A stretch of DNA of 50,422 nt, filler included, from Jimgerdemannia flammicorona (taxonomy: Eukaryota), in the NCBI GenBank assembly GCA_003990765.1. It is 2 parts of 2 records of this genome, joined end to end, with 100 filler letters (N's around TTAATTAATTAA, not from the genome) between each part and the next. Parts side by side here need not be neighbours in the genome. Positions count along the whole stretch, not along the records: positions 1 to 25,166 come from RBNJ01000872.1; 1 more part is not named here. One strand, written 5' to 3'. Positions 1 through 50,422 of this stretch are shown piece by piece. Within the stretch, counting starts at the first letter, position 1. Each line of letters starts with the position of its first letter. The position numbers were made by a program, and so were the translations under genes. The notes below the pieces were generated by a model. That model was not told the origin of the DNA and made no database searches. It worked only from the letters and a program-made list of their open reading frames with translations.

Positions 1-88
1 GCTGTCTGGAGTTAGGAACTATCTAGTTCATACACAATCATGAATTCGGCTTATAATTTAAAAAGGAGGTCTGCTGAGGCGGCAGTGC

Positions 89-91
<3 letters not shown>

Positions 92-158
<67 letters not shown>
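92..158. repeat. Poly(T) tract, 67 nt (poly(A) on minus strand)
   Basis: Uninterrupted T run, followed by TTA/TTTTA-rich sequence that reads as several AATAAA hexamers upstream of the A tract on the minus strand. Confidence 0.95.
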
Positions 159-159
<1 letters not shown>

Positions 160-1128
160 TTATTATTATTGTTTCATCTTATTTTACTTTATTTTATTTT
201 ATTTTTAATAAGGAAAGTCGTCCAATTCGAAAAAGCAGTTGCAGGGCCCGACGGAAGGGGATAAGACAGGAGTGGCTTGGGGGTGATCGCTCACGGCTAC
301 CGGGCAAACCCGGGTTAATGGATTAACAAAGGATCTCATCACGAACCATGTTATAAAATCACGTCACATGGCATACTTGGTGTACACATATGTATACTTA
401 AATGTATGGCGAAGGTATTTAATGGTACGCAATGTACTGTACCAGGATTTTGTAATGTGCATGCGCCCGACTCTTCCAACAGCCGCCATTCCTGTGCTTG
501 GTCCTTCGGTAAGTTAAAATTCGCCAAGGGCCTGCCTAAGCTGTGCTTCACCATGAATATAATATCATATACTACTAACTACATGAGAAAATTCAATATC
601 CCATTGATCAGCAGGAAGCCTCTCTGAGCCATCTGTCGCTTTGTAAACCACATCTCGTATCCTTTTCTCATCTCACTTACATATATTAGCAAATACATAT
701 TGTCAACCCACTCATGTAACCAAATCAAAGGCCGGAGCGAAACCTTGATTATCGACCGCTTACGGAACTTGAAGCCGAGTTTGGTTGACTAAAAGGTATT
801 TAGTTTTGCATAATAACCTTGGTTGGGACCCGAGCCTTATACGTTGCATATACGTTGCATCGGAGGGGCGAGCCACATGGTCATACAATGATGACTACAG
901 GTGAAAGAAACAATGCAATATGCAATATGCATTATGCTTATCGAAATTAGATCATATATATATTATAACGCACATAATAGCATAGTTTATGATGCACTCA
1001 AACTATAATGGCTTGGTTCCGCTATCTCGAAAAACCCCGCATAGGCATAAGATGCGTAAGTAAATTGGATTCGTAGACATAAGGTGGAATGGTATGGATA
1101 TAAAGCATAAGCAGAGTACACAAAACAT

Positions 1129-3544
1129 CTATTCAAAATCATGAAATTGGAGTTGAAACCGAATCAAGCGCATGTCGGGGTCCTTCGAAGGCCAATAGAC
1201 TGAGGGATTTGCCTTTGTAATGATGTAATCCACACTGACCCGGCCCCGATTAATCAATGTCAGTAACTCCGATTTGAATCTCCCGAAATCCTCCTCGGTC
1301 TTGTTAAAGCGCTCTTCGACGAAGTCCCAGAATGTTGCCCAGTTCAAACGGTCGCAGTCTCTGCGCTTCACGGATTTGAGTCTTTTTAACAGTTCCTTGC
1401 GATTTTTACTGTCCGCGGGACACCATGCCGTGACCGCCACCTGCTTCTCTGGATCTGAGTTTGGGAACCGCAAGTCAAGCACCACGAAGCTGCCCCAGCG
1501 TTTTCGGTTCTTCACTAGAATGCGATCGTAGATCATCTGGATAAAGTGCACTATGAACACACCATACACCTTCATCATAGGGCTATTAAGGGATATTTTA
1601 TCTTCAAGAGGTGCGCGGAACGTGGAACGATCTCGTATGCTGCTAACGTCGTTTTGATGAACTGCATGGTGAAGGGGCGTGATGTTATTCTCTAAGTACA
1701 AGAGTTCCAAATTCTCCTCCTTGCCAAGCTTATGGTAGATATGGATCAGATCGCGTAACGATGTCATGGTGTCCTCGTGCCTTAGGCCGAGGGCTTTCTT
1801 GCGAATCTCCAGTGTCCGTCTGCCGTATGGCTCCGCGTCCTCGAACATTTGCTGGCTCGTATAGAAATATGATAGGTTGCTGAGAGCTGTCGCTGTATCT
1901 CGATGCTCTGGGCCGTTTGCAATCTCCGAGCTCGAAACGGCCAGCAGGGCAAAATCCTTGGCATCTTCGAAAAGAGCCTGTCGTGTGAGATAAAGGACGG
2001 TCGGCGACAGCAAAGACGGGAGCTCGTTTGAGATACCACGCTTCTCGGGGTCCCACAGCTTGAAATTCAAGATGACTTGTTGGATGTGTGGCATATAAAT
2101 CTCCATAACCCTTCTAAAATGTTCATAGTCTCCATGTTTAAAATTGGAAGGCACTTCGCGACTCAGCGCAGCGATGAGTCGCTTGCACCATTCGGGCTTT
2201 TCGGCATTGTCAATTTCGAGGCCTACAATGGTCTGAACGAGCCGATGAATTGAAACTTTTTCCCTGTAGACATCGCTATTGCTCAACTCAGTTGTGGTCG
2301 CCGCGATGCGGTGGACAAGGGAAGACGAGCACAATAAATTTATAGCCTTCTCAAGAGATCGCGGCGGAGGCTTGGCGGAATCAGGTAAAAAAATATGCTC
2401 TGGTTGTGCTCTGAAAAGTTGGAGTGGTATATTGTCCGGGTGAAGGAAGGCGAAGGCGTTGAGCAGATTGGCCGCGAAAGGGTTTTGGTCTTTAACGCGG
2501 GTGAAGCACATGTCCCAAGCAGTCCATACAGTGTGTACATAACTGTTACCCGTTACTTTCGTCAGTTCCTCCATATTTAGATATTCTTTCGGACTGTCTT
2601 TGAAATTCGTCAGGAACTCTACGGGTGTCAATCCGTCCTCTTCCATGCATGCAGCAGCCAAGTGTATTGCGAGAGGTAAATGACCTAATTCTTCAATGAT
2701 CAGCCGTCCAACTGAATCGTTTTCGGGGATGTTTTTTCGGAACAAAAGTTTCAATGCACTCTCTATATCCATTCTCACTTCATCCAAACTTATTACTGAG
2801 GTTTTGTGTTCAGCAACAGCATCACGAGACGTCAATAGGATATCGCCATCGCCTACGGTCGGATAAGAGTGGAGTATGAGTCTGTATACGCTTTCGTCGG
2901 CATTGTCGAACACCATAAGCCACCGTTTCCTTGCATCGTTGAACCACTGTTTCACCAGACTGATGTATACTGTCGGGTTTTCGATACCCTGGGTGGAGAG
3001 TTTGAGCAGCGTGGCCACCTTCAGAAAGCTGAAATTCAATGATTCCTCCGAATTGGCCATTATCCAGAAGACATACTGATACTTGGTAGGATAATTTCGA
3101 TAACAGTATTCCAGTGCAATCTGGGTCTTGCCCATTCCACCGAGGCCGATGAGAGCTACTCGCCCAAGGCTGCAGTTTTCCCTGTTGCCATCCAACAAAT
3201 GCTGCAGCTTTTCGAAAACATCTTCACGTCCCACGAATCGGTTGTTTCGCACCTCGGGTACGTCGAAAACTGGCACCAGTGGCCGACAGGCATCTGAACA
3301 GTTGTGAGCGACAGTGTCTGGGTTGCACACAGATAGATCAAGATTCCCACAGTTATTTTCATCTGGCTCATGTAGTCATTTGATCGCGCGCAATACATCA
3401 AATTAAATTCTCACCAAGATACAAGGTAGAATTGTGTATTTCCACGTTGTTTCCGGCAAAGGCAGTGCCACCATTGTCCGCTGTGGTCTCGCGTTCGAAT
3501 GTTGTATTACGAGGGCCCTTGGTACTTGAGCTAGATTCATCCAT
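1129..3544 (-). CDS. Fungal NLR-like STAND protein: short N-terminal motif, NB-ARC, TPR, ankyrin-like remnant and an extra C-terminal domain; exons 3415-3544 and 1129-3317, ~772 aa
   Basis: Motifs: RNNRFVGRE, Walker A GLGGMGKTQIALEY, Walker B WLMVFDNAD, ILLTSRD, LGHLPLAI, IHRLVQ, and kinesin-light-chain-type TPRs (GPEHRDTATALSNLSYFY; LGLRHEDTMTSLRDL). ATG at 3544 opens 43 codons + 1 nt; the intron GTGAGA...CCCAG (3414-3318, 97 nt) joins it in frame to the 733-aa ORF. Confidence 0.9.
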
Positions 3545-4598
3545 GGCTGGAATAATCAATTGCGTTCAAGTGTAAACCCGCAGCAATATTGGTGGTCGTA
3601 CAACGATTTTTGATCATCGAGAAAAGGCAGTCTCGCAACGGCTTGTGTAATCAATTCCTCGTGACCACCCAATGACGTCACAAACATGTGTACATATTTT
3701 TGGCTATTCAAATTATATTGTGCGGTTTTCAGCACACAGAATATTCCGGTTCATGCACACGGATCTCAAACTCGTCTAGTAGCAAATCCTCGATGTGCAA
3801 GCACACTTTTCGTCTTTGGGTATGACAAGCTCAATCACAGTATTGTCTAAATTTAAGCCGATTGGCGTGCTAAACCTGGTATTTATACTGCAGCGTTTGG
3901 AAACAATTGTTAAAGGGACCCCACTTGGAGCACGAGCTCGGTAATTATCACGTCAAGTAGTTGACCTGTGAAGATGGTTTAGTGCATTTGGGCGGATCAA
4001 ACGAAGATTCGGGCTCCATATAAACAACGTAATCGAATGCAGCAACGCACCATGCACCTGATAATCTACCGGTTGTATGCGGGATTACCCACCGCAAACC
4101 CTTCTCCGGCAGGCGGTTAATAAAAACCAAATCAGCATCACTCACACGCGCAAAATAGGTTCGTTTGTTCGAAAGCGGCCAGTTGCACTGCTAAGGATCT
4201 ACTTGAATTTATTTTAATGAGTAGAGAATATTTCAAAATTTACATAATAGTAAAGCTTACGTAACAATATTTGCAGTTTTCATTAAGAACTCAGCCCGAA
4301 CTGTTTTTGCTCTCTCAACGTAGTTCCATAGTATATTATTAGACATAAGCATATTGGAATATTATATCTACAAATATTTTGTAAAAAAAATCTGGTTACA
4401 TATTCTTGACATACAGCACTTGTAGTGCGAGCTTCATTGAAACTTAGAGATTCTTGGTTTAGCGTGGGATTTCGAACGATGTGGATATAACCTTAGGTCT
4501 ACAAAGGCTACACGCACCGTTCATGATGCTGTTTGTATTTCAATTAGGCATCCAACTGTTAAATTGTTCAATGACGCATATGTTCCACAACGAATTAT

Positions 4599-5126
4599 CT
4601 ATTGAAAGTCGTGAAATTGTATTTGAAAGCGAACCAAGCGCATTTCGGGATCTTTCGAAGAACAGTGCGCCGAGGGATTCGTCATTGTGCTGATGAGTTC
4701 CACACTGAGCCGGCCCCTATTCACCTTTGTCACTAGCTCGGACTTGAATCTTGCGAACTCTTTCTCGACTTGGGTAAAGCGCTCCTCGATGAAGTCCCAT
4801 AAGATCGCCCAGTCCAGGCGGTCACAGGCCCTGCTCTCCACGGGTTTCAGCTCTTTCAACATATCCTTTCGATTCTCAATGTCCGCGGGGAGCTTTTCTG
4901 TGGCCGCCACCAGCTTCTCTGGCTCCGAGTTCCGAAACCACAATTCCAGAATGAAACTGCCACTGACTATTTTTTTCTTCACTAGGGCGTGGTCGTAAAT
5001 CATCTGGATGAAGCGCGCTATGAACACACCGTACAGCTCCATCAAAGGGCTAAAGTGAGATACCTCTTCAGGAGATATGCGGGACTGATGTTTTGTGGCA
5101 CGGCGACGAGAGGATGTGTTTCCCAT
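4599..5126 (-). CDS. 175-aa protein of unknown function, paralogous to the NLR C-terminal domain; N-myristoylation-type start
   Basis: Intact ATG-TAG ORF. Residues 26-175 align with the last 151 aa of the NLR (about 92 identities, one gap, by hand), with many third-position differences. N-terminus MGNTSSRRR fits M-G-x-x-x-S plus a basic patch. Confidence 0.88.
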   Translation of the reverse strand: MGNTSSRRRATKHQSRISPEEVSHFSPLMELYGVFIARFIQMIYDHALVKKKIVSGSFILELWFRNSEPEKLVAATEKLPADIENRKDMLKELKPVESRACDRLDWAILWDFIEERFTQVEKEFARFKSELVTKVNRGRLSVELISTMTNPSAHCSSKDPEMRLVRFQIQFHDFQ

Positions 5127-6591
5127 GTTGAATTAGTTGAAAGGATAAGGCGTCGAATCAACCTAGGCCGGGAAAGTTTTATAGGACATTTAAGGCTGTG
5201 AAACCTTTATGAAATGTGACCGTATAATAGAGCGAGCCAAGATATTTGGCGTATCAAATTCCAATGATAAGTACAGCACAAGATGTTTCATTCCTCCTGA
5301 ACGACCGTTTGTACCTTCAATGAGAAAAAGAAAAAAAAATTAAAAGGGGTATGATTTCAGCATAATGTTCAGCTTTTCCTCTAATTCCACTGGCGACGCT
5401 TTGGAAGACAGGTGTTAAAAATGATAACACAAAGAAAAGTCGGGATCTAGGTTCACGGAGATACGTCGAATTAGGGTATCTATTTATACGTTATTGATAG
5501 AACACAAAAGTATCACCTCATGGAATGTGAATTCTATTTCATCCGAGCCGATCTGAAGCATCTTAATTGACTTTGTATCCAGCGGTATAAGTTTCCGACA
5601 GTATGTGCAATCTTCGTCTCAAACTATAGTAAAGAAGCAGTTGTTTTTTACCTCTTCTCGGGGGGTTTTTGACCTCTCCACGACTTTGCAGGCTACAACC
5701 CCGAATTCAAATTAAAATATCAACAAACGAGGCTCAAACGGTGAGCACCTCCGCGTGATAAAATTAGTTATTTTGTCCGCCCCTGAAATGTTCAGCATGC
5801 GGTATATCCACAGCTAATGTCCCCGAAAATTAGATTCATTTCCAATTTTATATAGTATCCGTTTGAACGGAGGTGCTGGTTATTTTGGAATGTGCCGGTA
5901 CGGTTTTCCTTGGCGCAGTCGAAACATGGAAGAGTATATACGCGGATCATCGATCGGCGAATTTGGACCATAAATGCCAAATTACCGATTGAGATTTTCT
6001 AGAATATTGAAAGCAACTCCGCAACCTAATTATCTCCCGTCTTTATCATCATTTACAACAGTTATCTGAGCTCATTTTGGGATGCCGTCAAGGGTGCTGT
6101 AACCAGGCACCTCTTATTTGCCGCATTTGCGGACGTGTTTATCCGTCGAGAGAGATGAGGATAATCTTGTGCATCGTCTGTCTGACATGACACAACCACG
6201 GGGCCGAAAACCTTAAATCGTCGGAGGGACAATGATTTTTTATTCGAACGCCGAATAACTGGATCAAGCCACGGCTAACAGACAGAAAGAAGGAAGACTA
6301 ATTCAACAAAACCGAGTGAGACTTTTGAAACAAGGACGGTGAAATTTGTAAAGGGCCTGCAACTTGTCGCCATTGCCAATTTTTCGTCTCTTGGTTGGTT
6401 TATACCTCTGCTAATGAATTTTGTTGCAAACCAACCTGTCGAGACAAAAATAGACATATTGAACGGATTCCTTGATTGGATGCGTTAATGCTATGTGTGT
6501 CTTGCCATGGCTTTCGGGAATCAAACCAAATATCGGATAAAAATCATCAATGATTTTGTCTCTTTTTATGTGAATAAAATTCCATCCCTAT

Positions 6592-8246
6592 TGTAACGAA
6601 TTGTTACATACACCTACAAGCCACTGGAAATTCCAACAGAAATTCCTATGGAATTTCTGACTAACAGTCATAGTTACCCAAAGTAGTATAACTATGTATG
6701 AACATATCCAGCACACTATATTTAGTCATAGCCTCAAATATATATAAATACTCACTATACTGAGAGCATTGTAACCTCAGCTCTGCTTTCTCCAAATATA
6801 AGAATAAAGTAGTATTCTTATCACAAAACCCTCAGACCTGACTTGTTAACAATTCTAAGCCTGATCAACTTAGGATATAAGTACAGTACTTTTATTAGTA
6901 TAAGAACCTAAAAGCAATACCTGAACTATATCATAACTGATAATTAGTACTTTCTTATAAGGACTTAGAACTTAGGGCTAATAGTTAGCTTAATTATCTA
7001 TAATATATTAATTCTATCAATATATAGCTTTATTATAATTTAGTAGTAGCAGAAGTTACTTCCCATCTACAAGTATGTAATCTTTCTTTAAAAATCTACT
7101 ATAGATAATTAGAACTAGTCAATATTACCAATATTGTCAGCAATAGTTAAGAAGTACCTTCACTCTTGATACTCTCTAGACTTAAGCTGAAGAATCTAAT
7201 AAAATCATTACTAAGTAGACCAAAATCCATATCAGTCAAGAGGAGTTTGATAAACTCAATAATGCAATCATCTAAAAAATATTCAATACTTTTCTTGCAC
7301 TCAACAAAGAAGTCTTCTATATCACTAAACTTAAGAAGAAATTTAATAAGCTAGTTGGCAGATACTTTCATAAAAAAAATATATAAAAATCTATTGAGAC
7401 TATAAGCAAACATTTTCTGAATCTTCTCTCCAATGATTGTCACTATAAAGTCAAGACCTTCCTGAACTATAAGGGATACTATACCTATTAAAAGAAATTC
7501 CACTTCTACTATCAAATTCTCTACATATAAGTGAGAATAATTCAGTAATAAAAATTACAAGCTGTTAGATCTAGTGAGACCTCCACTATATCATCTAGAT
7601 CTAGAAGGATAATTGAAGAGATATCTGAATCTAATATTGGCAATTTCAGTACTATTATAGAACCACTACTTAGAACATTAAGTTTATTGAAAATCATAGC
7701 AAATCTGACAGTTACCCTATCAAGACTATTAGCCTATAAGCTCACCTACCTCAGTAATGTCATAAAAGAGTCAATCCCAAATCACAATTGATATATCATA
7801 ATAATAGAAGAAGAACTCTAACCATCTCATCAAGCTGATAACAGAAATAGTAGAATAATATCAATAGATAACAAAATAGTAATACTAACTAACTAATAAT
7901 CATACTTACTCAAGCTCTTCATCTTAGTATTAAAACAAACAAATTTACAAAAGGTCTCCACCTTATATTATTCAAAGATAAAGTAGACTAAGTAATAATA
8001 TTTATAAATCAAGTTGATACTAATTATTATATCAATAGATGAAATAACAATTAGAACTCAGATAGTACTCTCAATAATAATGAATATTATAAGATTGAAG
8101 ACCTCTATATAACTATAGGCTTATAAGTAGAAAAAGTTATAATCCATTTCATAGACATAGCTATACAGTGATAGTATAATTTATTAGTATACCCTCTCAT
8201 CTGAGAAATCTATATAAAAATTGATGTAAGTTAAAAAGATAATAAT
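6592..8246 (+). mobile_element. Degenerate LTR retrotransposon (Ty3/Gypsy-like): 5' LTR and start of gag, interrupted by the hAT
   Basis: Starts TGTAAC where CpG content collapses, with TATA-like and AATAAA signals within ~230 bp. A stop-riddled frame resumes after the hAT. The LTR 3' end (~6825-6851) could not be fixed. Confidence 0.55.
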
Positions 8247-8274
8247 TAGTACTCTACAACCTAAGCTGACCTAT

Positions 8275-8645
8275 GTATATATTTAACCTAATCTGAAATT
8301 ATATATAATCTGTCTTTAACCTGATCTAAAAATATATATCATCCATCTTTAATCAGATCTAGAATTAAATATCACCTATCTCTAACCTGAGCTAGAAATA
8401 TATATCACCTGTATTTAATCTGATCTAGAATTATATATAATCTATCTTTAATCTAATCCAGAATTATATATAACTCATCTTTAACCTAACCTAAGAAATA
8501 TATATAATTCAACCTAAGAAATATATATAATTCAACCTGAGAAATATATATAATCTAACTTAAGAAATATATATGACCTAATATGAGAAATATATATAAC
8601 CTGACCCTGATCTATATTTAATCTAATATAGATCTGTCTTTAATC
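8275..8645 (+). repeat. Left subterminal tandem repeats of the hAT (~33-bp and ~22-bp units)
   Basis: Repeated ATATAT(C/A)A(C/T)CT(G/A)TCTTTAA(C/T)CTGATCTAGAA-like units; reverse-complement copies near 20580-20760. Confidence 0.8.
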
Positions 8646-8911
8646 TGTCTTCAAGTTATAAGATATAAAAAAAAAAAAATTACATATCTAAGATATATAT
8701 TTAGAATAAATAAATAGAAATATAATTAGAAATTAGAAATCAAAATGAAATCAGAAATAAATAGAAAGTAAATTAGGAAAATAAAGAACTTATTAGTATA
8801 AATAGATTTTACTCTTCATTACTATAAATTAACTAATCCTCCTCCTCCTCCTTATATTCCAAACTATCTTTTCTATATATTCTAAACTACTTTTCTCTAT
8901 ATATTTCTCCT

Positions 8912-9640
8912 CTATATCTCTTTGTGTTTGCCAACTTCTATTTTGTCCTCTATGCCAATCTCTCTATATTTCTCCATACTGATCTTTCCTACACTGATCT
9001 TCCCTATACAAATCTCTCCTATACTGACCTCTTCTATACTAATCTCTCTATATTTCTCTATACTGACCTTCTCTATAGAAATCTCCCCCACACTGATCTC
9101 TCCTGCACTGATCTCTCCTGTACTGACCTCTCTCATACCAATCTCTCTACTGATCTCTTCACTAGTACTGACCTCTCCCATCTCTTCATCTCCTCTACTA
9201 TTATCTCTTTTATTCTTAATATTAATTAAATGCACAAGCCTGCTATCTATCAGTTACATATAAAGTATTTTGTCATTCTTCTCTAATATTTATTCAAATA
9301 TGGTCAGTATAATAATAATTCTATCTGAATAACTTTACTTATTCTATACTTTGGTATTTACCTTAAAGCCAATATAGTATAATAAATATTCTATAATTTT
9401 CACACAGTTTTTTATTGCTCTTTTGACTTCTTGCCTCAGTTGGTTATTATGTACTTTCTTAATATATTTGTTAGCTATAGCAAAAGTATATCTAATGTCT
9501 AATTTATAAGGTCTTTTCTCTGTGAGATTTGGGATATCTGGGAAATTGGTTTGATAATACTTCCAGATAGTGCTTGGGCAAACTCAATGACAAAAATGGC
9601 AATTATAGCAAAATTTGTACTCTGGCCCAGGCTTAGAAGC
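8912..9640 (-). pseudogene. Degenerate second gene inside the hAT, divergent from the transposase
   Basis: One frame reads PEYKFCYNCHFCH*VCPSTIWKYYQTNFPDIPNL...RQEVKRAIKNCVKII... with scattered stops and continues into ORF 8912-9235, whose tail is a 15-bp repeat (EISxG). Confidence 0.5.
8950..9180. repeat. 15-bp tandem repeat (ACTGATCTCTCCTAT-like)
   Basis: Many degenerate copies visible; it explains the three overlapping low-complexity ORFs here. Confidence 0.85.
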
Positions 9641-10273
9641 TAGAGGATATATATTTCAAATATTATTAGGAAAAGAATTTAGATATTAATTTTAAAAAAA
9701 AACCCCCAATTTTTTAAGCTATATTAATATAATCTGATAGAAGACCTTATATTTGTAGACTTATGGTGAGCTGGTGATTGAGAGGCTAGAGATCTGAAAG
9801 AGTGAGCTATATAGTGGTAAACTAGTAGTAGGAAAGCTAGAGATCTAAGGGAGTGAGCTATATAGCAGTAAGCTGATAGTCAAGCTGAAGATTGGGGAGC
9901 TGAGGATTAGTAAGCTGAGAGTTAGTGAGCTTAACAATTTAAATATTAGTAAGCTTGACAGGCTGGGTATCAGTAAGCTGGATATCTTTAAAGCATCAAG
10001 CTTAAGAGGGACCTTATAAATACTTATTAGCCAGATAGCTATATTTATATATTCTCAATATAGCATTGAATTAAGTAAGGCAAAGAGATGGATAAGATAA
10101 AGTAAAGGATAAGACAAAGTAAAAAATGAGAGACAAAAGTAAGCTTTTAATATATTAAATATTAAAAAGCTATAATATCTTTCAGAAGCTCTTTCAGAAT
10201 CTCTTTAAAATCTCTTTTGAAATCTCTTTTAAAATCTCTAATAAATTGTATATTATTTAGAATAAGGTAGAGG

Positions 10274-10531
10274 TAGTGTTCCTAATAAATTGAATCAAAT
10301 TGAATTTAACTCAAATTTGATTTGATTTGATTGAATCAAAGGTCTAATTTAATTTAATTCAAATTGAATCAAAGGTCTAATTCAATTTGAGATTTGATTT
10401 GAACCCTCAATTTGATTTAAATTTGATTCAATTTAAACTTAATTTGAATTGAAAAAACTCTAATTCAATTCAATTCAAATGACTCTCAATTCAATTCAAT
10501 TCAAATTAATTTGATTTATTTGGAAGCACTA
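10274..10531. mobile_element. hAT-type MITE, 258 bp
   Basis: TIRs TAGTGTTCCTAATAAAT / ATTTATTTGGAAGCACTA; 8-bp TSD GGTAGAGG / AGTAGAGG; interior built of ATTCA/TTTGA pentamers. Confidence 0.8.
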
Positions 10532-12891
10532 AGTAGAGGAATATAAGAGAGTTATATATAAGAAGAGTAGAATATATTGAGAAAAGCTCTAGATTGTAAG
10601 TATGTATAAGTATAAGTATAAGTATATGTATAAGTATAACTCTACTCAGCTTAGCTGATAGCTGATATCATATAATATCAGCTTATCAGCCTGAGCTTCT
10701 CTAGGCTTATAATTATAAGGCTTATAAAGTCTGGCTTATGCAAATCTTATTCAAACATTTCTTACAAATCTTACTTTAATCTTACTTATAAATCTTACTC
10801 AAACCTCACTATAAATCTCACTGCAAATCTCACTCAATTGGAGCTTATATAGAATATGCTGAATCACATATCTCTAAAGTATATTTTCTGTTTACAGTTA
10901 CATAATAGGTACCAGTTCACTACTTATATATTTTTATTCATCTATCTTCTATCTATAATCAATCTTTAGTCATCATATCTTATACTGCTACCTTATTGCT
11001 CTCTATCTCACTACATCCTAGCTTACTGTCTCTTGTTCTAGACTCTATAGTTTCTGGTTTTCCCTGCTGCTCACTGCTCCCAACTCTGTACTCTCAACTC
11101 TCTGCCCCTAACTCTCTACTCCCAACTCTCTGCTCCCAACTCTCTGCCTCTCAGTTTACTACTCCTCCAGCTTATTCTTCACTCCTTAGCTCACTGCTCC
11201 CCAGTTTACTACTCTCTAGCTCACCACTTCCTAGTTACTTTTTAGCTCTTGGTCTCTCACTCAAGCTCTTAGTCTCTACTATAATTAAATACTATTCAAA
11301 ATATCTAAAGATCAAAATAGGAGAAATTTTAGAACTATCAGATAATATATTAGAGAATATATTAGAGAATATATCAGATATCTCTATTAGTTCATTATTA
11401 CTAATAAGTATAAGAAAAAAATAAAAATAAAACCTAGTGATAGCTAGATATAGAATTATGCCATAAAGGTAGTTTTATATATTGTGTTAATAATTATAGT
11501 CATAAGAGTAGTTGTTCTCATTAATTATAAGAGTAATTAGTTATAAGTAGTTGAGATTATAATATAGTCTTATATCTCTCTATTCAAATAGAATTTACAA
11601 AGTAAGCTTATTTGTTGTAACCATTATATAACTTAGAGTTATATATCAAAGGATAGCAATATCAATAATCTTAAATAACATCTCTGGAAGTATTATAATA
11701 CTATACTCTTACCTCTTCAGCATACTGAGAATTCTTGCTAATCTAAAAAAGATAATATTGTGAGTATGGATAGAATAGAATTCAGAAAGTACTTAAGAGA
11801 TTATTAGAAAAATAATTTATCAAATTTTATTATTACAAATAGGAACACACTAGTAAGACTTTAAGTAATGAGAATTTTTATCAGTTAATTACCAACTTTA
11901 TTGTCACTGGGTATCAGCCATTCTCTACTATTGAAAACTCTAGCTTCAAGTATATCCTTAATATATTATACTCAGATCTGATCCTTTTATTAGCTGATAT
12001 GATTTTATAAGTTATTTGAAAGAAATTTAAACTATTGTAGACTTAAATAAAAGTAAGACTAATAGAGCTTAAGTTGAAGTTATTACTTATACTTAATTGT
12101 TGAATATCAGACATTAATATTAAGACCTTTTTTGAAATAATAGTCTATTGGATTGATAGTAATTAGAAGGTGTATAATATTATTTTAGACTTTGTAAATA
12201 TCAGTAAAATAATACATATAGGTGCCAATTTTTCAAAGAGTCTAGAGCTGGTAATAGATAATTTGTTATCTAGTAATAATCAAATTATTACTATTATGTG
12301 TGATAATACTAGTAACAATAATACTTTGTTTGAGAATCTCTATTATCTGCTTACTTATATTTACTATTTTTAGTATATATTGAATCTCTTTATTTATGAT
12401 ACTCTTGATTCTCTTAGCAAGTCTATTAGAAAGCTATAAGAGTTAATAAAGAAGATCAAAAATTTAGTATAATAATAAGTACAACTGGCAAAAGTCTATA
12501 AATCCTTCAGAATTCCCATTTTGAAGCCTCTCTTAGATATTATAATGAGATTGAGTTCTATATATAAAATATTAGCATATGTTTAGGAGATTTATAAGAT
12601 AAGATTTCAAATCTATTTGTATAGATTTTAGAATGTGATTCAGAAGTATTTTGGTACTAATAAATTGATATTATATCTAAATAGAGTTTGAATATATTAT
12701 ATATCATAAATAAGCAAATAAGTGATATATCTGAAGATATAAGATAATAATTTGAATTGATTTGCCAATTTCTCAAGCCTTTTGCCAAAGTGACAACTAT
12801 AATATAAGCTTCAAAGTATCCTACAATAGTGGCTGTTCTTCTACTATTTAATTGGCTATATAATTACCTTGAAGATATTATTGATATATAT

Positions 12892-13388
12892 TGTAATGTA
12901 GCAGATGCTTACTCTTGAAAGTACGTCGGATTTCTGTATCTTGAAAAATTGACTGTTCTGACTCTTGCAGAGTCTCTTGAAGTTGTAGGGGAGAGTGGGT
13001 GAGTTCGAAGTGTATCTGCCCACAGGCTTACTAGTTCCTTTGCTATCTCTTTACTTTTGAACTATTTCGATCTGAGGTTTATTCACTCTAAGATACTGGG
13101 TTATTTATATAAGTTTTGCTAGCTATAAGGTGGCTAAGTTATGACTATGTTTTCTGTGAGTCAGCAAGTATAAATTCTCTACATCTGCCAGAATCTTTAT
13201 AATCATGAAAGATTTACATCTGTAGAATTTCTACAGTTGCCAAAGTTTCTACAAATGTTAAAGTTTCTACACTTGTAAAATATGACTGCTATTTGTAAGG
13301 CTAAGCTATATTGAGAATTAGATTCAGGTACTGTAATCAAATGTCTAATTTCCCTGATTCATATTACTAATTTGGATTGACCATCATA
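12892..13388 (-). repeat. 3' LTR of Gypsy A
   Basis: Direct repeat of 19175-19671, differing almost only by transitions. Confidence 0.92.
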
Positions 13389-13891
13389 ACTTCCTCCTGA
13401 ATAGGTGATTCATTCCTGAAGTATCCTATTCAATCAAACTCCCAGACTTCTACAATCTGTATCTCCTTATACTGTGCAATTTGTGTTATCACGTTCTTCC
13501 AATGTTATCTCCTAACCTGTCTGAAATCTCCTGGGATTACTTCTTGAAGATGAGCTAGAGCTGACTCATCATCTTTGAATAATTTGTGCACTCTCTTGGT
13601 GATCATGATCTGAATGTAGATGAGCTGACATTCTTTAATCCAGTCTTCTTTCTCCATCTTCGGATTTGAATTCAGTAGTTGTCCTAGCTTGAAGTATTCC
13701 TGAAACTCAGTTCATATCTGGTAGGCTTTGAAGTGTAAAATTCGTGATAGGTGGGTCTGGACTATACTTTGTATACTATCAAAGGATTCCTCCATTGTTG
13801 GTGGTTCAGTAGAATACCATTGTCTCTCTATGACTCATTGAGTGGTGCTGGTGATCTTGAGGGCAGCTGTATTACTTCATTGGCTGGTCAT
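13367..13891 (-). pseudogene. Extra sense ORF (~175 codons) between integrase and 3' LTR of Gypsy A
   Basis: ATG at 13891 overlaps the integrase end (NRLKKYHD). The frame MTSQ*SNTAALKIT...MEESFDSIQSIVQTHL...EYFKLGQLL...KRVHKLF...HL... is broken only by TGA/TAA stops explicable as CGA/CAA decay, and ends just inside the LTR. Confidence 0.65.
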
Positions 13892-16584
13892 GGTACTTCT
13901 TGAGTCTGTTTTGATAGATAGTAGTAGGGATGATTGTGTCTGAGAGTTTTTATAGCCAAAAGGTGGTCCCTTTTATATCTTGTACAAGATAAGGTCCTTC
14001 TTACTTGGGCTCTAGTTTTTGTGACCATGAAGCTTCTACTATATTTTGATACACTAGGACTTTATCTCCTATCTTGATAATATCCAAGGGTTTGTGGGTT
14101 TTTTCCACATTCCTCCATTGTAGTGTCTGTGCCTTGGTTATGTAATCCTCAGCCTTCTTCCTAATTTGGTGTAGTCTCCATATTTCTGTATCCATATGTT
14201 TCCATACAGCATCTCTATTGGATGATAGAGTTCTCTGAGAACATTCTTCTCTGAATAGTATTTCTCGAGGGGTAAAGTGGGTGCTTTGTAATCAGATATC
14301 CTGGAGAGTGGATAATGCTATTGGCAGATAGTAATCCCAGTTCTCATAGTTATCGCAGATCTTAGCAATAATGTTCTTGAGGGTCTTATTGGTCCTTTCT
14401 ACTTGTCCATTTCCTTGAGGGTGATATGCTGTGGTCCAAATATGCTAGATCTTGTACTTCTTGTAGAGAACTTTGAAGAACTAGTTCACAAATTCTATTC
14501 CTCTATCTGTGGTTACTTGCAATGAGGTCTTGAATTGGTAGATGATTTCTTTGTGGAAGAAATCGGTGATTGACTATGCATTGGCTTCCATGAGGGGTCC
14601 TGCTTTTATCCATTTTGTAAAAAGGTCTACAATAACAATGATGTATCAGTTGCCAGTCAAAGTCAAGGGTAGAGGGCTGATTACATCCATTGCAATGTGG
14701 GCAAATAGTACTGGTTCTATGTGTGCTGATCCTGGGGCTCGATTTCATTGATCTTGTTTCTGTTTCTGGCATTTGTCACAGGTCTTGACAAATTGTCTAA
14801 TATCTTCCTCCATCCCTGGCCACTATATTGTTCTTCTTGTCTTGTCATATGTATTCATTCCTCTTAGATGGCCAAGTTCGTATATTGATTTCATTGCTTG
14901 CTCCTTCTTGTGTTCTGGTATGACTAGTAGTTTTCCTTTCTTCAGTATTTCTCCATCAGTTTCGAATTGTTTCCATGTTCTGTTGATAATCATTTGTGTC
15001 CATTCTTCCAGATGTTGGGGCATCTTTCACTGTCCCAGATACATGATAATTCCATAGTAGAGCTCCTTATTCATGATTGATTTGTTGGTTGGAAGTAGTT
15101 TGGGGTGTCCATGAGAGGGCATCTGCATTGGCATTGGTTCTTCCAGAGCAGTATATGATGGTTACATCATAAGCTTGTAACTTCATTATCCATCTGGCAT
15201 AGATTCCTTTGGGTTGTCTAGTTATCAGTAGTCAGGTGAGAGCTGAGTAGTCCATTTGGATGGTGAAGTATCTTCCAGCCAAGTAGTAGTGGAACTTTTC
15301 TACAGTCCAGATAACTGCGAGGCATTCCAACTTGTAGAATTCGTATTCTTTTTCAGCTCCTTGGGTTCTGCAGCTGAGGTATGCAATGACATACTCCACT
15401 TTATCTTTCTTTTGAGCTAGAACTGCTCTTAGTCCTTGTGCACTTGCATCAGTTTGTAGGATGAATTCTTGAGTCCAGTCAGGTCTTCTAAGGATGGGTG
15501 CCTGGGTCAGTCTAACCTTGAGTTCATCAAATGCTTTTTGTTGTTTGCCAGTCTACTGGAACTTGGTATCCTTCTTGTTAAGTTTGTAGATTGGTTCTGC
15601 AATATTAGAAAATCCTCTAATAAATCTGCAATAATAGAAGGTGAGTCCCATGAAGGCTTGGGCTTCTGTAACAGTGATGGGTCTTGGGTATGCTGCCACT
15701 GCTTCTATCTTGAGGGGGTCCGTGTGTATTCCATCTCAGTTGATGATGTGGCTGAGATAGGAGATCTCAATTTCTGCGAATTTGCATTTCTTGGGCTTGA
15801 TGTATAGGCCATGCTCTCTCAGTCTTTCCATTATCTGCCGGATGTGCTGCAGGTGTTCTTCTGGTGTCTGGCTGTAGATAATTATATCATCAACATAGAC
15901 CATCATCCATCTTCCCATATCATAGTGGAAGATTTTGTTCATTATTTGCTGGAAACTTACTGATACATTGCACATTCCAAATGGCATTCGTAGGTAGATG
16001 TAGGTTCCATCTGGGGTGATGAAAGCTGACTTTTCACTTGCCATGTCTGTGAGTCTAATTTGGTGGAATCCTGAGTATAAGTCCAAAGTGCTGTAGTACT
16101 ATGCTTCATCTCTCAGTATTATGAGGATGTTATTGATGAGGGGCAGTGGTTGGTGATCCTTCTTGGTAACCATGTTGAGCTTTCTGTAGTCAATACAGAG
16201 TCTTGGGGTGAATTCTCCAGGCTTGCTGCCTTTTTTCGGGGCTAGTACAACAGGTGAGAACTAGGGGTTGCTGGCTTCTTTAATGATGCTGGCTTCTTCT
16301 ATCTGCTTGATTTCTTCTCTGAGCCATTCTTGATAGGCTGGCGGGACAGGTCTTGCCTTCTGATAAATTGGTTCAGTGTCTCCAGTATCTACTTCATGAT
16401 AGTAGTGTGGGGTCTTTCCTTTGATATCTTTGAAATCTGTGGCAAGAACATCTTCAAATTCATGGAGTATTTCCTTGAGTTCTTTCTTGAGTAGAAATTC
16501 GTTTCTGATGGTGTAGCTGTGCTTGCTTGTGTTTTCCTCCTTCTTATGCTCGAGTTCGGTGATCTTGGTGCTGGCAAATACTCC

Positions 16585-17004
16585 TCTTCCTGTGGATCCA
16601 AATCCTTTCTTTTCTCTTTTCATTTCCTCCAGCTTTTTAGCTTCTATGATCTTTGGTTGTAGGATCGGAAAGATCAACATTTGTACCAATCAGTCCTTCT
16701 TCTTGACTGGAAATGGGATTGTAGGATTGTAATTCCTAGCAATAAGTAGAATTTCTCCAGTATAGTCTGAATCGATGACTCCTCCTTTGATTGTGATTTT
16801 GCTTCTAGCTAGGCTGCTTCTTGTCTTGAGAATCCCAATATGATCCTTTGAGATGGTCATCTCTAGTCCAGTTGTGAGTAGGGTGGTTGTCTGGGGTTTC
16901 AGTACAGTCTCTTCTACTGTAGCAATATCTATTCCAGCTGCATTTTCTGACTTGTATTCTGGCAAGACTGCATCAGGGTGGATCTTTCGAATCTTGACCT
17001 TGAT
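16585..17004 (-). pseudogene. dUTPase domain of Gypsy A, between protease and RT
   Basis: All five trimeric dUTPase motifs: AAGIDI, RSSLA, GVIDSDYTGE, VQML, KGFGSTG; one in-frame stop at 16690. Confidence 0.92.
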
Positions 17005-19174
17005 TTCTTCTTCATCATTACTGTCCTCTAGGAGGGCTGGTGGTTCATCATCTTCCTCCTTCTCTTCTTCTCTGATCTGTTTTTCAAGAGCTTTCTGCCT
17101 TCTTTCTTGGTAGATCTTCTTGATTCCGATGGTGCACTGGTAGCAATCATTGACATACTCCATACAGTATATCTTGATTCCATGAGGACAGACTCCTTGT
17201 GGGACATAACCTTCTGCAATCTTCTTGCACCATTCTTCTTTACTCATCTATCCAACTTTCTTCTTCTTTAGAATGGTCACCATATAAGCTTCCTCTTGCT
17301 CACTCTCTTCTTCCTCTATGTCAGGCAGGACTCCTTTGTTGACATTGATGGAAATTTATATCTTCTGTCCCTGGTAGGTGATCTGTATCTTCTGAGCATT
17401 GAGATCGATTACTGCCTTGGCTTTGTGAAGCCATTGATTGCTGATGAGGATGTCATAGTTGGTGGCATTGGTTACAATTATATTTACTGGGATGGTTGCT
17501 CCTCCAATCTTAATGGGAACATCTCGGATCTTTCCCAGAGGTGTGGCTCTTATGCCATCAGCTGTAACAAACACCAGCTTAGTTGCTTCTTCCACATCCC
17601 AACCTAGGCGGTCTGCTGCCTTCTTGCTGAGAAGACATCCTCCTGCTTCCATATCAATGATGGCTTCAAAGATTCTATCTTCGATTTGGCATATTGCATA
17701 AGCAGAGGTTTTGTGATTGTCCTCACTTTCTTCTCCTGAGTCCTCTTGAATGTTATTGGCCTTGGTTATCTTCCATTCTTATTCCTTAGTTGTTTCGGCA
17801 AGTCCAAACCTCATTTGCTGTCTGAATGTCGGGATTTCTGCGAGCTGACCAAAGGTTGCATTGACTTTTTGTTGACTGAGGTCCCTGAAGATATCATACT
17901 TGAAGGTCTTGGTCTTGTGAAGCTTCTTTTCTTTTTCTCCTTCACTGGCTGGAGTGGTTCCTTGGATGATATCTTGAACTACTTGCTCCAGCTCCATATC
18001 TTGGTCCATCTCTTCAGCTTGGCTTTCTGTAGCAGTTTCCATCTGCTTTTCCACTGGGTTCTTCTTGGGTCTTCCTGGCAGTCTCTTGTAGGGTTCTTTG
18101 CAAACATCCTTCTTGGTGGTCTGAGCAGGATAGGCCTCCTATTCCTCTTTATCGGATTCTCTGATTTCTTTAAAGGTAATTGTGTTGGCCTGTTTCTTAT
18201 TTCTAGTAGCATTGCTTGGTTGGGCCTTATGCTTAGTTTCACTCATATATTTGTATGAGTAGTGGCCTTCTTCTCCACAAGTATAGCAGGTGCCTTTCTT
18301 CTTGTCTGAGGTGGCAGCAAACTTCTGAACAGGGTGGCAGTCTCTTCCTCAAATTTCCTTTACCACATCTCCCAGGTGGGCAGTCATTTTGGCAAACCTT
18401 TTGGCAAGTTCCTCTATAGGGTCACTATTCTTTTGCTGCTCTGTAGCTTTTGGCTAAGGTGTGTTTTGATTAATCATTATGGTAGAGATCACACTGGTTG
18501 CCTTGGGTGCTTCAATTTTGACTCCCATGACCCTTTCCATTGTATGGTCTTGTGGATGTCTGGCTATCCAGTATCGCTGAGTATAGATGACCTTCTGTGG
18601 CAGATCCAGAATCACTGGTGATGAGCAGATGGCCATGGCTATCTCTGGGTGGACTCCTTTCATGAAGGTTGCTTTGGCTACTTGGTCTCAGATAGTATCG
18701 GCATAATCTGCAAGGATTAACTAATATTGGATTCTGGTGTAGAATGTGTTTGGATCTTTGCTCATTCCTTGGTATGTTGTATTGAGCTAATCCTTCAGAG
18801 CTTGCTTGATCTCATCTGTATAGTAGGTGTTTTTGAAGCCAGGTCTTCTGTGCTATCAGTGTAGCATCGGCATCATTTCCCACATAGTTTGCAGCTGTGA
18901 ATGCTGCTCTTGCAGGGCCTCATAGGCTAAAGGGCATAAGGGCTACTTGCTGTGCTGCTGTCAGGGTCCTTACAGTGGCATACTACTCAAAATCATCAAT
19001 GAAGGTGATGATTGATTCATCTGAGGTATATCTATAGAATACTGGTAGTCTCATATCCATCTTGTCTGGGTATTGGGGCTCAGTTTGTATGGTTGTTTGG
19101 GTAGTGGTAGTTGTTCATTGTTTAGCTTGAAAGTGAGGGATTCATCTTGAATCACTAGCCAATAGGCACCAAGT

Positions 19175-19671
19175 TATAATGTAGTGGATGCTTACTCTTG
19201 AAAGTATATCAGATTTCTGTATCTTGAAAACTTGACTGTTCTGACTCTCACAGAGTCTCTTGAAGTTGCAGGGGAGGGTGGGTGAGTTTGAAGTATATCT
19301 GCCTGCAGGCTTACTAGTTTCTTTACTATCTCTTTGCTTTTGAACTATTTTGATCTGAGGTTTAATCACTCTAAGATACTGGGTTATTTATATAAGTTTT
19401 GCTAGCTATAAGGTGGCTAAGTTATGACTACATTTTCTGTAAGTCAGTAAGTATAAATTCTCTACATCTGCTAGAATCTTTACAATCGTGAAAGATTTAC
19501 ATCTGTAGAATTTCTACAGTTGCCAAAGTTTCTATGAATATTAAAGTTTCTACACTTGTAAAATATGACTGCTATTTATAAGGCTAAGCTATATTGGAAA
19601 TTAGATTCAGGTACCATGATCAAATATCTAATTCTCCTGATTCATGTTACTAATTCAGATTGACTGTCACA
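19175..19671 (-). repeat. 5' LTR of Gypsy A
   Basis: Direct repeat of 12892-13388, adjacent to the PBS-like sequence. Confidence 0.92.
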
Positions 19672-20479
19672 ATAACAAACTAGTAAATATTTTAATTAGG
19701 TATACATAATTTTGAAGGTAATTTTATTTATAAATTTAGGAACTATTTAGTAAGTAATTGAGAAGTAATATATATATATTTTAATTTTTTAATTTTTTAA
19801 TTTTTTTTTTTATAAATACTACTTACTATTACTGAGAATATATATATAAAACTTCTAAAATATTACTACAAGATTACACTATTATACAGTATAGCTTTAG
19901 TCTTAGATCTATATATTAATTTATATTATTTCTATTATAAGTAATGGAAAAAATATTTAATTGATGAATGGAAGAATCAGATAGAATATATCTGAGAAAA
20001 AGAGTATAAGTCTATTAATGCTATAATTATACCCTCAATATCTCATAATGTCAATGATTTTATCAACTTAATATATGAGAAAAAACAGTACATCAATATA
20101 AATAATAAATTTGAATAGTGGATATTGTTGTTATGTTTTTTAGTTAGCTTAATTGATTTTTACTTATATTTCTCTATTTTAGTTATTTGTCAGAGAATTT
20201 AGCTAATCTTTATATAGATATATTAGATTGGTGATGGTAAAATCAGTCAGTATATCCTAATCTTTCATAAATAGCTTATAATTATTTTACTATTTTAGTG
20301 ATATCTGTTCTATTTGAATATATTTTATCTATTACTGGTGAGCTAATGACTGAATATCAAAACAGATTATGTGTAAATATAATTTATATATATATGTATC
20401 TGGATTCTTAATAGTCTTCAGATATTTTTTACTTCTAATTATTCTGAATATTATTCAAATATTATCCAAATCATTTTTT

Positions 20480-20790
20480 CAGAGCAGAGTTCAGAGAGTT
20501 GAGTTCAGGGTTAAATTTAGAGGTTGGGTTCAGAATTAGGTTCAGGGGTTGAGTTCAGGGTCAGGTTTAGGATAAATAATAAATTAGATTAAAGTTAGGT
20601 GATATATATTTTCAGATCAGGTTAAAGATGGGTAACATATAATTCTAGGTCAGATTAAAGACAGGTGATGTATAATTCCAGATCAGGTTAAAGACAAATG
20701 ATATATAATTCCAGATTGAGTTAAAGACAAGTAATATCTAATTTTGGATTAGCTGTTTTATGGGTTAGATTTTGGATTAATTGAGTCAGA
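20480..20790 (-). repeat. Right subterminal repeats of the hAT
   Basis: GAGTTCAGGG-like units and inverted copies of the left 33-bp unit (CAGATCAGGTTAAAGACAGGTGATATATAATT-like). Confidence 0.78.
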
Positions 20791-20812
20791 TTTATAGAGT
20801 ACTAATGATGAT

Positions 20813-21063
20813 TGCTCTAATTATAAAGTCTATCCAGTCACTGTAGGCCTAAAGAAACTAATCATCTAACAGTTTTATAGCTCTACTCATAGTGCTGAAG
20901 CTAGAACCAAGCTCAGAAATCTGTAATTCTATACTAATAGAAAAGAAGATCTTGAAGCATTTACTACAAGACTGGAAACTCTTTTGAATACTATAGGAGT
21001 AGAATACAGCTATTAAGAACAGCCTATAAATAGAACCTGAGCTACCTACTTCTTTAATACTAT
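20813..21063 (+). mobile_element. Continuation of the outer Gypsy-like gag, ending at the Copia insertion
   Basis: Reads QFYSSTHSAEARTKLRNL*...EDLEAFTTRLETLL, a retrotransposon Gag-like pattern. Confidence 0.5.
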
Positions 21064-21226
21064 TGTAAAATACTGGAATTTGAGGGATAAAGAAGCAATC
21101 TTTATTGATATGCGCAAAGCACGTATTTACGCGTTGATGACGTTTCCACTGATGACGTCCTCACATGTGAGCTGCGCCACCTTCACGTGAGCTACATACC
21201 GAGTTGATTAGCTAGAAATCTCAACA
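21064..21226 (-). repeat. 3' LTR of the Copia element, 163 bp
   Basis: TG...CA termini directly after the PPT; internal AATAAA. The partner LTR is not visible. Confidence 0.75.
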
Positions 21227-21564
21227 CTCCCGCTCAATGAGATATGCGCTCAAACTGCAGAAATGCATGCTAACTAACTAATGAATGCAATGCAGGAAAC
21301 GATAGGTAGAATGGGTGCTATCTATCAACCTAAAAATGTCCGAATTCCCTGCTTCTAAGCACTAAAATAGGTAGAATATGTAGTAGAAAGGGTGCGCTAG
21401 GAACTGATAAACAGTCCGAATGTCCGAAATGGATGTCTGCTTGAAATGTTTGCTTGCTTGCTTGCAAATAGAAATGCAGTATGGATGTGCAATGTTCATA
21501 GGAGATGTAAGATGTATATGTTGGAGGCTTTTCGCTGTTAGGAAAGTCTTGTGATTTGCGTCGA

Positions 21565-24500
21565 TTATTGTTGTTGTTGGTGGTCCCTGAATCCTGGCCG
21601 TAGCATAGGGTTGCTCGTAAGACACATTCCTTGTATGCAGTGTTCGAATTTTGGCCTCGGAAGGGCCTTCATAAGAGAATCCGCCATCATAGACTCTGTT
21701 GGCGTATATTCCAGGCGTATAGTACCGTTTTCCACGCATTCGCATATATAATGATGTTGAATGTCGATATGCTTAGTCCTTGCATGATGTAAAGGGTTCT
21801 TTGCTAATGCAATCGTAGATTGATTATCCTGTAAGATCAGCATAGAGTCTTGTTCCTGAGTATACCCTAATTCTTTTAGTAATTTCCATAGCCATATGGC
21901 TTCCTTAGTTGCTGTGGACAACGCTTGATATTCCGCTTGCGTAGAGGATGTGGCCACCGATGATTGCTTACGTGTTTGCCACGAGATAACCCCTTTGCCG
22001 ATATGGAAGAGATATCCGGTCGTAGAGCGCTGGTCGTCGAGGTCGCCGGCCCAATCGGCGTCGCAAGCTCCGGAGACATGCACGTGACTCCCGCTTTATC
22101 CTTTATCACCGCCCAAACTGAGCGTATAGTCTGCTGTTCCTTTGATGTACCTGAATATGCGCTTAATTGTCATCCAATGCGAGTTGTCATAGCATGAGGC
22201 GTACTGCGCCACTTTGTTTACTGCATAGGAGATGTCTGGTCGCGTTCCTTGCATAAGATACATAAGGGATCCCACCACTTATCTATAGGGGATGTTCTTG
22301 TCGGGCGTAGGGTCACTTTTCCTTAGCCTCGTCGTAGTTTCCATTGGTGTCGCCACTGGCTTACAATTGCTCATCCTGAATCGTTCAAGTACTTGCTTAG
22401 TGTAGGTGGCTTGGGATAGATGTATAGCACGCTTGTTTCTGTCACGTGTAATCGCTATCCCCAATAAGAAGGACACGTCGCCTAAGTCTGTCATCTCGAA
22501 TTCCTGGCATAGCATAGCTTTTACTTCATTAACTTGGCTCCTCTTGCCAATGATTATGATGTCATCGACCCATATCCCCAAGTATACCGTTCCTGAGGAT
22601 GTATGTCGCGTATATATGCATGGATCCGCTTCGCACTGCCGAAATCCGTTGTCAAGCAGATATTGATCGATCTTCCAATTCCATAGTCTCGCCGCTTGCT
22701 TGATTCCATATAACCCTTTACGTAGTTTGCATACGAGCTCTTTCCGCCCGTCGTATAGTTCGTATCCTTGCGGCTGTTGGACGTATAGTTCCGTATCTAC
22801 ATCACCGTTCAGGAACGCAGTCTTAACGTCCATCTGCTGTATTTCGTAATCGTACTCGGCGCCGATAGCCAGTAGTATGCATAGAGAAGTGAGCTTGAAT
22901 ACGGGAGAGAACTTCTCGTCGTAGTCTATGCCGTAATTCTGTGAATATCCCTTAGCAATGAAGCGTGCCTTGTACCGCTCTATGCTTCCATCGCTTTGAC
23001 GCTTAACTTTATATACCCAACGAGATCCTATAGCTTGACGATCCCTCGGAAGAGGTACTAGATCCCAAGTACCGTTGCTGATGAGCGAATTATACTCTTC
23101 ATTCATCGCTCGCTTCCACTCCTTGCTATCAGGGGAGGATACAGCTTTGTCATATGATCGTGGATCCACCGTTGTCAAGTATGTGCACTCGCAAGCGTAG
23201 TTCACATGATGCTTGTGTCGGGTCTTCGGAACATTCCAATAGTCTCCTAGATCTGTATCCAATGTCCTGGATTTGCGCTTTTGTTTACCTTTCGTAGATG
23301 GGAGAATCGTCTCCGCTTCACTAGTCTCATCATTGCTATCCCTTATCTCAGTTATCCTCGGTCCAGGAGGTGGCGAATGAATCCTCGCCAGGATAGGTGA
23401 CATTTTCGGGGGTGTCTTCAGGGGTGTGACTGGAGGACTTGCCGGAGGCGTAGTACTGGCCGCCGGAGGCGTAAGATTGATTGCCGGGGGCGTTCCCGGA
23501 AGCGTATGTGTAATCGTAGTCATCTTCTCAATATTCACGTGTGAATCCTGTATGCCGGGTTCCTTGAATGTAACGTCATGGGAGTTAACAATTCTCTGCT
23601 TCCTTGGATTCCACAGCCTATACGCTTTGCAACCGTTGCTATACCCGAGGAACACATGCTTAGTAGCCTTTGGATCAAACTTATCCTTATTTCCGCTTTT
23701 ATCTAGCACGTAGGCTTCGCTTCCGAATATGCGTAGATGTGAGATATCGGGCCGATTTCCACTCCATAGCTGATGTGGCGTAGCATTATCCTCGTTCCTG
23801 GATTGCTGATTGTTGCCACAAGCATCCTTGCTTAGAGCTTGAGAAATATACCTATTGCGTATATACACTGCCGTATTCACCGCTTTGGCCCAAAAGGGCT
23901 TCGATAGATCGGCCGCGTTGAGCATTGTACGGGCCATCTCTACTACCGTTCGGTTAAAACGCTCCGCTACGCCGTTCTGCTGAGGCGTATAGGGAGCCGT
24001 CGTTTGGTGTTTTATCCTGTGTCTCGTCAAGAAGTTCTTGAACTGATTATTAACGTACTCCTTGCCGTTATCTGAGCGTAGTGCTCGAATTTTACGTCCG
24101 GTCTTGTTTTCGACGATAGCCTTATATTCTCCGAATTTTTCCAAAGCTTCGCTCTTCGCCGCCATAAGGTATACGTAGACCTTGCGCATATAGTCGTCGA
24201 TGAATGTAATAAAATACTTCTTCCCGGAGTGTGATTTATTTCTCACAGGTCCCCATACATCTGAGTGTACCAAATCGAGTATCCCTGAGGCTCGTTTTGT
24301 CCGTTCCTGGAAGGGTTGTTGACAGGCCTTGTTCATCGTGCAATCATCACATGGCATATGGTCCGGGCATAAGTTGTCTGGGAGTCCGCTCACCAAACCG
24401 TTCCTTATCATACGTTCGAGGCTTGTCGGGCTGATATGTCCGAGTCTCCGGTGCCAGGTATACGCTACGCTGGTCGTTCCAGACCACGCTGCATTCACCG

Positions 24501-25166
24501 CAGCTACGCCACTTAGCGTTCCGTTTATTGCATATAAGTATCCATGCTTCCTGGTCGTTAATGCTTCTTTGCCATCGAGATCGTATATCTTCACGCCATC
24601 GCACGTTCCTGAGATTCGCTTATCCCCTCATGCTAGCGTTCGACCCATCGAGAAGAGGTTCTTTCCTATCCCTGGAGTGTACAGTACGTCCATAAAGGTC
24701 GCATAGGGTTCCTTAACGTTTCCATGCAAATACATGCCGACGTTGCCCTTCCCCTGAGTATATATAACCTTATTATCACCCAATCTGATATGCACGGGGT
24801 TGTCAAAGGGTTCGTACATAGAGAACCACTCGTGGTGTGAAGTCATATGCTGGGATGCGCCCGAATCTAGGAGCCAGATGTCCTCTTCGTCGCATGCAAT
24901 ATTAGCGCTCGGTGTATACTCGTCTCTGGCGCTGGCGCACATGCTGTTTACGTCACCGCCACTTTTCGCACCTTGAAAAGTATTCCGAATGTCGGGTTCC
25001 GTAGATGTCGAGCAAGCGCATTTGCAGGTAGAACTGGCGCTGGTGGATGTAGAACTAGATCTCGTAGATGTCGGGGTGGCTTGCGCATTTTTCACCGGTC
25101 CAAAAGGGTCTGAATCTACATCAGCGAAGAACAATCCTCCCTTATCGGCGTTAGAATCTGCGCTAT
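21565..25166 (-). pseudogene. Copia pol polyprotein with three in-frame stops
   Basis: WLLDSGASQHMT; WHRRLGH...CDDC; HSDVWGP, RSDNGKEY, QNGVAER; QMDVKTAFLNG, WVDDII; CDADWAGD. Stops at 24628, 22279 and 22096 lie in one frame. Confidence 0.93.
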
Positions 25167-25266
25167 NNNNNNNNNNNNNNNNNNNNNNNNNNNNNNNNNN
25201 NNNNNNNNNNTTAATTAATTAANNNNNNNNNNNNNNNNNNNNNNNNNNNNNNNNNNNNNNNNNNNN
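25167..25266. other. Artificial gap/contig spacer: 44 N + TTAATTAATTAA + 44 N
   Basis: Symmetric N runs around a linker with stops in all six frames. Confidence 0.97.
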
Positions 25267-25413
25267 TTTTTTTAATATACAGCCATATATAGTACTAAGA
25301 AATAACATTTTCAAAGTAGCTGCCTCAATTGAGATACCGCGTAAGGGCACATAAATTTTTGACCTCGGGACCGCGTATACCTCACTGCGAGTTAATTCAC
25401 TACAGTATTTTAT

Positions 25414-27977
25414 ATGAGGTTCCCCCCAACTCTGATAGCACCGGCACTCTCCACGGAGACATCGACGGCGACAATGTTATTATTGCCAAACCAATCTGCG
25501 CAGACAGGTGATTGCAGTCCAAAAGCGAATCGCACAAGTCAAGAAAACTCCAACAACACCAATCACCCTACCGACTTTACGCAAATTATCCCGCCAGGCA
25601 TCACCCCCGCAACATTTGCCTCGCATACCACTACCCTGCGTACTTCGCTCCTTAACGTCCTCCCAACCTGGCCGCATGACACTCATCTCTTAATGTCACC
25701 GTACCCAATCTACACCCCTCCTCACCGGCTGGCTGAAATCCACACCCTTTATAGCGCTCTACACCCCGCACTTCTCGGACTCGTAAAGGCATGGTGGACC
25801 AGGCCGGAACTATACCTTTCCATTCCCGTCCCCGAGAAAATCGAGAGGGTATTGAGAAGGCTAGAAGATATAAGGAAGTTCGAGAGAGTTGGGAGTATTA
25901 GACCGGATTTTATTGTGCCGGAGAAGCAGGGAGAGTCGGTGCGGATATGCGAGATAAATGCGAGATTTATGTTTAATGGGTATTTCACAGGGACATTGCA
26001 TGGAGAGGGGATAGAAGATGCAGGGAGGGGATGGTGTAAAGACAAAGGATACTCGGTTGGTGGTGATGTGGTATGTATTCATTCTCTCCCAGTTCACTCC
26101 ATGCTGGTCTGAACATATAGGCTTTTTCTCGTAGCTATACACTGGCTCTCTATTATCACCAACTAACATTCACCGCTTTCTGTAGGAGGAATTGAAGAAG
26201 CACTTTAGCACACTGTTCGACTCAAACAAACCTATCGCCCTCGTGACAGGCAGAGAAAACCGAGCTCCCTGGGATCTCGACATCGTATGCCACATGTATC
26301 CCACCTCTCGCATCGTCGCTTCCGGTGACCTCCATCTTGTTCGACCCACCACGGAGCACGGAGTTGACACAGTAGTCCTCGCGGATTCTCATGGTCCGCT
26401 CAACCAATTCCTGCTTGAGCTACACCAAGATGAGATTGAGTTGCTAGATGAAGAGGTTTTATTTGAGTTGGGTAAACATTGCTGGAATGATCTGAGGACA
26501 ATATATTTGATTCACGATAAGCGCATTTTGGGTCTCATCCGCCGAGAGCTCAAGTGGCTTGTTGACACTGGCAAAATTACGAGAGAGCATGCCGAAATAT
26601 TGAGGAATGGATTGGCGGAGACGTATATTCTCGATGAAGCAATGTGCCAGGATCTCTTGACGAATATGAAGTCTGGGGATAAAGACCAGTGGACGCTGAA
26701 GAAGGCCAGATCGGGAAAGGGGGATGGAATGATGTTCGGGAAGGACATGGATGATGGGACGTGGAGGGGGTTAATTGAGAGGTATTCGGCGAGCGCAGGA
26801 AAGGTCGGTGAGGAGGCTACGGTGCCGTACGTGTTGCAGAGGTATGTGAGGAGTAAAAGGCTGGATTTATTCATTCATGATACGAGTGCAGGAAAGAATG
26901 TGATGATGAAGAGAGTGAGGTGGAACGTTGTCGGTATGGTGCTGTGTATCGACAGAATCTTGTTTCCGAATACCATGTGGCGAGCCAATCAGACTGATAT
27001 TGTGGCCCTGGGGAGGTCGGGGCAGGCGTTTGCCGGTGTGGGGATGAGAGAAGAAATGAGGACATTTACGGTGCCGGCGACACGAAGGGAACTCGTACCA
27101 TTAAGGAAGCTAGTATTGCCTTCAGGAGCGCGAGTCCAGGCTCCCGTAAAAGATGGCCATGCAAAGCAAGCTGAACAGGTGAAGAGGGCGCTGGAGAAGG
27201 ATGGGTTGGCGGTGGTCGATCTTGGATTTGAGGATAAGGACAGCGCATATATGGTGGCGTTAACAGGCATGTTGGGCAAGCCACTCGATCATTCATCGAA
27301 GCAGGGCATTTTGTGGGATGTGAGGCCAGTGGAGGGACTGCATGCAGGGAATGCGGCCAGATCTGAGACGATGGAGCCATTCCCGTGGCATACAGTATGT
27401 ATAGTTTTCCCACATCAAGTGCATATGCAAAACGGTAGCCAATGATAATAATCTTGCTGTTTCTCTGCGATTCCAGGACTGTTCTTTCGAATGCGCTCCA
27501 CCACGCTACTTCGCCTTACACATCCTCCATCGAGACCGCTTCGGTGGCGGCAACCTTCGCCTCCTCCATGTTGATTCCCTGCTTCCCAATCTCTCGTCCA
27601 CCACAATGGAAACCCTTCGCCTGCCTCAGTTCAAGCTTCTGGTTCCCAAGGAATTTCGCAAAGACGTCGGCTACATCGTTGGTTCGCTTCTCATGACCGA
27701 CCCTTTCACGGGCCACCAGAAACTCCGCTATAGAAGAGAGATTATTGAGCCGCTGAGTGTTGAGGCGGAAAAGGCGTTGATGGAACTGGAGGAGTGGTTG
27801 GGGAGGGTTGATGCAGCTGGGGAACATGGTCCAGTAAGGGTTCTGGGGGACGACGTGATGAGGAATGGCACAGTGGTGTTGTTGGATAATATGAGGTGGT
27901 TGCATGCGAGGAGTCCCGTGAGAGATCCGCAGAGATGGTTGAGGAGGGTGAGGTGGGCGCCGGAAAGGTTTGAGTAG
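25414..27977 (+). CDS. ATP-grasp-like ligase fused to a TauD/TfdA-family Fe(II)/2-oxoglutarate dioxygenase; exons 25414-26070, 26186-27394, 27477-27977, ~788 aa
   Basis: Phase-0 introns GTATGT...CTAAC...TAG and GTATGT...CAG join three ORFs; splicing builds FPWHT|DCSFE (HxD). Distal LLDNMRWLHAR and RWLRR. N-terminal RPDF, ICEINAR, HDKRIL, LKKARSGKGDG, YVLQRY. The start codon is not certain. Confidence 0.88.
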
Positions 27978-28306
27978 GTGCAATGGGGAATTGTGCAGTT
28001 GTTGAAGTCATTTCTTTCATCGTCTATTTGATTCAACTTTCACCTCCAGTTGTATTATATCAATTCAGTCCTTTGGGAATGTATCCTCAGTGTAGATCTG
28101 AATAGCGTATGATCATGAATACAGATTGGGACGAAATGAGAACCTCTACGAGGGAGCCTGCACATAAGTAGCTCACATGACTAGCAGGCAGTTTGCGTTG
28201 TGATGAAAATGGTCTATCCATCGTTCAGCTTAAACGAGGCACTTATTGAGTAGCCAGTCATGCGCCTGTCGAGGTTCCACCCCGAACACAGATCAACGTT
28301 ATGTCC

Positions 28307-30262
28307 CACAAGTTTACAATATCTGAATCTTGGAAGTATGTTAAAATAAGTATATTAAAGTTTAGCATTCATCTGTTTAGTATTTTTATTAATAGCTATA
28401 TATTTTTTCATATTTCTTTGTAGAAAATAGACTTAATAATTATGGAGTCAGTATATTAGCTGAAGCACTGAAAATGAATACAACTCTACAACATTTGAAT
28501 CTTGGAAGTATGTTGAAATAAAGTATATTAAAGTATATATTCATTATTTTGATATTTTAACTAATAATTATATATATTATATATATTTCTGTAGAAAATT
28601 GTATTGGTAGTAATGGAGTTGAGATATTAGCCAAAGCATTAAAATTCAACACAAGCTTACAAAGTCTGAATATTGAGAGTATGTTAAAATAAAGTATATT
28701 TCATTTATCAGTTTAGTATTTTATCTGATAAATATATATATATTACACATTTCTTTATAGTGTAACATGCCTGGCTCAATAGAGGCAGATTACAAGGTTG
28801 GGGGTTGATGTAGTTTGGCTTGAGCCCCCAGTTACTTTGTTAAAAGCAACAAAATGCTCTTGGTGTTTAGTGGTATAATAATCAAAGCTGGATATCTGCA
28901 AGTGATTTGTGTGTCGATTTCCTTATTGGGATGGTTCTCTGGGTGTAGCAGTGATTTGTGGTGGATAATTTCTGTGTAGTGCGACGATCTCTGGTAATTT
29001 AGTGGTTTCCTTCTTGAGTGACGATCTGGCAATTTAGCAGTTTTCCTTCTTGGGTGACGGGCGATCTCTGCATGACGATCTTGTGTAGCGTGGTGGGTTC
29101 CTTATGCGTGATGATCTGACGATTTAGCAGTTTCCTTATGCGATTTCTGCGTGACGATCTCCATATAGCGCGATGATCTCCAAAAGTATGCAATTTCTGG
29201 GTGACGGTTTTGTTTCCAAAAGGTATGCGATTTCTGGCGGATGACTTGATTTGGCGCAGGTTCACTGGGAATAGAGGATGGTGCGGATTCTTCTGAATCG
29301 GCTCACTGGGAATAATACTGGCAGCGGGTTCTCTGAATCGGGCTCACTGGGAACAAACTAATAACTCGGGTGGCGTGGATTCTTCCTGAATCGGCGGGGT
29401 TCTTCTGGGAATATCGGACAATTTCGGATATCATGGATTCTTCCTGAATCGGTGGAGTTCTGGGAATAATACTCGGGTTCTTAGCAAGTTATGTCAAGGA
29501 CTGGCTTCGTTTGCGCGAACATATCACTGCGAAGTTGCGTCTAGAGACTGGCTTGTGGCAAGGTTCCTTAAGGCTCTCTGGGAATGCAGATAACTTGGAA
29601 ATGGCGGCTTATTCCTTAAGCGGCGGATTACTCAAATGGCGGCGAAGTTCTTTACTCGAACTTGGGCAGCAAATCTTCAGGCTTATCTGGCAAGCGAACC
29701 AAAACGTAGCGGCTTATTCCTTAAGCAGCGGATTTCTCTTCAAAAGGCAGCGAAGTTCTTCACTTGAACTTGGTGGCAAACTTCAGGCTTATCTGGCAAG
29801 CGAACCAATCAATCTTTGTATCAGAAAGTGGACCAGAGTGGAAAGGAGACCAATGCTCAATCTTTAGAGGCTTCTTTGGTTTGTATTTCGGACTGAGGTT
29901 TATTCACTCTTGTCTCTGGGGTATTTTATACATTGTGGTTGCTATCTGGTTGCTATGTGGCTAACTATAGATTTGCTACTTATGGCAAGTTGTGCAGGTC
30001 CAGCACAGGTGTGCAGGTCCAGCACAGGTGTGCAGGTCCTGCACAGATATACCTTATCTGGTAGTCTGACTATTTATACAGTTTTCCACAGCAATGGTTG
30101 CTGTGTCTGGTTACTATACTATGTATTCATGTTATCTGAGTTATAATTCAAGTGGTACGTTTTGGTGTGTTACAATAGATAGTACAATTACTGAGTATGA
30201 AGTCAGTGCACTAGCTGAAATATTGAAAATAAACACAAGTCTGCAAAATCTGAATCTTGAAA
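28307..30262 (+). pseudogene. Fragment of an RI-type (NLRC3-like) leucine-rich-repeat gene, one 84-nt exon per 28-aa repeat
   Basis: Phase-1 exons 28424-28507 (NRLNNYGVSILAEALKMNTTLQHLNLG), 28595-28678 (NCIGSNGVEILAKALKFNTSLQSLNIE) and 30179-30262 (STITEYEVSALAEILKINTSLQNLNLE), plus partial 28307-28335. Mutually similar introns all start GTATGTT. Confidence 0.88.
28761..30174 (-). mobile_element. Solo LTR or non-autonomous LTR-like insertion, 1414 bp
   Basis: Termini TGTAACA...TGTTACA; 4-bp TSD ATAG on both sides; internal repeats; TATA-like and AATAAA signals on the minus strand; no credible ORF. Confidence 0.85.
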
Positions 30263-30669
30263 GTATGTTAAAATGAAGTATATTAAAGATTTATATTTAT
30301 CTGTATAGTATTTTAGCTGATAATTATATTTATATTAAATATATTTCTATCAATATTATTTGCTGAATTTCAGGCTATCATATACATCATATATTGAAAT
30401 AAATCATATTAAGTTTTTGAATTCAACTGTTTAAGATTCTGACTTTATACTTTATATATTCTTTAATCTTGGTGAAAATGGAATCAGTAAACTAGGCATA
30501 CCATTGAAAATGCCAAACAGCCTGCTTCAATACTACCCATCAAAGATGCCTCAAAGCACTCTATTGCCTTCTTCCAATAATTTTTGTTTTTGTCCCCCCC
30601 TTTGCCATAAATGTATATTCATACTAACTTTATAATGAAATTAAATATTCTATTTGACAGAACCAATTG

Positions 30670-30828
30670 GGTGCACCATCATGTGACCGATTTGGGCGCA
30701 TAGATCATGTGACCGATTTGGGCGCATAGTGGTGCACCATCATGTGACCGATTTGGGCACATAGTGGTGCGACCGTTTTGGGCGCACAGTCATGTGATTA
30801 ATTTGGGCACACAGTCATGTGACAGATT
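30670..30828. repeat. Tandem repeat, core CATGTGACCGATTTGGGCGCATAG
   Basis: About 5-6 degenerate adjacent copies with no unique spacers. Confidence 0.85.
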
Positions 30829-31015
30829 TCTGAGGTTGCTGCGACTCATATATATTGTGTCTGGCTATCTGCCTCAATAATAACATTTCCCTTTTTATCA
30901 TGGGTTATATATTGTGTCTGGCTATCTGCCATGATAATAATATTTTCCTCTTTATTTATTTTTTCATAAGTTATATATCATTCTCTTTTATTATTTTATT
31001 TTATAGATTATATAT

Positions 31016-33086
31016 TGTAAGTGCACAACCTCCAAGCCACTGAAATCACATGTCACCCTCTGAACAAGCCACTGAAATCACATGCGACCTCCAAACAAAT
31101 CTGGAAATCACCTGCCTGATCACAAAGCTGAGTCAAACTGAAGTCACAGTGTACAAAGCTGAGTTAACACAAAGTCACAAAATACAAGATTTACAGAAAC
31201 GGAATCTTACCAATCAGGACTAAATGCATATATACTGAGTACTGAGACATATCAAAATAAGAGAACCAAAACAAACAACAACTACAACTTCCAAACACAC
31301 AAATATGACCACCAAGATCTACAACTGTATCCATGCTGACATTTGGAATGCTATTATCAACCAAGCTACACCCCCTCTGCCCCTCATGAATATCTATAGC
31401 CTAGCACCCCTCTACTTCGTGGAAGCCCAATGGAATGTCCTGAACATACTTAATGAGGCCCACTGGATCCGACAAATCTCAAGCTACTACCAGATCAGCC
31501 GCCTCCTGGAAGACATGGTTGAATACCACTATGATACAGACATTACCCAGATGGCTCAACACCAGAAGCTCATTGCTTGCAAATACAGAGAACTCTTCTA
31601 TGAGTATAGCACCTTTATTCCCCACCTCTGAGTTACTACCAGTGAAATGGTCGCTACCCTGTCCTATGGCCAAATCGATAACATAATACAAGAACTCAAT
31701 CATAAGTACCTTGAGTATGTCCAGACCACAGACAGAACCTTCCTGCACCCTGATGACCACATCCTGCAAATGCCCCAAGTCAGATATGCTATAAAGGACA
31801 TCTATGATATAATCCACTTCGACAAAGATAAAGCAGAAGACAATAATCCCTCTGATGCTGACATGACCTCAAGCCAAGAATCCCTGCCAACTCTGATCAC
31901 ACTGCCAACTTTGCCAATGAACTTACAACAGTTCATAACTGCATATGAGACTTATTGGGACAATGACCACTGGCACGAATACCAACCCATGTTCACCCCT
32001 GATTACTTCAACTACAATGAAGAGACCAGAGAACACAACCTATACCTTCAGACAACCCTTGAGATCAAACCAACCACTCCACCACCTAAGTATGAGTAAC
32101 ATAAACCACAGCCACCAGCTTACTACAACCCCATGACTCATAGTGCTATAACCTATAGAAGGTATACAGATAGCGAATCTGATGAAAGCAAAGATGATGC
32201 ACCCCTCCTTTGTCCACCAACACCTTACCCAGCATATGAGACTGATGATGCCATCTTATAGGATGGAGACGAAGTCCCAATGTATTACTACCTCAGTGAA
32301 CAAGGAGAAGTAATCTGCGAACCACTCTTCCTGGATGACTACTTCATCAGAGATGATGCAATCGATGGTGATGTCATTGAAGACTACCCAGACAGTACCT
32401 AAACCATAAATAGCTTAGCAGTCATAGTATAGTTAGATTAGTCTTGTACAACATGACTGTAAACTGACTCAGCAGTCAGATGATCTCTTGATATATCAGA
32501 TCACTCTTGTACTATGTGACTGCATTCCGACTCAGCAAGGCACTTAGCACTACATCCATATTCAGCATAGTCCAGATAGCCCCTCACTAGTATAAATACC
32601 CCCTCCCCCAGATCTCAGAATCTCAGACTTAAATAGACTCAAACACACAAGAACATTCCTGAACACTTCCCCACAATATCTCTTTACATAACTACTCCTA
32701 GTATAGCAATATCATGAATAGCGAATAAACCTATTAATAACCCACAAACCACTCTTAAGTAAATCTGCTCCCTGTTAGGTCCCACTCCTAACCCCATCAC
32801 GAAATTTTCTAATTGGGTATTGTCTGCAGCGATACACCAATTCAACTAAGCTGGTCTTAGTTTCTTGAACTTCCTGAAATACAGAAAATTCTGAACATCC
32901 AGAACTAGTCTGAAAAAGGACTTTGGTTGAGACATCAACCTGATCCTGAAATCAATAAGTATAGAGGACATACTCCATATGAAATTGATCTTGACCTTAA
33001 GAAAACAGTCTTCCAGAACATCCAGAACTTCCAGAAAACCCTTCCAGAACTACATAATGGTTACCCTAAAAAGCAACCCTCTTACA
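31016..33086 (+). mobile_element. 2071-bp solo LTR-like element containing an ORF
   Basis: Termini TGTAAG...CTTACA; TSD TATAT on both sides; TATAAATA at ~32590 and AATAAA at ~32724. Its last ~140 bp recur inverted at 50282-50422. Confidence 0.85.
31305..32402 (+). pseudogene. ~365-codon ORF of unknown function inside the LTR-like element (three in-frame stops)
   Basis: ORFs 31305-31631 and 31647-32099 and the following sequence to TAA 32400-32402 share one frame; acidic, Pro/Tyr-rich tail. Confidence 0.75.
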
Positions 33087-33217
33087 TATATTATATCTGG
33101 GATGATTCTACTCTTTATTAATTTATTTTATTAGTTATATTGTATCTGGCTATCTGCTTTGACAATTTTATTACAGATTAACTGACATATTAATCTTCTA
33201 TCATTCTAATTATATAG

Positions 33218-35560
33218 ATTATGACTGAATCTGATATCAGAAAACTTCTAACATCCTTATATTATATATGTGGTCATAGTGATCAAGTTTTTGAAACCTG
33301 CAATATTGTAGGATACTTCAATATGATATGCATTGAGCATAATGATAGTGATGAGAAATCACCACTCTGTACTTCTGGAGTATCTGAAAATATATAGATA
33401 TATTCTATATATAATCAGACTGGTGTCAGTATAATTATTTTAACTAGTTATATATATATATATAATATTATTCTAATTAGAAATTATCTCTTTATCAGGT
33501 TGGAATTAAGTATGATACTAATATCAAAGTAGATATTCAGTTATTAGAGTTTAGTGAAATAGTATAAAATACTATTATAGAAGCTACAAATAGTATATTT
33601 GGAGAATATAGTATAAGTGTTTATTTGTAGAGGAATGGTGAGAGGTTTGTAATATTATTATTATTAATTATTAATTTCATCTATTATTTATTTATATATA
33701 TAAAGCAATGCCAAATATTTATCTATTTACATATCTTTAATAGTGGTAACTCTCTTTAATAATATATACATATAAAATATACATTTCAAATGATATTCTG
33801 ATGCACACAAATAGCTAATTATAAAAACACATGTGAATGAAGCTGGAGACTTTTAGTTTGAGTAAGATAGTGATGGAAACCCATGATCACTTGCCAAAAG
33901 CATGGTAAGTAATTTAGTATATTTGTGTTCATATCTTTATAATTTATCTAAATCTAATTTGAATTATAATTATAGTTTTTTGATACTCTCTTCAAGTTGT
34001 CTATATATAGTAATATCAACCTCAACAGATCATCTTTGTAATATTTGAAGAGGTCTGTGAATTTATTGTTTACTATATAATACAAGCCAATGTCAAAATT
34101 ATTCTCTAAATATACTTAAGAGCAAACACAATGGCAACTATCTCAAAGATAGCTTTTGCTTGCAAAAAGCAAGGCAAATATATTGAAAAAAAGGTAGAGT
34201 ATATGACTATATAGACCAGCTACTCCTTTGTAATCAGAGTCAACTACAGAGCATCCTCTAAAGAATTTACAATAACTCAAACAAATCTGAATCACAATCA
34301 TGAGCCTGCTGCTATCAATCTCCCAGGAAAGGTAACAATAATGCCGATAATGATAGAGATACTAACTGAGATTGTAGAGACTATGATGGAAGATAGGAAG
34401 ATGTTAGATAGCAAAAAAGTGGTGAAAGATAAGAAGATATTAGATGGTAAGAAAGTAGAGAAGCAGATAATGATATTAGATGATATGAAAGTAGCAGCTA
34501 TACCTGTCTGGACATGTATGTTTTGACCATAATGTGACTTTATTTGCAAAATATGTGATGCCAGTTTCTTATTACTTGTCTTCTACTATACTTGTTTTAG
34601 AAATATCTTGCATCTATACCAGTTTCCAATCTACTAACAGCAGCACTTATATTAATAGCCAATGACCAAACCAGCATAGCCATCAGAACTTTGGAGTGAT
34701 AGATATTACATATAGTGACATCAAATCTGTGAATACAATCGCTTGCCTTGAGGAGTAGTATGTACTGCAGCAGCTATAATTTGCAGATAGTACATGATCA
34801 GGTGATGTATTGGGTACATGATCAAGTGACTAATTGGATACAATACATTGGACATACAATCAAGTGACTCATTGGGTATATAATCAGATAATTTATTATA
34901 TGTGCCCAAATATGCATCTAATATATCGCAATTCTTACTATAACTATGATAGCCTCTAATAATAATATGCCACAACCAGGTCTCATCTTTTTTAACATTT
35001 GAAGAGGCCCATAAAGATTAATTATTGAAAAGACATTGACAGATAATATTTTACATAAATCAAATTTCATATCACTTATAATGCTGGTAGTCTATATATA
35101 ATTGTCTGATCAACCATATATATTACAGAACTAGAATTTATAGTTAGTTATAGACTGCAATGTTATAAGTTATTGAATATTGCTTCTAGTATATTCTGTA
35201 ATCAAATATACCAAATTCTTCAATTAGATAATTTTAATATTTGAGCTGACCTAAATTTCATTCAATATAATAATACAATATATTTCACATTGTCCTTTCA
35301 ATGGTTAATATCTTTGCTACTATATAGCAATTATATATTTTGGCTCTATACCATATATCAGACATCTCTCTATATAGTTACAGAGCTATATTGCATCAGA
35401 TATAATGATATCTATATGTATTATACTAAGATGATCTACTAAATTATAAATTATTAAAGCAGACACTAGTAATACATATATATTAAATTAAAAGTGATCT
35501 TTAAACATATTATAACTTGACAATATATATTATAACAAATATGATAGTATACTATATAAA
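33218..35560 (+). pseudogene. Heavily eroded, probably intron-containing gene relic, unassigned
   Basis: Coding-like blocks alternate with AT-rich intron-like blocks (e.g. GTAAGT at ~33905 to TAG at ~33975), plus an acidic repeat at ~34340-34490. No firm domain recognised. Confidence 0.35.
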
Positions 35561-37276
35561 ACAAGTAATTATTTATATTATATTTATGAATTTGGATTTG
35601 TAAAACAATTTTATATATATTGAATCATAGTGATCTCATAATAATATATTGTGATAGGTTTAATTTAATATATAAATAATATAGTTATATTCATCATCTC
35701 CTTTATTTATATATAATCTGATACTGATATCTACTTATACTTACAATAGGTGATGACTACTATAAATGCAATCCACCAATAATATGAGGCCTTTTAGCAC
35801 ATTCTTTTGATTGATTTCCTATGGATTTTTTTAATTGTAGATCAATATGTTTTTTCAATTATTTTTTTTTTATCTGACATTTTTATTTTAATACATTTTT
35901 GCAATTTTTTTTCTCTGGATGTTTTTGAGTATGGTTCAATATAATTTTTTAATTGTTTTTGAACAGACCTTTTTTATTGTAACTTATTGTGGTTTTTCAT
36001 TTTTGATATTATAAAATCAGATAGCTGATATGGTATGAAATTATCAGTTAGTAGATATATCAGATTTCATTATTATTGTAGCTAATATATTCTTGCTCTA
36101 AATTGATAATTATATATAAGATCTTCAGGTAATTTATCAAATTCAACAAATATGTTATAAAAGTCTTTATGATCTTTCTCAAATAGAATATATGTCATGA
36201 TTGATGGAAGTATTCTATTAACAGAACACTGTTTATAAATATCAGCACCACACTCTAGCATCAGGATCTTAAATATATTGAGATCATTGTGTAGCATTAC
36301 AGAGATGAGTGCAGAGTTGATGTCTTTCAGTGTAGCTCCAAATTTATTACAAAGCATCTGAATTATCTCATGATATCCTCCATCTATTACCAGTTGTAAT
36401 GCTGTTTAGTTTCTCTAATCTTGGATCCTAATATCAGTATTGAATCTAGTATAAAGTATTTTTATAACCTCTGGATAATTTTTTACCACTATAATATATA
36501 GTGGTGTTATTCTACTATATCTCTGCAGATTGATATTAGCTTTGAGATAAGTAATAAATATCTCAATGAGTTTAAGATCTCTCAATATGATGGTACTATG
36601 GAGCAGTGTCCAATATTTGTAAGTCACTGTTCAACCTGCCATATATTCCATGATGACTATTCTGGGATCCAATAACCACTGGGTCAGCATTTTGGTAAGA
36701 TATGAGAGTCTTTCAATTATAATATTGATGGTGAGTTCATTATCAATAGATATCTCTACAACTGGTTCTTGTAATTCAGCAGTAAGGGCAGAATGTTTTT
36801 GAATATATACATAATTGGGCTATATGTATCATTATTATATTGACTAGTATTAGTACTATAATCATTTACCAAGACTCTGAATATATTATGGTCATCATTT
36901 AGTATAGTAGAGATAAGTGCAGAATTGATATCCTCTTATATAGCTTTAAACAGATTATATAATATATGAATTATATGGTGGTGTTTTTTATCTATTATCA
37001 ATTATAGTGCTATTTAATTATACTAATTCCTGATTATAATATCAGCACTAAACCTAGCATAGAGCATTCTTACAACTTCAAGTTTTGTCATATCTCTACA
37101 GATTGACATTAAATCTGAGACCAACAACAAGATCCTTTATAAGGTTGAGATCTCTCAGTAGGGTAGCTTCATATAGTATTGTCCAACATTCATTATAGTA
37201 CATAATTCCATAAATCTCATATCTTGCAATAAATGTATTAGAATTTACAATTGAACTCTGTTTGTATCTCTGGTCT

Positions 37277-37681
37277 TGTAATGGTTCTAGTTTTTAAATG
37301 AGGAAGTGACTAGTTCTGGTGGTTCTAAGTAGCTCGAAGAGATACTTAAGGGTTCAAGTATTCTTAAAGGATTTCTGGGAGAAAATATTCTGAGACTTTA
37401 TTCATGAGAACAAAGGGAATATTTATACAAGATCTGAAAGAAGGATCCAGAAGGATCTGAGAAATCAAAAGAAAATGCCAAGAGGAAAGTTCTCAGCAAA
37501 GATGACAAATGATGACAAATAAAGTTTTACAAGTTTCCAGAATATTTTGTAACTAGCTAAATAAGTACTAGTTAATACTTGGTGCCAAGAAGGGGATTTC
37601 TAAGTATGCAGAAAGTGCTGAAAGGTTATAGAATATTCAAGAAAGATAGAGAAAAGAAATAAACTATGCTAAAATGTTACA
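37277..37681 (-). repeat. 3' LTR of Gypsy B
   Basis: Direct repeat of 42887-43291; adjacent to the PPT. Confidence 0.95.
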
Positions 37682-37994
37682 TCTCCCCCTCCTTAAGAAT
37701 CAACATCCTCATTGAATTCTCAAAGTTATACATAATAAACAATAAGACTAAAAGAAACTTCAAATTAAATATATCAACTTATTGGCAAGGATTGGCCATC
37801 CTTGTATAAGGTGAGGGCCAAAGTATCATCTTGATCAGATGAGAACTGGTTCGAACCTCATTGGTTGCAGGATTTATAGGGTTTTCTAATATCTCTTGTT
37901 TCTAATACTATATCCCTTAGAGAGCCCCAATGCATAATGTGCCTAATCAGCACAGTAGGTCATCTACTATCCAAGGGGAGAATCTCACAGACAG

Positions 37995-38170
37995 TCAATG
38001 AGTTCCTTTTTGCTTGAACTCTTGGATGAGGTCTTGGGAGTTCTTGAGATTGGCAGCAGGTTCCCAGGTGGCATCATATTCAGGGTAACCCATCTACTTG
38101 ACTAGATATTCTGTGCAATGGTATTGGACTTGCTTGTCTAAGATTTTCTCAACTTTATACTCGATGTGGT
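37995..38170 (-). pseudogene. Integrase C-terminal chromodomain of Gypsy B
   Basis: EYKVEKILDK...EYLVK*MGYPEYDATWEPAANLKNSQDLIQEF. Confidence 0.9.
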
Positions 38171-41100
38171 CTTTAACTATGACTGGTGCTGATGGTGTCG
38201 GAATTCAGCCAGGGTATGAGGGTGACTGGTTCCAGGCCTTGAGTTGTGATATATGGAATACTGGGTGTATATGCATGGTTGTTGGCAAGTTGAGATGATA
38301 AGACCAGGTGGAGACTTGCTCAGTGATCTCAAAGAGTCCAAGGTACTTGGGCTGAAATTTGGCTGACTGGCAGTTGACTTGAGATTGAGCCTTGATGTTG
38401 TCAGCTTTGAGTAGAACCATATCATCAATATTATATATGACATCTCACTGCTTCTTATCTGCATACTTAGCTTGATGTTGCTGAGCCTTTTGCAGGTTTG
38501 TAGTGGCAATCTTGAGAAGGGAATCCATTTTGTCAATAAGGTTCTGGGCTGTAGGGACTTGTGTGTAACTGGATTGCTGGAATGAGACTAGGCTTGCAGG
38601 GGTCTTGGGATTTTGACCATGAAGTAGCTGAAATGTGGAAAGGCCAGTTGATGATTGGGTGACATTATTGTAGGCAAACTCAGCATAGGTCAGATAGTGG
38701 TCCCAATCATCTTGCTCATAAGACACATAGTTTCTGAGCATTTGTTGGAGTGTTCTGTTCATTCGCTCAGTCTGTCCATCAGTTTGAGGATGGAAGGTAG
38801 TAGATATAGCAATTTGAATTCCAAGGGTCTTGAAGAGTGCTTGCCAGAAGTGGCTTGTGAACTAAGGGTCATGGTCACTGATAATTACTCAGAGAAGTCC
38901 ATAATGGTGGAAGACAGTCTTGAAGAAGATTCTTGAAATTTCTGGGATAGTGGTATTGGTTGTGATTGGCTTGGTAATTGTAATCTTAGTGAGATGGTCC
39001 ACAAACACAACAATAGCATCATAGCCTGTTCTGGTTCATGGAAGTTATACAATGAAGTCTATTGTGACTTGTTTGAACTTCTTGATTAGAATTGGTAGAG
39101 GTTGCAGAAGACCAGTGGGTGCTTGGTTGCTTGGCTTGTTTCTTTGGTAAAGATTGCAGCTTTAGACATACTCCTTGATTTCCTTGAGCATGCTTGGCCA
39201 GTAGTAGTCTCATTGGATATTCTTGACAGTCTTCTCAGTTCCAAGGTGGCCAGCTAGTGGAGAGTCATGATGTTCATGAAGAATCTTATACTGTAGTTCA
39301 GGGTTAGCAGGAATATATACTTTGTCTTGATAGTACATGAGGTTGTCCTTGATAGTGTACTTTTCCTTGAATTCCTTGATGTTCCTTTTTAGAACCAGAG
39401 AGTCTTATTCATATGCCTTCTTGATCTGATTGAGGAATTCAGGTGCCACAGTGACTTGTAAAATTGCGTCTTCTTGAAAGTGCATCTGGTACAACTAGAG
39501 TTTTGCCAGGCTTGTAGATGAAGTTTGGGGTGAAGGTCTGAAGTAGTTGACTCCACTTGGCTTGTTAGTGAGAAAGGGTTGGTTGAGTGTTGATGTACTG
39601 AAGGGATCTGTGATCAGTGATCATATCAAACTCAACTCCTTCTAGGTAGTGTCGCCAGGTCTTGAGGGCATGCATGATCGCCAGAAGTTTTTTTTCATAA
39701 GTAGCCAGCTTTTGTTCGGCTGGGGACAATTTTCTTGACTCAAAGGCAATAGGTTGGTGTCCTTGACCATCATCTTGAGAAATAACTGCACCAATAGCAA
39801 AGTTAGATGTATTTGTAGTAACTATGAACTTTAAGTTTGGGTCCATGTTTCTAAGGACAGGTGCATGGATCAGGCAGTTCTTGAGTTCTTGAAAAGCTTG
39901 TTAACAGAAAGCATCCCAGATGTAGGGGACATAGAGGTTGGAGTTGGGTTCCTTTCACAGGAGATTTGTCAAAGATTCTGCAATGCCAGAGAAGTTCTTG
40001 ACAAATTGATGATAGTATCCAGCCAGACCAAGGAAGGATCTGAGTTCAGTGAGGTTTGCTGGTACAGACCACTGTTAAATGGCTTGTATTTTCCTTGAGT
40101 CTACTTTAATTCCTTTGGCTGATACAATGTGTCCAAGGTATTCAACTTAATCCTTGAAAAATTCACATTTCTTGAGCTTTGTGTAGAGCTTGTTCTTGTG
40201 GAGGATCTTGAGGACTTGTTCAATATGCTTGAGGTGTTCTTCTTCAGTGCTACTGAAGATCAGGATGTCATCAATGTATACAAGTATAAAGATATAGAGC
40301 TGATTCTTGAAGACAGTTTGCATGAGATCTTGAAAGGTTGCTGGTGCATTGGTGAGACCAAAGGCCATGACTAGAAATTCATAGAGTCCAAAGGGTGTCA
40401 TGAAGACAGTCTTGGGTATGTCTTCTGGCTTGATTCGAATTTGGTGATACCCAGAGGTGAGATCAATCTTAGTGAAGTACTTTGCATTCTTGAGAGCATC
40501 AAAGATTTGATCTATGAGTGGTAGCGGATAATGGTTCTTGACTGTGATCTTGTTGAGTGCTCAGTAGTCTATGTACATCCACAGAGTATCATCCTTTTTC
40601 TTGACAAATAGGACTGGGGAGCCAAAGGGTGACTTGCTTGGCTGAATGGCTCCTTGCTCAATAAGTTCATTGAGTTCCTTCTTGACTACTTCAATTTCGA
40701 GTAGAGACATATGATACATTTTCTTCTTAGGTATAGCTACATCAGGTACCAACTTGATTTCGTGATCATGGTCTCTTGAAGGTGGTAGACCAGGTAGTTT
40801 GTCCAGGAAGACATCCTTGTACTTGTTCAGTAGTAACTTGATGCTTTTACTAATTGATAGCTTCTTGTCTTCTTTCTTTGGTCGGATCAGTACCACAAAG
40901 ACACAGGTAGCTTTCTTGAGGGCCTTCTTGAACTGAATTGCTGAAAGGGTAGCAATTGGGGTTTTCATCTGAGTCTTGTCTGGCTTGATGGTAATGTTGG
41001 TTCCATCCTGAATCAGGGTAACTTTATTCTTGGTCCAATCAATCTGAGGGTTGTATCATATAAGCCAGGGTTTGCCTAGGATTAGGTCATGGTCTCCTAG

Positions 41101-41377
41101 TGGTGCTATCTCAAAATCTAAATGTTCCTAGTACTTCTGGATCTTGAGATGGAGTTTAGTAGCAATTGAGTCAATTGATAAGGTAGTGCCATCTGCATTG
41201 ACAACTCTACCATTCTTGCTGGCTGGTTTGGTGAGAATCTTGAGCTTGTTGATGAGGTTCTTGTTGATGAAGTTCCCAATAGCTCCACTGTCTATGAGAA
41301 CATCTAGCTCTTGTCTCTTGACTAGACCTTTGAAAATGAGCATTGAATTGGCTCAGTTCTCAGCTATGCTTGCAACT

Positions 41378-41790
41378 TTGTCGGTGCTGCCAAAGCCTTT
41401 CTGATCTTGCTTGGTTGGAGACAGCTTGGTGACTTCTTTGATAACTGGTAGGGTAGCTCGCTCCAGATTGAGCTGTGCAATTCTGTCACCTTCATTGATG
41501 GTGTATGGTTAGTTCTTGTGGTTGACTAGCAGGACTTGCATTTCGCCTTGAAAGTCAGGATCAATGACTCCAGCACCAACATCCAATGAGTGCTTGAAAC
41601 TGAGGCCAGATCTTGGTGCAATTCTTGCATAATGTCCTTGGGAATTTCGACTGAAAGGCCAGTTGGAATGAGCCTTCTCTTATGTACTGGAATAGTGACT
41701 TGTTGTACTGCTTGAAGGTCCAAACCAATGGCTCCTTCTGACTGTGCTTGAGGGATCTGGGCCTTGGGGTTGACTCACATGAAATTGAGT
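41378..41790 (-). pseudogene. dUTPase domain of Gypsy B, between Gag zinc knuckle and protease
   Basis: [44 protein letters not shown]; one frameshift near 41635 plus stops. Confidence 0.92.
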
Positions 41791-42886
41791 ACAACTTCTT
41801 GTTCAACTGGTTGACCTTGGGTGTCTTTGGACAGGATCAGAATCCTCTTTGGTTCAGCAGTTTTCTTGGGACATTTGGTTGCAATGTAACCAGGCTGATA
41901 GCAAAAGAAGCAGGCTCCAGCCTTCTTGAGGCACTCCTTTTCCTCAGATATAAGCTTGCCTTTCTTGCTCTTATCAATGGTGTCTAGGTCCATGGGGGCA
42001 GGTCCCACAGTTCTGACTTTGAGTTCCTCCCTTTTGTGGTTGTTGTTGAAAGGCAGTCTCTTCTGTTCAAAGCAGTGACCATAGGTGATGAAATCAAACC
42101 TATCAGCAATCTTTATTGCTGTATCTAGGTCCTTGGGTTCTTCTAGTTCAACATGAACTTGGGTTTGACCTTTCAGGCCTTGGATGTACTTGTCGACCTT
42201 CTCATCTTCAGTGACATGTAGTAATTCAAACAGGATTGACAGGAATTGTGCATTGTATGCTTACACAGACTTGAGTTGTTTGACATTTGCCAGATGGTCT
42301 CACATGGCCTTGGTGCTATTGACTGGTTTGAATTGGTCTTAAATAGCATTAGAGAATTTGCCCCAGGTCTTGATTTGGCCAGAGAATCTGATATTCTGGA
42401 CATGATTTCATCACCAGATTGCAGCATTCTCTCAGAAGAGTATGGTGGTGAATTGGACTAGTGTTGCTTCTTCCAAATTAGTCAGTTCTCTGTATTGCTC
42501 CAATTGGAAAAGCCAGATATCAGTAGACAGTCCTCCTCTTTGACCATCAAAAGTGTCAGGCTTCTGAGGCTTGATAGTGACTGCTGTCAGATGTATTGAT
42601 GTCAGTGGAGGTGTGAAGGTATGAGCAGAGGCCTTGCTTTCCTTTCTTTCTATATGTTCTTGAAGTTGAGCAATCTGAGCTAATGCAGTCTGCAAAAGAC
42701 TCTCAATGGCTCTGTTTGACTGAGTAGGGTTTTGCTGTTCCTTTTCTTCTTGCTGATAGTATGAGGCATTACCTGGACCATAAGTACTGTATGAAGGATT
42801 TCACCCATTGTCCTCTATAGTGTTGTGACTGATATCTTAAGAGGTGTCTTGATAAGGCTAGGTGTAACTTAACCACTGCTATCAAG

Positions 42887-43291
42887 TGTAATGGTTCTAG
42901 TTTCTAAATGAGGAAGCAACTAGTTCTGGTGGTTCTAAGTAGCTTGAAGAGATACTTAAGGGTTCAAGTGTTCTCAAAGGATTTCTGAGAGAAAATATTC
43001 TGAGACTTTATTCATGAGAACAAAGGGGATATTTATATAAGATCTGAAAGAAGGATCTGGAAGGATCTGAGAAATCAAAAGAAAATACCAAGAGGAAAGT
43101 TCTTGGCAAAGATGACAAATGATGACAAATAAAGTTCTACAAGTTTCCAGGATATTCCGTGACTAGCTAAATAAGTACTAGTTAATACTTGGTACCAAGA
43201 AGGGAATTTCTAAGTATGCGGAAAGTGCTGGAAGGTTATAGAATATTCAAGAAAGACAGAGAAAAGAAATAAACTACACTAAAATGTTACA
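42887..43291 (-). repeat. 5' LTR of Gypsy B
   Basis: Direct repeat of 37277-37681; adjacent to the PBS-like site. Confidence 0.95.
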
Positions 43292-44164
43292 GGTCTAGCC
43301 ATTCTATGAAATATGAAACCCTTTCAATCATTGTATTATAGGTAGTTTTGAAATATATATATACTACTCCTCTATAAAAGAATATTTTGATAAAGGCATA
43401 ATTCTTATTTAGACTGGCTGCTATATATAATAATACTATACCATTACTATGTTCAATGAGATCAGTACCACAATTATATATCAGAACTATAAATATATCA
43501 AGATCATTATTTTGAATGGCTGATATGAGTACAGAATTGATTTCTTCCTGTGCAGCTCCAAATTTTTACAGAGTTTTTTAATTATCTCATGGTATTCTCT
43601 ATTTACTATCAGCTATAGTACTGTTTGATATTACTGATCTCTAATTTCTATATCAGTACTATATATGGTATAGAGTATTTCTACAGCCTCAGGGTGATTA
43701 TTCTCTACTACAATATACAGTAGTGTCATTTCATTATACTCTTGATGGTTGATATTGGCCTTGAGATCTACAACCAAAATGGTAATAAGTTTGAGATCTC
43801 CTAGTTTAGTGGTCTCATGATCAATTATTTTATATAACAACTCTATCAGCCATATATTCTCCAATGACTATTTTGGGATCTAATTACTACTGGACCAGCA
43901 TTTTGATAAGATAGGAAAGTTTGTTAATCATGATATCAATCACATATTTACTTATATTGATAATTGGTAGCTCAGTGACATTATAGTCAGATTGATCATA
44001 AGTAGCTATATCTTGTAGATAAGTATCAGTCACAGATATACCATCATTATTAACTAATAGCTCTGTAATAGATTCTGATATCTCTTGCTGCTACTGGTCA
44101 GGCCAATGAATTCAATCATTTGGAAGAGTGTTAACATTCTACAGAGGAGATGTAATAGTAGACA

Positions 44165-44370
44165 CCTCAGCCATAGTATTGGTTGCCCATTCATCTACAA
44201 CTATAACATTGGTTGTCCATTTATTCTTGATCATAGCATTAGTTTCCCATTCACCTTTGACTATAGCATTGGTTTCCCATTCATCTTTGACTATATTATT
44301 GATTACCCATTCATCCTCAATCATAGCATTGGTTATCTCCATTCATTCTCAACCATTACATTAGTTGCCT
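44165..44370 (-). repeat. 30-bp coding tandem repeat (EWETNAIVKD-like) in the ankyrin relic
   Basis: About 6-7 copies of CCCATTCATCTTTGACTATAGCATTGGTTT-like units. Confidence 0.85.
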
Positions 44371-45849
44371 ATTTATCCTTATTTACAATATGTAACTCTA
44401 TGGTCTGTTTATATATTTCTGATATATTGGCCCAATTAATCTCAACATTTGAAGACATAGCTATATCATGCAGGTTGATAGTAATGGCTAGCAGTTCAAT
44501 TATAATATCAATCATTAGTTCACCATTATTACTAATAGGTGGTTTATATGTATTGGTAATAATATCAATTAGAGTAGTATCAATCATCAGTTTATCCTCA
44601 GTAACTATAGATGACTTTATATTCTATATATATAGATCCAGAGGAGTAGTCAACTTTGTGGTCTGTATAATATTTAAAGATATAGCTATATCATATAGAT
44701 TAACATATAGATCAGAAGAGATAGCAGCATCCTGCAGATAGGTAGAGTTGGCAAGATTTTGTTTATATTTATATACAAGATACAATGTGGTAGATATTTC
44801 TATCATTATATTGATCACCAGTTTATCCTCAGTAACAATAGGTAGCTCTATATCTTATACAGGTAGATCAGATGGAGTAGCAGCATCTTACAGATGGGTG
44901 GATTTGGCAAGAATTTTTTTTTTGTTTACAAGTAAGATACAATTATATATTTCATTTATTTGGATACATTTTGGATTGGTTGAGATGAGTCAGAGGAAGA
45001 AATTTGATTGAGATGGGTCAGATTTAAGAAGAAATTTATGGATATTTATAATTGAGAGAATAGTGTAATTTTAGACTAGAATAGATAGGCTAGAGTGCAA
45101 TTTCAATTTGTTAGTACAATTATAATTCTCACTCCTTTCTATAAAGCTGATAATTGATAGTGCCATCTGATAGTGCAATTTCAGACTGGATTGGATAGGC
45201 TAAAGTGCAATATATTACAATTTGTTAGTGCAATTACAATTTCTACCAATTTCCACCCTTTCCATAAAACTGAAATCTTTTAGATCTTATATTATCTGAA
45301 GCTCAGACCTAATTATATCATAATTATGGATCTTTAATCTGCTTGCCATCATATAAATCATAGCTTATATATATCAATAGTATGACTTGGTCTCTGCCCA
45401 GACCCTATTTATGAACTCAATGAATACTTACAATAAAGATATAAAGATTTCAAATAATATAGAGGAAAATGATCAATATTACTTTTAGCAAATAGCCAAA
45501 TTCATTATATGGTATTAGGACAAATATATATTCCTAACTAATGACAAATTGTATTTATACAACTGAGTTTTTTATATATATTTAATAATTTTGGAGGAAT
45601 AAAAGGTATCAAGTCCAAGTTGTCTTATATAGTTCTTGTAGTTATTGGTTTGCCTATTGATACATGAATCCAAGATAAGTTTATATATACTGTGTTAGCA
45701 AGATTAAGATCTGTCATCTATATATCTAATAGCATAAATTTGGTGCTACTATTTATATATTACAACTAAATACTAATAGCAAAAATCAAATCTATTATAT
45801 AGTTTCACAACAGCATATACATATATATATATTATAGTCACTTGGACTT

Positions 45850-48800
45850 TTACTTTTATTACCAATTATCATCCAATCTATATTATATTAATATAAAGAT
45901 ACCAATGTCTCCTTCACCCAATTCCATGCAGATCCCCAACCCCTCTCTCTCTCTCCCTCTCCTGAGAGTCACTAACCTACCAGCAATCCCAACCCTCTCC
46001 CTGCTCTTCTTGCAAATACATTCTATAAGCCTCCTGCAGCCTCTTCCTCTAGGTCTCCACTCCCATTACCACCCATTCAAAATGTCCAACAATAATCACT
46101 CTCATCTCACAACCCTTATCCCAACTACTAGTTACTGACTATCCTCAAATATATAGAGCCAATGTCCAGCAAGCCCAACCCAAATGGCCAGAGCCTACCC
46201 TAAAGTCAGTCACTCATTTCCAACCCCTCCCACTAACCTATGCTGAAGATTATCTCACCTCCCCCCCTCTCCTTCCCTCAAAGGTTGTAGCCCTAGTTGG
46301 TCCTCAATAATCTACTAGTAATCTCTCAGAACCTTACACTTCCTAAGCCAATGCTCAGGGGTCTGCACCATGTCCCCTATTTGCCCAACATCCAGACACT
46401 CCTCATACTCCACTATACTCCCTTCTACCAAGTGTCCTGACTGGTAGTTCAGCATGATATTGTACCTCAAAATCTGCCACCATATCACCCAGAACTTAGG
46501 GGGGAGCCATCTTGCCACCTGCTTACACCAAGACCAGACCTCATTTCAGTCCTACTCTTTGCCAATCCCCACCCCCTGCCATGCTTCTGCTACAAATCCC
46601 TTCCATGCTCTTGTAGACATTCCATGCCATCTTCCAGCTGAAAATCCTCCACCAGTATACATCCTAATAGTAGGCAGTCCCATCTCTACATCTATGGCCC
46701 CCATTTCTCCTCCCCCTCACCACCCCTCTACTAGAGACTAATACAGTGGGTGCTATCTGCCAGAGAGATATACTGGCCTCCCCACCTCATGAGAACATTT
46801 CCCCAAGCTAGTAGCCACTGCTCTCATCAGTCTCAAGGCAGTAGGGAACTATATACCAAAAAATAAATCCCCAAGTAGCAGACTGCCTTACTAGCTGGGA
46901 CTACTATTTCAATTACATCACCTCCAACTATTCCTCTACCTAAAACCAGAGTCTCACACTTATGCCAATTGAGCCTAGCATCTGAACACCCCTCATACCA
47001 TTCCACTGCACTCCTCAGTGCCACCACATTTTCTACAGAGTCCAGCCCAACCACCATATCATCAGCAAAGGGCCCCACCTTCCAGTTCACTTTCAAAATG
47101 TTCAAACCTCTAACTTTGTATCAAATCCTGTCCAGCAAAGGCTCCAATGAGAGGGCATAGAGAATTGGCAACAGTGGATTGCCTTATGGCATACCTCTGT
47201 CCAGGGGAAAAGACTCTCTCCTGTACCCATTCACTATAATAGCTGCTCAACTCTCCTTCAGCAGACAAATCAATGATCTTCTGAACCCTTATGGGACCCC
47301 TATTCTCTTCAACACTCCCTCTAGCCACATATGTCAAACTCTGTCATATACCTTCTCTTGATCCAGAAGTATGATCAGCCTCCAGTTCTTCCAATTCTCT
47401 CTTCTCTCCTTGTCCTAATACAATAGAGATACAAGCCCCAGGTACTGTCCCCCAATCTAGGACCCTGAACTAATGACCTTGTCACACATCCACACCATCT
47501 CCTCTAAAACAACCTCAACACTGACCATCTTCTTCCAAAAATCCCAAGACAGCCCATTCTCCACAGGGGCTATCTCTATACTCATCATCACCAGGACCCA
47601 ACATACCTCCTCTTCACTCACCAGGACCCAACATACCTCCTCTTTACTCACCAGGCCTCCAAGTCCCTCCTCCTCACTCCACAGCTGCCCCCAGCGAGAC
47701 TGCAATAGGCCCAAGATCCCCAGTGTCCCAGTCATCATCTCTCCTGTCTTATCTAGCACTCCTTCCCACTGCTGCCTTATCCTCCTCACCTGTAGCAGTC
47801 TTGACAGAAATCTAGTAGACCATTCTTCCTCCTCTACACCCTGCCACCTCAGCTGAGCAGCCAGCCCTTTCATCTGCAATTCCTCCTCCTGTCTCAGCAG
47901 CCTCTTCAGTTCTTTCACCTCTCACTGGATCCTCTGAATCCTCCAATCTTCTATACCACAGTCCTCTAATAATCCAGCCCACCTCTCTAGTAAATTTGTC
48001 AGTCTCTGTGAGGCTCACCTAATATACTATCTCTACTGTACCCCCCTCCCTCTCTCTGTCTTACCTCAATACTTCTGAGCATCAGATTTCAACTGCTGCC
48101 AACAATCTCCAATCTCCAACCCCTGTGCCCTCCAGTTAACCACCTTAGTGCTAACCTCTACCATCTATTCTCCCCACAAGGCACTATCTCCCAGCAATGC
48201 AGTGTTTAGGTACCAATGTCTAGGCCCATCTTCACTACCCCCAAACTTCTCTCTGCCCAGCAATCCCCAGTGGTCAGACTAAGGGCACCAGATCATCTCA
48301 ACCTTGCTCCAGATATCTACACCCCAGCACTCAGCTATCAACACCCAGTCTATCTGGGATTCCAATCCTGCCACCCAGTGAGTATAGACCCTATGATGAG
48401 CCCACCCAAGTTGCCTGGTGTCTACCAAAGAACTCAGTCTCTCAACCTCCTCCCAGTCCTCCATCCCTCTACTCCTGCCTGTCATACCTCTCTCTCCATC
48501 AGTCCTGTCCAACCTACCATTCCATATCATATTAAAGTTACCCCCCAGATAGTCAATTCCCATATCTGCCAGAACACCAGCCTCTCACAGACTCTGGATC
48601 CACTTGCTCCCCTCTTTCCACCAGGCAATAGCATGATCCCACAGTCAGGGGACTCCAACCTGGCCTCCTCCACACTCCTTACACTAATCAGCTCTCCCAA
48701 TATCCAATGTCCCCAATGTCCCCCCCACTCCTTTCTGATCAGAATGTCTACCTGACCCTACCACACTGCTGTATTGCCCCATTCCCTCATCCAGTCCAGT

Positions 48801-50281
48801 AGGTCTAAGTCTACATCATAACCTACATCCTGCAATAAGAAAAGATCTGTATACAGCCCTTTCAACCAGCTAAAAAGATTCTGTTATCTTGTTGCCCCCC
48901 TCAGTCTATTGACATTCAAAGAAAAGATTTTAGTTGTACTATTCATAGTTAATAATGTTTTTTCAAAAAAGAGTACCCATCCTACAATTCTATACTCATT
49001 CTCTCACCCATAAGATCTAAGTTCCTTTCTGCTTCCAACTCATCTGCCTCCCCCTGCTGAGCCTCCAGTGCTGTCAAGATCTCCTGACAGTCCACCCCAT
49101 CCACAGCCTTCATCTCCAACCAGTACTCCTTGCACACCACCTACCACTTTTCCTGCCCCTTCCTTGGTCTCCACATATAGGCTGCATGATCATTTACAAT
49201 TGCCCTAGGCACTACCTCTCTGTCATCATCCACTTGATAGGCCTCAGTCTCCAGCAGGGCTGTCATAATCTCATTGCAGATTTTCCTTGACACCTCTTTG
49301 CCCTATAGGATTTCACCTCAGTGCCTCTTGCTTAGTACCCAAAAGTCCTCCCCTCTCAGCTCTTCTGCCACCACATTCTTCAGTATCTTCTACAGTCACT
49401 TCTCTTTATTTATAGCTTCCACAACTCTCTTGGCCACTCCCTCTACTCCCTCTGCCTGCCCTCTCTCAGTATTCCCCCTTGCTGACTCATTTCAATTCTC
49501 CTCCAGTATATCCTGCAGTTTCTCCTCACCTGTATCCCCCCCAGGCACTCCATACTGAGGGTACTCCCCCTTGACCATCTCTGCATCCTCCACAACCACA
49601 CTCACCCCTAAACCTCCTCCTACTCCCTGGGGTATTTCCAGGGCCACTCCTTCCTCCTCTGCCTAGGCACTCACTTGCAAACCAGTATCTCCAGTAGTGG
49701 ACCCCCCCACTATCCCCTCTTCTAACTTTACCAATAGCTCCTTTTGAATCTACCTCCCCTGCATTTTTTTCCAGAGAACCCAGTCTATCTGCACCTTCTT
49801 ACCATTGACCACCTCAATTACTGTTCTAGTCTCATACTCCTTCCAAGCCTTCTGCCTCCTCTCAACCACCCCCACTATATCCTCCAGCACCTCCAGCAAA
49901 TCCTCCTCCTCCTCCTATATCCTCATCACCCTCACCACCTTGTATTCCACAGGTCCCCACCTCAGCACTACTGGTCAATCCCTCTCTTTTCCAGTATTCT
50001 TCTTCTCTGCCAGCCTCACTCTGATATCCACATCTCCAGTCCTGAGCTCTGTCCCCTCCTAGACTCGAAATCCAACATTCACAATGTCTCTATACTCCTT
50101 GATTACATCAACAACCAGCTGTCTAGCCTTCTCCTTCTTGATAGTCAGCAAGTCAGTCACCATCAGTTGTACCACCCAGGGGTCCCAGCATATATACCTC
50201 ACTATTGGAACTGCCACTCCCCCAAATACCAGCCCTTTCTCCAATGTCTCCAACAATACCTCCTCCTCCTCAAAGCCTACC
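45850..50281 (-). mobile_element. Degenerate LINE (L1/Tx1-like): ORF1 remnant and ORF2 APE-RT starting at 48946
   Basis: APE: KIFSLNVNRL, FLLQD, LGGNFN, SQIDWVL. RT: LDQEKVYDRV, LYALSLEPLL, PFADD, YLGI. A-rich 3' end near 45850; 5' side interrupted by an LTR at 50282. Confidence 0.9.
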
Positions 50282-50422
50282 TGTTAGAGGGTTGCTTTTT
50301 AGGGTAACCGTTACGTAGTTCTGGAAGGGTTTTCTGGAAGTTCTGGATATTCTGGAAGACCGTTTTCCTATGGTCAAGATCAATTTCGTATGGAGTACGT
50401 CCTCTACGCTTATTGATTTCAA
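50282..50422 (-). mobile_element. End of a younger copy of the 31016-33086 LTR family, running off the window
   Basis: Reverse complement matches ~32946-33086; retains six CpGs that are lost in the other copy. Confidence 0.92.

Follow-up and report, generated by a model that had tools for sequence, protein, structure and literature searches.

A Jimgerdemannia flammicorona NLR ending in a domain homologous to its small neighbour gene

Integrated domains of plant NLRs, among them the HMA domains of RGA5 and Pik-1 and the WRKY domain of RRS1, are the best handle that plant biologists have on what pathogens attack, and a paired helper NLR is typical of the plant sensor/helper pairs. The integrated-decoy concept for plant NLRs is cited in the accessible part of a study that describes Sordariales NLRs with a C-terminal PKinase similar to PRD-4, SPRY domains or zinc fingers, and its authors propose that these are integrated decoys or extra sensors (PMC12258605). 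In fungi the idea is recent and, as far as that part of the paper goes, based on domain annotation alone (PMC12258605). A fungal NLR has also been proposed to watch a host protein in the HET-E/HET-C and PLP-1/SEC-9 systems (PMC10197012). NLRs are rare in Mucoromycota: their central domains are absent from the Mucoromycotina proteomes examined in one survey (PMC7928374), and another counts, in the portion accessible to us, as few as one NLR in some Mucoromycota species (PMC12258605).

The locus described here belongs to the mycorrhizal fungus Jimgerdemannia flammicorona (Endogonales, Mucoromycota) and was found in a stretch of DNA of 50,422 nucleotides, filler included, which is the window to which all positions refer. 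It is composed of an NB-ARC STAND/NLR gene (3544..1129) and an upstream small gene, both on the minus strand, surrounded by AT-rich, transposon-rich DNA with many retrotransposons. The NLR gene has one intron and a 772-aa product. Exon 1 (3415..3544) begins with the ATG at 3544 and holds 43 codons plus one base; it is defined by a contig, record 6 of run X1, that joins 3415-3569 to 2970-3317, and the public gene models P0003 and P0122 have the same first 43 amino acids. Intron 1 (3318..3414; 97 nt, GTGAGA...CAG, phase 1) is skipped at the 3317/3415 joint of this contig, with CT..AC ends on the plus strand. Model P0122 uses another in-frame acceptor after 3363, with an intron of 52 nt, and either splice form gives a single open frame, of 772 or 787 aa. 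The ORF scan delimits a stop-to-stop frame of 748 codons at 1129..3375.

The NB-ARC domain (2638..3222, residues 52-246 of the 748-codon frame) is recognised by Pfam above the cut-off (PF00931, E 7.5e-9), and its motifs are intact in the translation: Walker A GMGKT, the Walker B-like LMVFDNAD, and GHLPLA. With this central NTPase, including P-loop and Walker B, the protein is a STAND/NLR of the NB-ARC class. DUF7779 (2203..2490, residues 296-391; PF25000, E 5.1e-9) is the helical/winged-helix part after NB-ARC, and the last TPR_10/TPR_12 units left, about one to two repeats, lie at 1720..1899 (residues 493-552; PF13424, E 3.3e-13; PF13374, E 5.4e-11). The NLR is 44-81% identical to the NB-ARC proteins P0002, P0004, P0005 and P0006. 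Its 43-aa N-terminal exon gives no effector-domain match in Pfam, PADLOC or NCBIfam. The N-terminus matches that of the paralogue P0004 at 14/27 residues (E 7e-8), a conservation suggesting that this exon may be a short signalling motif.

The C-terminal 157 residues of the NLR form a domain, named X here (1132..1602, minus strand, followed by the stop codon at 1129-1131), with the appearance of a 5'-truncated copy of the small-gene family. BLASTP aligns this tail to the small ORF with 93/157 identities (59%), 121/157 positives and one gap (E 1e-69), matching 1132-1602 with 4602-5069 from residue 20 of the small protein. The two copies share 347 of 468 aligned coding bases (74%). DNA similarity is lost within a few bases past the stop codon and, at the other end, around codons 16-20 in the small ORF; on the NLR side it may start at about 1620. 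Both copies end with FHDF, one residue and the stop. A first, sequence-only reading of this DNA had recognised an NLR ending in a copy of its neighbour gene, with intact frames, the common ending, and a similarity that stops at the stop codon; all of these observations hold, the domain being slightly longer than the 151 aa given there. In the whole 50-kb window, tblastn with both proteins detects only these two X copies, the next matches having E values of at least 0.34.

The small gene (4599..5126, minus strand) is an intact ORF of 175 codons, in tandem and co-oriented with the NLR, whose start codon lies 1055 bp downstream. Its ATG sits two codons past an in-frame stop. No annotation of this gene is found in the protein collections searched, including both public J. 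flammicorona proteomes. The first 19 residues (5070..5126, minus strand) belong to the stand-alone copy only and are outside the BLASTP match; they begin with MGNTSS followed by a basic run, which we take to resemble a putative N-myristoylation plus polybasic membrane signal. As for the NLR, the public models P0003 and P0122 both terminate upstream of X, and proteome-based NLR surveys would therefore miss the architecture. X is a non-canonical domain in frame within an open frame of 772 codons, and this frame is found in transcript.

Differences between the two X copies at the three codon positions number 39/27/55, in agreement with the many synonymous changes reported at first sight. The corresponding dS is 0.77 and dN 0.23, with a dN/dS of 0.30 (bootstrap 95% 0.18-0.50), a pairwise value that belongs to the two copies together and to neither copy or branch in particular. 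In neutral simulations (n=5000, d = 0.38) the frame stays open in 0.98% of cases for the NLR copy and in 1.2% for the small gene. Both X copies look constrained, as would follow from purifying selection acting ever since they were duplicated long ago (dS 0.77).

Comparison of the NLR with its relatives suggests how the X tail was acquired. Collinear homology to the paralogues ends at a first breakpoint at 1690..1701 (minus strand, ...LYLE), defined by BLASTP against P0002, to which the NLR is 81% identical over 545 aa with an alignment ending at residue 562. Past this point the paralogues run into a Sel1-like segment that is absent from the NLR. Between the breakpoint and X, 22 residues of the linker (1621..1686, minus strand) align locally to P0006 where its ANK array begins, at the first repeat, with a score of 74 versus 18.6 +/- 4.1 for shuffled sequences, none of 5000 shuffles reaching 74. 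These residues are what is left of an ANK array that served as the sensor. The relatives end in Sel1-like segments (P0002 and P0004), in ANK (P0006) or, for the 46% identical P0005 of 932 aa, in a long TPR array; this NLR clade thus combines a conserved NOD module with variable C-termini. Query cover is at most 81% for all 120 relatives listed, and the X tail occurs in none of these. The repeat array of our NLR is reduced to the one TPR stretch and the 22-aa ankyrin relic, the array of P0005 or P0006 being missing. Its initial description as an NB-ARC-TPR protein with an extra domain is right for the extra domain and has to be amended for the repeats: no intact repeat sensor is left, with about one to two TPR units remaining and the ankyrin array replaced.

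From these alignments, the ancestral Sel1-like and ankyrin sensor appears to have been deleted and replaced by an in-frame, 5'-truncated X copy. The simplest origin would be an X - NLR - X' tandem arrangement in which a deletion, beginning in the first ankyrin repeat and reaching into X' as far as about codon 16-20, fused the frames. Such a deletion would have cost X its N-terminal MG...basic segment, a possible membrane anchor. The opposite polarity, with the small gene as a partial duplicate of the NLR 3' end that acquired a start codon of its own, is highly improbable. The tandem, co-oriented disposition of the two copies is compatible with it, a few residues ahead of the core (S5, S6 and R8) are also matched in the MAFFT alignment, and polarity is not proven since the X family has no outgroup in any database. 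However, the similarity between the N-terminal 18 residues of the small protein and the NLR linker is not significant, with 17% of shuffles scoring as high, and a derivation of the small-gene N-terminus from that linker is not supported. Furthermore, the NLR relatives end in ANK, Sel1-like or TPR segments and never in X among the 120 listed, and independent X paralogue transcripts exist.

Transcript contigs extend the analysis to a second genotype. Record 6 of run X1 is a spliced contig (GT..AG, minus strand), which points to X1 as RNA-derived; the RNA nature of both runs, X1 and X2, is inferred from this one spliced contig, none of the listed runs being catalogued as RNA. X1 contigs cover 2229 to 1169, fusion point included, with no splice and no indels reported: record 4 (744 nt, one mismatch) covers 1486-2229 and record 1 (336 nt, 0 mismatches) covers 1169-1504. 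Record 13 of X2 is an exact cover of 1641-1798. X1 variants at 2505 and 2312 are the same F-to-I and H-to-R changes that separate P0122 from the window. The fused frame is present and transcribed in this second genotype, 99.9% identical and indel-free; the fusion proposed around 1584 by the sequence-only reading is thereby crossed in transcript and is not unique to one assembly.

Transcript depth of the NLR is low (3-9), as would be expected if the locus were an evolutionary by-product, in which a degenerating NLR became joined, through a deletion, to a tandem duplicate of X on its downstream side and the chimera is transcribed with no receptor function. We consider this rather unlikely. An NLR with almost no repeats and no recognised effector domain could indeed be a decaying receptor: its sensor repeats are nearly gone, the half ankyrin repeat would be a scar, and the locus stands isolated amid DNA rich in AT and in transposons. 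The apparent constraint might then come mostly from the stand-alone lineage or from the time before the fusion, a pairwise dN/dS being compatible with either. Yet the 772-codon frame is entirely open with intact NB-ARC motifs, the X tail alone stays open in only about 1% of the neutral simulations, and the fused frame is conserved without indels at 99.9% identity in the second genotype.

Other X paralogues are found in X1 and X2 at contig depths of 715-1439, with bin depths up to about 2000. Several further X paralogue transcripts each have a different 3' flank, and their divergence begins exactly at the stop codon. Numerous short contigs that are 90-95% alike map to both X copies at very high depth, and some switch from one copy to the other where the two are homologous, as a multi-copy family predicts. 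No exact-match contig for the small gene at 4599-5126 is present among the contigs listed, the X1 depth in bins 4888-5175 is explained by paralogue contigs, and the intergenic segment 3592-4311 has zero cover in both X1 and X2. The far higher depth of the X paralogues means that the neighbour is neither the sole family member nor a unique or privileged partner. The donor, or the 'target', need not be the adjacent gene, and the X-NLR adjacency may simply reflect tandem duplication. With 59% identity to the small protein and further paralogue transcripts, the integrated domain is most probably a duplicate of a stand-alone host gene.

With a multi-copy family at very high depth, X might also be encoded by a repeated, mobile or virus-derived element that left one of its fragments in the NLR as a tail, which is quite improbable. 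Besides the short contigs that are 90-95% alike and jump between copies, this explanation draws on the retrotransposon-rich surroundings and on the lack of X annotation in both public J. flammicorona proteomes, though these were searched. Nevertheless, region 1-8000 has 0 inverted repeats and its sole direct repeat is formed by the two coding copies; neither copy has terminal inverted or long terminal repeats, and their flanks share no similarity. The transposon fragment envisaged by the first reading thus has no hallmark around either copy. X has no transposase, reverse-transcriptase or viral family match in Pfam, PHROGs or PADLOC, and the viral contigs scanned hold no relative. Its similarity is restricted to the coding frame, with a signature of purifying selection, and the 3' flanks of the X paralogue transcripts are unrelated from the stop codon onwards. 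X has none of the features of a transposon- or virus-borne ORF that were looked for.

The absence of a recognised family for X, noted from the start, extends to all resources used. Nothing is above threshold in Pfam, where a search at E <= 10 gives only sub-threshold MksE and DUF2264; the best E in a profile search against the PDB is 1.4; PADLOC, NCBIfam and PHROGs give nothing significant; and the ESM Atlas has no usable match for either X copy. The word-indexed protein search finds no homologue among 28 near-length and 247 longer candidates. With phmmer over 1.84 billion representatives the single match is P0001 (E 1.2e-4, 4 stretches), which was rejected as an X homologue: an unrelated repeat protein, it happens to contain a similar short acidic/lysine motif four times. 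Pattern scans recover 242 pattern matches in metagenome contigs, 54 in viral contigs (IMG/VR) and 146 in prokaryote genomes, with 0 X relatives in each case. A degenerate-motif scan gives 20 loci, at which tblastn matches only the selected motif (<=30 aa, E 0.002). The literature searched on Jimgerdemannia NLRs and Endogonales NB-ARC proteins yielded no NLR-X fusion. X is an orphan gene family, with no family, structure or homologue in the searches made. AlphaFold2 on the two-sequence X alignment reaches a mean pLDDT of 41.2, a low-confidence model of a globular-looking alpha/beta domain, and the predicted complex of the NLR tail with the small protein scores 0.00, with an uncertain fold of the partner, a value that speaks neither for nor against binding.

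Taken as a whole, the locus is best explained as an NLR that lost its ankyrin sensor and has a truncated X copy as its likely sensing module, a reading that we hold tentatively, at slightly less than an even chance. Because X has no known function, fold or homologue, its position is the one argument for a sensor. The location of the integrated domain at the sensor position is supported: X stands in place of the ligand sensor and would most likely be the receptor's sensing module. Its tail might bind the ligands of free X proteins, acting as a bait of the integrated-decoy type, or bind X-family proteins themselves and thus monitor an abundant, possibly membrane-attached host protein. After activation the NB-ARC would oligomerise and signal via the conserved short N-terminal motif.

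X could also be an adaptor or effector-recruitment domain in homotypic signalling, following the logic of CARD/PYD adaptors, including the C-terminal CARD of NLRP1, or of NWD2/HET-S. The clustered X tails of the oligomerised NLR would recruit or template free X proteins as executioners, maybe myristoylated and membrane-directed. We regard this as unlikely, even if several observations are in its favour: the NLR has no recognisable N-terminal effector domain, free X paralogues are abundant in the transcript contigs, and the MG...basic N-terminal segment is present in the free X copy and absent from the NLR copy. A whole domain common to an NLR and a small adjacent protein is also the genomic signature of fungal NLR-effector pairs, according to the accessible portions of PMC9815663 and PMC3321046. 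In the characterised pairs, as far as these portions describe them, it is however the N-terminus of the NLR and the C-terminus of the effector that carry the shared element, a short amyloid motif. Here the two genes have a 157-aa domain in common, globular-looking and alpha/beta in the low-confidence model, which forms the C-terminal part of the NLR, and the N-terminal exon of the NLR is unlike the small protein (no BLASTP alignment at E <= 100). Conservation of the N-terminal motif with P0004, in spite of a different C-terminus, suggests rather that signalling goes through the N-terminus. A match of that motif to the beta-strand-rich C-terminus of X, in the manner of HET-s, is not supported, no alignment being obtained at E <= 100.

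A broader proposal, unlikely as well at this stage, sees in X a novel immune or cell-death module specific to the Endogonales lineage and in the locus a guard/guardee or receptor/executioner pair. The free X proteins would then be abundant, N-myristoylated and membrane-attached, and the NLR copy an anchor-less bait or homotypic dock. If true, the pair would be built on whole-domain homology and not on an amyloid motif, and fungi would have, through an independent origin in an early-diverging mycorrhizal lineage, their own equivalent of the plant integrated-decoy NLRs or of homotypic signalling of the CARD type. The locus is in any event a compact testable case: a transcribed NLR in which a copy of the orphan gene next door has apparently taken the place of the sensor, with probable purifying selection on both copies and with abundant X paralogues that could be guarded proteins or executioners.

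The closest known systems each share part of this arrangement. In HET-E/HET-C and PLP-1/SEC-9 the guardee is recognised via WD40 or TPR repeats, with no homology between NLR and guardee and with unlinked genes (PMC10197012), whereas the NLR described here contains a copy of its candidate partner. NWD2/HET-S-type pairs (PMC3321046, PMC9815663, in their accessible portions) likewise combine an adjacent NLR and small protein with a homologous segment, and the small protein of our locus may be membrane-directed like their effectors. Their shared motif of about 20-40 aa joins the NLR N-terminus to the effector C-terminus in what those portions describe; the segment here is 157 aa long and at the NLR C-terminus, the NLR N-terminus has no match to the small protein, and no HeLo-type or other effector family was detected by Pfam. 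The Sordariales NLRs have in common with ours a fungal NLR C-terminus with a domain homologous to a non-NLR gene. In the accessible part of PMC12258605 these domains belong to established Pfam families; in the nine PKinase cases the canonical architecture is complete, and the core gene homologous to the PKinase domain is present as a single copy at another place in the genome. Here X is an orphan, the repeats of its NLR are mostly lost and a homologue adjoins it. Relative to plant NLRs with integrated domains, the 50-kb window holds no head-to-head helper and no second NLR (other tblastn matches of the NLR have E values of at least 2.6), X replaces the repeat sensor instead of being added to it, and the homologue is an adjacent tandem gene of an orphan family in a Mucoromycota fungus. 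The core of the plant arrangement is nonetheless found here: a non-canonical domain in frame with an NB-ARC NLR, probably duplicated from a stand-alone host gene, and placed outside the NOD module, where recognition occurs.

Two co-oriented open frames on the minus strand lie in an island of normal GC content (~40-49%, window 1-6500) surrounded by AT-rich, retrotransposon-laden DNA. The upstream one (5126..4599, -), whose start is found two codons past an in-frame stop, encodes a small protein of 175 aa. The second (3375..1129, -, 748 codons) codes for a receptor-type ATPase with intact motifs, the NLR, in which Pfam recognises NB-ARC (residues 52-246 of the 748-codon frame), DUF7779 (residues 296-391) and a single TPR_10/TPR_12 stretch (residues 493-552). 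Its last 157 residues, named here domain X, are homologous to the small protein. The retrotransposon remains of the window (21568-24627, 15739-18138 and 38448-42260, -) comprise copia-type pol remains (RVT_2, rve, gag_pre-integrase) and two gypsy-type elements (RVT_1, Ty3 capsid). A dUTPase-domain ORF (16693-17247) adjoins one of the gypsy-type elements. The window opens with the start of a contig of 25,166 bp, and two runs of N behind it (25167-25210 and 25223-25266) were read as a scaffold gap. A long low-complexity T-rich run near the contig start (40-264, +) translates into poly-Phe and poly-Leu. The region 26186-27974 (+) holds a 419-codon open frame without family match; the frame behind it bears a C-terminal fragment of a TauD/TfdA dioxygenase (E 8e-6, slightly short of the Pfam cut-off). 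The region may be an intron-containing dioxygenase gene.

The sequence-only reading had claimed that the NLR carries an integrated copy of its neighbouring gene, and the in-frame homology between the NLR tail and the small ORF is borne out by BLASTP, DNA alignment, dN/dS and simulations. BLASTP aligns the two products with 93/157 identities (59%) and one gap (E 1e-69), and tblastn gives no third copy of X in the whole window (next matches at E >= 0.34). DNA similarity extends from approximately codon 16-20 of the small ORF to a few bases beyond the stop codons; the flanks of the two copies are unrelated. The copies agree at 347/468 bases over 156 aligned codons, the differences being distributed 39/27/55 over codon positions 1/2/3, with dS 0.77, dN 0.23 and dN/dS 0.30 (bootstrap 95% 0.18-0.50). 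Neutral simulations, run 5000 times per setting and ignoring indels, left the frame open in 0.98% of cases for the NLR tail and 1.2% for the small ORF at d = 0.38 (dS/2), and in ~5% at d = 0.2. The BLASTP match, the dN/dS of 0.30 and the low simulated open-frame rates confirm the observation, and neither copy of X resembles a drifting relic. Antisense frames of 100-123 codons are also open in both copies (1229-1531 and 4627-4998, +). They are a by-product of sense codon usage and not a second gene, since they share third codon positions with the sense frame and the substitutions follow the 39/27/55 pattern.

Evidence for transcription came from Logan contigs of two sequencing runs, X1 and X2, aligned to window 1000-5300; the RNA status of the runs in the record is a guess. 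In X1 record 6 (503 nt, 0 mismatches), 3569-3415 is followed directly by 3317-2970, and the 97 nt skipped between them end in GT..AG on the minus strand; this contig is spliced and run X1 therefore holds cDNA. The splice leads to a gene model with ATG at 3544, an intron at 3414..3318 and stop at 1129-1131, coding for 772 aa without internal stop. X1 record 4 (744 nt, 1 mismatch) spans 1486-2229 without a break, across the breakpoints 1690 and ~1620, and X1 record 1 (336 nt, 0 mismatches) adds 1169-1504; neither insertions nor deletions are reported. X2 record 13 matches 1641-1798 exactly. Transcripts thus run across position 1584, within the fused domain, instead of ending before it. The fusion is not unique to one assembly either. 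The A>T variant of X1 at 2505 and its T>C variant at 2312 produce the F-to-I and H-to-R changes that separate the public protein model P0122 from the window. X1 therefore represents a second genotype, in which the fused frame is likewise present and transcribed.

Of 8000 candidates scored in a search with the NLR, 260 proteins reached E <= 0.001, and the best matches are named Jimgerdemannia flammicorona. P0003, with 100% identity across 51% of the query, is a public model of the window NLR. It has a 43-aa first exon, skips the P-loop, is flagged 'partial' and ends at ...NLEL immediately before the novel tail. P0122 (579 aa), which falls into one 90% cluster with P0003, has three amino-acid differences and an early end at ...TMTSE. 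The two models lack window 1129-1702 and 1129-1760, respectively; both miss domain X and the fusion is therefore invisible to searches of protein collections. Surveys built on proteomes would overlook the NLR-X architecture, as public models stop short of X. The 52-nt intron of P0122 (3363-3414) is likewise in frame and gives 787 aa, the 97-nt form (3318-3414) being the one seen in the transcript contig. Intron 1 has two in-frame 3' splice sites, 15 codons apart, between the N-terminal motif and NB-ARC. Outside Jimgerdemannia and a few other records, the nearest relatives in the hit list of the NLR have ~27-32% identity. Most come from bacteria, among them Ktedonobacteraceae, Gimesia and Nonomuraea, and many have XRE-HTH or TIR N-termini; the others include Sordariales fungi.

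Domain X gave no hit above threshold in Pfam (E <= 10), nothing significant in PADLOC, NCBIfam and PHROGs, a best E of 1.4 in a profile search of the PDB, and no usable match for either copy in the ESM Atlas. Word-indexed homologue searches found none, phmmer against 1.84 billion representatives retrieved for X only a spurious repeat protein, and no relatives were found in scans of metagenome, viral or prokaryote DNA. AlphaFold2 on the two copies reached pLDDT 41, a tentative alpha/beta secondary-structure pattern being the sole usable output.

The sequencing runs extend the X family. Contigs matching the NLR exactly have depths of 3-9. Many short contigs of both runs, 90-95% alike, fall on the X parts of the two genes (1144-1585 and 4600-5051), with single-contig depths of up to 715-1439 and bin sums of ~2000. 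The aligned contigs with identities of >=99%, 95-99% and 90-95% number 10, 4 and 15 in X1 (n=29), and 3, 6 and 12 in X2 (n=21). Some contigs pass from one X copy to the homologous position of the other (joints 1224>4706, 1343>4983 and 1515>5001). Loose 3' ends begin at the stop codon and differ mutually (X1 at 1155; X2 at 1120, 1130 and 4519), and two loose 5' ends still encode an X-like peptide on the minus strand, as judged by eye. We read these contigs as transcripts of at least three further X paralogues, which would lie elsewhere in the genome and be much more abundant than the NLR transcript. None is present in protein collections. The contigs show X to be a genuine family of expressed genes whose coding sequence is conserved and whose UTRs diverge, unlike a transposon, in agreement with the absence of terminal or flanking repeats around the X copies. 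That X is an ORF borne by a repeat or a virus is improbable. The abundance of the paralogues also weakens the privileged role of the neighbour: it is neither a unique partner nor necessarily the donor.

Traces of the origin of the fusion are found at its junction. P0002, a paralogue with 81% identity across 545 aa, is collinear with the NLR up to ...LYLE (window 1701-1690), beyond which P0002 and a further paralogue, P0004, run into a Sel1-like end. P0006, a Logan protein 44% identical to the NLR, shares this Sel1-like segment and continues into a long ankyrin array. The 22 NLR residues after LYLE match the very start of this array with an alignment score of 74 (shuffles 18.6 +/- 4.1; 0/5000 reach 74), and homology to the small ORF begins directly after this ankyrin relic. 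In the most economical history, an NB-ARC-TPR-(Sel1-like)-ANK receptor would have lost the Sel1-like segment and nearly its whole ankyrin array, and its frame would have been fused to that of an X gene truncated at the 5' end. The fusion probably resulted from a deletion that removed the DNA separating the receptor from a tandem X duplicate further downstream. It is very improbable that, conversely, the small gene derives from the tail of the NLR; residues 1-18 of the small protein have no significant similarity to the NLR linker, 17% of shuffles scoring equally high. The X segment missing from the NLR copy starts with MGNTSS, followed by a basic run, and resembles a putative N-myristoylation plus polybasic membrane signal.

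The 43-aa N-terminal exon (3416-3544, -) shares a 27-aa motif (14/27 identities, E 7e-8) with the N-terminus of P0004, perhaps a short signalling element that NLR paralogues retain while their C-termini differ. Since P0004 shares this motif and differs in its C-terminus, the N-terminus is more likely the signalling end. X would occupy the sensor position. A HET-s-type arrangement was looked for and not found, the N-terminal exon having no similarity to the small protein. Our tentative preference is for a sensing role of X as an integrated domain, whether as a bait or by binding X. Its use as a homotypic recruitment domain, compatible with an expressed family of X proteins, is somewhat unlikely. 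That the fusion is a by-product in a decaying receptor is unlikely. X has largely replaced the repeat sensor, and the fused gene is transcribed, constrained and present in two genotypes. The structural claim of an integrated copy in the NLR is well supported, and a guard or decoy role of NLR-X is plausible as a hypothesis.

The finding is of interest because the fusion is clean and transcribed, occurs in a lineage with barely described NLRs, and is directly testable. PMC12258605 gives fungal NLR counts as low as one in Mucoromycota species, and PMC7928374 reports that NACHT and NB-ARC were not found in six new genomes or in 14 NCBI Mucoromycotina proteomes. In Sordariales, PMC12258605 describes 185 non-canonical domains in 378 NLRs, and nine T-NACHT NLRs ending in a PRD-4-like kinase domain, proposed to be integrated decoys. 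Characterised fungal NLR partnerships, according to PMC10197012 and PMC9815663, are guard-type pairs (het-e/het-c, plp-1/sec9) and amyloid pairs (NWD2/HET-S). Like NLR-IDs, the window NLR holds an in-frame duplicate of a host gene. Unlike them, its integrated domain is an orphan, its canonical sensor is lost, a homologue of the domain adjoins it, and no helper NLR is found nearby. On account of these four differences we rate the locus as not a member of any characterised system, sharing with NLR-IDs the in-frame duplicate.

Follow-up and report, generated by a model that had tools for sequence, protein, structure and literature searches.

A short spliced first exon encodes a conserved N-terminal block, a candidate signalling motif, in an NB-ARC/TPR NLR of Jimgerdemannia flammicorona

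Main finding

The window, the whole stretch of DNA analysed here (50,422 nucleotides, filler included), contains an NLR gene of Jimgerdemannia flammicorona (Endogonales, Mucoromycota) that is intact and expressed and has a non-canonical NB-ARC/TPR make-up. The sole N-terminal module of its product is a lineage-specific conserved tag, some 28 residues long, for which the gene has a dedicated first exon. The original prediction, which took this exon for an amyloid-signalling-like N-terminus in place of an effector domain, is partly supported. A short spliced exon 1 without an effector domain ahead of the NB-ARC domain was confirmed, and amyloid-type signalling by the block, judged from sequence, is our leading reading, which we hold tentatively and at clearly less than an even chance; the block would be a new addition to the orphan NLR N-terminal motifs, plausible and unproven. 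The block is a well-defined candidate, not a demonstration.

Gene structure

The gene lies on the minus strand and comprises:

3545..3569, minus strand: observed 5′ untranslated stretch (X1 record 6 reaches 3569, X2 record 15 reaches 3560)
3415..3544, minus strand: coding part of exon 1, 43 codons plus the first base of a split Asp codon
3318..3414, minus strand: intron of 97 nt, GT..AG, phase 1 (joint 3317->3415 in X1 record 6)
1129..3317, minus strand: exon 2, a single uninterrupted frame of 728 codons with a TAG stop at 1131-1129

Positions 3544..3415 of the minus strand translate to MDESSSSTKGPRNTTFERETTADNGGTAFAGNNVEIHNSTLYL, with one split-codon base left over. The intron is bounded by GT at 3414-3413 and AG at 3319-3318; the split codon, G (3415) plus AC (3317-3316), encodes Asp, and the frame is continuous with that of exon 2.

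X1 and X2 are contigs from public runs, whose library type is not on record and which we guess to be RNA. X1 record 6 (503 nt) matches 2970-3317 and 3415-3569 with 0 mismatches, its shorter side measuring 155 nt, and the 97 bases skipped end in CT..AC on the plus strand. The predicted intron 3414-3318 and the in-frame splice of exon 1 to the NB-ARC exon are both verified by this joint. X2 record 15 covers 3415-3560 and ends at the exon 1 edge, while X1 records 4 and 1 give colinear cover of exon 2 at 2229-1486 and 1504-1169. Contig cover is missing at 3592-4311 and 5176-5300, and neither interval was used as evidence.

No longer 5′ coding exon was seen in these contigs, because X1 record 6 takes in an in-frame stop, the TGA at 3568-3566, which lies eight codons 5′ of the ATG and within the covered stretch 3545..3569; X1 record 6 and X2 record 15 are both colinear with the genome 5′ of the ATG.

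Protein architecture

The product has 772 aa and consists of the 43-aa exon-1 peptide, a 32-aa linker, NB-ARC, DUF7779 (the winged-helix-like part after NB-ARC in TPR-type NLRs), a short TPR stretch and an orphan C-terminal domain of 157 aa:

2638..3222, minus strand: NB-ARC (Pfam PF00931, E 7.1e-09, 35.7 bits with a cut-off of 23.5; exon-2 residues 32-226)
3147-3124, minus strand: P-loop GLGGMGKT, read in the exon-2 translation
2203..2490, minus strand: DUF7779 (Pfam PF25000, E 5e-09)
1720..1899, minus strand: short TPR stretch TPR_10/TPR_12, about 60 residues only (PF13424, E 3e-13; PF13374, E 5e-11)
1132..1602, minus strand: orphan "domain X", 157 aa, C-terminal, no Pfam family, 59% identical to a neighbouring ORF

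The part before NB-ARC amounts to 75 aa in total, which leaves no space for a HeLo, TIR or enzyme domain, as had been proposed. Exon 1 does end close to NB-ARC, at a distance of 32 aa and not of about 25 aa (the Pfam match begins at exon-2 residue 32).

The central NB-ARC ATPase with its P-loop, a trait of fungal NB-ARC/TPR NLRs (STAND receptors), is present. Of the C-terminal superstructure-forming repeats (TPR/ANK/WD) we found just the ~60 TPR residues, and the ankyrin/Sel1 array of the paralogs is replaced by domain X. Since the sensor end is rearranged, the gene may fail to function as a standard receptor, which counts against an amyloid reading. The closest non-fungal relatives of the NB-ARC/TPR core are bacterial and archaeal.

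Conserved N-terminal block

3416..3499, minus strand: conserved block F16-L43, FERETTADNGGTAFAGNNVEIHNSTLYL, candidate signalling motif (alignment of three paralogs; P0125 match)

In alignment A4 of three paralogs the block contains 16 invariant columns. Identity between the paralogs is 15/28, 19/28 and 22/32 (54-69%), against 69% (133/194) in the NB-ARC region; a freely drifting tail would be expected to be far less alike. The carriers are three, namely the present gene, P0006 and P0125, all of them NB-ARC proteins of the same species with the block at the extreme N-terminus. P0125 was recovered independently of the query seeds by an exhaustive HMMER search (E 9.5e-10), and recurrence of the block in two paralogous NLR N-termini favours the earlier suggestion of a distinct, possibly new motif. 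The models of 10 of the 12 closest homologs fetched do not include the block, which counts against an amyloid reading, and some of these models may simply miss exon 1. Among the paralogs are RUP51804.1, RUP44387.1 and RUP51961.1, the last with a model that opens at exon 2.

The invariant residues are compatible with turn-formers about 7 residues apart (DNG(G) 23-26, G31(N32) and H37-N38) and short alternating stretches between them, in a strand/turn layout assigned by eye. N, G and T make up 14%, 11% and 14% of the block and 5.5%, 3.4% and 4.8% of the rest of the protein. The block is also polar and charged (E17, R18, E19, D23, E35, H37) with few strongly hydrophobic positions, a composition that counts against amyloid.

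In the amyloid reading, the block would be the output tag of the receptor. Once a ligand drives NB-ARC to oligomerise, several tags would come to lie side by side and fold co-operatively, stacking as strand-turn-strand units in a beta-arch, amyloid-like structure. This stack would recruit or template a partner protein that bears the tag as well, by analogy with NLR amyloid signalling in fungi and bacteria. Favouring this reading are the confirmed gene model, the lack of a Pfam domain in the 75 residues before NB-ARC, the position and conservation of the block in all three carriers, the turn spacing, the N, G and T content, and the orphan motif families described below. The beta-arch layout, the self-assembly and the existence of a partner are what we infer here.

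Search for known motif families

A Pfam-A scan at E<=10, in which HMMER filters can hide very weak matches, revealed no family in the three N-termini, and a PDB sequence/profile search at E<=10 revealed no motif structure, the single match being an unrelated RNA-polymerase chain (E 1.8). For HRAM, neither the HET-s prion-domain model (Pfam-A) nor the solved HET-s chains (PDB) were matched, both at E<=10, and the Pfam model of sigma-type NLR N-termini was likewise unmatched at E<=10. The core tetrad of RHIM is [IV]Q[IVLC]G; it was found in 0/3 sequences, again with no Pfam match. The PP core NxGxQxGxN is missing as well, with 0/3 sequences matching N.G.Q.G.N or G.Q.G. The specific likeness to HET-s-related motifs that had been proposed is not supported by these searches. 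The "hydrophobic-G-N" element is retained by only 2 of 3 paralogs, which have GN in the aligned column where P0006 reads GI. A triple hydrophobic pattern is not clearly visible in the block, and the candidate inward positions are T/A/G.

The ESM Atlas gave no usable match to the 43-aa peptide. A predicted complex of 4 copies of this peptide, run without controls, had a score of 0.02 and a mark of 0.32, which count neither for nor against self-assembly. Generic aggregation scales, which discriminate such motifs poorly according to PMC8086366, were left out of the motif assessment.

Search for a second carrier or an effector

A tblastn search of the block in the 50-kb window found only the block itself (E 1.6e-26), the next best match having E 0.54, so the earlier remark that the window shows no motif-bearing effector is upheld by the absence of a second copy. 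A word-indexed search of 5.8 billion clusters at "longer" lengths confirmed 2 of 24 candidates, both of them seeds.

At E<=0.001, 7 matches came out of the exhaustive HMMER search, which covered 1.84 billion representatives: the protein itself, one NLR paralog, three fn3-repeat proteins, one SprB-repeat protein and one other repeat protein. The five repeat proteins were rejected, their E-values being sums of 5-12 short stretches, and beyond these false positives no prokaryotic carrier was found among the representatives. In the JGI metagenomes, 1 of 156 pattern matches passed tblastn; this locus was rejected as a chance match, lying antisense inside an N6_Mtase/HsdM methylase gene.

The original prediction had also proposed looking for the motif at effector C-termini. 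We found no C-terminal motif on an effector (HeLo, HeLo-like, SesA/B, PNP_UDP) in the window, in annotated or predicted proteins (none among the 1.84 billion representatives) or in the JGI metagenomes; carriers in unannotated DNA outside the 50-kb window are possible. The missing second carrier outside NLR N-termini and the lack of a match to known amyloid-motif families both speak against amyloid signalling.

The block might instead be a conserved non-amyloid peptide, at which a downstream enzyme or adaptor docks or which closes over NB-ARC as an autoinhibitory lid, acting by one-to-one binding without templating. It is as strongly conserved as NB-ARC yet fits none of the amyloid-motif models or core patterns, charged and polar residues are abundant in it, and no homotypic partner was found in the window, the protein representatives or the JGI metagenomes. 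However, a linear docking motif would seldom extend over 28-32 continuously conserved residues, G/N turns at regular intervals are more characteristic of beta-arch motifs, and such a peptide is likewise without a candidate binding partner. We regard this explanation as rather unlikely.

Domain X and the neighbouring ORF

4599..5126, minus strand: neighbouring ORF of 175 codons, domain X as a separate protein, encoded 1 kb upstream of the NLR; its product begins with MGNTSS, possibly an N-myristoylation site

Domain X (exon-2 residues 572-728) is identical to this ORF at 93/157 positions (59%, E 2e-63) and occupies the position of the Sel1/ankyrin repeats of the paralogs; homology to the ankyrin-type paralog P0008 fades beyond about residue 543. 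The DNA similarity is 75% over 459 nt and limited to coding sequence, and the dN/dS of 0.31 (dS 0.81, 162 codons) shows purifying selection on domain X. Contigs 90-95% like domain X have word depths of 715-1439 (X1/X2), compared with 3-6 for the NLR body.

No Pfam family was found for domain X. A near-length search for homologs left 0 of 28 candidates at E<=0.001, the ESM Atlas gave no usable match, and 0 of 146 pattern matches in genome_contigs were confirmed. The AlphaFold2 model, built on a 2-row alignment, had a mean pLDDT of 43.4, too poor for a fold search.

These data bear on the possibility that output or partner choice runs through domain X, as an integrated copy of a small abundant family that the receptor would monitor in a decoy-like way or co-assemble with, the N-terminal block being secondary. 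The identity to the adjacent 175-aa ORF, the coding-only likeness with its low dN/dS, the replacement of the paralogs' repeats and the far deeper domain X-like contigs all speak for it, and the same reasoning, from homology of an NLR to the gene next to it, revealed HET-S/NWD2 (PMC9815663). However, no family, homolog or usable fold came from any of the searches above, the C-terminal position is that of a sensor and not of an output, and the block conservation is left unexplained in paralogs such as P0006 (628 aa), whose model ends Sel1-like. We consider it unlikely.

A further explanation is that the gene is what remains of an NLR, without an effector, in decay or with a purely regulatory role, in a region rich in transposons, and that the N-terminal likeness of the paralogs reflects shared ancestry without function. 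The window is rich in retroelements (Copia-type pol at 22279-24594, dUTPase ORF at 16690-17247), the sensor repeats are truncated, the deposited paralog models are fragmentary and mutually inconsistent, and the NLR contig depth is low, at 1-6. Against this, the frame of 772 codons is unbroken, its splicing is correct and contigs cover it. The block equals NB-ARC approximately in conservation at ~69% identity, where neutral sequence should be much less alike, and domain X is under purifying selection. A remnant is improbable.

Comparison with known NLR signalling systems

Amyloid signalling is defined by two features, amyloid formation and a cognate effector, both of them putative for the present block. 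Among the known systems, NWD2 is of the NACHT/WD type and PNT1 is an NB-ARC/TPR-type NLR with a short N-terminal tag. The present protein resembles HET-S/NWD2 (HRAM) in bearing on the NLR a single N-terminal motif unit, roughly one beta-solenoid rung long, and in the small-residue-G-N element (AGN, in 2 of 3 paralogs). Unlike HRAM, it has no Pfam or PDB match and its G[DN] bigram is not invariant in the block; unlike HET-S/NWD2, it has beside it no HeLo or HeLo-like gene that carries the motif twice, and unlike NWD2 it is an NB-ARC/TPR protein. It shares with the PP system HELLP/PNT1 (RHIM-related) the NB-ARC/TPR-type NLR with a short G/N-rich N-terminal tag, but the NxGxQxGxN core (PMC9815663), G.Q.G and the RHIM tetrad are missing in 3/3 block sequences. 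Short tags on NB-ARC/TPR receptors are also seen in the bacterial amyloid signal sequences (BASS1-10, Bell/NLR gene pairs), whereas our block occurs in no prokaryotic protein among the 1.84 billion representatives.

Orphan amyloid-like NLR N-terminal motifs are listed in Table 1 of Wojciechowski et al. 2022 (PMC9815663), among them NLR17 (Amanita muscaria), NLR19 (Tuber) and NLR05/08/22 (Agaricomycetes). According to that paper, 17% of short fungal NLR N-termini have amyloid-like motifs of 12-30 residues, 11 of the 16 motif families in Table 1 are without a neighbouring effector, and Basidiomycota include cases of partners encoded by non-adjacent genes. Our gene is like these orphan families in its N-terminus of <150 aa without a Pfam domain, with a conserved 12-30-residue motif close to its beginning that is common to several NLRs (here 75 aa, a block of 28-32 residues and three paralogs), and also in the narrow taxon, the several paralogous NLRs per genome and the lack of a nearby effector with the motif. 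It differs in its host, which belongs to Mucoromycota and not to Dikarya, and in its carriers, of which only three are known here. The block sequence is unrelated to the orphan families as far as compared. Those families are defined by beta-arch prediction (ArchCandy >= 0.56) and by their fit to a BASS-trained grammar.

According to PMC9815663, amyloid signalling linked to NLRs has been documented for Ascomycota, a case has been argued for it in Agaricomycetes, and filamentous bacteria possess it too. NLRs were reported absent from 20 Mucoromycotina proteomes (PMC7928374), and a later survey gives only one to a few dozen NLRs per Mucoromycota species (PMC12258605). Our literature search found amyloid motifs in Mucoromycota NLRs in no paper. 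The block may represent a new amyloid/prion-type motif family, the first in a Mucoromycota NLR. The partner gene would then lie at a distance from the receptor gene, possibly in DNA that is not annotated, and the receptor would have as its sensor an integrated copy of an orphan protein with high expression. We regard this fuller proposal as doubtful. If true, NLR amyloid signalling would extend beyond Dikarya and bacteria. A verified tag would show whether short templating motifs are an ancestral output mode of fungal NB-ARC/TPR receptors, and would supply a compact testable peptide.

Deposited gene models

Exon 1 had been described as hidden, but the NCBI models RUS33857.1 (P0005) and RUP51896.1 (P0130) of Jimgerdemannia flammicorona both already start with it, with different acceptors. 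In RUS33857.1 exon 1 is spliced onto GDGDILL and the P-loop is left out. RUP51896.1, compared with the window translation, implies a shorter intron:

3363..3414, minus strand: alternative intron of 52 nt

This intron adds 15 residues, DENNCGNLDLSVCN[P/Q]. It occurs in none of the X1/X2 contigs aligned here, in which only the 97-nt joint was found. The gene structure found here corrects the two deposited gene models.

Gene structure and splicing

Exon 1 of the NLR gene starts with an ATG at 3544 on the minus strand and contains 43 codons (MDESSSSTKGPRNTTFERETTADNGGTAFAGNNVEIHNSTLYL). The donor follows base 3415 (GTGAG, minus strand), and the acceptor at 3318 (...CCCAG) is canonical though polypyrimidine-poor. 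The split codon G(3415)+AC(3317-3316) encodes Asp and keeps the frame into exon 2, a 728-codon open frame with a TAG stop at 1131-1129; the product is 43+1+728 = 772 residues.

Contigs of two public sequencing runs, X1 and X2, were aligned over window 1000-5300. Their library type is absent from the record and RNA is a guess. X1 record 6 (503 nt) aligned to 2970-3317 and 3415-3569 with 0 mismatches, giving an exact joint 3317->3415 with 97 bases skipped (CT..AC on the plus strand, GT..AG on the gene strand), and X2 record 15 aligned to 3415-3560, ending at the exon edge. The original prediction of exon 1 followed by an in-frame 97-nt intron (3414-3318) was thereby confirmed, and this is the sole first-intron joint present in the contigs. 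Were X1 a DNA library, this joint would point to an intron-less copy rather than to splicing; the very uneven depths (~1 to >2000), from which, and not from the record, the library type is inferred, speak against that. With the runs guessed to be RNA, this is an expressed, non-canonical NLR gene.

The two contigs continue colinearly along the genome upstream of the ATG, and no longer 5' coding exon was seen in them, because X1 record 6 contains an in-frame TGA at 3568-3566. X1 record 4 aligns colinearly to 2229-1486 and record 1 to 1504-1169; the C-terminal part therefore lies in the same uninterrupted exon.

Among database proteins, the closest relatives all come from Jimgerdemannia flammicorona (among the best 120 of 342 at E<=0.001; 8000 candidates scored). 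Exon 1 had been called hidden, but two deposited models of this gene both open with its peptide and are mis-modelled downstream of it. RUS33857.1 (partial, 427 aa) joins the same first 43 residues to GDGDILL, which removes the P-loop half of NB-ARC. RUP51896.1 (579 aa; same 90% cluster) has the same 43-residue start; its 52-nt intron, with the acceptor at 3364-3363, leads to the insertion of DENNCGNLDLSVCNQ where the window translation reads ...CNP. Modelling of this region (3363-3414) is discordant in the paralogs P0006 and P0125 as well: beyond ...NLG/NFG, what follows in their models resembles the intron translation of this gene (GESLF vs GENLI), and the homologous intron appears to be read through. 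This apparent read-through suggests that the intron position is conserved among paralogs.

Domain architecture

Domains of the NLR product and the neighbouring ORF
Residues 32-226 of the exon-2 translation: NB-ARC (Pfam, E 7.1e-09)
Residues 276-371 of the exon-2 translation: DUF7779 (Pfam, E 5e-09)
Residues 473-532 of the exon-2 translation: TPR_12/TPR_10 (Pfam, E 3e-13 and 5e-11)
1132-1602, minus strand: domain X, last 157 residues (572-728 of the exon-2 translation), by sequence comparison
5126..4599, minus strand: free-standing 175-codon ORF, next gene upstream, same strand as the NLR

The last ~160 residues of the exon-2 translation had no Pfam match, and exon 1 had none even at E<=10. The N-terminal module of an NLR is its output. 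Here only 75 residues precede NB-ARC, too few, as had been proposed, to hold a HeLo, TIR or enzyme domain.

Conservation of the N-terminal block

The block (F16-L43) was present in two of the twelve closest homologs, RUS33857.1 (this gene) and P0006. In the other ten the sequence opens close to NB-ARC or with an unrelated short tail, and some may miss exon 1 in the model only; the model of P0004 (82% identical), for instance, begins right where exon 2 does. When 1.84 billion protein representatives were searched exhaustively by HMMER with a two-row block profile, seven proteins scored at E<=0.001: this gene, a new paralog (P0125, RUP44387.1, E 9.5e-10; NB-ARC at 88-222 by Pfam) and five bacterial-type repeat proteins. 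These five (three fn3, one SprB, one unnamed) were rejected as chance matches, their scores coming from 5-12 short stretches each. The fn3 segment P-A-D-N-G-G-S-A-I-S-G-Y-R-I-E-V (P0124, P0127 and P0128, bacterial fn3-repeat proteins) resembles block positions 22-36; this strand-loop-strand likeness is attributed to chance, yet agrees with a DNGG turn set between beta strands.

The three-way alignment has 16 invariant columns (M1, F16, E17, T21, A22, D23, N24, G25, T27, A30, G31, E35, I36, H37, N38 and T40), and three residues after E-I are present in both paralogs and absent from this gene. Block identities between the three sequences are 15/28, 19/28 and 22/32, near the 69% of the NB-ARC region (133/194), and the block would therefore be constrained roughly like the ATPase; overall identity to P0006 is also 69%. 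The N-terminal tag is real, conserved and lineage-specific. That the gene is a functionless remnant is improbable, being weakened both by this conservation and by the intact, spliced frame.

Relationship to amyloid motifs and search for a partner

The block was not assigned to any known amyloid-motif family. Pfam-A gave no family at E<=10 for any of the three N-termini, and a profile compared with every chain sequence in the PDB gave a single match, an RNA-polymerase chain at E 1.8. The PP core (NxGxQxGxN, as given in PMC9815663) and G.Q.G are absent from all three sequences, as is the RHIM tetrad. The observation behind the original prediction stood, and so did its gene structure and the idea of a distinct motif, but the suggested HET-s-related likeness was not supported; the "hydrophobic-G-N" element is AGN in two sequences and AGI in the third.

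By eye the block runs as alternating FERETTA, then DNGG, TAFA, G-N, (N)VEI, H-N and STLYL, with N, G and T enriched, a layout that could be described as beta-arch-like. We tentatively propose that this conserved stretch of 28-32 residues would serve as a homotypic tag that proximity activates, in the manner of amyloid signalling, which is the best reading because of the conserved block, the regularly spaced turn-formers and the lack of another N-terminal domain. A non-amyloid docking or autoinhibitory peptide is a somewhat unlikely alternative for the same residues.

Tblastn of the exon-1 peptide against the window gave itself (E 1.6e-26) and a next best match of E 0.54, in agreement with the earlier statement that no motif-carrying effector lies there. 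The word-indexed search among longer proteins scored two of 24 candidates, both seeds. Looking for the motif on effectors across the proteome had been proposed; the exhaustive HMMER search found no carrier outside NLRs, and JGI metagenomes (156 pattern matches, one passing tblastn) yielded no partner. The one passing match was rejected as antisense within an HsdM/N6_Mtase gene.

Table 1 of PMC9815663 counts 1537 NLRs with amyloid-like motifs, or 17% of short N-termini, and 11 of its 16 motif families have no neighbouring effector. The N-terminal tag is a plausible candidate addition to such orphan motifs. For the lineage, PMC7928374 reports no NLR in Mucoromycotina proteomes, of which 6 were new and 14 public, and PMC12258605 gives counts from one in Mucoromycota species up to 26, of the N-NACHT type, in a species of Mortierellales. 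We found no paper in the literature on amyloid motifs in Mucoromycota NLRs. The text of PMC9815663 contains no 'Mucoromycota', 'Jimgerdemannia' or 'Endogon', though its supplementary motif tables could still list the block; that of PMC12261475 has no match to Mucoromycota terms, and that of PMC10197012 a single one, in the reference list only.

C-terminal domain X

Domain X (exon-2 residues 572-728) is 59% identical to the 175-codon ORF (93/157, E 2e-63). The DNA similarity (75% over 459 nt) covers coding sequence only and ends at both stop codons. With dS 0.81 and dN/dS 0.31 over 162 codons, the comparison points to an old duplication under purifying selection. Paralogs carry Sel1-like and ankyrin repeats at this place; homology to the ankyrin-type paralog P0008 is solid up to ~residue 543, and a TPLHHAV...SIRDR stub is left of the ankyrin leader. 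Domain X in place of the repeats looks like an integrated-domain arrangement. Output or pairing might then run through domain X, which we consider unlikely; the domain had no Pfam family, no homolog detected in database searches and no confident fold in its AF2 model (pLDDT 43).

In X1/X2 word depths rise to 715-1439 for contigs 90-95% like domain X (window 1144-1575 and 4600-5031), compared with 1-6 for the NLR body, and some of these contigs map partly to both copies (e.g. joint 1224->4706). Further close domain X paralogs, abundant in X1/X2, therefore appear to lie elsewhere in the genome. The neighbouring ORF starts with MGNTSS (5126-5106, minus strand), which fits G-x-x-x-[ST], a pattern common at N-myristoylation sites; as this has low specificity, the modification is predicted at most.

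Genomic surroundings

Other features of the window
22279-25134, minus strand: Copia-type retrotransposon pol (gag_pre-integrase, rve, RVT_2; 771-codon ORF) and Pol_BBD ORF
16690-17247, minus strand: dUTPase-bearing ORF

AT-rich stretches (GC 0.27-0.33) at 6-14 kb and 32-38 kb flank the pol and dUTPase ORFs. At 92-158, ~970 nt downstream from where the NLR frame stops, the plus strand has an uninterrupted run of ~67 T, read as A on the strand of the gene.
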